NCBI RefSeq assembly: GCF_032444005.1
Contig: NC_091282.1
Location: 293,074,001-293,138,000, forward strand
DNA: 64,000 nt
Source of the DNA: Ranitomeya imitator
Lineage: Eukaryota
Reading direction: 5' to 3'
Part shown: positions 1-64,000 of the stretch, in pieces
Layout of the letters: each line of letters starts with the position of its first letter
Numbering within the stretch: position 1 is the first letter of the stretch
Notes under the pieces: generated by a model
What the model was told of the DNA's origin: nothing
What the model saw: only the letters and a program-made list of their open reading frames with translations
Databases searched by the model: none
Program-made: the position numbers and the translations under genes

Positions 1-2820
1 GAGATACTCCACCTTACAAGGTATCAAACACAGCCTCGACCTGGCCTGGCTATCCCCCAGCCAGTATTTCAGCCATAAAGCCCTAAGGGGTGCATTGGAA
101 AGGGCGGCTGACCTTGCCGCCAACATTAGAGTCATCCGATAGGAAGGCAGCTGCACCCTGCATAAGCGGAATGGTGGCTAAGATGTCATCCCTTGCCACC
201 CTGTCTTAACTGGGATTCCAGCCTGTCCAGCCAGATCATCAAGGACCTGGCCGTGCACGTTGCTGTTACAGACTGCTTTAGAGCACCAGCAGATTTCTCC
301 CAAATCCCTTTAAAAAAGGTGTTCGCTTTCCTATCCAGGCCATCTCTCAGAGCCCCCATATCATCCAAGGGCAGACAAGATCTGTTGGAAGCCTTAATAT
401 CGCAATATCCAGCTGAGGCTTTGTCCCATAAAGACGAAGACTGCTTGTCAAAGGGGTATTTTCTCTTGAAAGAAAGGGGTAGGAAGCCCTTGCTTTCCAG
501 ATTTCAGGAAATAAAAAGAAGTTCTGACTACTTCAATTACACATACAGAGCTCTCAGCTGCAGTTTCCTGTGCATGCATGTGTAATCTTAAACCCCTCAT
601 TTCCCCCTCCTTCAAGAATTTTTATGGCTTTGAGCTGCGAAAGCAGGTCTCCTTAAACTCCTCTTTCTCCTCTCCCACGGAATACCAGCCAAAACTGGTA
701 CAGAAAGCATGGGATTCTATTGTTCTCTTAAAGTTATATATATTGGCACCGATCAGGGCAAGAGATATAAGGGTTATATATTCTGGATGTCCATCGAGAG
801 ATCTATAGCTCACGGAAATAGTTAGGAGCTAAACCCAACGAGTGTAAGGAGCGGGTTTCTCCGTAAGCGGGTCATGTAACTACGCCGTGTTTACACTTAA
901 AAGAATCCCCCCCGACGGGGTACACATCCTGATTATTGTGTCTTTCGTATATGAGGTTCATACAGCGAGCTATGTATAAAAATGGTTGCCATAACTCTTA
1001 AGAAAAGGGGAGGATTCAACCTCTAAGTGATGTCACTACAGGGGGGAGTGCCTTGGTTTTAGGCTGAGAAATAAGTGAGTGAAGCAGTAGTCTTCACGTG
1101 TCTTTTGTCTGGGGCTAGCTGAGAGACAGGGGTGATGCATCCGGATATATGCTCGCCCATCCCCCACAGCACATGGCAGGCCATGAGATGAAATGACATA
1201 ACGCAATGTAAGTGTTCTCTTCAACTTTAATCCCATTTTATTTGTAATTGTACTGTACATACGATACTGGTCTTCGTTATAATATTTTTTATACTTCTGT
1301 AAACACTGCCTACTTTTTTTGGAGTAAAATATAAAATTACTAGCTTTGTCTCTCCTTGCTCTATAACGAATTGTCACGTCCTCTGAGGTGAATTACGCTA
1401 CTAATCTGGGTTGGCTCCGGACCCGTCAATAATTAGAAGCCAGAGCCGGTGGCAGCGGGATTTGTCCTGTGCGTTTGGGAGGCTTTGTAGTGACGGCGGC
1501 GTTTATAATTATTGTTCCTGAGTGGGAGTAGTTACATCGCCCTCACTGCAGTGTGCCTATTAGCTAGTACAAAGTACTAGCCTTTCTGGCGACTAATTAT
1601 CCTAGGTGCAGTACCTGACCTGAGGGTAAGAGGGGCGCCAGAGAGCTGCAAGTTCCAAACGGAACTATGAAGCGGGCTATAGATAAATCCCCTTCAGGAA
1701 GGAACCAGGGGCAACCAAACAACCCCGGTTCACGGCAAATTGGTGTGAGTGGTGGGGATGATAAAGGTATCCTCCCCATGAACCGTGACACCGGCTTTTT
1801 CCATTCTTTTTGTATTAGGGCCCTGATCTTTTCGTTCAATGGGAAAGACCTTCATTTTCTCTGGTCCATGCCTCAGAACATTATATCCTGTACTGATTTC
1901 TCAAACCTAGTGTCCATAATGCCCATAGTGGATCTGATGGATTTCACTAGCCTATCCACATCCTCAGGAAGAAAACAATGGTGCCCTGGACCCACTATCT
2001 GATGATGAGGAAGTCGTTCCTGTAGTCAGATTTAGAGGAAACGTCAGAAGTCAGGGAGGCCTCCCTAACTCTTCCTCTCTTATCTACCTCTTTTTTGGAG
2101 AGGGATCTAAGGGACTCTCTAATTTCTGCCCATAGGATGGCCCTTAAGTCGGTGGTGAAGCTAGGGGTCTCTTCCGTAACTGTTTGCTCTATAAAAGATT
2201 GGCAGAGCCTCTTGTGGACAGGAGTCAGGTAACAAGGTCTTACACAAAGCATATTTTGTGCTTGTTTTTAGCCACATACTTCTTTCCCTGGCAATAAATG
2301 ACAAGAAAGAAGGGGAACAACAATACCTGTGCTGACTAGAACCCCAAGCATTTCCGGACCGAGTGGCTATTATCTTGACTCACCTCCTGATGTTTCTTCA
2401 TTAGTCATGCCTCCTCCAGTAGTGAGTGTATAACCACATCATTCCCACACCTTCCGGTGCAGTCGCACCTTGTGAGAGTCACCGGAGCCATCATCAGGCA
2501 CACCTCCCCTGTCTCCACCCACCTCTGGCTCCAGGCGCACGACACGTCTAGCTTCAGTGACGCAATGCAGGGAGCTCAGAAAGGGGAAGACACGGCTACG
2601 CTTGGTGGAGCCACACCAGAGACACCCATCGTCAGTCAGGGAACGCCGCTAATGAGTGCAGTCCCATTGAAGCCACACTGGAGCTTCCTGGCATCCTGCA
2701 CAGGTAAGCCTACACAGGTTCCCACATCAAGGACAGGAAACCATCTTATGCGAGGGAGAGGTACTGTCCATTTTAGCATGTAGGTTTCCTGTCCTTGGTG
2801 GGCGATTCCCCTCTCATGAT
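1..2820 (-). mobile_element. Degenerate DIRS retrotransposon (ORF1/gag-like region and terminal sequence), interrupted at about 498-1790
   Basis: Broken frames give KEWKK...SFKRKYPFD and DRKANTFFKGIWEKSAGALKQSVTATCTARSLMIWL, recalled as amphibian DIRS ORF1-like; collinear with 58471-60095. Left end lies outside the window. Confidence 0.7.
498..1790. mobile_element. About 1.3-kb insert in the DIRS fragment, LTR-like
   Basis: Absent from the paralogous DIRS copy at about 58650; right end is ...TGACA; purine tract at about 1000-1014; no clear TSD. Confidence 0.4.
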
Positions 2821-3257
2821 GCAGTCATGGGTGGTCGCATAAACTTACCATTACTGGACTCTGGAGCGGTGGAAACATGTTCTCTGAAGTAATGAATCCC
2901 ATTTTACTGGAAGTGTCAATCAGATCTAGTAGTTTGGCAGACGTGTAGAGAATGCCAACTACGAGAATGCATAGTGTCTTATGGAAAAAACAAATACGGG
3001 GCCACTTTTCACTCCAAAATGCTGTAGAAAGTCTTACAAGAATCATCTATATGGACACATTACCATCACTTTGAGCTCAATGGACATCACCTTCGTAAGC
3101 CATAAACAATGGCTCCGCTTATAGTACTATAGCTGTATATGTGGATTCGCCGATTAGGACTTTGGAATGGGGATGTCCAATGAGCTCATAGTTGTGATGG
3201 TAAGGTGTCCACCTGTTTCACACCCAGCACATAAACATTGGCCATGACCTAGTGTTA

Positions 3258-3676
3258 GGCTACTTTCACACTAGCGTCGGATTCGGCCCATCGCAGTGCG
3301 TCGGGCCGAGATTCCGACGCTAGCGTTGGATGCGCTGCACAATGGGTGCAGCGGATGCATTTCTCCGGCGCATCCGCTGCCCCATTGTGAGGTGCGGGGA
3401 GGTGGAGGCGGAGTTCCGGCCGTGCATGCGCGGTCGGAAAAAGCAGTCAGTCGGCAGCAAAAAACGTTACATTTAACGTTTTTTGCTCCCTGCGGTCCGC
3501 CACAACATGGCGCAACCGTCGCACGACGGTTGCGACGTGTATCAATACGTCGCAATGCGTCTGTAATGTTACTCTATGGGGCAAAAACGCATCCTACAAA
3601 CAACTTTGCAGGATGCGTTTTTTCCCTAAACTACGCATTGCGACGTATTCAAAGAAACACCAGTGTGAAAATAGCC
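3258..3676. mobile_element. PIF/Harbinger-type MITE
   Basis: TIRs GGCTACTTTCACACT / AGTGTGAAAATAGCC, TTA on both flanks, internal palindromes. Confidence 0.8.
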
Positions 3677-3899
3677 TTAAAGGTATACTTGCTCAAGATT
3701 CTCTTGAATGAAAACTAATGTTTATGAAAAAAGTAAGCCATCTCCTCATTACATAAACTTTAATACCAAAAGCGTAGGCAAGTGCTTGAAAGGAAATGGA
3801 TGTAGACTTAAAAGTCAAAATGAATTAAATGACTAATGTTTGGTTATAGATGAATTATAATGAACACTACTGAATAAACCACTAGAACAAAACCAGCAG

Positions 3900-4110
3900 T
3901 CTTTATGTCTTTAATATGTTTTATTTACAATACCAGGGGACTAATCAGAAGAGAATATGATAAAATTATTTTCTGCTGAAAAGCCTCAGCTATAATTTAA
4001 AGTTTGCACATTAAAAACATTACATGTAAAAAAAAAGATGGATAAAAGAAAAGCTCATATACATGGAGAAGAGTGTGACAGAACACAAGGGTCCACTTGA
4101 AAAACATTTC
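3900..4110 (-). other. CDC45: Probable non-coding last exon (3' UTR) of CDC45
   Basis: Pyrimidine-rich acceptor TTTCTCTTTCTAG ending at 4111, and AATAAA at 3925-3920. It is the clearest non-repeat acceptor plus poly(A) pair I found downstream of the exon-18 donor. The 3' end is approximate. Confidence 0.7.
3920..3925 (-). terminator. Polyadenylation signal AATAAA, probable CDC45 3' end
   Basis: TTTATT on the plus strand, about 185 nt into the putative last exon. Confidence 0.65.
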
Positions 4111-4281
4111 CTAGAAAGAGAAATTACAGGTTACCATCTGTTTGCTGCCATATATAAATAAAAAAAAAAAAAAAAAATTATATACACATGCGATTGTAAT
4201 AATTATATCTTACCCAACTATTTAATGTTTCATATTTGTAGCTAAGTTATAGAGCGGACTGACCTTTACAGATAGAGATAT

Positions 4282-4324
<43 letters not shown>

Positions 4325-4326
<2 letters not shown>

Positions 4327-6102
4327 GTATATACTCGAGTATAAGCCGAGATTTTCAGCCCAAATTTTTGGGCTGAAAGTGCCCCCCTCGGCTTATACTC
4401 GAGTCACGGTAGCGGTGGGGTCGGCGGGTGAGGGGGTGAGGGCGCTGAGGTATACTTACCTAGTCCCAGCGATCCTCGCGCTGTCCCTGCCGTCCCACGG
4501 GCTTCGGCGCTGCAGCTTCTTCCTCTCTTCAGCGGTCACGTGGGACCGCTCATTACAGAAATGAATAAGCGGCTCCACCTCCCATAGGGGCGGAGCCGCT
4601 TATTCATTTCTCTAATCAGCGGTGCCGGTGACCGCTGATAGAGAAAGAAGCTGCGGCACCGAAGACAGGAGGGGACAGCGCGAGGATCGCCAGGACTAGG
4701 TGAGTATAGCATATTCACCTGTCCTCGTTCCAGCCGCCGGGCGCCGATCCATCTTCCCGGCCGGCGCCTCCATCTTCCCGGCGTCTGCGCTCTCTGACTG
4801 ATCAGGCAGAGGGCGCGATGACGCATATAGTGTGCGCGGCGCCCTCTGCCTGATCAGTCAGAGCAGAGACGCCGGGAAGATGGAGGCGCCGGAACGAGAC
4901 GCCGGGAGCTGCAATCAAGGGAGGTGAGTATGTGTTTTTTTTTCTTTATTGCGGCAGCGGCGGCACAAATTTATGTGGAACATCTATGGGGCACAGTGAA
5001 CGGTGCAGAGCACCGTATATGGCACAGCACAGCTATGGGGTACAGTGAACGGTGCAGAGCACCGTATATGGCACAGCACAGCTATGGGGCACAATGAACG
5101 GTGCAGAGCACCGTATATGGCACAGCACAGCTATGGGGCACAGTGAACGGTGCAGAGCACCGTATATGGCACAGCTAGGGGGGGCACAGTGAACGGTGCA
5201 GAGCACCGTATATGGCACAGCTAGGGGGGGCACAGTGAACGGTGCAGAGCACCGTATATGGCACAGCACAGCTATGGGGCACAGTGAACGGTGCAGAGCA
5301 CCGTATATGGCACAGCACAGCTATGTATGGGGCACAGTGAACGGTGCAGAGCACCGTATATGGCACAGCACAGCTATGGGGCACAGTGAACGGTGCAGAG
5401 CACCGTATATGGCACAGCACAGCTATGGGGCACAGTGAACGGTGCAGAGCACCGTATATGGCACAGCACAGCTATGGGGCACAGTGAACGGTGCAGAGCA
5501 CCGTATATGGCACAGCACAGCTATGGGGCACAGTGAACGGTGCAGAGCACCGTATATGGCACAGCACAGCTATAGGGCACAGTGAACGGTGCAGAGCACC
5601 GTATATGGCACAGCACAGCTATGTATGGGGCACAGTGAACGGTGCAGAGCACCATATATGGCACAGCACAGCTATGTATGGGGCACAGTGAACGGTGCAG
5701 AGCACCGTATATGGCACAGCACAGCTATGGGGCACAGTGAACGGTGCAGAGCACCGTATATGGCACAGCTATGGGGCACAGTGAACGGTGCAGAGCACCG
5801 TATATGGCACATCTATGGGGCACAATGAACGGTGCAGAGCACCGTATATGGCACAGCTAGGGGGCATAATGAACGGTGCAGAGCACTATATGGTTCACAC
5901 CTATGGGGAAATATGAACGGTGCAGAGCACTATATGGCACAGCTATGGGGAAATAATGATCTATTTTTATTTTTGAAATTCACCGGTAAATGCTGCATTT
6001 CCACCCTAGGCTTATACTCGAGTCAATAAGTTTTCCCAGTTTTTTGTGGCAAAATTAGGGGGGTCGGCTTATACTCGGGTCGGCTTATACTCGAGTATAT
6101 AC

Positions 6103-6104
<2 letters not shown>
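4325..6104. mobile_element. Non-autonomous Tc1/mariner-superfamily (Tc2/pogo-like) element with an internal minisatellite
   Basis: TIR CCGTATATACTCGAGTATAAGCCGA, TA flanks inside a (TA)n tract, internal hairpins; second copy at 48716-50254. Confidence 0.82.
4985..5950. repeat. About 47-bp minisatellite array
   Basis: About 20 tandem units of GCACAGCTATGGGGCACAGTGAACGGTGCAGAGCACCGTATATGGCACA with small indels. Confidence 0.92.
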
Positions 6105-6154
<50 letters not shown>

Positions 6155-6946
6155 TATATATATACACATAGATATATATATATATATATAGCCAATACAA
6201 AAGGAAAAGCCAGACAGCACCACTGCCAGGAAGAACAAAGTGGGAACCGCTCACCTGTGTGAAGCCAGGATATCTGATCTTGGGTGCGTAGCTCCGCTGG
6301 AGNNNNNNNNNNNNNNNNNNNNNNNNNNNNNNNNNNNNNNNNNNNNNNNNNNNNNNNNNNNNNNNNNNNNNNNNNNNNNNNNNNNNNNNNNNNNNNNNNN
6401 NNNNNNNNNNNNNNNNNNNNNNNNNNNNNNNNNNNNNNNNNNNNNNNNNNNNNNNNNNNNNNNNNNNNNNNNNNNNNNNNNNNNNNNNNNNNNNNNNNNN
6501 NNNNNNNNNNNNNNNNNNNNNNNNNNNNNNNNNNNNNNNNNNNNNNNNNNNNNNNNNNNNNNNNNNNNNNNNNNNNNNNNNNNNNNNNNNNNNNNNNNNN
6601 NNNNNNNNNNNNNNGGACTCACACTCTCATTTAAAGATTTTTCTGTATTTTCATGACTATGAAAATTGTACATTCACACCAAAGGCATCAAAACCATGAA
6701 TTAACACATGTGGAATTATATACTTAACAAAAAAGTGTGAAACAACTGAAAATATGTCTTATATTCTAGGTTCTTCAAAGTAGCCACCTTTTGCTTTGGT
6801 GACTGCTTTGCACACTCTTGGCATTCTCTTGATGATCTTAGTAACATAGTAACATAGTTAGTAAGGCCGAAAAAAGACATTTGTCCATCCAGTTCAGCCT
6901 ATATTCCATCATAATAAATCCCCAGATCTACGTCCTTCTACAGAAC

Positions 6947-9727
6947 CTAATAATTGTATGATACAATATTGTTCTGCTCCAGGAAGACATCCAGGCCTCT
7001 CTTGAACCCCTCGACTGAGTTCGCCATCACCACCTCCTCAGGCAAGCAATTCCAGATTCTCACTGCCCTAACAGTAAAGAATCCTCTTCTATGTTGGTGG
7101 AAAAACCTTCTCTCCTCCAGACGCAAAGAATGCCCCCTTGTGCCCGTCACCTTCCTTGGTATAAACAGATCCTCAGCGAGATATTTGTATTGTCCCCTTA
7201 TATACTTATACATGGTTATTAGATCGCCCCTCAGTCGTCTTTTTTCTAGACTAAATAATCCTAATTTCGCTAATCTATCTGGGTATTGTAGTTCTCCCAT
7301 CCCCTTTATTAATTTTGTTGCCCTCCTTTGTACTCTCTCTAGTTCCATTATATCCTTCCTGAGCACCGGTGCCCAAAACTGGACACAGTACTCCATGTGC
7401 GGTCTAACTAGGGATTTGTACAGAGGCAGTATAATGCTCTCATCATGTGTATCCAGACCTCTTTTAATGCACCCCATGATCCTGTTTGCCTTGGCAGCTG
7501 CTGCCTGACACTGGCTGCTCCAGGTAAGTTTATCATTAACTAGGATCCCCAAGTCCTTCTCCCTGTCAGATTTACCCAGTGGTTTCCCGTTCAGTGTGTA
7601 ATGGTGATATTGATTCCCTCTTCCCATGTGTATAACCTTACATTTATCATTGTTAAACCTCATCTGCCACCTTTCAGCCCAAGTTTCCAACTTATCCAGA
7701 TCCATCTGTAGCAGAATACTATCTTCTCTTGTATTAACTGCTTTACATAGTTTTGTATCATCTGCAAATATCGATATTTTACTGTGTAAACCTTTTACCA
7801 GATCATTAATGAATATGTTGAAGAGAACAGGTCCCAATACTGACCCCTGCGGTACCCCACTGGTCACAGCGACCCAGTTAGAGACTATACCATTTATAAC
7901 CACCCTCTGCTTTCTATCACTAAGCCAGTTACTAACCCATTTACACACATGTTCCCCCAGACCAAGCATTCTCATTTTGTGTACCAACCTCTTGTGCGGC
8001 ACGGTATCAAACGCTTTGGAAAAATCGAGATATACCACGTCCAATGACTCACCGTGGTCCAGCCTATAGCTTACCTCTTCATAAAAACTGATTAGATTGG
8101 TTTGACAGGAGCGATTTCTCATAAACCCATGCTGATATGGAGTTAAACAGTTATTCTCATTGAGATAATCCAGAATAACATCCCTCAGAAACCCTTCAAA
8201 TATTTTACCAACAATAGAGGTTAGACTTACTGGCCTATAATTTCCAGGTTCACTTTTAGAGCCCTTTTTGAATATTGGCACCACATTTGCTATGCGCCAG
8301 TCCTGCGGAACAGACCCTGTCGCTATAGAGTCACTAAAAATAAGAAATAATGGTTTATCTATTACATTACTTAGTTCTCTTAGTACTCGTGGGTGTATGC
8401 CATCCGGACCCGGAGATTTATCTATTTTAATCTTATTTAGCCGGTTTCGCACCTCTTCTTGGGTTAGATTGGTGACCCTTAATATAGGGTTTTCATTGTT
8501 TCTTGGGATTTCACCTAGCATTTCATTTTCCACCGTGAATACCGTGGAGAAGAAGGTGTTTAATATGTTAGCTTTTTCCTCGTCATCTACAACCATTCTT
8601 TCCTCACTATTTTTTAAGGGGCCTACATTTTCAGTTTTTATTCTTTTACTATTGATATAGTTGAAGAACAGTTTGGGATTAGTTTTACTCTCCTTAGCAA
8701 TGTGCTTCTCTGTTTCCTTTTTGGCAGCTTTAATTAGTTTTTTAGATAAAGTATTTTTCTCCCTATAGTTTTTTAGAGCTTCAATGGTGCCATCCTGCTT
8801 TAGTAGTGCAAATGCTTTCTTTTTACTGTTAATTGCCTGTCTTACTTCTTTGTTTAGCCATATTGGGTTTTTCCTATTTCTAGTCCTTTTATTCCCACAA
8901 GGTATAAACCGCTTACACTGCCTATTTAGGATGTTCTTAAACATTTCCCATTTATTATCTGTATTCTTATTTCTGAGGATATTGTCCCAGTCTACCAGAT
9001 TAAGGGCATCTCTAAGCTGTTCAAACTTTGCCTTCCTAAAGTTCAATGTTTTTGTGACTCCCTGACAAGTCCCCCTAGTGAAAGACAGGTGAAACTGCAC
9101 AATATTGTGGTCGCTATTTCCTAAATGCCCGACCACCTGCAGATTTGTTATTCTGTCAGGTCTATTAGATAGTATTAGGTCTAAAAGTGCTGCTCCTCTG
9201 GTTGGATTCTGCACCAATTGTGAAAGATAATTTTTCTTGGTTATTAGCAGAAACCTGTTGCCTTTATGGGTTTCACAGGTTTCTGTTTCCCAGTTAATAT
9301 CCGGGTAGTTAAAGTCCCCCATAACCAGGACCTCATTATGGGTTGCAGCTTCATCTATCTGCTTTAGAAGTAGACTTTCCATGCTTTCTGTTATATTTGG
9401 GGGTTTGTAACAGACCCCAATGAGAATTTTGTTACCATTTTTCCCTCCATGAATTTCAACCCATATGGACTCGACATCCTCATTCCCTTCGCTAATATCC
9501 TCCCTTAAAGTGGACTTTAGACAAGACTTTACATAGAGACAAACCCCTCCTCCTCTCCGATTTTTACGATCCTTTCTAAACAGACTGTAACCCTGTAAGT
9601 TGACTGCCCAGTCATAGCTTTCATCTAACCATGTCTCGGTTATTCCCACTATGTCAAAGTTACCTGTAGATATTTCTGCTTCTAGTTCTTCCATCTTGTT
9701 TGTCAGGCTTCTGGCGTTTGCGAGCAT
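6947..9727 (-). CDS. CR1 ORF2: APE endonuclease plus reverse transcriptase, 926 aa, open
   Basis: GITETW, GDFNYP, SDH endonuclease motifs; [27 protein letters not shown] motifs. Confidence 0.95.
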   Translation of the reverse strand: MLANARSLTNKMEELEAEISTGNFDIVGITETWLDESYDWAVNLQGYSLFRKDRKNRRGGGVCLYVKSCLKSTLREDISEGNEDVESIWVEIHGGKNGNKILIGVCYKPPNITESMESLLLKQIDEAATHNEVLVMGDFNYPDINWETETCETHKGNRFLLITKKNYLSQLVQNPTRGAALLDLILSNRPDRITNLQVVGHLGNSDHNIVQFHLSFTRGTCQGVTKTLNFRKAKFEQLRDALNLVDWDNILRNKNTDNKWEMFKNILNRQCKRFIPCGNKRTRNRKNPIWLNKEVRQAINSKKKAFALLKQDGTIEALKNYREKNTLSKKLIKAAKKETEKHIAKESKTNPKLFFNYINSKRIKTENVGPLKNSEERMVVDDEEKANILNTFFSTVFTVENEMLGEIPRNNENPILRVTNLTQEEVRNRLNKIKIDKSPGPDGIHPRVLRELSNVIDKPLFLIFSDSIATGSVPQDWRIANVVPIFKKGSKSEPGNYRPVSLTSIVGKIFEGFLRDVILDYLNENNCLTPYQHGFMRNRSCQTNLISFYEEVSYRLDHGESLDVVYLDFSKAFDTVPHKRLVHKMRMLGLGEHVCKWVSNWLSDRKQRVVINGIVSNWVAVTSGVPQGSVLGPVLFNIFINDLVKGLHSKISIFADDTKLCKAVNTREDSILLQMDLDKLETWAERWQMRFNNDKCKVIHMGRGNQYHHYTLNGKPLGKSDREKDLGILVNDKLTWSSQCQAAAAKANRIMGCIKRGLDTHDESIILPLYKSLVRPHMEYCVQFWAPVLRKDIMELERVQRRATKLIKGMGELQYPDRLAKLGLFSLEKRRLRGDLITMYKYIRGQYKYLAEDLFIPRKVTGTRGHSLRLEERRFFHQHRRGFFTVRAVRIWNCLPEEVVMANSVEGFKRGLDVFLEQNNIVSYNY

Positions 9728-10019
9728 GCAGTTTAGAGGATTTTGTTTTGTTCCAATCTCCTCACTGTGGATTGTTTTAGAAATGTTCTTACCTCCCTTC
9801 AGAGTATGTTTTCCTGGGTCGTCTTTGTTCGAGTCTAATGTTTTTCTTCCCGTCCCCTCTTCTTCTAGTTTAACGCCCTCCTGATGAGTGTAGCGAGTCT
9901 TCTGGTGAATGTGTGTTTCCCAGGTTTGTTGAGGTGTAGTCCGTCTCTGGCGAGGAGTCCATCATACCAGTAATTCACACCGTGGTCCAGGAATCCGAAT
10001 CCTTGTTGTCTGCACCATC

Positions 10020-13000
10020 TGTTATGGCTGGCAATCAGGCAACACAGCATGCAGTAATCAGCGCACATACAGAGATCTGGCAATAACCAAAAACAATAGG
10101 ACGAGCTCTGAGACGTGGAATCTCTGTAGACTGCAGTACCTGATCTATCCTCACACAACTATAAGCAGCAGTGGATTGCGCCTATCACTACCTATGCAAC
10201 TCGGCACTGCCTGAGGAGCTGACTAGCCTGAAGATAGAAATACAAGCCTGACTTACCTCAGAGAAATACCCCAAAGGAATAGGCAGCCCCCCACATATAA
10301 TGACTGTTAGCAAGATGAAAAGACAAACGTAGGAATGAAATAGATTCAGCAAAGTGAGGCCCGATATTCTAGACAGAGCGAGGATAGCAAAGAGAACTAT
10401 GCAGTCCACAAAAAACCCTAAAACGAAAACCACGCAAAGGGGCAAAAAGACCCACCGTGCCGAACTAACAGCACGGCGGTGCACCCCTTTGCTTCTCAGA
10501 GCTTCCAGCAAAAGTTAATAGCAAGCTGGACAGAAAAAACAGAAAACAAACTAGAAGCACTTATCTAGCAGAGCAGCAGGCCCAAGGAAAGATGCAGTAG
10601 CTCAGATCCAACACTGGAACATTGACAAGGAGCAAGGAAGACAGACTCAGGTGGAGCTAAATAGCAAGGCAGCCAACGAGCTCACCAAAACACCTGAGGG
10701 AGGAAGCCCAGAGACTGCAATACCACTTGTGACCACAGAAGTGAACTCAGCCACAGAATTCACAACAGTACCCCCCCCTTGAGGAGGGGGTCACCGAACC
10801 CTCACCAGAACCCCCAGGCCGACCAGGATGAGCCACATGAAAGGCACGAACAAGATCTGGGGCATGGACATCAGAGGCAAAAACCCAGGAATTATCTTCC
10901 TGAGCATAACCCTTCCATTTGACCAGATACTGGAGTTTCCGTCTAGAGACACGAGAATCCAAAATCTTCTCCACAATATACTCCAATTCCCCCTCCACCA
11001 AAACAGGGGCAGGAGGCTCCACAGATGGAACCATAGGTGCCACGTATCTCCTCAACAACGACCTATGGAATACATTATGTATGGAAAAGGAGTCTGGGAG
11101 GGTCAGACGAAAAGACACCGGATTGAGAATCTCAGAAATCCTATACGGACCAATAAAACGAGGTTTAAATTTAGGAGAGGAAACCTTCATAGGAATATGA
11201 CGAGAAGATAACCAAACCAGATCCCCAACACGAAGTCGGGGTCCCACACGGCGTCTGCGATTAGCGAAAAGCTGAGCCTTCTCCTGGGACAAGGTCAAAT
11301 TGTCCACTACCTGAGTCCAGATCTGCTGCAACCTGTCCACCACAGAATCCACACCAGGACAGTCCGAAGACTCAACCTGTCCTGAAGAGAAACGAGGATG
11401 GAACCCAGAATTGCAGAAAAATGGAGAGACCAAGGTAGCCGAGCTGGCCCGATTATTAAGGGCGAACTCAGCCAACGGCAAAAATGACACCCAATCATCC
11501 TGGTCAGCGGAAACAAAACATCTCAGATATGTTTCCAAGGTCTGATTGGTTCGTTCGGTCTGGCCATTAGTCTGAGGATGGAAGGCCGAGGAGAAAGATA
11601 GGTCAATGCCCATCCTACCACAAAAGGCTCGCCAGAACCTCGAGACAAACTGGGAACCTCTGTCAGAAACAATATTCTCAGGAATGCCATGTAAACGAAC
11701 CACATGCTGGAAGAACAAAGGCACCAAATCAGAGGAGGAAGGCAATTTAACCAAGGGCACAAGATGGACCATTTTAGAAAAGCGATCACAGACCACCCAA
11801 ATGACCGACATTTTTTGAGAAACGGGAAGGTCAGAAATGAAATCCATCGAAATATGTGTCCAAGGCCTCTTCGGGACCGGCAAGGGCAAAAGCAACCCAC
11901 TGGCACGTGAACAGCAGGGCTTAGCCCTAGCACAAATTCCACAGGACTGCACAAAAGCACGCACATCCCGTGACAGAGATGGCCACCAGAAGGATCTAGC
12001 AACCAACTCCCTGGTACCAAAGATTCCTGGATGACCGGCCAGCACCGAACAATGAAGTTCAGAGATAACTTTACTAGTCCACCTATCAGGGACGAACAGT
12101 TTCTCGGCCGGATAACGATCAGGTTTATTAGCCTGAAATTTCTGCAACACTCTCCGCAAATCAGGGGAGATGGCAGACACAATGACTCCTTCCTTGAGGA
12201 TACTCGCCGGCTCAGATAACCCCGGAGAGTCGGGCACAAAACTCCTAGACAGAGCATCCGCCTTCACATTTTTAGAGCCCGGAAGGTATGAAATCACAAA
12301 ATCAAAACGAGCAAAAAATAACGACCAACGGGCCTGTCTAGGATTCAAGCGCTTGGCAGACTCAAGATAAGTAAGGTTCTTATGATCAGTCAAAACCACC
12401 ACGCGATGCTTAGCACCCTCAAGCCAATGACGCCACTCCTCGAATGCCCACTTCATGGCCAGCAACTCTCGGTTGCCCACATCATAATTACGCTCAGCAG
12501 CAGAAAATTTCCTGGAAAAGAAAGCACATGGTTTGAACACTGAGCAACCAGAACCTCTCTGTGACAAAACCGCCCCTGCACCAATCTCAGAAGCATCAAC
12601 CTCGACCTGGAACGGAAGAGAAACATCAGGTTGACACAACACAGGGGCACAGCAAAAACGACGCTTCAACTCCTGAAAAGCTTCCACGGCAGCAGAAGAC
12701 CAATTAACCAAATCAGCACCCTTCTTGGTCAAATCGGTCAATGGTCTGGCAATGCTAGAAAAATTACAGATGAAGCGACGATAAAAATTAGCAAAGCCCA
12801 GGAATTTCTGCAGACTTTTTAGAGATGTCGGCTGAGTCCAATCCTGGATGGCCTGAACCTTAACCGGATCCATTTCGATAGTAGAAGGGGAAAAAATGAA
12901 CCCCAAAAATGAAACTTTCTGCACACCGAAGAGACACTTTGATCCCTTCACGAACAAGGAATTAGCACGCAGTACCTGGAAAACTATTCTGACTTGCTTC

Positions 13001-15700
13001 ACATGAGACTCCCAATCATCTGAGAAGATCAAAATGTCATCCAAGTAAACAATCAAGAATTTATCCAGATACACACGGAAAATGTCATGCATAAAAGACT
13101 GAAAAACAGATGGAGCATTGGCAAGTCCGAACGGCATCACCAGATACTCAAAATGACCCTCGGGCGTATTAAATGCCGTTTTCCATTCATCTCCCTGCCT
13201 GATTCTCACCAGATTATACGCACCACGAAGATCAATCTTAGTAAACCAACTAGCCCCCTTAATCCGAGCAAACAAGTCAGAAATCAATGGCAAGGGATAC
13301 TGAAACTTAACAGTGATCTTATTAAGAAGGCGGTAATCAATACACGGTCTTAGCGAACCATCCTTCTTGGCTACAAAAAAGAACCCTGCTCCCAATGGTG
13401 ACGACGATGGGCGAATATGTCCCTTCTCCAGGGACTCCTTCACATAACTGCGCATAGCGGTGTGTTCAGGTACGGACAAATTAAATAAACGACCCTTAGG
13501 GAATTTACTACCATGAATCAAATCGATAGCACAATCACAATTCCTATGCGGAGGTAGGGCATCAGACTTGGACTCTTCAAATACATCCTGAAAGTCCGAC
13601 AAGAACTCTGGGATGTCAGAAGGAATGGATGACGAAATAGACAAAAATGGAACATCACCATGTACTCCCTGACAACCCCAGCTGGTTACCGACATAGAGT
13701 TCCAATCCAATACTGGATTATGGGTTTGTAGCCATGGCAACCCCAACACGACCACATCATGCAAATTATGCAGTACCAGAAAGCGAATAACTTCCTGATG
13801 TGCAGGAGCCATGCACATGGTCAGCTGGGCCCAGTACTGAGGCTTATTCTTGGCCAAAGGTGTAGCATCAATTCCTCTCAACGGAATAGGACACCGCAAA
13901 GGCTCCAAGAAAAATCCACAACGTTTAGCATAATCCAAATCCATCAGATTCAGGGCAGCGCCTGAATCCACAAACGCCATGACAGAATACGATGACAAAG
14001 AGCACATTAAGGTAATGGACAAAAGGAATTTGGACTGTACAGTACCAATAACGGCAGAGCTATCGAACCGCCTAGTGCGTTTAGGACAATTAGAAATAGC
14101 ATGAGTAGAATCACCACAATAGAAACACAGTCTGTTCAGACGTCTGTGTTCTACTTTAGTCATAGTCCTGTCGCACTGCATAGGCTCAGGTTTACTCTCA
14201 GACAATACCGCCAGATGGTGCACAGATTTACGCTCGCGCAAGCGACGACCGATCTGAATGGCCAAGGACATAGACTCATTCAAACCAGCAGGCATAGGAA
14301 ATCCCACCATTACATCCTTAAGAGCTTCAGAGAGACCCTTTCTGAACAAAGCCGCTAGTGCAGATTCATTCCACAGAGTGAGTACTGACCACTTCCTAAA
14401 TTTCTGACAATATACTTCTACATCATCCTGACCCTGGCATAAAGCCAGCAGATTTTTCTCAGCCTGATCCACTGAATTAGGCTCATCGTAAAGCAATCCC
14501 AGCGCCTGGAAAAATGCATCAACATTACTCAATGCAGAATCTCCTGGTGCAAGAGAAAACGCCCAGTCCTGTGGGTCGCCGCGCAAAAAAGAAATAATAA
14601 TCAAAACCTGTTGAATAGGATTACCAGAAGAATGAGGTTTCAAGGCCAAAAATAGCTTACAATTATTTCTGAAGCTCAGGAACTTAGTTCTGTCACCAAA
14701 AAACAAATCAGGAATCGGAATTCTTGGTTCTAGCATCGATTTCTGATCAATAGTATCTTGAATCTTTTGTACATTTACAACGAGATTATCCATTGAGGAG
14801 CACAGAGCCTGAATATCCATGTCCACAGCTGTGTCCTGAAGCACTCTAATGTCTAGGGGAAAAAAAAGACTGAAGACAGAGCTAAGAAAAAAAAATGATG
14901 TCAGGATTTCTTTTTTCCCTCTATTGGGAATCATTGGTGGGGCTCCTTGTACTGTTATGGCTGGCAATCAGGCAACACAGCATGCAGTAATCAGCGCACA
15001 TACAGAGATCTGGCAATAACCAAAAACAATAGGACGAGCTCTGAGACGTGGAATCTCTGTAGACTGCAGTACCTGATCTATCCTCACACAACTATAAGCA
15101 GCAGTGGATTGCGCCTATCACTACCTATGCAACTCGGCACTGCCTGAGGAGCTGACTAGCCTGAAGATAGAAATACAAGCCTGACTTACCTCAGAGAAAT
15201 ACCCCAAAGGAATAGGCAGCCCCCCACATATAATGACTGTTAGCAAGATGAAAAGACAAACGTAGGAATGAAATAGATTCAGCAAAGTGAGGCCCGATAT
15301 TCTAGACAGAGCGAGGATAGCAAAGAGAACTATGCAGTCCACAAAAAACCCTAAAACGAAAACCACGCAAAGGGGCAAAAAGACCCACCGTGCCGAACTA
15401 ACAGCACGGCGGTGCACCCCTTTGCTTCTCAGAGCTTCCAGCAAAAGTTAATAGCAAGCTGGACAGAAAAAACAGAAAACAAACTAGAAGCACTTATCTA
15501 GCAGAGCAGCAGGCCCAAGGAAAGATGCAGTAGCTCAGATCCAACACTGGAACATTGACAAGGAGCAAGGAAGACAGACTCAGGTGGAGCTAAATAGCAA
15601 GGCAGCCAACGAGCTCACCAAAACACCTGAGGGAGGAAGCCCAGAGACTGCAATACCACTTGTGACCACAGAAGTGAACTCAGCCACAGAATTCACAACA
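10020..15700 (-). mobile_element. Gypsy chromovirus (sushi-like) LTR retrotransposon, copy 1
   Basis: 748-bp TG...CA LTRs at 10020-10767 and 14953-15700 that look identical by eye; PPT AAGGGGGGGG beside the 3' LTR; TSD ACCATC. Confidence 0.97.
10747..14820 (-). CDS. Gag-Pol polyprotein in one open frame (gag, CCHC knuckle, protease, RT, RNase H, integrase, chromodomain)
   Basis: [27 protein letters not shown]...TDH, HHCC, ISMDF...SDRG...E and KILDSR...YLVKWKGY motifs; likely start ATG (MDIQ) at 14820. Confidence 0.95.
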   Translation of the reverse strand: MDIQALCSSMDNLVVNVQKIQDTIDQKSMLEPRIPIPDLFFGDRTKFLSFRNNCKLFLALKPHSSGNPIQQVLIIISFLRGDPQDWAFSLAPGDSALSNVDAFFQALGLLYDEPNSVDQAEKNLLALCQGQDDVEVYCQKFRKWSVLTLWNESALAALFRKGLSEALKDVMVGFPMPAGLNESMSLAIQIGRRLRERKSVHHLAVLSESKPEPMQCDRTMTKVEHRRLNRLCFYCGDSTHAISNCPKRTRRFDSSAVIGTVQSKFLLSITLMCSLSSYSVMAFVDSGAALNLMDLDYAKRCGFFLEPLRCPIPLRGIDATPLAKNKPQYWAQLTMCMAPAHQEVIRFLVLHNLHDVVVLGLPWLQTHNPVLDWNSMSVTSWGCQGVHGDVPFLSISSSIPSDIPEFLSDFQDVFEESKSDALPPHRNCDCAIDLIHGSKFPKGRLFNLSVPEHTAMRSYVKESLEKGHIRPSSSPLGAGFFFVAKKDGSLRPCIDYRLLNKITVKFQYPLPLISDLFARIKGASWFTKIDLRGAYNLVRIRQGDEWKTAFNTPEGHFEYLVMPFGLANAPSVFQSFMHDIFRVYLDKFLIVYLDDILIFSDDWESHVKQVRIVFQVLRANSLFVKGSKCLFGVQKVSFLGFIFSPSTIEMDPVKVQAIQDWTQPTSLKSLQKFLGFANFYRRFICNFSSIARPLTDLTKKGADLVNWSSAAVEAFQELKRRFCCAPVLCQPDVSLPFQVEVDASEIGAGAVLSQRGSGCSVFKPCAFFSRKFSAAERNYDVGNRELLAMKWAFEEWRHWLEGAKHRVVVLTDHKNLTYLESAKRLNPRQARWSLFFARFDFVISYLPGSKNVKADALSRSFVPDSPGLSEPASILKEGVIVSAISPDLRRVLQKFQANKPDRYPAEKLFVPDRWTSKVISELHCSVLAGHPGIFGTRELVARSFWWPSLSRDVRAFVQSCGICARAKPCCSRASGLLLPLPVPKRPWTHISMDFISDLPVSQKMSVIWVVCDRFSKMVHLVPLVKLPSSSDLVPLFFQHVVRLHGIPENIVSDRGSQFVSRFWRAFCGRMGIDLSFSSAFHPQTNGQTERTNQTLETYLRCFVSADQDDWVSFLPLAEFALNNRASSATLVSPFFCNSGFHPRFSSGQVESSDCPGVDSVVDRLQQIWTQVVDNLTLSQEKAQLFANRRRRVGPRLRVGDLVWLSSRHIPMKVSSPKFKPRFIGPYRISEILNPVSFRLTLPDSFSIHNVFHRSLLRRYVAPMVPSVEPPAPVLVEGELEYIVEKILDSRVSRRKLQYLVKWKGYAQEDNSWVFASDVHAPDLVRAFHVAHPGRPGGSGEGSVTPSSRGGYCCEFCG

Positions 15701-16505
15701 ACCATCGTCTTAGCCAGTTGTTTGCATCAAGGATCCTGTTCCATCTCCTGGTGCCATGCCCGTCTACTGGAAGGATAGAAGAAAAAACTACCTGTGCATC
15801 CAGTTCCTTTACTTTCTTCCCCAACTCTTCAAAGTCCTTGCAGATTGTCGGTAGGTCCTTCCTTGCCGTGTCATTGGTGCCAACATGTATCAGAAGAAAT
15901 GGGTGGACGTCCTTGGAGCTGAAGAGCTTTGGTATCCTATCGGTCACATCCTTGATCATCGCACCTGGAAGGCAGCATACTTCTCTTGCAGTTATGTCCG
16001 GTCTGCAGATGGCTGCTTCTGTGCCTCTCAGTAGTGAGTCTCCCACCACCACCACTCTTCGTTGCTTCTTGGCTGTACTTTTTGCTGTCACTTGTTGCTG
16101 TGTGCCCTTTTCTTTTTTGCTTGCTGGTATTGCTTCATTCTTAGGTGTGCCATCTTCATCCTCTACAAAGATTTGATATCGGTTCTTCAGTTGTGTGGTT
16201 GGTGATTTCTCCATGGTCTTCTTGCTTCTTTTGGTCACATGCTTCCACTCATCTGCTTTTGGAGGTTCTCTGTCACTTTTTGCACCTTCTGTGACCAGTA
16301 GAGATGCTTCTGTTCTGTCTAGAAAGTCTTCATTCTCTTTGATGAGTTTCAAAGTTGCTATTCTTTCTTCCAGACCCCGCACCTTTTCTTCTAAAAGGGC
16401 CACTAGTCTACACTTCTGACAGGTGAAATTGGATTCTTCTTCTGGTCGATCTGTGAACATGTAGCACATGCTGCAGCTCACCATGTAGGTTGTCACATCT
16501 GCCAT
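15701..16505 (-). CDS. CR1 ORF1, N-terminal part (Cys-rich N-terminus plus SGNH-esterase-like domain); continues at 10013-9865
   Basis: CSMC...CQKC; GDSL, GTND and a later DGLH motif. Removing the Gypsy and one TSD copy rejoins NNWLRRW/CRQQG into a 317-aa frame. Confidence 0.88.
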
Positions 16506-18208
16506 GTTGCTCCTAGATCCTGCTGACTTGCTGTGTGTTTTCCTTCTTGTGTAATCTACTCAGCCAAGCTCTCTTGCAATAATGTCCTACAGGCAAAAAT
16601 TTGCGCGCCGTAAGGCGCGCGGTTTGGTGATGCTTTCGAAGCAGCTGGTCCCGGCTGTACCCAAAGATCTTCAAGAGGTAGTCACCGGGAATGGTTTTCA
16701 CTTCACAGGTGTGCCCTGTCAGGTTTAATAAGTGGAATTTCTTGCCTTATAACTGGGGTTGGGACCATCAGTTGTGTTGTGCAGAAGTCTGGTGGATACA
16801 CAGCTGATAGTCCTACTGAATAGACTGTTAGAATTTGGATTATGGCAAGAAAAAAGCAGCTAAGTAAAGAAAAACGAGTGGCCGTCATTACTTTAAGAAA
16901 TGAAGGTCAATCAGTCCGAAAAATTGGGAAAACTTTGAAAGTGTCCACAAGTGCAGTGGCAAAAACCATCAAGTGCTACAAAGAAACTGGCTCACTTGAG
17001 GACCGCCCCAGGAAAGGAAGACCAAGAGTCACCTCTGCTTCTGAGGATAAGTTTATCTGAGTCACCAGCCTCAGAAATTGCAGGTTAACAGCAGCTCAGA
17101 TTAGAGACCAGGTCAATGCCACACAGAGTTCTAGCAGCAGACACATCTCTACAACAACTGTTAAGGAGGAGACTTTGTGCAGCAGGCCTTCATGGTAAAA
17201 TAGCTGCTAGGAAACCACTGCTAAGGACAGGCAACAAGAAGAAGAGACTTGTTTAGGCTAAAGAACACAAGGAATGGACATTAGACCAGTGGAAATCTGT
17301 GCTTTGATCTGATGAGTCCAAATTTGAGATCTTTGGTTCCAAGCACCGTGTCTTTGTGTGACGCAGAAAAGGTGAATGGATGGACTCAACATGCCTGGTT
17401 CCCACCGTGAACCATGGAGGAGGAGGTGTGATGGTGTGGGGGTGCTTTGCTGGTGACACTGTTAAGGATTTATTCAAAATTGAAGGCATACTGAACCAGC
17501 ATGGCCACCACAGCATCTTGCAGCGGCATGCTATTTCATCCGGTTTGCGTTTAGTTGGACCATCATTTATTTTTCAACAGGACAATGACCTCAAACACAC
17601 CGCCAGGCTGTGTAAGGGCTATTTGACCAAGAAGGAGTGTGATGGGGTGCTACGCCAGATGACCTGGCCTCCACAGTCACCAGACCTGAACCCAATCGAG
17701 ATGGTTTGGGGTGAGCTGGACCGCAGAGTGAAGGCAAAAGGGCCAACAAGTGCTAAGCATCTCTGGGAACTCCTTCAAGATTGTTGGAAGACCAATCCCG
17801 GTGACTACCTCTTGAAGCTCATCAAGAGAATGCCAAGAGTGTGCAAAGCAGTTATTAAAGCAAAAGGTGGCTACTTTGAAGAACCTAGAAAATAAGACAT
17901 ATTTTCCGTTGTTTCACACTCTTTTGTTAAGTATATAATTCCACATGTGTTAATTCATAGTTTTGATGCCTTCAGTGTGAATGTACAATTTTCATAGTCA
18001 TGAAAATACAGAAAAATCTTTTAAGTGAGAAGGTGTGTCCAAACTTTTGGTCTGTACTGTAACCAATAAACCGTTAAATAGTTGGGTAAGATATAATTAT
18101 TACAATCACATGTAAATAAAACATATAAAGAATTTAGTTAAATTAAGCAATTATGGGTAAAATCTCTAACAAATTGAGAAAATATGTAAATTCTGAATTT
18201 AACATACC

Positions 18209-18273
18209 TTATGAGAGGAGAGAAATGAGAGCATCTAGAAATTTGCTTCGGTCTTCCGTCCTTAATTCAATTA
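18209..18273 (-). CDS. CDC45: CDC45 last coding exon (exon 18 equivalent), ending in TAA
   Basis: (I)IELRTEDRSKFLDALISLLS*; the stop is followed by one G (18208) and a GTATG donor. Exons 4-18 sum to 1506 nt in one frame. Confidence 0.96.
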
Positions 18274-18624
18274 CTAAATACGATGTAAACAAAAAAGTTT
18301 TTTATCATCATTAACCTTCTTGCAACTCCTAAAGTCCAAATTCACTATGAGCTTGAAAATACATTATTAGTTATCAGATCTATTCATGTGCTCAAGAATG
18401 AAAAGCAACTTCTCCAGAAGTCAACCCCCCACTACTTCCTCTCGGCTATTTTGCTGGTAAAATTCCAACCACTCAAAACATGTTAAGAGGGACATGGGTC
18501 ATACTGAACTAACAGTCTGACCTCATTAAAGCCACTGCAGCAGCTACTGTGCAGCCAGCCGCAATGCTTAATCTCAAAAGTTTGATCTAGAGCTCATAAT
18601 TCATCAAGAATGGTCTTCACTCAC

Positions 18625-18701
18625 TTGACATATCAAACTGATTGTGAAGTGTTCGAGAACTCGTACTCTCCGCAGCTTTCTCAAAGGCTCGACCAAAGAA
18701 A
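18625..18701 (-). CDS. CDC45: CDC45 coding exon (exon 17 equivalent, 77 bp)
   Basis: (N)[25 protein letters not shown](I); TAG acceptor and GTGAGT donor. Confidence 0.96.
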
Positions 18702-19302
18702 CTAGAGATAAAAAGGTTTAAAAAAAAAAAAAAAAAAGGTACATGAGTATTCCAGTAGCATTATGCATTTATGACCTTAAAAAATCAAAACTATAAATTT
18801 AAATATTACACAAACTCAAAGCCTACAGTATAGTGTACTGAAAAGTTACTAAACCATAAAATTAGTTACAAAAAAAGAAAAATTACAGTCAGAAGACTAA
18901 CATATACAATTGTTCTGTATTGAAAATGTTCATGATTAAGGATGCTTCTAAATTTAAACGTGTAGATCTACATTGTCTTTTGCAGAATGTTTTACAGGAT
19001 ATTCAATGTCGGAATTTTAACCTTTGTATTTTCTATTAAAAACATTTTTCTGCCCACCGTAAAGCTGGAATTTTGCCTTGCATACTGAAAAGTCCTGCAT
19101 ATAATGCCAGTTACTTGAGCGAGTGGTGAAGGCTGCTGCCGATTGGCTGCAGCGGTTATGTGATACAGATGTTGAGTGCAGAGGCGCAAGGCTGTTGCAG
19201 TAGGTAAGTATCTGGTGGTGGACACCCCCTTTTTTAAAAAGATAAGGAAACAATTCCTGTGTTCACAAAGGCTAATCTGTACCCCAAATAAAAGGATCTT
19301 AC

Positions 19303-19421
19303 TTCTTTTTGTCAGAACTCTCAACTTCTGGAGGAATTCCCACCATAATCACTGTCCCCTTCTCAATATCTAGCGGAGCAGCCAAGACCAGAGGGAGAAG
19401 CTTACATCGTTTGTTTTTAGT
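19303..19421 (-). CDS. CDC45: CDC45 coding exon (exon 16 equivalent, 119 bp)
   Basis: [39 protein letters not shown](N); TAG acceptor and GTAAG donor. Confidence 0.96.
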
Positions 19422-19695
19422 CTAATATTAAGAAAATCAAAATAGAACAGTCATTTTTATATAGAATAGTCATTTCAGACATGGATATTACAACATATTT
19501 GATAAACCATTCATCTTTTAAAACCAAAATTGAACATCCAGGGTGTGGAGACAAACAAATANNNNNNNNNNNNNNNNNNNNNNNNNNNNNNNNNNNNNNN
19601 NNNNNNNNNNNNNNNNNNNNNNNNNNNNNNNNNNNNNNNNNNNNNNNNNNNNNNNNNNNNNNNNNNNNNNNNNNNNNNNNNNNNNNNNNNNNNNN

Positions 19696-22036
19696 ACAAT
19701 CCCCACCCCACAAACTTTCACACCCTCGCAGAAATCTTAAACATCTTGACCTACATTCATTCTCTGAATCCCTCCTACCCCTCACAGGCATAAGTTCCTT
19801 ACACAATGCGGATGACGCTGCTGCTCTATATAACACCACAATAGCTGCAGCTTTGGAATCTGCTGCCCCACTTACACATACCAAAGCTCGCAAAATCAAC
19901 AGACAGCCCTGGCACACCAGCCTGACCAAAGAACTGAGGCGAGCTTCCAGGGCTGCTGAGCGCAGATGGAAAAGATCCCACTCCAACGAGCACTTCATCG
20001 CATTCAAACAGTCCCTCACTACTTTCAAGACCACACTCGCCACAACTAAACAAACGTACTTCTCATCTCTCATATCCTCTCTCTCTCACAACCCTAAACA
20101 GTTATTCAACACCTTCAATTCTCTCCTCCGTCCCCCAGCACCTCCTCCCTCCCCACTTATCTCCACTGAAGACTTTGCCTCATTTTTCAAGCAGAAGATT
20201 GATAGCATTAGAGACAGTTTTGGTCAACAACCCCCAGAGCCCTTCCTCCCGACTTCCCAGCCCTCCACCTCCAAAACCAACTTCTCCACCATTACAGAAG
20301 ATCAACTCTCCACTCTACTCTCAAGATCGCATCTCACCACCTGTGCACTTGACCCACTCCCATCCTACCTCATCCCAAACCTCACCAGTCTTCATCCCAA
20401 CCCTAACCCATCTCTTCAACCTATCACTAACAACTGGTGTTTTCCCCTCAAGCTTTAAACATGCCTCCATCACAACTATCCTCAAAAAGCCCTCTCTTGA
20501 CCCATCCTCTGTATCTAGCTATCGCCCTATATCACTTCTCCCCTATGCCTCCAAACTACTGGAACAACACATTTACCTTGAACTGTCCTCCCATCTCTCT
20601 TCTTGCTCCCTCTTTGACCGCCTACAATCTGGCTTCCGGTCACACCATTCCACCGAAACTGCCCTAACTAAAGTCACCAATGACCTCTTATCCGCCAAGA
20701 GCAAGCGACACTACTCTATCCTCCTCCTCCTCGACCTGTCGGCTGCCTTTGACACAGTGGACCATTCCCTATTATTACAAACCCTCTCATCCCTTGGCAT
20801 CGCAGACTTGGCCCTATCCTGGATCTCATCATACCTAACAGACAGGACATTCAGCGTCTCCCACTCACACACCACCTCCTCACCTCGCCCCTTATCTGTC
20901 GGAGTCCCACAAGGTTCAGTTCTTGGGCCCTTGCTCTTCTCCATTTACACCTTTGGCCTGGGACAGCTCATAGACTCTCATGGCTTTCAGTATCACCTCT
21001 ACATCTCTGGACCAGATATCACCTCCCTTCTAACCAGAATCCCTCAATGTCTGTCTGCTATTTCATCCTTCTCCACTAAATCTCTAAAACTTAACATGGA
21101 CAAAACAGAATTCATCATCTTTCCACCATCTCACACGACCCCCCCAACGAACCTATCCATTACAGTAAATGGCTGCCCACTCTCCCCAGTCCCACAAGCT
21201 CGCTGCCTCGGGGTAATCCTTGACGCTGATCTCTCCTTCAAACCACATATCCAAGCCCTTTCCACTTCCTGCCGCTTTCAACTCAAAAATATTTCACGAA
21301 TCCGTTCATTCCTCAACCATGAATCTGTAAAAACCCTAGTCCATGCCCTCATCATCTCTCGCCTTGACTACTGCAACCTCCTGCTCTGTGGCCTCCCCTC
21401 TAACACTCTCGCACCCCTCCAGTCTATTCTAAACTCTGCTGCCCGACTAATCCACCTGTCCCCCCGCTATTCCCCGGCCTCTCCCCTCTGTCAATCCCTT
21501 CACTGGCTCCCCATTGCCCAGAGACTCCACTACAAAACCCTAACCATGACATACAAAGCCATCCACAACCTGTCTCCTCCATACATCTGTGACCTCGTCT
21601 CCCGGTACTTACCTACACGCAACCTCCGATCCTCACAAGATCTCCTTCTCTACTCCCCTCTTATCTCCTCTTCTCACAATCGTATACAAGATTTCTCTCG
21701 CGTATCACCCCTACTCTGGAACCCTCTACCACAACACATCAGGCTCTCGCCTACCATCGAAACCTTCAAAAGAACCTGAAGACCCACCTCTTCAGACAAG
21801 CCTACAACCTGCAGTAACCACCGATCGACCAAACCGCTGCATGACCAGCTCTACCCTCACCTACTGTATTCTCACCCATCCCTTGTAGATTGTGAGCCTT
21901 CGCGGGCAGGGTCCTCATTCCTCCTGTACCAGTTATGACTTGTATTGTTTAAGATTATTGTACTTGTTTTTATTATGTTTACCCCTCCTCACATGTAAAG
22001 CGCCATGGAATAAATGGCGCTATAACAATAAATAAT

Positions 22037-22040
<4 letters not shown>
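19696..22040 (+). mobile_element. L2-clade LINE, left end at the gap, defective RT
   Basis: [39 protein letters not shown] motifs; frameshift near 20390; 3' stem-loop AGCGCCAT-GGAATAA-ATGGCGCT (21999-22021) and an AAT-rich tail. Confidence 0.9.

Positions 22041-22041
<1 letters not shown>

Positions 22042-22095
<54 letters not shown>
22042..22095. repeat. (TA)n microsatellite; others at about 4283-4324, 6105-6190 and 40032-40090
   Basis: Direct reading of the sequence. Confidence 0.95.
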
Positions 22096-22118
<23 letters not shown>

Positions 22119-22895
22119 CCAAAGGGAACTTTTGAACCCTTTTCAAGTGCAATTGACAGGAGGATATCCCTCAAGATTGAAGGAAGCATGGTTTCCCAGT
22201 CAACGGAAAGAAGTCTTTAGAGTAAGCACAGCCAAGGAAAAGCTCACAATTGAAGGAGAGCAGTGCACAGCCTTAAATTGGACAGTTTTAGAAAAGAACA
22301 CATTTAAAGAGCTGGAAATGCAGCAATCAGTCATGAAGTCAGGAAAGACCTCATCCTCTTTCTGACAGTAAACCGGCAATTGTCTTCCCAAGTTTATTTC
22401 AATTCAAATTCTGCTTGTCCTTCCCTCGCAGTTAGCCCAAAATTCTAATTCTTTTATGAAATAGCTTTTTACTCTTGCCCTTAACAGAACATTGAGGACA
22501 GTGTTATCTCCGTCTCCGTACCAGCCAGTCACACATTCAGCTATGTTTATTGTACTTGTATTTTGTGTTATGTATTAGGTTTGAAATAATAATAAAAATA
22601 TTCGAGGTTAGAGTGAATCAGAGCCATTAACTAAACAATGGTTATATGGTCACCTAGTATCTTTGCAATAGACAGGCATAGAAAAGGGTGACTATGGTTA
22701 TCAGTTTGCAAGAATGTTTGGACCTGCAAACAGTCAATGAGCGGGTTAGCTGCTGTTCAGACTACCTGACCAAAATAATATAGTCATCAAATGCTATACT
22801 CAATGTCACAGATGTGACATACATAACGTGCAAGTTAAAAATCTATAAGCCATATTTTTACATATTATTTGAAGTAACATCAAATATATACTCAC

Positions 22896-22979
22896 AGAAC
22901 TGACAAAGGATTTCAGCAAGTATTTGCAAAGCAGACTCAATGACACAGGTTTTGAAAACATCTTGACATCTGGAGTTCC
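22896..22979 (-). CDS. CDC45: CDC45 coding exon (exon 15 equivalent, 84 bp)
   Basis: [28 protein letters not shown]; TAG acceptor and GTGAG donor. Confidence 0.95.
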
Positions 22980-23884
22980 CTAAACATAAAAAATAAACAA
23001 ATTTTGAGCTCTGGTTAAAGATTAAAGGGCTATTAAAAAAAAATCCGTAAATTATTTTGGGTTTTTACATAGAAACTTTGTGCCCAATTCAAAGCTTTTC
23101 CGCCAGACAGCGTTGGATTGGAGTAGTTTGGGCCCACCAGAGAAAATCATTCTAAGGGCCCACCATGCTTAAGGGGTACTAGCTGCAGAGTCTTCCCTTA
23201 GTTTCCATCTAGTTAAGCACCCTTATTGGCAGCAGATAATTTTGTGTAAACAAGACAAGTGCTGCCGAGAACAATGATATTCTATAAGCACAGAAAGATT
23301 TTATTTAGACATGTGCCACATACACACAATACATACACACCAGTCACACGCTAGACACAGGATACATACACGTGACACACCCACCAGTCACACCCTAGCC
23401 ACATGACACACTCACACGCCATGCAAACACCAGTCACACACTAGACACAGGATTAGAAATGAGCAGATCCCTAGATGTTCGGGTCTGGCCAAACAGTTAA
23501 AAATGAGTCCAGGTTCGGGTACCAGAACAGTACCTGGACCCCATTCATTTGAATGGGTGGCCCATACATCCAGTGTTTACCACTCTGTTAGATGCAAGAC
23601 AGAGCGGCAAACACTGCTTCTGATCAGCAGTAAAATCATTACCGCCAGTCAGACAGCTGATGTTCACACGCTGTCAAATGATGCGAGCCCGCAGCTGTGA
23701 TCGGAGGTATAAAGTTTACCTCCGGTTACTGGCGTCGACTAACCTCATCGAGGTTACGGCAAGTCACTTAAGCTTGTGTTCCCAGCTAGGCTCCTGAACT
23801 GTGGTGACCTTGGAGAGATGCCCACTAGCACAGTGAGAAAGTCCCACGGTGCAGAGGCGGTGAACTCACCAATGGGCTTTATCT

Positions 23885-24120
23885 CACTCCCCCACTCTTC
23901 TCCACACAGCCCCTGATCACCCTCTTTTTCCCCACAAAACTCATCATCCCCCCTTTTCCACACAGCCCCCTCATCACCCCCCTTCCCCTTTTCCACACAG
24001 CCCCTCATCACCCCCCCTTATCCACAAAGCTCATCATCCCTCCTTCTCCACACAGCCCCTCATCATCCCTCCTTCTCCGCACAGCCCCTTATCATCTCTC
24101 CTTCTCCACACAGCCCCTTA
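23885..24120. repeat. C-rich degenerate minisatellite (CCACACAGCCCCTCATCACCCC-like)
   Basis: About 7-8 imperfect units of 25-31 bp. Confidence 0.75.
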
Positions 24121-25143
24121 CAAGTTACATCAAATAAATACAGTTAGGTCCATATATATTTGGACAGAGACAACATTTTTCTAATTTTGGTTTTAGACAT
24201 TACCACAATGAATTTTAAACAACGCAATTCAGATGCAGTTGAAATTCAGACTTTCAGCTTTCATTTGAGGGTATCCACATTAAAATTATATGAAGGGTTT
24301 AGGAGTTTCAGCTCCTTAGCATGTGCCACCCTGTTTTCAAAGGGACCAAAAGTAATTGGACAATTGACTCCAAGGCTATTTCATGGATAGGTGTGGGCAA
24401 TCCCTTCGTTATGTCATTCTCAATTAATCAGATAAAAGGCCTGGAGTTGATTTGAGGTGTGGTGCTCGCATTTGGAAGGTTTTGCTGTGAAGTAAACATG
24501 CTGTCAAAGGAGCTCTCCATGCAGGTGAAACAAGCCATCCTTAAGCTGCAAAAACAGAAAAAAACTCATCCGAGAAATTGCTACAATATTAAGAGTAGCA
24601 AAATCGACAGTTTGATACATCCTGAGAAAGAAAGAAAGCACTGGTGAACTCATCAATGCAAAAAGACATGGGCGCCCACAGAAGAGAACAATGGTGGATG
24701 ATCGCAGAATAATCTCCATGGTGAAGAGAAACCCCTTCACAACAGCCAACCAAGTGAACAACACTCTCCAGGAGGTAGACGTATCAATATCCAAATCTAT
24801 CATAAAGAGAAGACTGCATGAAAGTTAATACAGAGGGTTCACTACACGGTGCAAGCCACCCATAAGCATCAAGAATAAAAAGGCTAGACTGGACTTTGCT
24901 AAAAAAACATCTAAAAAAGCCATCACAGTTCTGGAAGAACATTCTTTGGACAGATTAAACCAAGATCAACCTGGGGCGTGGCCTGAACGTCCATGTGAGC
25001 GGACGTGTGACAGAGCGCTCCCGCTGCTAACGCTGAATTTATCCTGATAAGCCACAGCTGAGCGGCGATTCAAGGCGCTTACCGGCTGCAGGAGAGTCCC
25101 GGGAGTGCGGAGGTGAATAGAGGCGGACCCGAGGTCAACAAAT

Positions 25144-26206
25144 ATGACCAGAAGGAGGCAAAGAGATGCAGGAGCCGGCGAGGCTGGGACCGGCCAAGAT
25201 GGCGCCGACGCCAGGGAGAAGGCGGAGAAGGACAACGCGGCATGCCAGAAGAGAATGGCGGCGGCGGCAAAGCTCCAGCAGTTTGCTAGAGTGGAGGCCG
25301 CAGGGAAAACAGGAAAAGCAGAGGAGGACGCCGGAGCAGACACAGACACAGAAGGAGAGGAGGAAAGCCCAGCAGAGGAGCAGGAGGTACAACAGGGGAG
25401 CAGGAATGGTGACATGGCGGTGGTAGTAGGGGGATCTGAAGATAAGGAGTCAGGAGTAGAGCCCACCCTTAGAGATGTTTTTGCACTGGTATCATCATGC
25501 AAACAATCCCTGACCCAGCAGCTACAGGAGGTCAAGGGGGATACAGCCCAGATAAATGCAGCCCTGCAGAAGATTGACAAACGTGTGGGGGCTGTGGAGG
25601 AAAGAGTGAGCACGGCAGAAGACCATATAGTGCAGCTGCAGAAAGCGGAGAGGAAGTTTACTCAAGCAATATCGGAGCTAGCTGCCAAAAATGAGGATCT
25701 GGAGAATAGGTCCAGAAGAAATAACATTCGTATAGTGGGTGTCCCTGAAAAAACTGAGGGGAGGAATCCCACGGAGTATATTGAAAGCTGGCTCCTTGAG
25801 ACTTTTGGTGATGCAGTACTGACAAAAGTATTTGCGGTAGAAAGAGCCCACAGGGTCCCACCGAAACCACCTGTCCCTGGAGCAAGTCCCCGTACCATGC
25901 TTGCCAAAATCCTAAACTACAGAGACAGAGACATTATCCTGAGGAAGGCTAGAGACATGACGGATCTGACAATTGGAGGTCAAAGAATTGCTATTTACCC
26001 TGACTATTCCGCCCTGGTACAGAAACAACGGATGATGTTCACGGGTATCAAGAGACGGCTGAGAGAACTGGGAGTGCAATACTCCATGATGTTTCCGGCA
26101 CGACAGAGTGGTAGCGTTGGATAAGATTCATTTTTTCCAGACGCCGGAGGACGCTACCCAGTGGATAGATCTTAACGCTAAAAAGCTTAAAGGGAAAGGA
26201 GATTGA
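25144..26206 (+). CDS. L1 ORF1 with a late frameshift near 26104
   Basis: Coiled coil, RSRRNNIRIVGVPE, ERAHR and YPDYS motifs; C-terminus RVVALDKIHFFQTPEDA continues in another frame to TGA at 26204-26206. Confidence 0.88.
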
Positions 26207-26662
26207 AAATGTGGGGTGGGTTAGTCGGGAGGTATTTTACTTCTTTCAAAAAGGGGAAAAAGAGATGGACTGACAGTACATTGGTAATTGAAATGTGAAG
26301 GTTGGAGGGTGGAGCTGGGTATTACTCAGGGAACGCACTGGGAGTGCTGATGCGGCGGAGAAGTACGAGGGATGAAGGGGGTGCAGCATACTAAAAGTTT
26401 ATTTAGTTTCTTGCAGTTGTAATTTAATACAGGTTGAATTATTTTGTTCTTCTAAGAATTGCGGCGAATTCTGTTATAAACGGTAGCGGGAGGCGGAAGG
26501 AGAAGGTTATGTTAATAAGAGTGTTCGCAATGGGTGATGGTGCCCCACTCTTGATAAGAGGCAGAATGTATAGTATTGGGGGGTGTGGGGGAGGGGGGGT
26601 AGGTGTAAGGGTGGGGAGGGAAGTTAGACAGCTCAGAACTGGGAGTAACGACATAACTAAAG

Positions 26663-29600
26663 ATGATGAGTCACATAATAGGGGACCGCTTTAAGATATT
26701 GAGTTGGAATGTGAGAGGTCTGGCGGATAAGTCTAGGAGAGCTGCGAGCTTGCAGTATGCGAAGGATCAACGGGCTTCTATGATATGCTTGCTAGAGACG
26801 CACTTGATACAGGAGAAAGTGGACATACTGAATAGACGTTGGATACAGAAAGGGTATCATTCTACCTTTTCGACGTACTCAAGGGGTGTGTCAGTGTTGG
26901 TGCCGGTGGGAGTGCAGTATGAAGAGGTGAAAGTATGCGTGGATGCTGAGGGTCAGTATGTGGTGATACAATGTATATTGTATGGAGTGAGATTGTGTGT
27001 TGTGGCAATGTATATTCCACCTCCATATTCAAGTAAGAAGATCAGGGAGGTGTTGGAGAAGGTGGAACGATGGGAACCACTACCACTCTTAATTATTGAG
27101 GATTTGAACAATATCTGTGATGACTTTTGGGATAAAAATAAGAACACCCAGAACAGGTCGGAGGGGCACACTACAACATTTGGTACCTATGTGCGTGAAA
27201 TAGGCATGATTGATCTATGGAGAGTTAGACATGTTGGGGAGAGAGGGTACTCGTGCTACTCACCGGCACATGCTACGTTATCCAGAATTGATATGGCGCT
27301 GGGTAACTGTCTGATGGACACAATGGTGGGGGAGGTGCATTATCTGCCGAGAGCTCTTTCGGATCACAGCCCAGTTGAGGTAGAGGTCAGGCTGTTGGGG
27401 ACACGGACCGCAAGCGGGAGAGAATGGAAGATCCATCCTAATTGGTTACAGAGCATTGACTTGGAGGGTATAGGGAAGGAGGTGACGGAATTCTTTGCTT
27501 TAAATGATGGGAGTACAGATGCCCTAATTGTTTGGGATGCAATGAAAGCGTACCTGAGAGGGCTACTATTTAGAGACATTAGTAGGTGCAAGCGGAGGAC
27601 AAGGGAGGCGGAGAGAGTGGCGGTGGAGGAGCTGAAGGCTGCAGAGGACGAGATGGTAGTGCTGGGGACTTCCGAGGCAGAGAAAAGGTTGAGAACAGCG
27701 CAAACTCGTATGGAAAAGATTCTGCTGGGAAAAGCTGAAAGGAAGCGGGAGTTTCAGAGGGTGACTTATTTTCAGGAGGGAGAAACAGTGGGACACATGC
27801 TATCGGTGGTAGCCGCTGCTCAGCGTAGTACCTCGTATGTACACTCGTTGGTTTCAGATGGGGGGAGAAGGGTATCTGAAACACCTGAAATTATAAAGGT
27901 CTTTGAGGACTTTTACACGGACTTATATTCCTCCAGGGTCAATGAGTCAGTCGGAGATACGGAGACTTTCCTTGAGAGTCTGGGTCTTCCGAAATTGAGT
28001 GAAGAGGATAGGGTGAGCCTCGATGCCCCTATCACCGAGGAGGAACTGAGTCGGGCGCTGAAGTCTATGGCCAATGGGAAGGCACCTGGGGTTGATGGGT
28101 TACCAGCCGAAATCTATAAAAGTTTGGGGGAAGTGTTGATTCCCAGATTAAAGTTAGTACTGGAGGAGGCTGGATGCCAAGGGTATCTCCCAGCATCTAT
28201 GAGGGAGGCTATTATAGTGGTTATTCCGAAGGAGGATAAGGATCTGGGGAAACCTGAGTCATATCGCCCAATTTCTCTGTTAACCATCGATGTCAAACTC
28301 TTGGCCAAGGTGTTAGCTTCCCGTTTGTCCAGCGTCATTGCTAACCTTGTACATCCGGATCAGTCCGGCTTTATGCCTGACAGGTCTACAGCGGTTAATC
28401 TGCGGAGGCTGCATATGAACCTGCAGCTGAAGTCTGACAACTGTGGCCGAAGGGTTATTGCATCCCTGGATGCCCATAAGGCGTTTGACAGTGTGGAGTG
28501 GGGATATCTATGGCGGGTGTTGAAGTTTATGGGTATTGGACCGCAATTTGTGGCGTGGACTCAACTGTTATATTCACTACCAACAGCTAGAATTAGAGTG
28601 AATGAGGAACTTTCTCAGCCTATAAAGTTGGCCAGAGGTACGAGGCAGGGTTGCCCACTGTCGCCCCTTCTGTTTGCCTTAGCTGTGGAGCCACTGGCCG
28701 CCAAGATCCGACAGTCGGATGAGGTCCCTGGGTTCAGATATGGGAGTGTTGAGGAGAAGATTGCGTTATATGCAGATGACATCTTACTGTTCCTGGCGGA
28801 TCCGGATGACGCCTTGAAAGGGGCTATCGAGATCATTGGGAAATTTGGAGCCTTGTCGGGACTGAGGATAAATTGGGATAAATCGGTCCTCTTTGAGGTG
28901 GATGGGGTGGAGGAGAGCAGAAGTGAACCATTGGGAGAGGGGCGGCTTAAGGTGGCATCCCTTTTCAAATACCTGGGAATATGGATCTCGATGCCAGTTA
29001 CAGAGTTTTTGTATAGGAATTTGACTCCTCTCATGGGCGCCCTTAAAGCAAAAGTAGATGCGTGGAATAAATTGCACCTATCGGTGGTGGGTAGGGTTAA
29101 TCTCATTAAAATGGTTCTGATGCCCAAAATACTTTACGTCCTACATAATGCGCCAGTTTGGATTCCACGGGGGAAATTTCGGCAGATTGATGCTCTTTTT
29201 AGAAGCCTGATATGGGGGAGGCGGTACCCACGTATTCGCCTGGAGACGCTTCAGCGACCCAAGGATGATGGAGGATTGGCTTTACCCAATCCTGAGTTAT
29301 ATTTTCTTGCAGCCCAGAGCCAGCATTTGAAGGGCTGGGCGCGGGGGGCGTCTACCAGTGCGGTACAACACTTGATGGAGAGGGTGACAAACCGACGACC
29401 GGTGGCACAGTGTCTGGAGGATGGCTCCTTGGGAGTTTTGGGGAAATTGTACCCAACTATGTTTTTGATACATAAATTATGGACCAGACTGCGACAGATT
29501 CGGGGGGTTACGGGGCTGACTAAATTTAAACCGATATGGCTTAATAATAATTTGGTTGAGTTTGCGGCTCTTGGAGTGCTGGCAGAGTGGCAGGCCAAAG

Positions 29601-30430
29601 GAATCCACTTGGTTGCTCAGATAATTCAACAACGAGGGTTAAAGTCCTTTTCGCAGCTGCAGGGGGAGTTTGGATTGAAACCGACTGGGGAGTATCAATA
29701 TGCTCAGATGAAACACGCCTTTAAAGCTCAAAACAAGGGCGGTGGTATTGTATTCCAGAACTATGTCCTCCTGGATCTCGTGTGTGGGGAAGGGTCCACA
29801 AGGGGAGTCATTACCACCCTTTATAAGGACCTTCTGCATGCATATTTGCTAGACTTTCCTCTAAAAGCGAGAGCGAAATGGGAAAGAGATTTAGGCCCAA
29901 TGGAGGATGAAACCTGGGAGTCGGTGTTGGAGTGGGTTCCACGAGTGTCACTAAGTGAGCCGTATAGACTATCGCAGCTGTACATCTTACACAGAGTCTA
30001 TAAATCACCGGAAGTGTTGTATAGAGCGGGGTTGCGTGCTGACTCTGAATGCCCGAGATGTAAGACTGAGAATGCAGGAATATACCACATGATGTGGACA
30101 TGTCCAAGACTGGTTGCTTTCTGGCTGGTGGTGATGAGCCGGGTGGAAGGGGCGTACAAATGCAGAGTGCCGAGAGATCCGATAGTGTGTCTACTGGGAT
30201 ATGTAGAGGAAATTAGAGTGGATAACACCTGGAAGATAGCAATAGCTAGGCTATTATATATGGCTAGGAAGGTAATAGCAAGGAACTGGATCAAGGAGGA
30301 GCCGCCTACAAGGGGTGAATTCCTGAAGTATGTTAAACATGGTCTCAATCTGGAAAAGGGGGTCTACAAAAGACGTGGGAAAATAGAAACGTTTGAAAAA
30401 ATGTGGTCTCCGTGGCTCGAACTGGGATGA
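26663..30430 (+). CDS. L1 ORF2: endonuclease, RT and CCHC, 1255 aa, open
   Basis: SWNVRGL, LETH, SDH; QGCPLSP, YADD; CPRC...HMMWTC. Confidence 0.95.
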   Translation: MMSHIIGDRFKILSWNVRGLADKSRRAASLQYAKDQRASMICLLETHLIQEKVDILNRRWIQKGYHSTFSTYSRGVSVLVPVGVQYEEVKVCVDAEGQYVVIQCILYGVRLCVVAMYIPPPYSSKKIREVLEKVERWEPLPLLIIEDLNNICDDFWDKNKNTQNRSEGHTTTFGTYVREIGMIDLWRVRHVGERGYSCYSPAHATLSRIDMALGNCLMDTMVGEVHYLPRALSDHSPVEVEVRLLGTRTASGREWKIHPNWLQSIDLEGIGKEVTEFFALNDGSTDALIVWDAMKAYLRGLLFRDISRCKRRTREAERVAVEELKAAEDEMVVLGTSEAEKRLRTAQTRMEKILLGKAERKREFQRVTYFQEGETVGHMLSVVAAAQRSTSYVHSLVSDGGRRVSETPEIIKVFEDFYTDLYSSRVNESVGDTETFLESLGLPKLSEEDRVSLDAPITEEELSRALKSMANGKAPGVDGLPAEIYKSLGEVLIPRLKLVLEEAGCQGYLPASMREAIIVVIPKEDKDLGKPESYRPISLLTIDVKLLAKVLASRLSSVIANLVHPDQSGFMPDRSTAVNLRRLHMNLQLKSDNCGRRVIASLDAHKAFDSVEWGYLWRVLKFMGIGPQFVAWTQLLYSLPTARIRVNEELSQPIKLARGTRQGCPLSPLLFALAVEPLAAKIRQSDEVPGFRYGSVEEKIALYADDILLFLADPDDALKGAIEIIGKFGALSGLRINWDKSVLFEVDGVEESRSEPLGEGRLKVASLFKYLGIWISMPVTEFLYRNLTPLMGALKAKVDAWNKLHLSVVGRVNLIKMVLMPKILYVLHNAPVWIPRGKFRQIDALFRSLIWGRRYPRIRLETLQRPKDDGGLALPNPELYFLAAQSQHLKGWARGASTSAVQHLMERVTNRRPVAQCLEDGSLGVLGKLYPTMFLIHKLWTRLRQIRGVTGLTKFKPIWLNNNLVEFAALGVLAEWQAKGIHLVAQIIQQRGLKSFSQLQGEFGLKPTGEYQYAQMKHAFKAQNKGGGIVFQNYVLLDLVCGEGSTRGVITTLYKDLLHAYLLDFPLKARAKWERDLGPMEDETWESVLEWVPRVSLSEPYRLSQLYILHRVYKSPEVLYRAGLRADSECPRCKTENAGIYHMMWTCPRLVAFWLVVMSRVEGAYKCRVPRDPIVCLLGYVEEIRVDNTWKIAIARLLYMARKVIARNWIKEEPPTRGEFLKYVKHGLNLEKGVYKRRGKIETFEKMWSPWLELG

Positions 30431-31800
30431 GTAGTTATGGGAAATGGGAGGATGAGGGCCTCTGAAAGGAAGAGAGTGCTAGAGGAACAAGCGGACATAA
30501 GTGAGTCAAATGGCTCAAAGAGCCATCAATACTGGTAACAAAAGTATAACTGGGAAGGAGCTGTCAGGGGAGGGGGAGGTCTGGGATTTGTTGGGATTGT
30601 TGGGGGTTTGGAAAATGTTAAAATTTTGTAATATACTGGAAAATGCATAAAATGTATTGTTCATGTTCGCTTTCAATAAAAATCTATTTAAAACAAAAAA
30701 AAAACCAAGATCAACCTCTACCAGAATGATGGAAAGAGAAAAGTATGGCGAAGGCGTGGTACAGCTCATGATGCAAAGCATACCACATCATCTGTAAAAC
30801 ACGGCGGAGGCAGTGTGATGGCTTGGGCATGCATGGCTGCCAGTGGGTCACTAGTGTTTATTGATGATGCGACACAGGACAGAAGCAGCCGAATGACTTC
30901 CGAGTTATTCAGAGACATACTGTGTGCTCAGATCCAGTCAAATGCAGCCAAACGGATTGGTTGTCATTTCATACTACAGATGGACAATGGCCCAAAACAT
31001 AAAGCCAAAGCAACCCAGGAGTTTATTAAAGCAAAGAAGTGAAATATTCTTGAATGGCCAAGTCAGTCGCCTGATCTCAACCCAATTGAGCATGCATTTC
31101 ACTTGTTAAAGACTAAACTTCAGACAGAAAGGCCCACAAACAAACAGCAACTGAAAACCACAGCAGTGAAGGCCTGGCAGAGCATCAAAAAGGAGGAAAC
31201 ACAGCGTCTGGTGATGTCCATGAGTTCAAGACTTCAGGCAGTCATTGCCAACAAAGGGTTTTCAACCAAGTACTAAAAATGAACATTTTATTTAAAATTA
31301 TTGAATCTGTCCAATTACTTTTGGTCCCTTTAAAAACAGGGTGGCACATGTTAAGGAGCTGAAACTCCTAAACCCTTCATCCAATTTTAATGTGGATACT
31401 CTCAAATTAAAGCTGAAAGTCTGAATTTCAACTACATCTGAATTGTTTTGTTTAAAATTCATTGTGGTAATGTCTACAACCAAAATTAGAAAAATGTTGG
31501 CTCTGTCCAAATATATATGGACCTAACTGTACATCCTCTGACCACTCACACTGAATCCTGGGTCTTCATTCCTACCTGAGCAAGGGTCCATTGTGCAGAC
31601 CCTCATTCTTCTCCTCACACAGTTCTATAGTGCAGCCCCCTTGGTCCTCTACTCACAGTACTCCAGCAGCCTCAGTCAGCGCAGTGCTGCTTCCAGCTGT
31701 CAGGTCATTGGTCTGATTGAGGCCCCGCCCCTTCCGGTGACATCATGCCCTCAAAAAATCAACTCCGTTCTAGGTGCTGGAAGTCTGCACTGCTCAGAAC

Positions 31801-31945
31801 CAAGTGATGTGAGGTGAGAGCTTTCTATCACCTGCTGCTGCCGCTTCTATTGATCTCACGAGCAATGCGCAGCTAAGAGAGCGGCACCACAACATCAGTA
31901 GAAGCCGCAGCAGGTGATGAGAAAGCTCTCACCTCACATCACTTG
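31801..31945. repeat. Inverted repeat (hairpin), probably a MITE core
   Basis: Perfect 25-bp arms at 31801-31825 and 31921-31945, extending with mismatches to about 55 bp. Confidence 0.75.
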
Positions 31946-33032
31946 TTACTGAGCAGTGCAGGCGGCCAGCACCGGGTATGGAATAACCCACTCACTGCTG
32001 GGTGCATGCAATCATAATACACTAAAATACAGGAGAGAGCAGGAGTCTGGTGAGGGGGATGGCCCTCTGGGGGGCGGGCCCTCCGGAGGATTCTCCGATC
32101 TCCCGGTGGGCCAGTTTGACCCTGCCACCAGAATTCTGGCCTAAAAAGCTTTGAAAAGCTTTTTCACAGGGCGTGTACTCTTCATACACACCCCCTGAGG
32201 AAGCAGGGTGAAATGTGATTTATGTCTCAGCACACGTGGGTCAGCAACACTATAAAGGTATTTTGCATTCTAATGTCTACTATTGCTGTCATTTTATAGG
32301 ATATCTCACAATGATTATTATCATTGGAATTTTGAGGATATATCCACTTGCACTTTATTTTCACATCACTACATGTTCTAATAAATTAGGGAGTTTTTTT
32401 AGGCAATTTATTCTTTTTTACCATTAGTATGTATATTTAATTATTATACTTGTATACTTACCAGCAGCTCTCAGTCCCATACAGAAGAGCGCTCAACTCT
32501 GCTGCAGGTTCGTGTGTTCGCCATGAGAGAGCTGCTACCAGACCCCTCTGGCTGTGGTTTCTCTCACTGTAATCCACAGCCAGAAATCAGACATGTCTAT
32601 CTTAAACTTCCCAACATCAACTGTCGGGAAGTGTCGGAAGGTCCCTACAGATGTTAGACTCTTGGCTGAACACACCAATATTAAAAAGATCGGCTGATGT
32701 TAGTTTTAGCGGTAATACTCAGTTGAACCCTGCAGGTGAGCATGGCTTTCATCTGCATGCGGTACCGTAGAATGTGAATGTATCCCAAAATTTGTGTGTG
32801 TAAATGAACAAGTGAGCAAATTAAAATCAGTCTCATTTGCCTGAAAACTGATCTGCCTGACAATTACAGCAGTTTTTAGAGCGTAAAACAGGATCTGATG
32901 AGAATTGGTTCTCATCTACATTAAATTTCGGTGGTTGTAATCGACAAACCAATTTTTATCATTTCCAGGTCCGTCAGATTGGTCAGAAAACTGTGTGAAA
33001 ACTCAAAGTGGCCCTGAATGTTTGATACCAAC

Positions 33033-33171
33033 CTCCATAAGATAACAATACAGGAAAGGGCCCTGCGATAGAATAAGATTGGTGCATATACAGCTGGCTA
33101 CAGTCTGTTGAATGGCACGTAATAGCTTCTTGGAGAGCTCCAGGCCATTGTGCAGCTTATCAAGGTTGCTC
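33033..33171 (-). CDS. CDC45: CDC45 coding exon (exon 14 equivalent, 139 bp)
   Basis: (R)[46 protein letters not shown]; CAG/GT bounded. Confidence 0.96.
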
Positions 33172-34532
33172 CTGTAAAACAATTAAAAATGTTACAAACG
33201 ATAATTTTCTCTGCTCCCAACATACAGAAACGGTTAATAATGGTGCAGTTGCCACAAATCGTTTTAGTTAAATCATTTTGGCAATTGTCACATAACCCAT
33301 TATGCCTTAATCACACAGGCAGCACTTGGACACATTCTATGGGGCTATGAAATTTTTCTTTGTAATGTGTTATGTAAAAAAAAGAAGAAAAATAAAAAAG
33401 CAGCATACATATTCCACAGGTCGCTCAGGTCTGAGCAGATAGCTGTAACAGCAGTGGTCGGCACTAGCTGTGATCGCTGTTAACCATTTAGTTTGCACTG
33501 TCAATCACTGACAGTGGCATTTGATCGGCATTTGCTCCCAGCAGACCTCTGCAATGAAACCATTACCATAAAAGCTGGGGATAGCATCGTCATGTTCAAC
33601 GAAATTCTAATAAAAACATAAAATTATTTTTACTTTAAAAATATAATTAATAAAAAACGCTAGAACTGCTGTTCTTTTGATCGGCACATTTCCCCAAATA
33701 AATGTAATATAAAGCAGTCAAATTGTTGGATGCACCCCAAAATTGTGCCAAAATCGTATAGCTTAGTGCTGGAGAAAAAAAAATAAAACACCTCACAGCA
33801 CCATGGACAGAATAATAAAAATGTTACAAGTCACATAAAATGGTGCTAATTTTTTTTTTTTTTTTTTTGGGGGGGGGGGGGGGGAAGGGGGGGGAGGTTC
33901 AAAATGTTTTTAACCAGTGAAATATGAAACAAACACAAAAAAATATATAAAGCTGGAATTACCCGAACTGCACTGACCTGGAGAATCCCATTACCATTTC
34001 AATTCTACTATACAGTGAACTCCGAAAAAAACAAACCTCCAAAAAAAATGGCAGAATTTCACCATTCAGGCACCTTGAATTTTTTTTATGTTTTTCACTG
34101 CATTATATGGTACAAATCACCTCTGCAGAGAGGACGATGACTTGAACTCTAGTGCCATCTACTGGGGCAGCCATCCTAAAAGTCAAGATCAACCCTTTAA
34201 ACGAGCCATAGGAGAAATGTTCCTCCCTATACACTATAAAATTAATGAATGTTGTTCAAACTATAACTAGTACTGCAAAAAAAGGCTCTTGGAACAATGG
34301 GAGGAAAATGAAAGCGCAAAAATGAAAAATGCCTGGAACCTGGAAAGGATTAAAAAGTAAAAAAGCATACCCTGCCGCATAGGTTTTTACGATGGTGGCC
34401 CTTGTATGGCATGGCTTTACATTCACGGCATACATTTACCAGATTCTCCACTAGATAAAGCCGGAATGCTGCAGTATAATGAAAGGATTATACCATTTTC
34501 TTCTTGGGCATAAGTGCGGTAAGATACATTAC

Positions 34533-34694
34533 CTGGACAGGCTGTCTAAAGCCTTGATGAAGTTATCAGTCCCGTGCTCGTCTTTCTCCGTGTTTTCCAA
34601 AAGAGAAATGACAGCAAACACAATGTCAGTGGCCAGAAACCTATTCTTAAATCCAAACTGCACACTGAAGGTCTGCACCCTGATGTCCTTCATC
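34533..34694 (-). CDS. CDC45: CDC45 coding exon (exon 13 equivalent, 162 bp)
   Basis: (G)[53 protein letters not shown](R); CAG/GT bounded. Confidence 0.96.
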
Positions 34695-35933
34695 CTGTCA
34701 GTAAAAGAACAAGGTACGTAGTTACCATTAGATTTTTAGCTCATTTTCTTCTTGCAGAAATCGCTTGCTGTTCTCAATAATATGGTCTCTGTATAATTAG
34801 GGGAATCTCAGAGTTTGGTATTCCTACAATAAACAGCGACACCTACAGGCCTGGCACTGAGCCTACATATCTAAGAGTTCAAGGACCGACTTTGTAGCTA
34901 AAGAATTTGCCACCTCTTATTTTTGTGCATTCTACACTAGGAATTGGATCAGCTACAATTCTTCGCCATCACACAAAGTACGGTAGTAGTAGCCTCGTCT
35001 TCACATTCACATGGATAAGCTTATAGCTCCCTTTTCTGGACTTAAAATTGTGGACAGAAGAGGTTACACGGCAGATCTATCAACAGCGTCTTACACACGG
35101 CTCTTTTACATTGCACAAAACTTTATGGCAGATCGTGCAAAGGGCGCCAGGTGTGCAAGAGTCTGAGATCGGGCTCAGAAATTTCATCCAGAAAAACGTC
35201 CAATTCCTATTTTTTCTAATGCACTGATGCAATTCATCCAAATATAACAAATATCATCTATGTTTGGTTTTGCTGTTATCATACTGACCTGGACAATCAT
35301 GTTGTCATATTAACTTTTGTTGCCCAAAAAAAAAAATTTTTTTTTTTTTTTCTTATTTTATCCCACTTGGATTTTTTCAGCACATAAAAACAAATGGTGG
35401 GATTCAAAACTACAAATTGGCCCTCAAAAAACAAAACTCATATGGCCATGTTGACGGAAAAATACAACAAAATTACAGCTTTTGGAAAGAAGGAAGGAAA
35501 GAACTGAAAACGAAAAAATGAAAGCCGTGCATGTAAATACCCCCTGTACCCTTGTTGTATGGGTTAAGGATGAAGTTACACTGCGCAGTCAGACTGCAGT
35601 ATTTGCTGCGATTTTGCAAACGTAAACGCTGAAAAGAAATGTAATATGAACGCATCATCTAAAGAAGCCCAATCATGAAGGAGGGGAATTACAACTGTTA
35701 CCTCCCAGATTTGGGAGTTAGATCCCACTCTGGACACAAGATGGAAACTAAACTCCTGCTTTTATTTAGAATGATCTAGACGCTAATCTAAAGAGGTCTT
35801 GTTACTGGCGCCCCCAATCAGGGCGGCGAATCTGACAAGTGCTCCCCTCCTACCTACAGAAACCAATGTGCTGTCATGTTGTCTGACTAATGTGAATATT
35901 TAAACAAGACAAAAATAATACTAATGTCATTTA

Positions 35934-36059
<126 letters not shown>

Positions 36060-36404
36060 TTACTTTTCAGAAGACAATGAACTAGTAAAGGGTGGAAAAC
36101 GCAGATTTAAGCCTGGGAAATGCGAGAAATACCCGAGCACTCAAATGAATCAAGTGAGGCAACATAGCAAGCGGCAAAGATTGTTAAAGGGAATCTATCA
36201 GCAGGTTTTTGCTACCCCATCTAAGAGTGTGATGTAGAGGCAAACCCGGACTCCAGTGATTTGTCACTTACTGGGCTGCTTACTGTAGTTTTTGTAAAAT
36301 CACAGTTTCCCCTGCCGCAGATCTACAAGTTTTCCGAATGCTGAGCTCAGAATAACCCTGCCATTACCACTGTAACATGTTTTTAGCCACTAACTACTAC
36401 ATTT

Positions 36405-37544
36405 ACATAGTAACATAGTTAGTAAGGCCGAAAAAATACATTTGTCCATCCAGTTCAGCCTATATTCCATCATAATAAATCCCCAGATCTACGTCCTTCT
36501 ACAGAACCTAATTGTATGATACAATATTGTTCTGCTCCAGGAAGACATCCAGGCCTCTCTTGAACCCCTCGACTGAGTTCGCCATCACCACCTCCTCAGG
36601 CAAGCAATTCCAGATTCTCACTGCCTTAACAGTAAAGAATCCTCTTCTATGTTGGTGGAAAAACCTTCTCTCCTCCAGACGCAAAGAATGCCCCCTTGTG
36701 CCCGTCACCTTCCTTGGTATAAACAGATCCTCAGCGAGATATTTGTATTGTCCCCTTATATACTTATACATGGTTATTCGATCGCCCCTCAGTCGTCTTT
36801 TTTCTAGACTAAATAATCCTAATTTCGCTAATCTATCTGGGTATTGTAGTTCTCCCATCCCCTTTATTAATTTTGTTGCCCTCCTTTGTACTCTCTCTAG
36901 TTCCATTATATCCTTCCTGAGCACCGGTGCCCAAAACTGGACACAGTACTCCATGTGCGGTCTAACTAGGGATTTGTACAGAGGCAGTATAATGCTCTCA
37001 TCATGTGTATCCAGACCTCTTTTAATGCACTCCATGATCCTGTTTGCCTTGGCAGCTGCTGCCTGGCACTGGCTGCTCCAGGTAAGTTTATCATTAACTA
37101 GGATCCCCAAGTCCTTCTCCCTGTCAGATTTACCCAGTGGTTTCCCGTTCAGTGTGTAATGGTGACATTGATTCCTTCTTCCCATGTGTATAACCTTACA
37201 TTTATCATTGTTAAACCTCATCTGCCACCTTTCAGCCCAAGTTTCCAACTTATCCAGATCCATCTGTAGCAGAATACTATCTTCTCTTGTATTAACTGCT
37301 TTACATAGTTTTGTATCATCTGCAAATATCGATATTTTACTGTGTAAACCTTCTACCAGATCATTAATGAATATGTTGAAGAGAACAGGTCCCAATACCG
37401 ACCCCTGTGGTACCCTACTGGTCACAGCGACCCAGTTAGAGACTATACCATTTATAACCACCCTCTGCTTTCTATCACTAAGCCAGTTACTAACCCATTT
37501 ACACACATTTTCCCCCAGACCAAGCATTCTCATTTTGTGTACCA
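36405..37544 (-). mobile_element. 5'-truncated CR1 copy, same family as 6840-16665
   Basis: Near-identical to the 3' 1.1 kb of the full copy; same tail; FADD intact. Confidence 0.93.
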
Positions 37545-37857
37545 GATTATTGCTCGTCTAAACCCCTTCTCCTCCACATTACCCTGTCCTTGTCTGTCTC
37601 CTCACTACTACACTACTGTGTATATTTTCAATGACAAGGTTATAATTTATATAATCGCATATTATACTACAGCAGTCTATTGCTATCATGTTGTATTAAC
37701 ACCCACTTACTTTCCCTTTTGCGCTCTCTGGAACTGTTGGATTGGAAGTGCTAATCAGAAATTGTTGTAACTGACATTTGGTTTATTCCAGAAATCTTTC
37801 ATTAAAAACCATCACGGTTTAAAAAAAATAATAAAAAATTCCAATATGGCCATTTAC

Positions 37858-37989
37858 CCCATGTCCGCCAAGAATTCTTGAAGCTTTTTTTGTCCTTGCA
37901 CAGACCAGAGCTTGAGACTGGAAGACGTATAGCTCGAATTGCAGATGCTTTCATATAATGACCAGTGCTGGTATAAAGAAAGGCGCATA
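37858..37989 (-). CDS. CDC45: CDC45 coding exon (exon 11 equivalent, 132 bp)
   Basis: (D)[43 protein letters not shown](G); TAG acceptor and GTAAAT donor. Confidence 0.96.
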
Positions 37990-39774
37990 CTAACACCACA
38001 AATGTTAAAGAAAACTAATTTGACCAATCTGGCGTGAAAAACTAGGCAGTCCATACCAATTTCCACATCAGCATTTGATAAAATTTATCCAATGGCATAT
38101 TTACAATTAAATAATCATTCAGTTAGGATACAACATTTAAAAAAAAAATATACCAACAAGCAAATTAAATAGGTTCTTCTGTTGCAGCAAATAATGGTCA
38201 TTTTTTATATAATGAAAAGGTAAAGCATTTTCTGTATCAATACATGACATATTTCAACATCTCTGCTTGCAGTAATTTAATAGGTCCCCTTACGATTTAT
38301 TCTCCAGGGGTACAAATTAGTGTTGGGTGATGTGATGGAGTGCAGATGGCTAGTGTAACGTACTAGCACAATGGCAGTGTGTCCATCACAGGAACAATTA
38401 TTAACCTCTTCATGACCTTGGGATTTTCCGGTTTTCCGTGTTAGTTTTTCGCTCCCCTCCTTCCCAGAGCCATAACTTTTTTATTTTTCTGCCAATATGG
38501 CCATGTGAGGGCTTATTTTTTGCGGGACATCATTGCTTTTACCATGACGTGTACTAGAAAACGGGAAAAAAATTCCAAGTGCGGTGAAATTGCAAAAAAA
38601 AAAAAAAAGTGCAATCCCACACTTGTTTTTTGTTTAGCTTTTTTTGCTAGGTTCACTAAATGCTAAAACTGACCTGCCATTATGATTCTCCAGGTCAGTA
38701 TCAGACTCCAAACATGTCTAGGTTATTTTTTTATCTAAGTGGTGAAAAAAAATTCCAAACTTAGCTAAAAAAAAAAAAAAAAAAATTGAGCCATTTTCCG
38801 ATACCCTTTGCATCTCCATTTTTCGATCTGGGGTCGGGTGAGGGCTTATTTTTTGCGTGCCGAGCTGACGTTTTTAGTGATACCACTTTGGTGCAGATAC
38901 GTTCTTTTGATTGTCCGTTATTGCATTTTAATGCAATGTCGCATAAAAAGTAATTTGGGCGTTTCAAATTTTTTTCTCGCTACACCGTTTAGCGATCAGG
39001 TTAATCCTTTTTTTTTTAATTGATAGATCGATAGATCGGGCGATTCAGAACGCGGTGATACCAAATATGTGTAGGTTTGATTTTATTTTTATTTTGAAAG
39101 GGGTGTGATTTAAACTTTTATATATTTTTTTATTTATTTCATATTTTTTTTTAAACATTTTTTTTTTTTTTTTACTTTTGCCATGCTTCAATAGCCTCCA
39201 TGGGAGGTTAGAAGCTGGCACAACTGGATCGGCTGGATCATCAGATCGCTCCTATGCAGCTGAATTACAGGCTTGCTATGAGCGCCGACCACAGGGTGGC
39301 GCTCACAGCAAACCGGCATCAGTAACCATAGAGGTCTGAAGGACCTCTATGGTTACTATCCTGACGCATCGCTGACCCCCGATCATGTGACAGGGGTCGG
39401 CGATGCGCGCATTTCCGGCGGCGCAGCCGGAATCGGAGTTTAATACTCTTCGCTATTTGGCAATATCAGAAAGAAGATACTGTATATACATTTTTAATAT
39501 TCTCTTGACTATTTTGCTTTTATTTGTTAGCTGAAATATCACTGAGTAGAAGAAACTGGTAACACACACTGTAGAGCTAATTTGGATCTAATAAGTTCCA
39601 GCACTCATGTTATTGCCAGGACTTGAGCAGCACAGCCACTAAATGAACCCTGTGCCATGTATATTATTGAGTGCCATGTATAGCGATCATTGTCTTTGAC
39701 AGCAGAGTAATGTGTGGAACGACTCAACATGTAAATGCCTGGCAGTCAGCAGGAGACTAAAATGTAAAGGATAC
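37990..39774 (-). other. U12-type (minor spliceosome) GT-AG intron of CDC45
   Basis: 5' site GTATCCTTT; branch-like TTTTCTTTAAC at 38014-38004, about 15 nt from the AG; no polypyrimidine tract. Confidence 0.88.
38405..39440. mobile_element. TTAA-flanked (piggyBac-like) non-autonomous element, right end eroded
   Basis: Starts TTAA|CCTCTTCATGACC; shares blocks with 46114-47428, 43700-45139 and 50450-51000. Confidence 0.6.
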
Positions 39775-39894
39775 TCATACTCAAAGGCTATCCTCATGCA
39801 GTCGATAGAAAGGGAGTTCTCTTCATCCTCGTTGCGGTGGTTGTATCTAGAAACATGGCGCTGGAGTGTGCCCACATCAGTCACATATTTCATC
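39775..39894 (-). CDS. CDC45: CDC45 coding exon (exon 10 equivalent, 120 bp)
   Basis: CAG acceptor; (Q)[39 protein letters not shown](D); donor is GTATCCTTT. Confidence 0.96.
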
Positions 39895-40027
39895 CTGCAA
39901 AACAACATTATTTGTATTTGTACAAAACATATCGAACACTGGTAAATTATTATTCCAGCTCAAGTTAGTGTCGTTAATATATACATACACATTATGTGTG
40001 TGTACACGGATATAATAACACGGTGTG

Positions 40028-40093
<66 letters not shown>

Positions 40094-40736
40094 ATATATC
40101 AGCAACATACATGGGCGTGTTCGTTTGTTTACCATATGGACCCTAGACTTAGTATCTCTCTTTAAACTGATGATTGAATATAGGTATACCTTGATACATT
40201 AGTCATCACACATTGTTATTTCTGGGGAACGGGCGATTATGTAATCACGGCTACTCTTTCTGTAGTGGTTAGAAGCCTTCTTTGGGGAGATTTTGCCCTT
40301 TCTATGTTTATGATGCGATATCTTTATTCAATATATATGCGTACATGCTGATGTCAACATACAGATTGATGTATTGTTCTCTATGGATATCATTATGTTA
40401 ATGTATATTTGATGGTATTTTCTTTTCTGTTTTTTATTTGACCAATAAGCATTCATTTGAATATTTTTCAACCTTCTTATAATGTTTTTGTAGATAATTG
40501 CCTTGACAAAGGCCAAATGTGGCCAAAACGTTGGCTCACTGTATGTCTGGTCAAGTAAAGTTTTTTTTCCAACAATAAAATTTAATTTTGGCAATTGACC
40601 TTCTATGTCCTCAGATTGATCTATTTAAGTAAACTACTTTTTTTCTGAGGACGAAATAATACTTGTGACTGCGATCCCCTTGATCTATTACTATATCTAT
40701 ATCTCTATAATAAATGTAAAATTAAGGTAAAATATG

Positions 40737-40860
40737 GAATCATAGAATGTTAGAGTTGGAAGGGACCTCAAGGGTCATCATGTCCAACCCCCTCCTCAAT
40801 GCAGCATTCACTAAACCATCTCAGACAGATGTCTGTCCAGCCTCTATTTGAAGACTTCAA
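40737..40860 (-). mobile_element. Short 3'-end fragment of a second CR1 subfamily
   Basis: GAATCATAGAATGTTAGAGTTGGAAGGGACCT resembles the recalled CR1 3' end with an (ATTCTATG)-type tail. Confidence 0.6.
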
Positions 40861-40986
40861 TTCTAGAATCATACATGTGTGTAAATATAATACCTAGGAA
40901 TCACTATTCAAATTTTGTTATATTTTAAAATCAATACATCTTAATGGTTAATATATATTTTATAGAGACCGATATAGTAAACTTAC

Positions 40987-41037
40987 TGAGTAATTCTGTC
41001 TTGTACCCACTGGTCAGTCAGACCAACAATAGACCAC
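40987..41037 (-). CDS. CDC45: CDC45 coding exon (exon 9 equivalent, 51 bp)
   Basis: TAG acceptor and GTAAGT donor; (W)WSIVGLTDQWVQDRIT(Q). Confidence 0.95.
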
Positions 41038-41819
41038 CTAAGTGAGGGAATGGAAAAAATGAAAGCATACATTTAGCCAGATGTACTTTATTGATGGTAG
41101 GGGCTTAAGTACTAAAGGCCAAGCATAAAAAAAAAAAAAAAGAACAACCAAGTATAAAAAGAAACCAAAAATGAGTGTGTTCACACCCCTAAGGTTACCG
41201 AACCCAAGAAAACTCATGCTTTCAGTCTGCAATGTACATACACGTCAACGATTCCAATTTGAGGACTTGTTTGCTTGATAAATTCTAAACACAACCAATG
41301 AGTGATAAAGTCAAGGTATTAAAACAGACTATAACTTAACCCCTTTACCCCCAAGGGTGGTTTGCACGTTAATGACCGGGCCAATTTTTACAATTCTGAC
41401 CACTGTCCCTTTATGAGGTTATAACTCTGGAACGCTTCAACGGATCCCAGTGATTCTGACATTGTTTTCTCGTGACATATTGTACTTCATGACAATGGTA
41501 AAATTTCTTTGATATTACCTGCGTTTATTTGTGAAAAAAACGGAAATATGGCGAAAATTTTGAAAATTTCGCAATTTTCCAACTTTGAATTTTTATGCAA
41601 TTAAATCACAGAGATATGTCACACAAAATACTTAATAAGTAACATTTCCCACATGTCTACTTTACATCAGCACAATTTTGGAACCAAAATTTTTTTTTGT
41701 TAGGGAGTTATAAGGGTTAAAAGTTGACCAGCAATTTCTCATTTCTACAACACCATTTTATTTTAGGGACCACATCTCATTTGAAGTCATTTTGAGGGGT
41801 CTATATGATAGAAAATACC

Positions 41820-43390
41820 CAAGTGTGACACCATTCTAAAAACTACACCCCTCAAGGTGCTCAAAACCATATTCAAGAAGTTTATTAACCCTTCTGGTGC
41901 TTCACAGGAATTTTTTGAATGTTTAAATAAAAATGAACATTTAACTTTTTTTCACAAAAAATTTAATTCAGCTCCAATTTGTTTAATTTTACCAAGGGTA
42001 ACAGGAGAAAATAGACCCCAAACATTGTTGTACAATTTGTCCTGAGCACGACAATACCCCACATGTGGGGGTAAACCACTGTTTGGGCGCATGGCAGAGC
42101 TCGGAAGCGAAGGAGCGCCATTTGACTTTTCAATGCAAACTTGACTGGAATTGAGATGGGACGCCATGTTTCGTTTGGAGAGCCCCTGATGTGCCTAAAC
42201 ATTGAAACCCCCCACAAGTGACACCATTTTGGAAAGTAGACCCCTTAAGGAACTTATCTAGATGTGTGGTGAGCACTTTGACCCACCAAGTGCTTCACAG
42301 AAGTTTATAATGTAGAACCGTAAAAATAAAAAATCATATTTTTTCACAAAAATTAACTTTCCGCCCCCAATTTTTTATTTTCCCAAGGGTAAGAGAAGAA
42401 ATTGGACCCCAAAATTTGTTGTCTGATTTGTTCTGAGTGCGCTGATACCCCATATGTGGGGGGGGGGAACCACTGTTTGGGCGCATGGGAGGGCTCGGAA
42501 GGGAAGGAGCTCCATTTGGAATGCAGGCTTAGATGGAATGGTCTGCAGGTGTCACATTGCATTTGCAGAGCCCCTAATGTACCGAAACAGTAGAAACCCC
42601 CCACAAGTGACACCATTTTGGAAACTAGACCCCCTAAGGAACTCATCTAGATGTGTTGTGAGAGCTTTGAACCCCCAAGTGTTTCACTACAGTTTGTAAC
42701 GCAGAGCCGTGAAAATTGAAAAAAAAAAATCTTTCCCCCAAAAATTATTTTTTAGCCCCCAGTTTTGTATTTTCCCGAGGGTAAGAGGAGAAATTTGACC
42801 CCAAAAGTTGTTGTCCAATTTGTCCTGAGTACGCTGATACCCCATATGTTGGGGGGAACCACCGTTTGGGCGCATGGGAGGGCTCGGAAGGGAAGGAGTG
42901 CCATTTGGAATACAGACTTAGATGGAATGGTCTGCAGGCGTCACATTGCGTTTGCAGAACCCCTAATGTACCTAAACAGTAGAAATCCCCCACAAGTGAC
43001 CCCATATTGGAAACTAGACCCCCATGGAACTTATCTAGATGTGTTGTGAGAACTTTGAACCCCCAAGTGTTTCACTACAGTTTATAACGCAGAGCCGTGA
43101 AAATAAAAAATCTTTTTTTTTCCCACAAAAATTATTTTTTAGCCCCCAGTTTTGTATTTTCCCAAGGGTAACAGGAGAAATTGGACCCCAAAAGTTGTTG
43201 TCCTATTTGTGCTGAGTACGCTGATACCCCATATGTTGGGGTAAACCCCTGTTTGGGCACACGGGAGAGCTCGGAAGGGAAGGAGCACTGTTTTACTTTT
43301 TCAACGCAGAATTGGCTGGAATTGAGATCGGACGCCATGTCGCGTTTGGAGAGCCCCTGATGTGTCTAAACAGTGGAAACCCCCCAATTA
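41820..43390. repeat. About 4 tandem copies of a 389-bp unit
   Basis: Marker CAAGTGACACC/CCC recurs at 42215, 42604 and 42993. Confidence 0.85.
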
Positions 43391-43397
43391 TAACTGA

Positions 43398-43673
43398 AAC
43401 CCTAATCCAAACACACCCCTAACCCTAATCCCAACAGTAACCCTAACCACACCTCTAACCCTGACACACACCTAACCCTAATCCCAACTGTAAATGTAAT
43501 CTAAACCCTAACCGTAACTTTAGCCCCAACCCTAACTGTAGCCTTAACCCTAGCCCCAACCCTAACTTTAGCCCCAACCCTAACTGTAGCCCTAACCCTA
43601 GCCCTAACCATAACTTTAGCCCCAACCCTAACTGTAGCCTTAACCCTAGCCCTAACCCTAGCCCTAACCCTAA
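43398..43673. repeat. Telomere-like (CCCTAA)n variant array
   Basis: Hexamers CCCTAA, CCCTAG, CCCCAA, CTTTAG, CTGTAG in 18-bp higher-order units. Confidence 0.85.
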
Positions 43674-46113
43674 TGGAAATAAATACATTTTTTTAATTTT
43701 TCCCTAACTAAGGGGGTGATGAAGGGGGGTTTGATTTACTTTTATGGCGGGTTTTTTAGCGGATTTTTATGATTGGCAGCCGTCACACACTGAAAGACGC
43801 TTTTTATTGCAAAAAATATTTTTTGCGTTACCACATTTTGAGAGCTATAATTTTTCCATATTTTGGTTCACAGAGTCATGTGAGGTCTTGTTTTTTGCGG
43901 GAAGAGTTGACGTTTTTATTGGTAACATTTTCGGGCACGTTACATTTTTTGATCGCTTTTTATTCCGATTTTTGCGAGGCAGAATGACCAAAAACCAGCT
44001 ATTCATGAATTTCTTTTGGGGGAGGCGTTTATACCGTTCCGCGTTTGGTAAAATTGATAAAGCAGTTTTATACTTCGGGTCAGTACGATTACAGCGACAC
44101 CTCATTTATATCATTTTTTTATGTTTTGGCGCTTTTATACGATAAAAACTATTTTATAGAAAATATAATTATTTTTGCATCGCTTTATTCTCAGGACTAT
44201 AACTTTTTTTTTTTTTGCTGATGATGCTGTATGGCGGCTCGTTTTTTGCGGGACAAGATGACGCTTTCAGCGGTATCATGGTTATTTATATCTGTCTTTT
44301 TGATCGCGTGTTATTCCACTTTTTGTTCGGCGGTATGATAATAAAGCGTTGTTTTTTGCCTCTTTTTTTTTTTTCTTACGGTGTTTACTGAAGGGGTTAA
44401 CTAGTGGGCCATTTTTATAGGTCGGGTCGTTACGGACGCGGCGATACTAAATATGTGTACTTTTATTGTTTTGTTTTTTTATTTAGATAAAGAAATGTAT
44501 TTAGGGGAATAATATTTTTTATTTTTTTTTCATTATTTAGGAATTTTTTTTTTTTATTTTTTTTTTTTTTACACATTTTGAAAAATTTTTTTTTACTTTT
44601 TTACATTGTCCCAGGGGGGGGACATCACAGATCAGTGATCTGACAGTGTGCACAGCACTCTGTCAGATCACTGATCTGACATGCAGCGCTGCAGGCTTCA
44701 CAGTGCCTGCTCTGAGCAGGCTCTGTGAAGCCACCTCCCTCCCTGCAGGACCCGGATCCGCGGCCATCTTGGATCCGGGGCTGGAGGAAGCAGGGAGGGA
44801 GGCGAGACCCTCGCAGCAACACGATCACATCGCGTTGCTGCGGGGGACTCAGGGAAGCCCGCAGGGAGCCCCCTCCCTGCGGGAAGCTTCCCTATACCGC
44901 CGGCACATCGCGATCATCTTTGATCGCGGTGTGCCAGGGGTTAATGTGCCGGGGGCGGTCCGTGACCGCTCCTGGCACATAGTGCCGGATGTCAGCTGCG
45001 ATAAACAGCTGACACCCGGCCGCGATCGGCGGCGCTCCCCCCGTGAGTGCCGCCGATCGCGCTGGACGTACTATCCCGTCCGTGGTCATGGGGGCCCACC
45101 CCACCTCGACGGGATAGTACGTCCCATGTCAGAAAGGGGTTAATAAATGTGTAGACTGTGAGCACTCACAGGCAGGCTCCTCTCTCCTCCTGTCGGTGAC
45201 TTGTATTGTTTAAGATTAATGTACTTGTATTTTTTATTATGTATACACCCAGGGGCAGGGGCTCATCTATTTCATGATAAGCTGTGACATTCCATACCCT
45301 AGAAATCTCACTCTAATCCCTGACTGGAGTAACATTTCTGTAGAGCAGAGGTTGACATGCACACTGTCAAAAATGTGAGGCGCTTTTTGACAGGATGTAG
45401 AATCCCAAAATATATGTGGAGGAATTCACAGTATATTTGTGTTAAAGGAAGCTATTAATTATAACTTTATTGCAAAATTAGATGTATAATACAATCGTCA
45501 AGGTGGAAGGAAAATGCGACATTTAGACAGACATGGATCTTGTTCATATCGCTAGGGGAGAAGAAAACATACAATAAATGCCATAGAGTTTCAAAGGGAA
45601 TGCACATAGGGATTTTTGGGGAAAGTAGCAAATAAAATAACTTGTGTCATCTCAGTAATATGATCACATTTAGTAAATTTTTCTTATAAGTCATGCATGG
45701 CAAAAAGGAAAGTACAGTATAAATAACAGTGTAAATGAAGTAAGAAGGGAACCTGGTATGAAAACCACAGTAGACGTGGTAGACAGCGTAGAATGAGAAT
45801 AATATTGCCAAATGTCACCCTGTTACTGTGAGGACACAAATGATTTTGTTTGCTACTTTCCTCTAAAATTCCTATGGGCATTGTCTTTAAAACTACATAC
45901 TTTGTACACATTGTACATACTGTATTATGACAGCCATTATTTTTATTTGCACCTGTAAATATACGACACTTATTGTAGGTTTTCTTCTTTCCTAGCGACG
46001 TTGTGAACAAGACCCATGTGGCACAAAACGTTACCTACTATTGTTGCATTTTCCCTGCACCATGACGACCATGTACGTATTTATTATACGTCTAATTTGG
46101 GAATAAAGTTTAA

Positions 46114-47428
46114 CCCCTTAACCCCCGGCGCCATTTCCCATTTTCATTTTTTGCTCCCCTTCTTCCCAGAGCCATAACTTTTTCACTTTTCAGTCAAAAT
46201 GGCCATGTTAGGGCTTGCTTTTTGCGGGACAAGTTATACTATTGAATGACACCATTGGTTTTAACATGTCGTGTACTGGAAAACGGGAAAAAAAATTACA
46301 AGTGCAGTGACATTCCAAAAAAAAAAAAAAGTGCAATTCCACAGGTCTTTTTTTTTTTTTTTTACCATGGTTCACTAAATGCTAAAACTGACCTGCCATT
46401 ACGATTCTCCAGGTCAGTGCAAGTTCATAGACACCAAACATGTCCAAGTTCTTTTTTTATTTAAGTGGGGAAAAAACAAAACAAAACTTTAGTAAAAAAA
46501 AATAAATTGCGCCGTTCTCCGAGACCTGTAGCATCTCCATTTCTTGTGATCTGGGGCTGTGTGAGGGCTTATTTTTTGCATGTCAAGCTGATGTTTTTAT
46601 TGACACCATTTTCGTGCAGATACGATTGGGCGATTCTGAATGCGGAGATACCAAATATGTGTATGTTTGGTCTTTCATTATTGTTTTATTTTGAATGGGG
46701 TGAAATTGAACTTTTAGATTTTGTAAAATATTTTTATCCAAGAAGTATCATTTCTCCTTGTGGAGACTGACATGCTAAGCATGCCGAGATGAGGAGACTT
46801 AAAGACGCAATGCTCCTCTGGGAAATATGCTCATTATGCAAATTGTCTCTTCAGAGAGTAGGAGAACTAGAATTCTAGTGCCACCTATTGGAAAGTAGCA
46901 ATCCTAACAGTCAATGTTGACCCTCTAACGAGCCTTGTCACATGACTTAGGATAAAAGCCAAACCAGAATCTCAATTTGCAGACACTGTTTCGGGGTACT
47001 GCCCCTCGTCTGTGCAAAGTGGAGATCTGATTTGGCTGACACTCAGACTAGAAGCAGCACTTGTCTGATCGGCTCTGCTAGATACAGGCGATGATCAGAT
47101 CGCATAGAGGTCTGCTGGAGACCTCTGGTTGTCGTCATGCCAACCCATTGGTGACCAGCGATCAAGAGAAGAGGTCACCGATGGGCAGGATGTCTGGCGT
47201 GCTTGCCGGAAGCGTGAGTTAAATGACACTGTCAGAGATAGACAGCGGCATTTAACTGGTTAACAGCTGTGGTTGGATCACAATTCCACCCGCGGCTGTT
47301 AGAGGCACATGTCAGCTGTTCAAAACAGCTGACATGTGCCGGGAAAGATTTGGGTTCAGAGCCGAAGCCCACATCAAAGGGAGCGAGTCTGACGTGGGCG
47401 TATTATTACTCCAAACGTTGGAAAGGGG
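46114..47428. mobile_element. TTAA-flanked piggyBac-like MITE containing a Penelope-like insert (about 46750-47060)
   Basis: TTAA|CCCCTT ... AAGGGG|TTAA. Confidence 0.75.
46976..47018 (-). ncRNA. Degenerate minimal type-I hammerhead ribozyme
   Basis: UUUGCA-CAGACGA-GGGG-CAGUA-CCCC-GAAA-CAGUGUC-UGCAAA: stems I and II intact, core CUGANGA changed to CAGACGA. Confidence 0.65.
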
Positions 47429-48242
47429 TTAAATTAAAAGCATCCTTCAACACAAGAGTGTGCGGTGAATTCCTCCGTATATGGACTAAGGTTTATTGTG
47501 TAACAGCACTCGTCAGACACTTGACATTTATGAAGAGGTGTGAACCTCTTAATGGATAAGGTGTGTCTGACTGTGCAACACCCCCACACTCTCCCATCAA
47601 GACTATCCAGAAAAAAAAAACGTTGGTCTTGATGAATCAGGGCCTATATCTGGCCATTATGTGACTTATATCCTGCATTCTCACCAGTTTTCCCCTTTGC
47701 ATGTCATATCTGTAAGCCGCAATCTATTCGGAGCAGAAAGCAGTAAATGAGTTGCATTGATTTTTCCCATAGACAACGTGGCACAGAGGGAAATAATGCC
47801 TGCTCTTCATTCACCTTTTAGCTCACAGAGAATAGCTGCAGCGCCAAGGAGAATATTACACAGCAGAGCTGAGCTGTGTTGGTCTGAATCAACCTCTGAC
47901 AAATGTTTTACTGCCTACCTCTGTTCCCTTGCCTGCTCCTCATCCCTCTCCTCTGTGTCACAACATCTGCAGTCCGTCTCCTCACATCAAGATGGAGCTG
48001 CTATTCCACAATGAATTCACAAATGAGTTCAGGAGGCAAGGGGAGGGTAAGAAGTGTCTGAGAAGGTGGCCAATTTTTCTGATAAGACACAAAGTTTCTT
48101 ACAAATCTCCTGTACTATTGATCTATGCAAAGTTTGTTGAAAGTACATATCTGCTTGTAGCCTGACCTAACTGCAACTCTCACTTTTCTTTAGCAGTAGT
48201 AGTTACACATTTCCTATGTACGAGCTACTGTACATCACTTAC

Positions 48243-48304
48243 CACAACATGTCATTAGAATCCTTTGACATGATCCAGGCCAATTCAAACATCATCATAG
48301 CGGA
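48243..48304 (-). CDS. CDC45: CDC45 coding exon (exon 8 equivalent, 62 bp)
   Basis: TAG acceptor and GTAAG donor; SAMMMFELAWIMSKDSNDML(W). Confidence 0.95.
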
Positions 48305-48715
48305 CTAGCAAAGCAAGAAATAAGCACAGAATAATCACATAGTCAAAAATAATAACTGATCGTTATATAAAAGTTTCAAAGGGGATTTCGCATCTCCAAG
48401 ATCATATCCCAATATGTAGCAGGTGTAATAATAATATTAGAAAATATCTCCAATTATCAGGACTAGAAATACCAACAGTGTATGAATATAAAACTATGAA
48501 TACCAAATAAAATCTATTACCCAAAAAATGTATTCAAGAAAAACAATAAAATAATGAATAATTATAATTTTATTAATAATTATAAAATCATGATTACACA
48601 AAAATCAGCTAAAAATATTGTAATAATGTTATGCACATACAAAAAACAATTGGTGAGATAAAAAGAATTTATTAAGATTAATTTAAAAATTACAATAAAA
48701 AAACAACAATAGGTA

Positions 48716-50254
48716 CCGTATATACTCGAGTATAAGCCGAGATTTTCAGCCCAAAATTTTGGGCTGAAAGTGCCCCTCTGGGCTTATACTCGAGTCACGG
48801 TCGTCGGCGGGTGAGGGGGAGAGGGCGCTGAGGTATACTCACCTAGTCCCGGCGATCCTGACGCTCCCCCTGCCTGTCACACGGTTTTCGTTGCTGCAGT
48901 TCTTCTCCTCTTCAATGGTCACGTGGGACCGCTCATTAGAGAAATGAATATGCGGCTCCACCTCCCATAGGGGTGGAGCCGCATATTCATTTCTCTAATC
49001 AGCGGTGTCGGTGACCGCTGATAGAGGAAGAGGCTGCGACACCGAAGACCGTGTGACGGCAGGGGGAGCGGGATGCCGGGAGCAGGTAAGTATGTCATAT
49101 TCACCTGTCCGCGTTCCACACGCCGGGCGCCGCTCCATCTTCCCGGCGTCTCTCCGCTCTGACTGTTCAGGTCAGAGGGCGCGATGACGTATATAGTGTG
49201 CGCGGCGCCCTCTGCCTGATCAGTCAGTGCGGAGAGACGCCGGGACCGGACGCTGGGAGCTGCAAGCAAGAGGCGAGTATGGCGTTTTTGTTTTTTTATT
49301 GCAGCAGCATTGGCAGAGCTTTCTATGGCACAGCTATGGGGCAATACTGAACGGCGCAGAGCACTATATGGCACAGCTATGGGGCAATAATGAACGGCGC
49401 AGAGCACTATATGGCAGCTATGGGGCAATACTGAACGGCGCAGAGCACTATATGGCAGCTATGGGGCAATACTGAACGGAGCAGAGCACTATATGGCAGC
49501 TATGGGGCAATATTGAACGGCGCAGAGCACTATATGGCAGCTATGGGGCAAAACTGAACGGCGCAGAGCACTATATGGCACATCTATGGGACAATAATGA
49601 ATGGTGCAGAGCACTATATGGCAGCTATGGGGCAAAACTGAACGGCGCAGAGCACTATATGGCACATCTATGGGACAATAATGAATGGTGCAGAGCACTA
49701 TATGGCACAGCTTTATATGGCACATCTATGGGGCAATAATGAACGGTGCAGAGCACTATATGGCACAGCTTTATATGGCACATCTATGGGGCAATAATGA
49801 ACGGTGCAGAGCACTATATGGCACAGCTTTATATGGCACATCTATGGGGCAATAATGAACGGTGCAGAGCACTATATGGCACAGCTTTATATGGCACATC
49901 TATGGGGCAATAATGAACGGTGCAGAGCACTATATGGCACAGCTTTATATGGAGCATCTATGGGGCAATGATGAACGGTGCAGAGCACTATATGGCACAG
50001 CTTTATATGGCACATCTATGGGGCAATAATGAACAGTATGGAGCATTATATGTGGCACAGCTTTATATGGAGCATCTTATGGGGCAATAATGAACGGTAT
50101 GGAGCATCTATTTTTATTTTTAAAATTCACCAGTAGCTGCTGCATTTCCTACCCTAGGCTTATACTCGAGTCAATAAGTTTTCCCAGTTTTTTGTGGCAA
50201 AATTAGGGGGGGGTCGGCTTATACTCGGGTCGGCTTATACTCGAGTATATACGG
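48716..50254. mobile_element. Second copy of the Tc2/pogo-like MITE with an internal minisatellite (about 49325-50110)
   Basis: Same TIRs, TA flanks and hairpins as 4325-6104. Confidence 0.85.
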
Positions 50255-50994
50255 TATATAACAAAAGTGTAGCAGGGGACAAGGAACACCAGACTGTATA
50301 GTAGACAATAACAAATAAGGTATCAGGTTTTCTGATTCGTTGTTGCTTACACCATGTTCACGCATTGCAGAAGCTTAGGTATCCATGGATACAACCACTT
50401 ACAGCTAACAGCTAACTAACTACATGAATATACTAACAAATACCTGCAATTACCTGGTGTTTCGAATTTTTTCTCGCTATGATGTTTAGCGATCAGGTTA
50501 ATGCTATTATTTTTATTGATAGATCGGGCGATTCTGAACGCGGCGATACCAGATATGTGTAGGTTTGATTTTTTTTTTCCATTGTTTTATTTTGAATGGG
50601 GCAAAAGGGGGGGTGATTTAAACTTTTATATATTTTTTTTCCATAATTTTTAAAACAATTTTTTTTTTTACCTTTGCCATACTTCAATAGCCTCGATCGG
50701 CTCTGCTACATAGGAGCAATCGTCATATTGCCCCCATCTAGTAGATTTACTGCATTGCTATGAGCGCCGACCACAGGGTGGCGCTCACAGCAATCCGGCA
50801 TCAACAACCATAGAGGTCTTTAAGGAGACCTCTGGTTGTCATGCCGACACATCGCTGACCCCCGATCACGTGACAGGGGTCAGCGATGTGCTCCTTTCCG
50901 GCCCGATGGCCGGAATTGCTAGTTAAATGCCGCTGTCAGCGTTTCGCAGCGGCATTTAACTAGTTAATAGCGGCGGGTGGATCGCGATTCACAT

Positions 50995-51327
50995 CTCAAA
51001 GATCCTATCCCAACATGTAGTAAATCTAATAATAATATTAACAAATACCTGCAATTAGAAATGTAATATAGTTTTTCTGATTCGTTATTTCTCTTTCCTC
51101 ATGTGCAGGCATTGCAGGACCTTAGGTATCCATAGGTACGCCCACTGATATAGTGAGTTAGCTAGTTGTTGTAACCATGGATACCAGAGTTCCTGCAATG
51201 CCTGCACATGAGAAAAGGGACATTAGGGAATCAGAAAAACCATACTACATTTCTAATTGAAGGAATTTACTAATATTATTACACCTACTACATCTTGTGA
51301 TAACATATTGGAGATGGAAATACCCCT
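50995..51327. mobile_element. Palindromic T2/Kolobok-like MITE
   Basis: Long inverted arms centred near 51150; right end ...TACCCCT|TTAA; related fragments at about 48378-48460 and 50320-50450. Confidence 0.55.
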
Positions 51328-51471
51328 TTAAGTGAAAAAGAATTGTGTACAAAAAAAATATATACTGTGCCTAGCAACCCCCACCCCACTCCTATGCCCC
51401 CCTGCCATCCCCAAATAAGGGTGCAAAAAGATTATATAAGAGGGTCAGGATGTGGACAAACCACTACTCAC

Positions 51472-51520
51472 AGATGTTCCATGGTATTCATACTGCTCAT
51501 AGTCAAAAAGGATCTCCCTC
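51472..51520 (-). CDS. CDC45: CDC45 coding exon (exon 7 equivalent, 49 bp)
   Basis: CAG acceptor and GTGAG donor; (R)REILFDYEQYEYHGTS. Confidence 0.95.
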
Positions 51521-51759
51521 CTGTAAGTTAGAAATAAAATCATAAGTGTTTAAGATGAAGTACCAGTCAAACAATTCGACACACCTGTTCCTGCAATGGT
51601 TTTCCTAGTTTTTATTGGAATGTGAACATTGTAGATTCTAACTGAAGGTCGCAAAACCACAAAGGAATACATATAGAAATACGTGTGAAAATAACCCATA
51701 ATATGCATTCAAGGAAATCTGTCAGATGGTTTTTGTGTAGTATACTAATAGCATCCTTA

Positions 51760-54700
51760 AAAACTTAAGTTACTTACCGGTAACGGGATTTTTTGGAACC
51801 CATGACTAGAGATGAGCGAACCTTTCAAGGTTCGGTGAACGTCCCAAGGTTGCCGAACATACCCGAACCCCATTGAATTCAATGAGAGGCAAAACCAAAC
51901 GCATACAAAACACCTTCAAGGGGTCAAAACAGCTCCAATTAGGGGCAGACACCAGGAAAATCAACTGATGAAGATTGGACAGGGCTTGGACCAGCATTTG
52001 TAGCTTAAACATTGATCAGTAACAGATGGATGAGTGACAGGTCTTGGTCTACCCTATCTAGGATTTGGGTGAATGGTGGGGTTATAGATTGAGCCTCAAT
52101 ATCACTGACTCTCCTGGCTGATGTCAATGCTACTATCAGAGCCGTTATAAGTGAAAGAACCTTCAGGGATGCAGATTCCATGGGTTCAAAAAGAAAGAAC
52201 GTTAAGGCTGTCAGGACCAAATTTAAGTCCCACGGTGTTATGGCCGGCAATCAGGCAACACAGCGTGCAGTAATCGGCGCACATACAGAGATCTGGCAAT
52301 AACCAAAAACAATAGGACGAGCTCTGAGACGTGGAATCTCTGTAGACTGCAGTACCTGATCTATCCTCACACAACTATAAGCAGCAGTGGATTGCGCCTA
52401 TCACTACCTATGCAACTCGGCACTGCCTGAGGAGCTGACTAGCCTGAAGATAGAAATACAAGCCTGACTTACCTCAGAGAAATACCCCAAAGGAATAGGC
52501 AGCCCCCCACATATAATGACTGTTAGCAAGATGAAAAGACAAACGTAGGAATGAAATAGATTCAGCAAAGTGAGGCCCGATATTCTAGACAGAGCGAGGA
52601 TAGCAAAGAGAACTATGCAGTCTACAAAAAACCCTAAAACGAAAACCACGCAAAGGGGCAAAAAGACCCACCGTGCCGAACTAACAGCACGGCGGTGCAC
52701 TCCTTTGATTCTCAGAGCTTCCAGCAAAAGTTAATAGCAAGCTGGACAGAAAAAACAGAAAACAAACTAGAAGCACTTATCTAGCAGAGCAGCAGGCCCA
52801 AGGAAAGATGCAGTAGCTCAGATCCAACACTGGAACATTGACAAGGAGCAAGGAAGACAGACTCAGGTGGAGCTAAATAGCAAGGCAGCCAACGAGCTCA
52901 CCAAAACACCTGAGGGAGGAAGCCCAGAGACTGCAATACCACTTGTGACCACAGAAGTGAACTCAGCCACAGAATTCACAACAGTACCCCCCCCTTGAGG
53001 AGGGGTCACCGAACCCTGACCAGAACCCCCAGGCCGACCAGGATGAGCCACATGAAAGGCACGAACAAGATCTGGGGCATGGACATCAGAGGCAAAAACC
53101 CAGGAATTATCTTCCTGAGCATAACCCTTCCATTTGACCAGATACTGGAGTTTCCGTCTAGAGACACAAGAATCCAAAATCTTCTCCACAATATACTCCA
53201 ATTCCCCCTCCACCAAAACAGGGGCAGGAGGCTCCACAGATGGAACCATAGGTGCCACGTATCTCCTCAACAACGACCTATGGAATACATTATGTATGGA
53301 AAAGGAGTCTGGGAGGGTCAGACGAAAAGACACCGGATTGAGAATCTCAGAAATCCTATACGGACCAATAAAACGAGGTTTAAATTTAGGAGAGGAAACC
53401 TTCATAGGAATATGACGAGAAGATAACCAAACCAGATCCCCAACACGAAGTCGGGGTCCCACACGGCGTCTGCGATTAGCGAAAAGCTGAGCCTTCTCCT
53501 GGGACAAGGTCAAATTGTCCACTACCTGAGTCCAGATCTGCTGCAACCTGTCCACCACAGAATCCACACCAGGACAGTCCGAAGACTCAACCTGTCCTGA
53601 AGAGAAACGAGGATGGAACCCAGAATTGCAGAAAAATGGAGAGACCAAGGTAGCCGAGCTGGCCCGATTATTAAGGGCGAACTCAGCCAACGGCAAAAAT
53701 GACACCCAATCATCCTGGTCAGCGGAAACAAAACATCTCAGATATGTTTCCAAGGTCTGATTGGTTCGTTCGGTCTGGCCATTAGTCTGAGGATGGAAGG
53801 CCGAGGAGAAAGATAGGTCAATGCCCATCCTACCACAAAAGGCTCGCCAGAACCTCGAGACAAACTGGGAACCTCTGTCAGAAACAATATTCTCAGGAAT
53901 GCCATGTAAACGAACCACATGCTGGAAGAACAAAGGCACCAAATCAGAGGAGGAAGGCAATTTAACCAAGGGCACCAGATGGACCATTTTAGAAAAGCGA
54001 TCACAGACCACCCAAATGACCGACATTTTTTGAGAAACGGGAAGGTCAGAAATGAAATCCATCGAAATATGTGTCCAAGGCCTCTTCGGGACCGGCAAGG
54101 GCAAAAGCAACCCACTGGCACGTGAACAGCAGGGCTTAGCCCTAGCACAAATTCCACAGGACTGCACAAAAGCACGCACATCCCGTGACAGAGATGGCCA
54201 CCAGAAGGATCTAGCAACCAACTCCCTGGTACCAAAGATTCCTGGATGACCGGCCAGCACCGAACAATGAAGTTCAGAGATAACTTTACTAGTCCACCTA
54301 TCAGGGACGAACAGTTTCTCGGCCGGACAACGATCAGGTTTATTAGCCTGAAATTTCTGCAACACTCTCCGCAAATCAGGGGAGATGGCAGACACAATGA
54401 CTCCTTCCTTGAGGATACTCGCCGGCTCAGATAACCCCGGAGAGTCGGGCACAAAACTCCTAGACAGAGCATCCGCCTTCACATTTTTAGAGCCCGGAAG
54501 GTATGAAATCACAAAATCAAAACGAGCAAAAAATAACGACCAACGGGCCTGTCTAGGATTCAAGCGCTTGGCAGACTCAAGATAAGTAAGGTTCTTATGA
54601 TCAGTCAATACCACCACGCGATGCTTAGCACCCTCAAGCCAATGACGCCACTCCTCGAATGCCCACTTCATGGCCAGCAACTCTCGGTTGCCCACATCAT

Positions 54701-57700
54701 AGTTACGCTCAGCAGCAGAAAATTTCCTGGAAAAGAAAGCACATGGTTTGAACACTGAGCAACCAGAACCTCTCTGTGACAAAACCGCCCCTGCACCAAT
54801 CTCAGAAGCATCAACCTCGACCTGGAACGGAAGAGAAACATCAGGTTGACACAACACAGGGGCACAGCAAAAACGACGCTTCAACTCCTGAAAAGCTTCC
54901 ACGGCAGCAGAAGACCAATTAACCAAATCAGCACCCTTCTTGGTCAAATCGGTCAATGGTCTAGCAATGCTAGAAAAATTACAGATGAAGCGACGATAAA
55001 AATTAGCAAAGCCCAGGAATTTCTGCAGACTTTTTAGAGATGTCGGCTGAGTCCAATCCTGGATGGCCTGAACCTTAACCGGATCCATCTCGATAGTAGA
55101 AGGGGAAAAGATGAACCCCAAAAATGAAACTTTCTGCACACCGAAGAGACACTTTGATCCCTTCACGAACAAGGAATTAGCACGCAGTACCTGGAAAACC
55201 ATTCTGACTTGCTTCACATGAGACTCCCAATCATCTGAGAAGATCAAAATGTCATCCAAGTAAACAATCAAGAATTTATCCAGATACTCACGGAAAATGT
55301 CATGCATAAAAGACTGAAAAACAGATGGAGCATTGGCAAGTCCGAACGGCATCACCAGACACTCAAAATGACCCTCGGGCGTATTAAATGCCGTTTTCCA
55401 TTCATCTCCCTGCCTGATTCTCACCAGATTATACGCACCACGAAGATCAATCTAAGTAAACCAACTAGCCCCCTTAATCCGAGCAAACAAGTCAGAAATC
55501 AATGGCAAGGGATACTGAAACTTAACAGTGATCTTATTAAGAAGGCGGTAATCAATACACGGTCTTAGCGAACCATCCTTCTTGGCTACAAAAAAGAACC
55601 CTGCTCCCAATGGTGACGACGATGGGCGAATATGTCCCTTCTCCAGGGACTCCTTCACATAACTGCGCATAGCGGTGTGTTCAGGTACGGACAAATTAAA
55701 TAAACGACCCTTAGGGAATTTACTACCAGGAATCAAATCGATAGCACAATCACAATTCCTATGCGGAGGTAGGGCATCAGACTTGGACTCTTCAAATACA
55801 TCCTGAAAGTCCAACAAGAACTCTGGGATGTCAGAAGGAATGGATGACGAAATAGACAAAAATGGAACATCACCATGTACTCCCTGACAACCCCAGCTGG
55901 TTACCGACATAGAGTTCCAATCCAATACTGGATTATGGGTTTGTAGCCATGGCAACCCCAACACGACCACATCATGCAAATTATGCAGTACCAGAAAGCG
56001 AATAACTTCCTGATGTGCAGGAGCCATGCACATGGTCAGCTGGGCCCAGTACTGAGGCTTATTCTTGGCCAAAGGTGTAGCATCAATTCCTCTCAATGGA
56101 ATAGGACACCGCAAAGGCTCCAAGAAAAATCCACAACGTTTAGCATAATCCAAATCCATCAGATTCAGGGCAGCGCCTGAATCCACAAACGCCATGACAG
56201 AATACGATGACAAAGAGCACATTAAGGTAATGGACAAAAGGAATTTGGACTGTACAGTACCAATAACGGCAGAGCTATCGAACCGCCTAGTGCGTTTAGG
56301 ACAATTAGAAATAGCATGAGTAGAATCACCACAATAGAAACACAGTCTGTTCAGACGTCTGTGTTCTTGCCGTTCTACTTTAGTCATAGTCCTGTCGCAC
56401 TGCATAGGCTCAGGTTTACTCTCAGACAATACCGCCAGATGGTGCACAGATTTACGCTCGCGCAAGCGACGACCGATCTGAATGGCCAAGGACAGACTCA
56501 TTCAAACCAGCAGGCATAGGAAATCCCACCATTACATCCTTAAGAGCTTCAGAGAGACCCTTTCTGAACAAAGCCGCTAGTGCAGATTCATTCCACAGAG
56601 TGAGTACTGACCACTTCCTAAATTTCTGACAATATACTTCTACATCATCCTGACCCTGGTATAAAGCCAGCAGATTTTTCTCAGCCTGATCCACTGAATT
56701 AGGCTCATCGTAAAGCAATCCCAGCGCCTGGAAAAATGCATCAACATTACTCAATGCAGAATCTCCTGGTGCAAGAGAAAACGCCCAGTCCTGTGGGTCG
56801 CCGCGCAAAAAAGAAATAATAATCAAAACCTGTTGAATAGGATTACCAGAAGAATGAGGTTTCAAGGCCAAAAATAGCTTACAATTATTTCTGAAGCTCA
56901 GGAACTTAGTTCTGTCACCAAAAAACAAATCAGGAATCGGAATTCTTGGTTCTAGCATCGATTTCTGATCAATAGTATCTTGAATCTTTTGTACATTTAC
57001 AACGAGATTATCCATTGAGGAGCACAGAGCCTGAATATCCATGTCCACAGCTGTGTCCTGAAGCACTCTAATGTCTAGGGGAAAAAAAAGACTGAAGACA
57101 GAGCTAAAAAAAAAAATGATGTCAGGATTTCTTTTTTCCCTCTATTGGGAATCATTGGTGTGGCTCCTTGTACTGTTATGGCCGGCAATCAGGCAACACA
57201 GCGTGCAGTAATCGGCGCACATACAGAGATCTGGCAATAACCAAAAACAATATGACGAGCTCTGAGACGTGGAATCTCTGTAGACTGCAGTACCTGATCT
57301 ATCCTCACACAACTATAAGCAGCAGTGGATTGCGCCTATCACTACCTATGCAACTCGGCACTGCCTGAGGAGCTGACTAGCCTGAAGATAGAAATACAAG
57401 CCTGACTTACCTCAGAGAAATACCCCAAAGGAATAGGCAGCCCCCCACATATAATGACTGTTAGCAAGATGAAAAGACAAACGTAGGAATGAAATAGATT
57501 CAGCAAAGTGAGGCCCGATATTCTAGACAGAGCGAGGATAGCAAAGAGAACTATGCAGTCTACAAAAAACCCTAAAACGAAAACCACGCAAAGGGGCTAA
57601 AAGACCCACCGTGCCGAACTAACAGCACGGCGGTGCACCCCTTTGCTTCTCAGAGCTTCCAGCAAAAGTTAATAGCAAGCTGGACAGAAAAAACAGAAAA

Positions 57701-58125
57701 CAAACTAGAAGCACTTATCTAGCAGAGCAGCAGGCCCAAGGAAAGATGCAGTAGCTCAGATCCAACACTGGAACATTGACAAGGAGCAAGGAAGACAGAC
57801 TCAGGTGGAGCTAAATAGCAAGGCAGCCAACGAGCTCACCAAAACACCTGAGGGAGGAAGCCCAGAGACTGCAATACCACTTGTGACCACAGAAGTGAAC
57901 TCAGCCACAGAATTCACAACACCACGGTATTAAATTTAACCAGATCACAGCTGTACAGTGCCCCCCGTGACCCCACCTACACTTTTAGGGTACTGGTGGA
58001 AAATCCCTACCGTATCTCAAGGCCTTTCTGCAAAAATTCCAAGAAATTCCCCACGGGAGCTCCCTCTTTGACCCTGAAGAGGATAAACATTTTCTCCAAG
58101 TCCTAGCATACCGTATATCCTGGTC
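51760..58125 (-). mobile_element. DIRS tyrosine-recombinase remnant split by Gypsy copy 2 (flanks 51760-52235 and 57922-58125)
   Basis: PWDLNLVL...ALTSARRVSD motif at 52005-52235; terminal AGTTACTTACCGGTAA shared with the copy at 62680. Confidence 0.75.
52236..57921 (-). mobile_element. Gypsy chromovirus copy 2, disabled
   Basis: 748-bp LTRs at 52236-52983 and 57174-57921 (at least 4 differences); TSD CCACGG; 2-bp deletion in gag near 56510 and AAG>TAG in RT at 55452-55454. Confidence 0.97.
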
Positions 58126-58470
58126 GTGACTGCTGGCACCTGCCTGCAGAAAGTTTTTTTTTTTTGTCCTTCAGTATATACAGATATTCATTATGCAAAC
58201 TAGGGGGCGGGTCAGTGAGGGATCAGTGACCTGTCAGCAGTCTGCATTATGAATACCTAATCAGAGCACCACATGAAGACCCCCCCCCACAGACCCGCCC
58301 TGGGGCACGAGTATATCATTAACAGAAAACTGAAAATAAAGATTAAAAAAAAGAACCACCAGACGGATTTGATCAACCAAGGTATCATTTTAATCAGTAT
58401 AACAGCGCCAACCTGACATGACACCGTGTGTAGGTTACTGCGCACAATCCTGTTGACAGGTTCCCTTTAA

Positions 58471-60095
58471 GAAATGTGTCTGCTTCTCTATCCTGGGGAT
58501 CTCTCAATGCCCCCATATCATGAAAGGGCAGAGAAGCTCTTTTGGAAGCCTTGGCTATTGCAATGTCCAGCTTAGAGCCTTTCTCCCTTAATGACTAAGA
58601 TGACTCATCAAAGGAGTATTTTCTCTTGAAAGAAGGTGGTAGGGAGCCCTTCCTTTCAATCTTCTTCCATTATTTTTGCACTAAAGCCCTGATATTTTCA
58701 TTCAATGGCATGGACCTTCGTTTCCTCTGGTCTAGGACTCGAAACATTATATTCTGCACTGACTTCTCAGGTCTAGTATCCATAATGCCCATAGTGGATC
58801 TAATTTTACTAGCCTATCCACTTCCTCAAGAGGAAAACAATGGCGCCCTGACTCACTATCTGATGCTGAGTTCAGTAAGGAGGAAGCACCAAGTCATCCC
58901 TAAAGTCAGATTTAGTGGAAACGTCAGATGTTGGGGATGCCTCCCTAATCCTTCTATCCTTCTTCCCTTTCTGTACCTCTTTCTGAGAAAGGGATCTAAG
59001 GGACTCTAATCTCTGCTCTTATGATGGACCTTAAACCGGTGGTAAAGCTAGGGGTCTCTTTCATCACTGTCTGCTCTATACAGGACTGACAGAGCCTCTT
59101 CTGGCTTGTCGGGCAATAAGGTCTTACGCAGAGCACATTCTTTGTGCTTGGTTTTAGCCACATACTTCTTTCCCTGGCAATAAATGACAAGAAAGAAGGG
59201 GAACCACCTTACAAAGTGAACTTTCACGAAGATCAGTTACCATCTTGCCATAATCAAATGGTACCTCTGTTTATAGGACAGACGTCTCACCCGGGAGATC
59301 ATCCATGGAGGCTGTGGATTCGTCCACTTTGCTGGAGTTTCCCTGACTGGATCTGCTCTCCCTAGACAACTCCCGTCTCTCTGTGGTTCGACTGCCCCCT
59401 CTTCCTACACAGGGATGACGATGCTCCACTCGCTCCTGGAGCTTCCCATGCGGCTGCTCCAAATCTGTCTCAAATCTTACAAGTGATCTAGGAAGCCCTG
59501 AGCAGAGGCGCCACCTTACCTTTATACTGGTATCTGTGCTCACCGGTACCTCCGGCTCAAGTCTGACACACCTCCTCGTGCCGTTATCATCACATCTCGC
59601 ACAGGGAGCATCTTCCCGGATCCTCCACACACCTTCCGATGTAACACTCTGGTGCAGTCACCCCCTGGGCACGTCACTGGACAATGTTATTAGCTGCGCC
59701 CCTTGGCCGCGTTACCACTCGTCACTTCTGGTTTCAGCCACGCGTCGCGGGGAGGCCATAACAGGGCAAGCCACTGCTACGCTCGCCTGCGCCATGCCAG
59801 AGCCGTCCATCCCCAGTCAGGGAATACCGCTCACCTTGCGCCCGCTCACGTGTGGAGTACCCCTGGACCCACCATGGTGCTTCTAGACATCCTGCACCAG
59901 CTAAGGCAGAGAAGGGATCTCTGCCAGAGACGGCCGGGCCCGATCTGGGAAGGAACTATCGTCTTCTAATTCTTCACAGGTAAGCCTGCACAGGTTCCCC
60001 CATCAAGGACAGGAAACCAACTGATGCGAGGGAGAGGTGCTGCCTTTTTAGTCTGTAGGTTTCTGGTCCTTGGTGGTTAGATCCGGTCTCATGTT
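58471..60095 (-). mobile_element. Degenerate DIRS ORF1 and terminal fragment, paralogous to 1-2820
   Basis: Collinear blocks, e.g. AAGGACAGGAAACC...GCGAGGGAGAGGT and GCAATAAATGACAAGAAAGAAGGGGAAC. Confidence 0.72.
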
Positions 60096-60109
60096 GCTGT
60101 CAACGGCGA

Positions 60110-60996
60110 TTGATAAATAGGGCTTGGGCAGCAATTTCAAGATAAGCAACTTGTTTCTCTACGTGGCCCCGTTGTGTTCCTGTAAGCCCCAGACAAATTT
60201 ATTGTCATGCACCTCTCTGCACTGGCATCACTGATTCAGTCAGACTGCTGTGCTACTCGCCCTAGGATCACATTGCAATCCTCAGACTGGCTGTATGCTC
60301 TCCTGACCTGAGAGAGGCAGCTGAATAGAAATACATGCTGTCACGCTCACGTCAGGAGAGCAGATGGCCAGTCCGAGGATTGCTTTGTGATCCTCGGGAG
60401 AATAAGACGGCAATCTGACTGAATCAGTGAAACCGGCTGGGAGGGGTGAACATTTATTTATTTATTTATACGCTTGACTTGCCAGAGCGCATTTAAATGT
60501 GAAATGAATATTCACTCCTTCACACGCCCATAATCTAGCCCACCCCTCCCAGCCAGCATCACTGATTAGGAGCAGTCAAACTGCCGTGTTACTCGCCCGG
60601 AGTTCATATCGCAATCCTTAGACTGGCCGTCTGCTCTCCTAACATCAGCATGACAGCATGTATTTCTATGCAGCTGTAACCCTCAGGTCAGGAGAGCTGA
60701 TGGCCAGTCCGAGGATTGTGATGTGATCCTCAGGCATACGGCAGTCCGATTGAATTAGTGACCGCAGTGCACAGTTGTGGGCGGGATTATGGTTGAGGGA
60801 AAGGGTGAATATTCATTTTCCATTTACATATGATTGACTTGCCAGCGCACGATAATAAATTTGCCTGGGGCTTACATGAACACAATGGGGCAACATAGAT
60901 AAATAAAGGTTAAATATCCTGAAATAGGATTTGGATAGGCCTTTCATGATACCATTAGTATACTACACAAATATCCATTGACAGATTCCCTATAAA
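60110..60996. mobile_element. Palindromic MITE with duplicated internal hairpins, T2/Kolobok-like end
   Basis: Inverted arms at about 60150-60210 and 60840-60900; end TGACAGATTCCC; similar termini at 36188 and 58450-58470. Confidence 0.5.
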
Positions 60997-61225
60997 CCTT
61001 GGATTGCCCAAAGCACATCTCTTTTACTCCGATGACAGCTTTACAACCTCTTGCTATTCTCTAAAGCAGCTTCATCAGGTCTTCACCTAGAATGGCTTTC
61101 CAACAGTTATGAAGGAATTCCCAGAGGTGGAAAGCATTAGCAATATTAAACTGAATTTATTTTGTCTTTAATATTTACAAACTATAGAGCTTCACAATAT
61201 ATAAATCTAATCATCCTCATCTTAC

Positions 61226-61284
61226 CTACGTGCCTCCCACTCTCTTCTCTGACGTCTTCTCTCAATTCGTCTTTCTACAGCTCC
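61226..61284 (-). CDS. CDC45: CDC45 coding exon (exon 6 equivalent, 59 bp)
   Basis: AAG acceptor and GTAAG donor; GAVERRIERRRQRREWEAR(R); frame fits both neighbours. Confidence 0.9.
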
Positions 61285-62072
61285 CTTTGAAAGAAAAGTA
61301 AATGAATCATTTTAGAGGTTTTGCAATCACATCCAACATGCTTAGAATTTAGTGACATAGCATACCGTGTGCATGACTGGTGGGTATCAGCCAACACATC
61401 ATCTGCACCATTCACTCCCTGACGCTGAAGTGAGTGGCGCCAGAGAACACCTTTAACCCCTTGACGCATATTTACGTTGCATATGTTGTGTTCCCGACTT
61501 TGATGTGGTTTTATTGCAATAAGATGCATTAAGAGGCGATCAAAACATCTACACCAAAATGGTATCAATCATCAGGTCAGGGCACAAAAAAAAAAGCCAA
61601 CACCAAGCCCAAGAGCCAGAAAAGTGAAAACGTTACGGGTCTTGGAAAATGACCTCAAATGCAAAAAGTTTTTCATACAAATTTCAGAAATTTTTTTTCA
61701 CCACTTAAATAAAAAATAAACTATTCATGTTTGGTATCTTTGTACCTGTACGGACCTGGAGAATCATATTACCAGGTCAGTTTTACCATACAGGTAACAT
61801 GGCAAATAAAAATAAAAAAAAAAAAATTGTGGAATTGCACTTTTTTTTCCCCCCAGTACACTATATGGTAAAATCAATTGTTTAATTCAAAAGTACAACT
61901 CATCCTGCAAAAAACAATATTTCATACGGCTATGTTGACAGAAATATATATATAAAAAAAAAGTTATGGCTCTTGGAAGAAGAGGTGGCAAAAGCAAAAA
62001 CCAACGTGGTGAAGGTGTTCTCAAAAAGATCCAAATGCATAATGTGTGATGAACTATTTAATTTTACGGTAC

Positions 62073-62222
62073 CTCATCAAAGCGCCTGCGCTTTCCAGAT
62101 GGCTCGGAGCCTTCACTTTCATTCCCAGAATCATCTTCCTCCTCTTCATCTTCATCATCCCGGAAAATATCATCATAGGCAGGTATTTCAAGATCATCAT
62201 CCTGTTTAATAAGTAACTTTAT
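62073..62222 (-). CDS. CDC45: CDC45 coding exon (exon 5 equivalent, 150 bp)
   Basis: AG/GT bounded; [50 protein letters not shown], the acidic loop with a basic NLS-like KRRR. Confidence 0.96.
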
Positions 62223-62317
62223 CTGTGTAACACATAAATAATTATTCTCAATGTACACCTGATTGTAAAACAAAATAAAATATTAATTCTATCAATTATC
62301 ATACATTCCAGACATAC

Positions 62318-62455
62318 CTGGGTATCATTGTATACATTTACTACATCTATTGGTCGGTGGGTGTCACATATGAAAAAAATGGTCTCTTCCTGAGGTTGCA
62401 GAGTTTCCAAAAGATCAACGTTTGCACCACAATTTAACAGGACAAAGTACTGGAA
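62318..62455 (-). CDS. CDC45: CDC45 coding exon (human exon 4 equivalent, 138 bp)
   Basis: AG/GT bounded; translates [46 protein letters not shown], matching the recalled CDC45 DHH-like region (CDTHRP). Confidence 0.96.
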
Positions 62456-62671
62456 CTAAAAAGAAAAGATTACATTGGAAGCTGTTATACTTTTTTTTAC
62501 AGTGTTGATCAGAATAACAAGAGAAAACTTATGAATGAAGTCTGCAAATAAGGATTTAAAGTTAAACTGTCAGATCCTATAACTGTTCAAACCTGCTATG
62601 GAGGTAGATGTTCGGAATCCTGTATCCCAATATCGTCTTTTAAGTGGCTCTGTACAACAGCATTTGTCTAA

Positions 62672-63985
62672 AAATCTAAGTTACTTACCGGTAATGGGAT
62701 ATTCCAGAGACCATGACAGCACCACCTGAGAGAGGATCCTCCCATCCAGGGCAGGAAACCTAATGAAATGAAAGGGTGGCACCTCTACTGCATCAGTTAA
62801 TTTACAGAGCATGAGAGGACCTCCAAACAATTAATACATGCCTTCACCAAATTGTCACCACACTCTAAAACTCTAAATGTAATCACTCCACCTGAAAATT
62901 GCACCCACAACCGGTGATGGGGGGTGGGTGGCGGTGGGATTAGCAGTGCTGTCATGGGCTCTGGAAAATCCCATTACCAATAAGTAACAGATTTTTTCCT
63001 TCACCCATGACACCACCACCTGAGAGATTTATATAGAATTAACAATCCAGCTTAGGGGGAGGGACCACCGCTTGTACGTCCAGCCTGTAGTGCCTATAGA
63101 AGTTTGAAGGAGAGGATCAAGTTGCTGCCTTACATATCTGGTCGATACCCCCACCTTCTCTGCCCAAGAAGTCACAATCGCTCGAGTACAATGAGCTTTA
63201 AATGCCTTCTGGTATTGACACACTACTGGCCACATAAGCTATACTAATAGCCTCCCCAATACACCTTGGTAAGGTACTCCGACTTTAGACCCTTTCCTAG
63301 CCCCCTGAAAGGACATGAACAACGATTGGGTTTTCCTCCGTTTAGTAGCTTCTATATATTTAATTAGGGCTCTTCTGACATCTAGTGTATGGAACTACTC
63401 TTCTTTGGGAATGTAAGTTACAAACAGAGGAAAGAACAATCTCCTGAGTTCCATGGATCCTCTTAGCCACCTTTGGTAGGTAGACCGGGGTAGGTCTCAA
63501 GACCACTCTATCTTCCAGCATCTGAGTGTATGAGGGATTTTCTGTTTTACTGTCAAGGCCTGAATATCACTGACCCTATGACCTGATGTAAATGCTACGA
63601 GTATTAGGACGTCAAGGGTGAGATTCTTGATGGAGGCCAACTGTAAAGGCTCAAAGGAGCTTTTAGTCGGAGCTTCTAGAACTAGGATTTAAATCCCAAG
63701 GAGGAATCTTTGGACTAGGGATTGGTCTAGATGAATTACCAGATTTATTAAACCGCACAATCCAATTATTGGCTGCAAGATTACAATTGTACTGTGCCCC
63801 CAAGGCCAAAACCTGAACCTTAAGAGTGTTGGTGGACAACCCCAGCTCTAATCCTTTTTGGAGAAACTCTAGTATAGATCTTATTGGGACATCTAGTTTC
63901 TCCACTTAACTAGATAGAAACGTCTTCCATGTTCTACCATATATTTTAGTGGCTACAGGCTTTCTGCTTTTTAAAAGGGTAAATA
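62672..63985 (-). mobile_element. DIRS 3' part: tyrosine-recombinase remnant and terminal/internal complementary repeats
   Basis: ILEFLQKGLELGLSTNTLKVQV...PPWDLN and HCTRA motifs; CATGACAGCACC block repeated direct and inverted at 62723, 62945 and 63006. Confidence 0.78.
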
Positions 63986-64000
63986 CTAGGGTTGAGCGAC

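What the first reader, a model, noticed from the sequence alone, without database searches (positions are those of the whole stretch)
4186..18113. 40-bp inverted repeat brackets the 14-kb, transposon-filled last intron of CDC45
Seen: 4186-4225 (ACATGCGATTGTAATAATTATATCTTACCCAACTATTTAA) and 18074-18113 are reverse complements at 39/40 positions. They lie about 75 nt from the putative 3' splice site (4111) and about 94 nt from the 5' splice site (18207). In the minus-strand pre-mRNA the one difference is a G-U wobble, so the helix is fully paired. Inference: it could loop out about 13.85 kb of nested Tc1/CR1/Gypsy/MITE DNA and its cryptic splice sites, acting as an RNA bridge. Alternatives are TIRs of an old MITE later inflated by insertions, or an inverted duplication at inversion breakpoints. 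I saw no flanking TSD, and no similar pair at the ends of the other long introns.
Basis: partly seen in the sequence, partly recalled or inferred. Interest (0 to 1): 0.7.

Follow-up and report, generated by a model that had tools for sequence, protein, structure and literature searches.

The report
Inversion scar in frog CDC45 intron
A 40-base sequence occurs twice, back to back, near the two ends of the transposon-stuffed last intron of a frog's CDC45 gene and nowhere else in the genome; it is most likely the scar of a recent flip of the intron's interior rather than a built splicing aid, although the two copies would be able to pair in the RNA.

Summary
The repeat is real: 39 of 40 bases match, the core occurs only twice in the 5.96-Gb genome, and an RNA-like run confirms both splice sites. 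The intron is the known vertebrate CDC45 3'UTR intron. The pair is not a transposon end, unlike 3 of 3 control pairs tested. Its closeness to both splice sites is largely automatic: only 58 visible bases between the arms are unique, the rest is transposon. In a close relative (about 2.6% divergent) one contig joins the arm, and the 46 bases that here lie inside the 3' arm, to what is by length the exon-18 side. A more distant relative shows no arm on the 3' side. That is the pattern of an inversion with an inverted duplication at its breakpoints. An assembly-graph chimera could mimic the first result. No conservation or covariation supports a selected RNA bridge; the wobble and the 39/40 match fit neutral drift. 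The scan noted similar intron-closing stems on other DNA (unchecked notes). Verdict: real, probably an accidental rearrangement scar; low to modest interest.

The parts
18208..18273 (-). CDC45 last coding exon (exon 18 by human numbering); stop codon TAA 18211-18209, one UTR base, then the donor
   Evidence: protein match; spliced contigs; same layout in human
4111..18207 (-). Last intron, 14,097 nt, GT..AG, lying in the 3'UTR
   Evidence: (junction 18208 to 4110)
18074..18113 (-). 5' arm of the inverted repeat, 94 nt from the donor; inferred to be the original copy
   Evidence: original-copy status inferred (X4 record 7)
4186..4225 (-). 3' arm, 75 nt from the acceptor; inferred to be the derived duplicate
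4226..4271 (.). 46 nt of unique spacer inside the 3' arm; in organism B it follows the arm on a contig whose outer part is not the exon-19 side
18062..18073 (.). 12 nt of unique spacer between the Tc1-type element and the 5' arm
4272..6190 (.). TA microsatellite with an inserted MITE-like element (4323-6110, inverted ends, internal tandem repeats)
   Evidence: the MITE label is by structure and recalled
6191..6302 (.). Visible part of a young dispersed repeat (40 of 40 scored matches 96-100% identical)
6615..18061 (+). Tc1-type DNA transposon, about 1.6 kb when nested elements are removed; terminal repeats 6615-6839 (visible part) and 17815-18061; nearest copies 96-97% identical
   Evidence: DDE_3 match E 3.7e-6, just under the curated cut-off; family name recalled
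6840..16665 (-). LINE (endonuclease + reverse transcriptase ORF 6950-9961) inserted into the left terminal repeat of the Tc1-type element
   Evidence: 'CR1' label recalled
10019..15700 (-). Chromodomain LTR retrotransposon nested in the LINE; the two 749-nt LTRs are identical
3920..4110 (-). Start of the last, non-coding exon, down to the first AATAAA (3925-3920); its true 3' end was not mapped

Best explanation
The two 40-base arms are a single-locus inverted repeat that most likely arose recently, in this frog's lineage or its common ancestor with a close relative, when the interior of the intron was likely inverted and 40 bases at one breakpoint were likely copied to the other. The ancestral intron would have carried the 40-mer once, 94 nt after the donor, followed by the 46 nt now at 4226-4271. 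A staggered break or a replication template switch would have flipped the interior and left the second copy 75 nt before the acceptor. Splice sites and the likely branch region lie outside the flipped part, so the event would have been tolerated. Transposons inflated the spacer to 13.85 kb (shown by anatomy; their order relative to the inversion is not known). The arms can form a stable helix in the pre-mRNA (computed), but as a by-product; the Tc1-type terminal repeats just inside can pair far more strongly.
For: Single locus: 2 hits for the core, 2 of 2 candidates for each arm with flanks, while 3 of 3 other long-spacer pairs and the second CDC45 pair were multicopy. Run X4 (organism B, 5 differences in 195 bases): one 763-letter contig runs unbroken through 4192-4271; its 625 outer letters do not lay on 4030-4144, which another contig covers; counted on the exon-18 side they end at 18732, inside the only other long A run nearby (18720-18737). 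Run X1 (own organism) breaks into three contigs at the shared core, as two copies should. Run X13 (organism C, about 6.6% divergent): the exon-19 contig has 147 letters past 4144 and none lays on 4192-4271. 39/40 identity fits an age near the A-B split. The pattern is a described product of staggered breaks (PMC1885836) and of template-switch types that make an inverted repeat around an inverted spacer (PMC5453318).
Against: At depth about 5 an assembly graph could prune two short branches and join the exon-18 side to the 3' spacer, so B may have both arms as here. Missing pieces in contigs prove nothing by the tool's own warning; organism D (90 and 105 spare letters) is uninformative. The flanks of the arms keep some similarity (87.5% over 56 bases; B's change at 4228 matches the other arm's flank), which hints at an older, longer repeat or at microhomology. 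312 N bases hide part of the spacer, and B's next 30 letters were not found in this genome.
Confidence: 0.55

Rival explanations
1. An older local hairpin (quasi-palindrome with a loop of some 60-350 nt) in a short ancestral intron, present in relatives too, functionless, whose loop was stretched to 13.85 kb by TA-targeting transposons; template switching or conversion may have kept the core nearly perfect.
For: Only 46 + 12 visible unique bases lie between the arms. Similarity decays outside the core. Short-spacer near-perfect inverted repeats are common among the 34 pairs found in 1.064 Mb. A graph chimera would reconcile with it.
Against: Organism C shows no arm or spacer on the 3' side despite 147 spare letters, and B's contig is unbroken.
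Confidence: 0.2
2. A functional RNA bridge: the arms pair in the pre-mRNA, bring donor and acceptor within about 170 nt and protect splicing of a conserved 3'UTR intron from 13.85 kb of transposon sequence; selection keeps them paired, whatever their origin.
For: Helix of -56.6 kcal/mol, unique sequence, placed outside the splice signals. The one difference keeps pairing in the sense strand. The intron is conserved in vertebrates and a human donor variant in it is reported in patients (PMC11219862). Nine AATAAA sites lie in the sense strand of the intron. No change within the arm is listed for organism B.
Against: One wobble has a 0.25-0.34 chance; 39/40 is neutral expectation; no change in 34 bases at 2.6% divergence is uninformative. 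No compensatory change seen. 11 of the other 12 scored introns, two of them about 10 kb, lack such a pair. The Tc1-type terminal repeats give -342 kcal/mol 12 nt inside the 5' arm, so the extra helix may add little. The stop codon precedes the intron, so mis-processing changes only the UTR.
Confidence: 0.15
3. Terminal inverted repeats of an old or rare MITE that later received nested insertions, as at intron 48305-51471.
For: That origin holds for 3 of 3 control pairs and for the second CDC45 pair.
Against: No other copy at any identity, although the same search found families at 81-95% identity for the controls; no target-site duplication; arms too alike for an old extinct family.
Confidence: 0.06
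4. Assembly artefact of the reference.
For: The intron is repeat-rich; run X1 did not show the inner flank of the 3' arm.
Against: X1 contigs support both outer junctions and the 5' arm-to-Tc1 junction with no other letters; X1 may be the source sample, so this is not fully independent.
Confidence: 0.03

Closest known systems
Inverted duplications at inversion breakpoints from staggered breaks (Drosophila; PMC1885836, passages read)
   Same: A non-repetitive sequence present twice in inverted orientation on either side of a segment that appears flipped in a relative.
   Different: Here the event is inside one intron, the duplicate is 40 bases, and the outgroup state is inferred from short-read contigs only.
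Four-point template switch, types 1-3-4-2 / 3-1-2-4 (PMC5453318, passages read) and microinversions flanked by inverted repeats (PMC8755829, abstract read)
   Same: [quoted passage not shown]
   Different: Those events span tens of bases; here the spacer was 60-350 nt if the transposons came later, or kilobases if the Tc1-type element was already there.
Long-range intronic RNA pairings: conserved complementary regions and RNA bridges (PMC8052449, passages read); repeat-derived stems in large introns (PMC2773006, abstract read); zebrafish simple-repeat introns (PMC4691745, search listing only)
   Same: Strong complementarity in the sense strand between distant parts of an intron, which would shorten the donor-acceptor distance.
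   Different: Those are defined by conservation and covariation, by experiments, or by interspersed or simple repeats; this pair is unique sequence with no shown conservation. In PMC8052449 'RNA bridge' means bringing a protein-binding site to an exon, which was not examined here.
Vertebrate CDC45 intron 18 in the 3'UTR (PMC11219862, passages read)
   Same: Donor one base after the stop codon, G at +5, last exon non-coding.
   Different: Human intron 1571 nt; 14,097 nt here. No RNA structure was mentioned in the passages seen.

Membership tests
Inverted duplication at inversion breakpoints | Duplicated sequence is non-repetitive | tested here: met
   two places in 5.96 Gb
Inverted duplication at inversion breakpoints | Two copies in inverted orientation flank the segment | tested here: met
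Inverted duplication at inversion breakpoints | Relatives carry one copy only | tested here: inconclusive
   B one unbroken contig, C none on the 3' side, D uninformative; contigs cannot show absence
Inverted duplication at inversion breakpoints | Spacer lies in the opposite orientation in relatives | tested here: inconclusive
   supported by one contig, by length; graph chimera not excluded
MITE or DNA transposon terminal repeats | Further copies in the genome | tested here: not met
   controls 34, 53-55 found families
MITE or DNA transposon terminal repeats | Target-site duplication outside the arms | tested here: not met
   outer flanks differ
Functional long-range intronic RNA helix | Stable pairing in the sense strand, clear of splice signals | tested here: met
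   -56.6 kcal/mol computed; 94 and 75 nt from the ends
Functional long-range intronic RNA helix | Both arms conserved across species with compensatory changes | tested here: inconclusive
   no relative shown to have both arms; no paired change seen; data thin
Functional long-range intronic RNA helix | Pairing in cells and an effect on splicing | not testable with these tools
   needs duplex crosslinking and minigenes
Described RNA family (Rfam) | Match at the gathering score | tested here: not met
   0 matches in the window

The most novel reading that the evidence does not exclude
A chance rearrangement scar was co-opted as a splicing clamp: once the inversion had put complementary 40-mers beside both ends of CDC45's conserved 3'UTR intron, the helix buffered splicing and let that intron swell from a few hundred bases to 14 kb, a datable birth of a long-range RNA bridge and a route by which giant frog genomes tolerate intron growth.
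Probability: 0.12. Interest if true: 0.65.

Novelty: new member of a known kind. Interest (0 to 1): 0.27.

Why it matters
If it is a scar, it is a small, well-dated example of an inversion inside an intron of an essential gene and a warning that an inverted repeat hugging both splice sites can arise by rearrangement plus transposon inflation. If the helix also aids splicing, it would show how long-range RNA bridges originate and how transposon-rich amphibian introns stay spliceable, in an intron whose human donor is linked to Meier-Gorlin syndrome.

Tried and rejected
High-copy terminal repeat: rejected. Rfam family: 0 matches. Local structure of each intron end on its own: not unusual, z 0.39 and 0.59. 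Arm core in metagenome contigs: 0 matches. Organism B's 30 inner letters: 0 matches in the window and in the genome; N bases limit this. Genome search with the MITE-like element returned nothing, not even itself, so it is undated; this also shows that DNA search alone cannot prove rarity, which is why the pattern search carries that claim. No listed run is on record as RNA; X3 was judged RNA-like from its spliced contigs. One search was swamped by Tc1 copies, so loose ends at the 5' arm were among 150 rows not shown; depth bins there for C and D fit several readings and were not used as evidence. Run X6 covered 7 of 30 bins; a hole proves nothing. Only 7 of 24 listed runs were laid. Of 33 other pairs only 3 were tested genome-wide, so the base rate of truly single-copy pairs is not known. 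Paper searches showed no report of an RNA structure or inversion in this intron in their listings; supplements were not read. Earlier findings: none nearby or by sequence.

Full report
Observation. The arms 4186-4225 and 18074-18113 are reverse complements at 39 of 40 positions; with a gap the match extends to 56 bases at 87.5%. In the minus-strand RNA the difference is a G-U pair; the computed duplex is -56.6 kcal/mol, against -53.1 for the opposite strand. The alignment score of the first against the last 250 nt of the intron is 78, at most 31 in 100 shuffles.

Gene and splice sites. The exon at 18273-18208 encodes the CDC45 C-terminus; the best protein hit for another exon is a poison frog protein at 100% over 44 residues, so the genome (5.96 Gb) is likely a poison frog's. 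The stop codon is followed by one base and then the donor. A contig of run X3 skips 18274-18624 and another has a loose end at 18207 that reads window 4080-4109, so the 4110 acceptor is used. The same 3'UTR intron, one base after the stop, is conserved in most vertebrates, is 1571 nt in human, and a +5 donor variant is reported in patients (PMC11219862, passages).

Copy number. The 34-base core with up to 2 mismatches occurs twice in the genome, reversed control 0. Each arm with its flanks gave 2 of 2 candidates, both at this locus. In 1,064,000 contiguous bases around the window there are 34 locally unique inverted pairs of at least 30 bases and 93% identity, this one included. I tested 3 of the other 33, chosen for long spacers; all 3 were dispersed repeats with 40 or more matches. 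So a single-locus pair is the exception, and a transposon-end origin is unlikely; there is no target-site duplication either.

Other introns. Of 14 introns examined 13 were scored (one too short; boundaries approximate, one small exon may be missed). Two stand out: this one and 48305-51471 (score 81; the rest 27 or less). The second pair lies 142 and 73 nt from the intron ends and belongs to a multicopy family.

What lies between the arms. 46 unique bases (4226-4271); a TA microsatellite with a MITE-like element (4272-6190); a young repeat; 312 N bases; a Tc1-type element ending at 18061, whose nearest copies are 96-97% identical, with a LINE in its left terminal repeat and a chromodomain LTR element with identical LTRs inside the LINE (the names Tc1, CR1, MITE are recalled labels); then 12 unique bases. 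Without insertions the spacer would be about 60-350 nt and the whole intron a few hundred bases. Any repeat pair in such an intron is near both splice sites, so the striking position is mostly a result of inflation. Transposon build-up in poison frog introns is described (bioRxiv 10.1101/2023.11.06.565769, passages).

Relatives. No related genome is held, so I used assembled sequencing runs (7 of 24 laid, 4 per call, two runs in both). On 4030-4272: run X1, own organism, breaks into three contigs at the shared core, as two copies should. Run X4, organism B (5 differences in 195 bases), has one contig for the exon-19 side that ends 20 letters past 4144, and a second, 763 letters, that runs unbroken through 4192-4271 with 3 differences (two listed, at 4228 and 4241, outside the arm). 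Its 625 outer letters do not lay on 4030-4144; counted on the exon-18 side they end at 18732, inside the A run 18720-18737. So in B the arm on the exon-18 side seems to be followed by the spacer that here follows the 3' arm. Run X13, organism C (about 6.6%), has 147 letters past 4144 that do not lay on the arm or spacer. Run X12, organism D (about 5.9%), has too few spare letters to tell.

Limits of that evidence. The exon-18 identity is inferred from length. At depth about 5, graph cleaning could remove two short branches and produce the same contig from an arrangement like ours; I judge the true-junction reading about three times as likely for that contig (my estimate, from recalled behaviour of such assemblers). 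Missing pieces do not prove absence. The flanks of the arms retain some similarity, which may be microhomology or the remains of a longer repeat.

Mechanism. Shown: single-locus inverted repeat, real splice sites, transposon-filled spacer, capacity to pair. Inferred: one ancestral copy after the donor, an inversion of the interior that copied 40 bases to the far breakpoint, in this lineage or in its ancestor shared with B. Staggered breaks give inversions flanked by inverted duplications of non-repetitive sequence (17 of 29 inversions, PMC1885836, passages); template-switch types 1-3-4-2 / 3-1-2-4 create an inverted repeat around an inverted spacer (PMC5453318, passages); human-chimpanzee microinversions are flanked by inverted repeats (PMC8755829, abstract). 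Which process acted, and whether the Tc1-type element was already inside, cannot be told: one mismatch in 40 allows 0.06-13% divergence.

Function. Nothing here shows selection on pairing. At most one mismatch in 40 has P 0.72 at 2.6% and 0.59 at 3.5% divergence; a single substitution leaves a G-U pair with P 0.25-0.34. Two introns of about 10 kb in the same gene have no such pair. The Tc1-type terminal repeats, starting 12 nt inside the 5' arm, give -342 kcal/mol, the kind of repeat-derived stem proposed for large vertebrate introns (PMC2773006, abstract). Conserved long-range pairings are defined by conservation and compensatory change (PMC8052449, passages), neither shown here. Function is not excluded: the helix is strong, sits clear of the splice signals, and the intron holds nine sense-strand AATAAA sites.

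Verdict. Real and not a transposon end; most likely a recent inversion scar (0.55), otherwise an inflated old hairpin (0.2) or a selected bridge (0.15). A new member of a known kind; interest 0.27. The scan noted intron-closing stems in other genomes (unchecked notes), none at this locus.

Noticed in passing
window 48378-48456 and 51254-51329: A second CDC45 intron (48305-51471) is bracketed by an 80-base inverted pair, the ends of a multicopy MITE-like element with another MITE-like element (48714-50260) nested inside.
   Followed up: yes
window 10019-15700 and 52236-57921: Two copies of the same LTR retrotransposon, 99.2% identical, sit in two introns of CDC45, both in the gene's sense orientation.
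   Followed up: no
window 24139-31531: Another DNA transposon with 224-base terminal repeats (95%) carries a LINE-like element with long open frames at 25117-26121 and 26657-30427.
   Followed up: no
window 6844-7986 and 36405-37544: A 1.1-kb piece of the same LINE recurs in another intron at 98.7% identity.
   Followed up: no
window 4272-6302: A TA microsatellite acts as an insertion hotspot: the MITE-like element and a young repeat family both sit in it, and 4 of 5 other copies of that repeat inspected also adjoin TA runs. Organism B has other sequence at this point.
   Followed up: partly
L091:1748-5007 (about 148 kb left of the window): A 1620-base palindrome, 99.3% identical arms, 20-base spacer; may be a real large inverted duplication or an assembly error.
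   Followed up: no
window 305-2827 and 58462-60102: Degraded copies of one repeat (72-84% identical) lie downstream of the gene and in an upstream intron.
   Followed up: no
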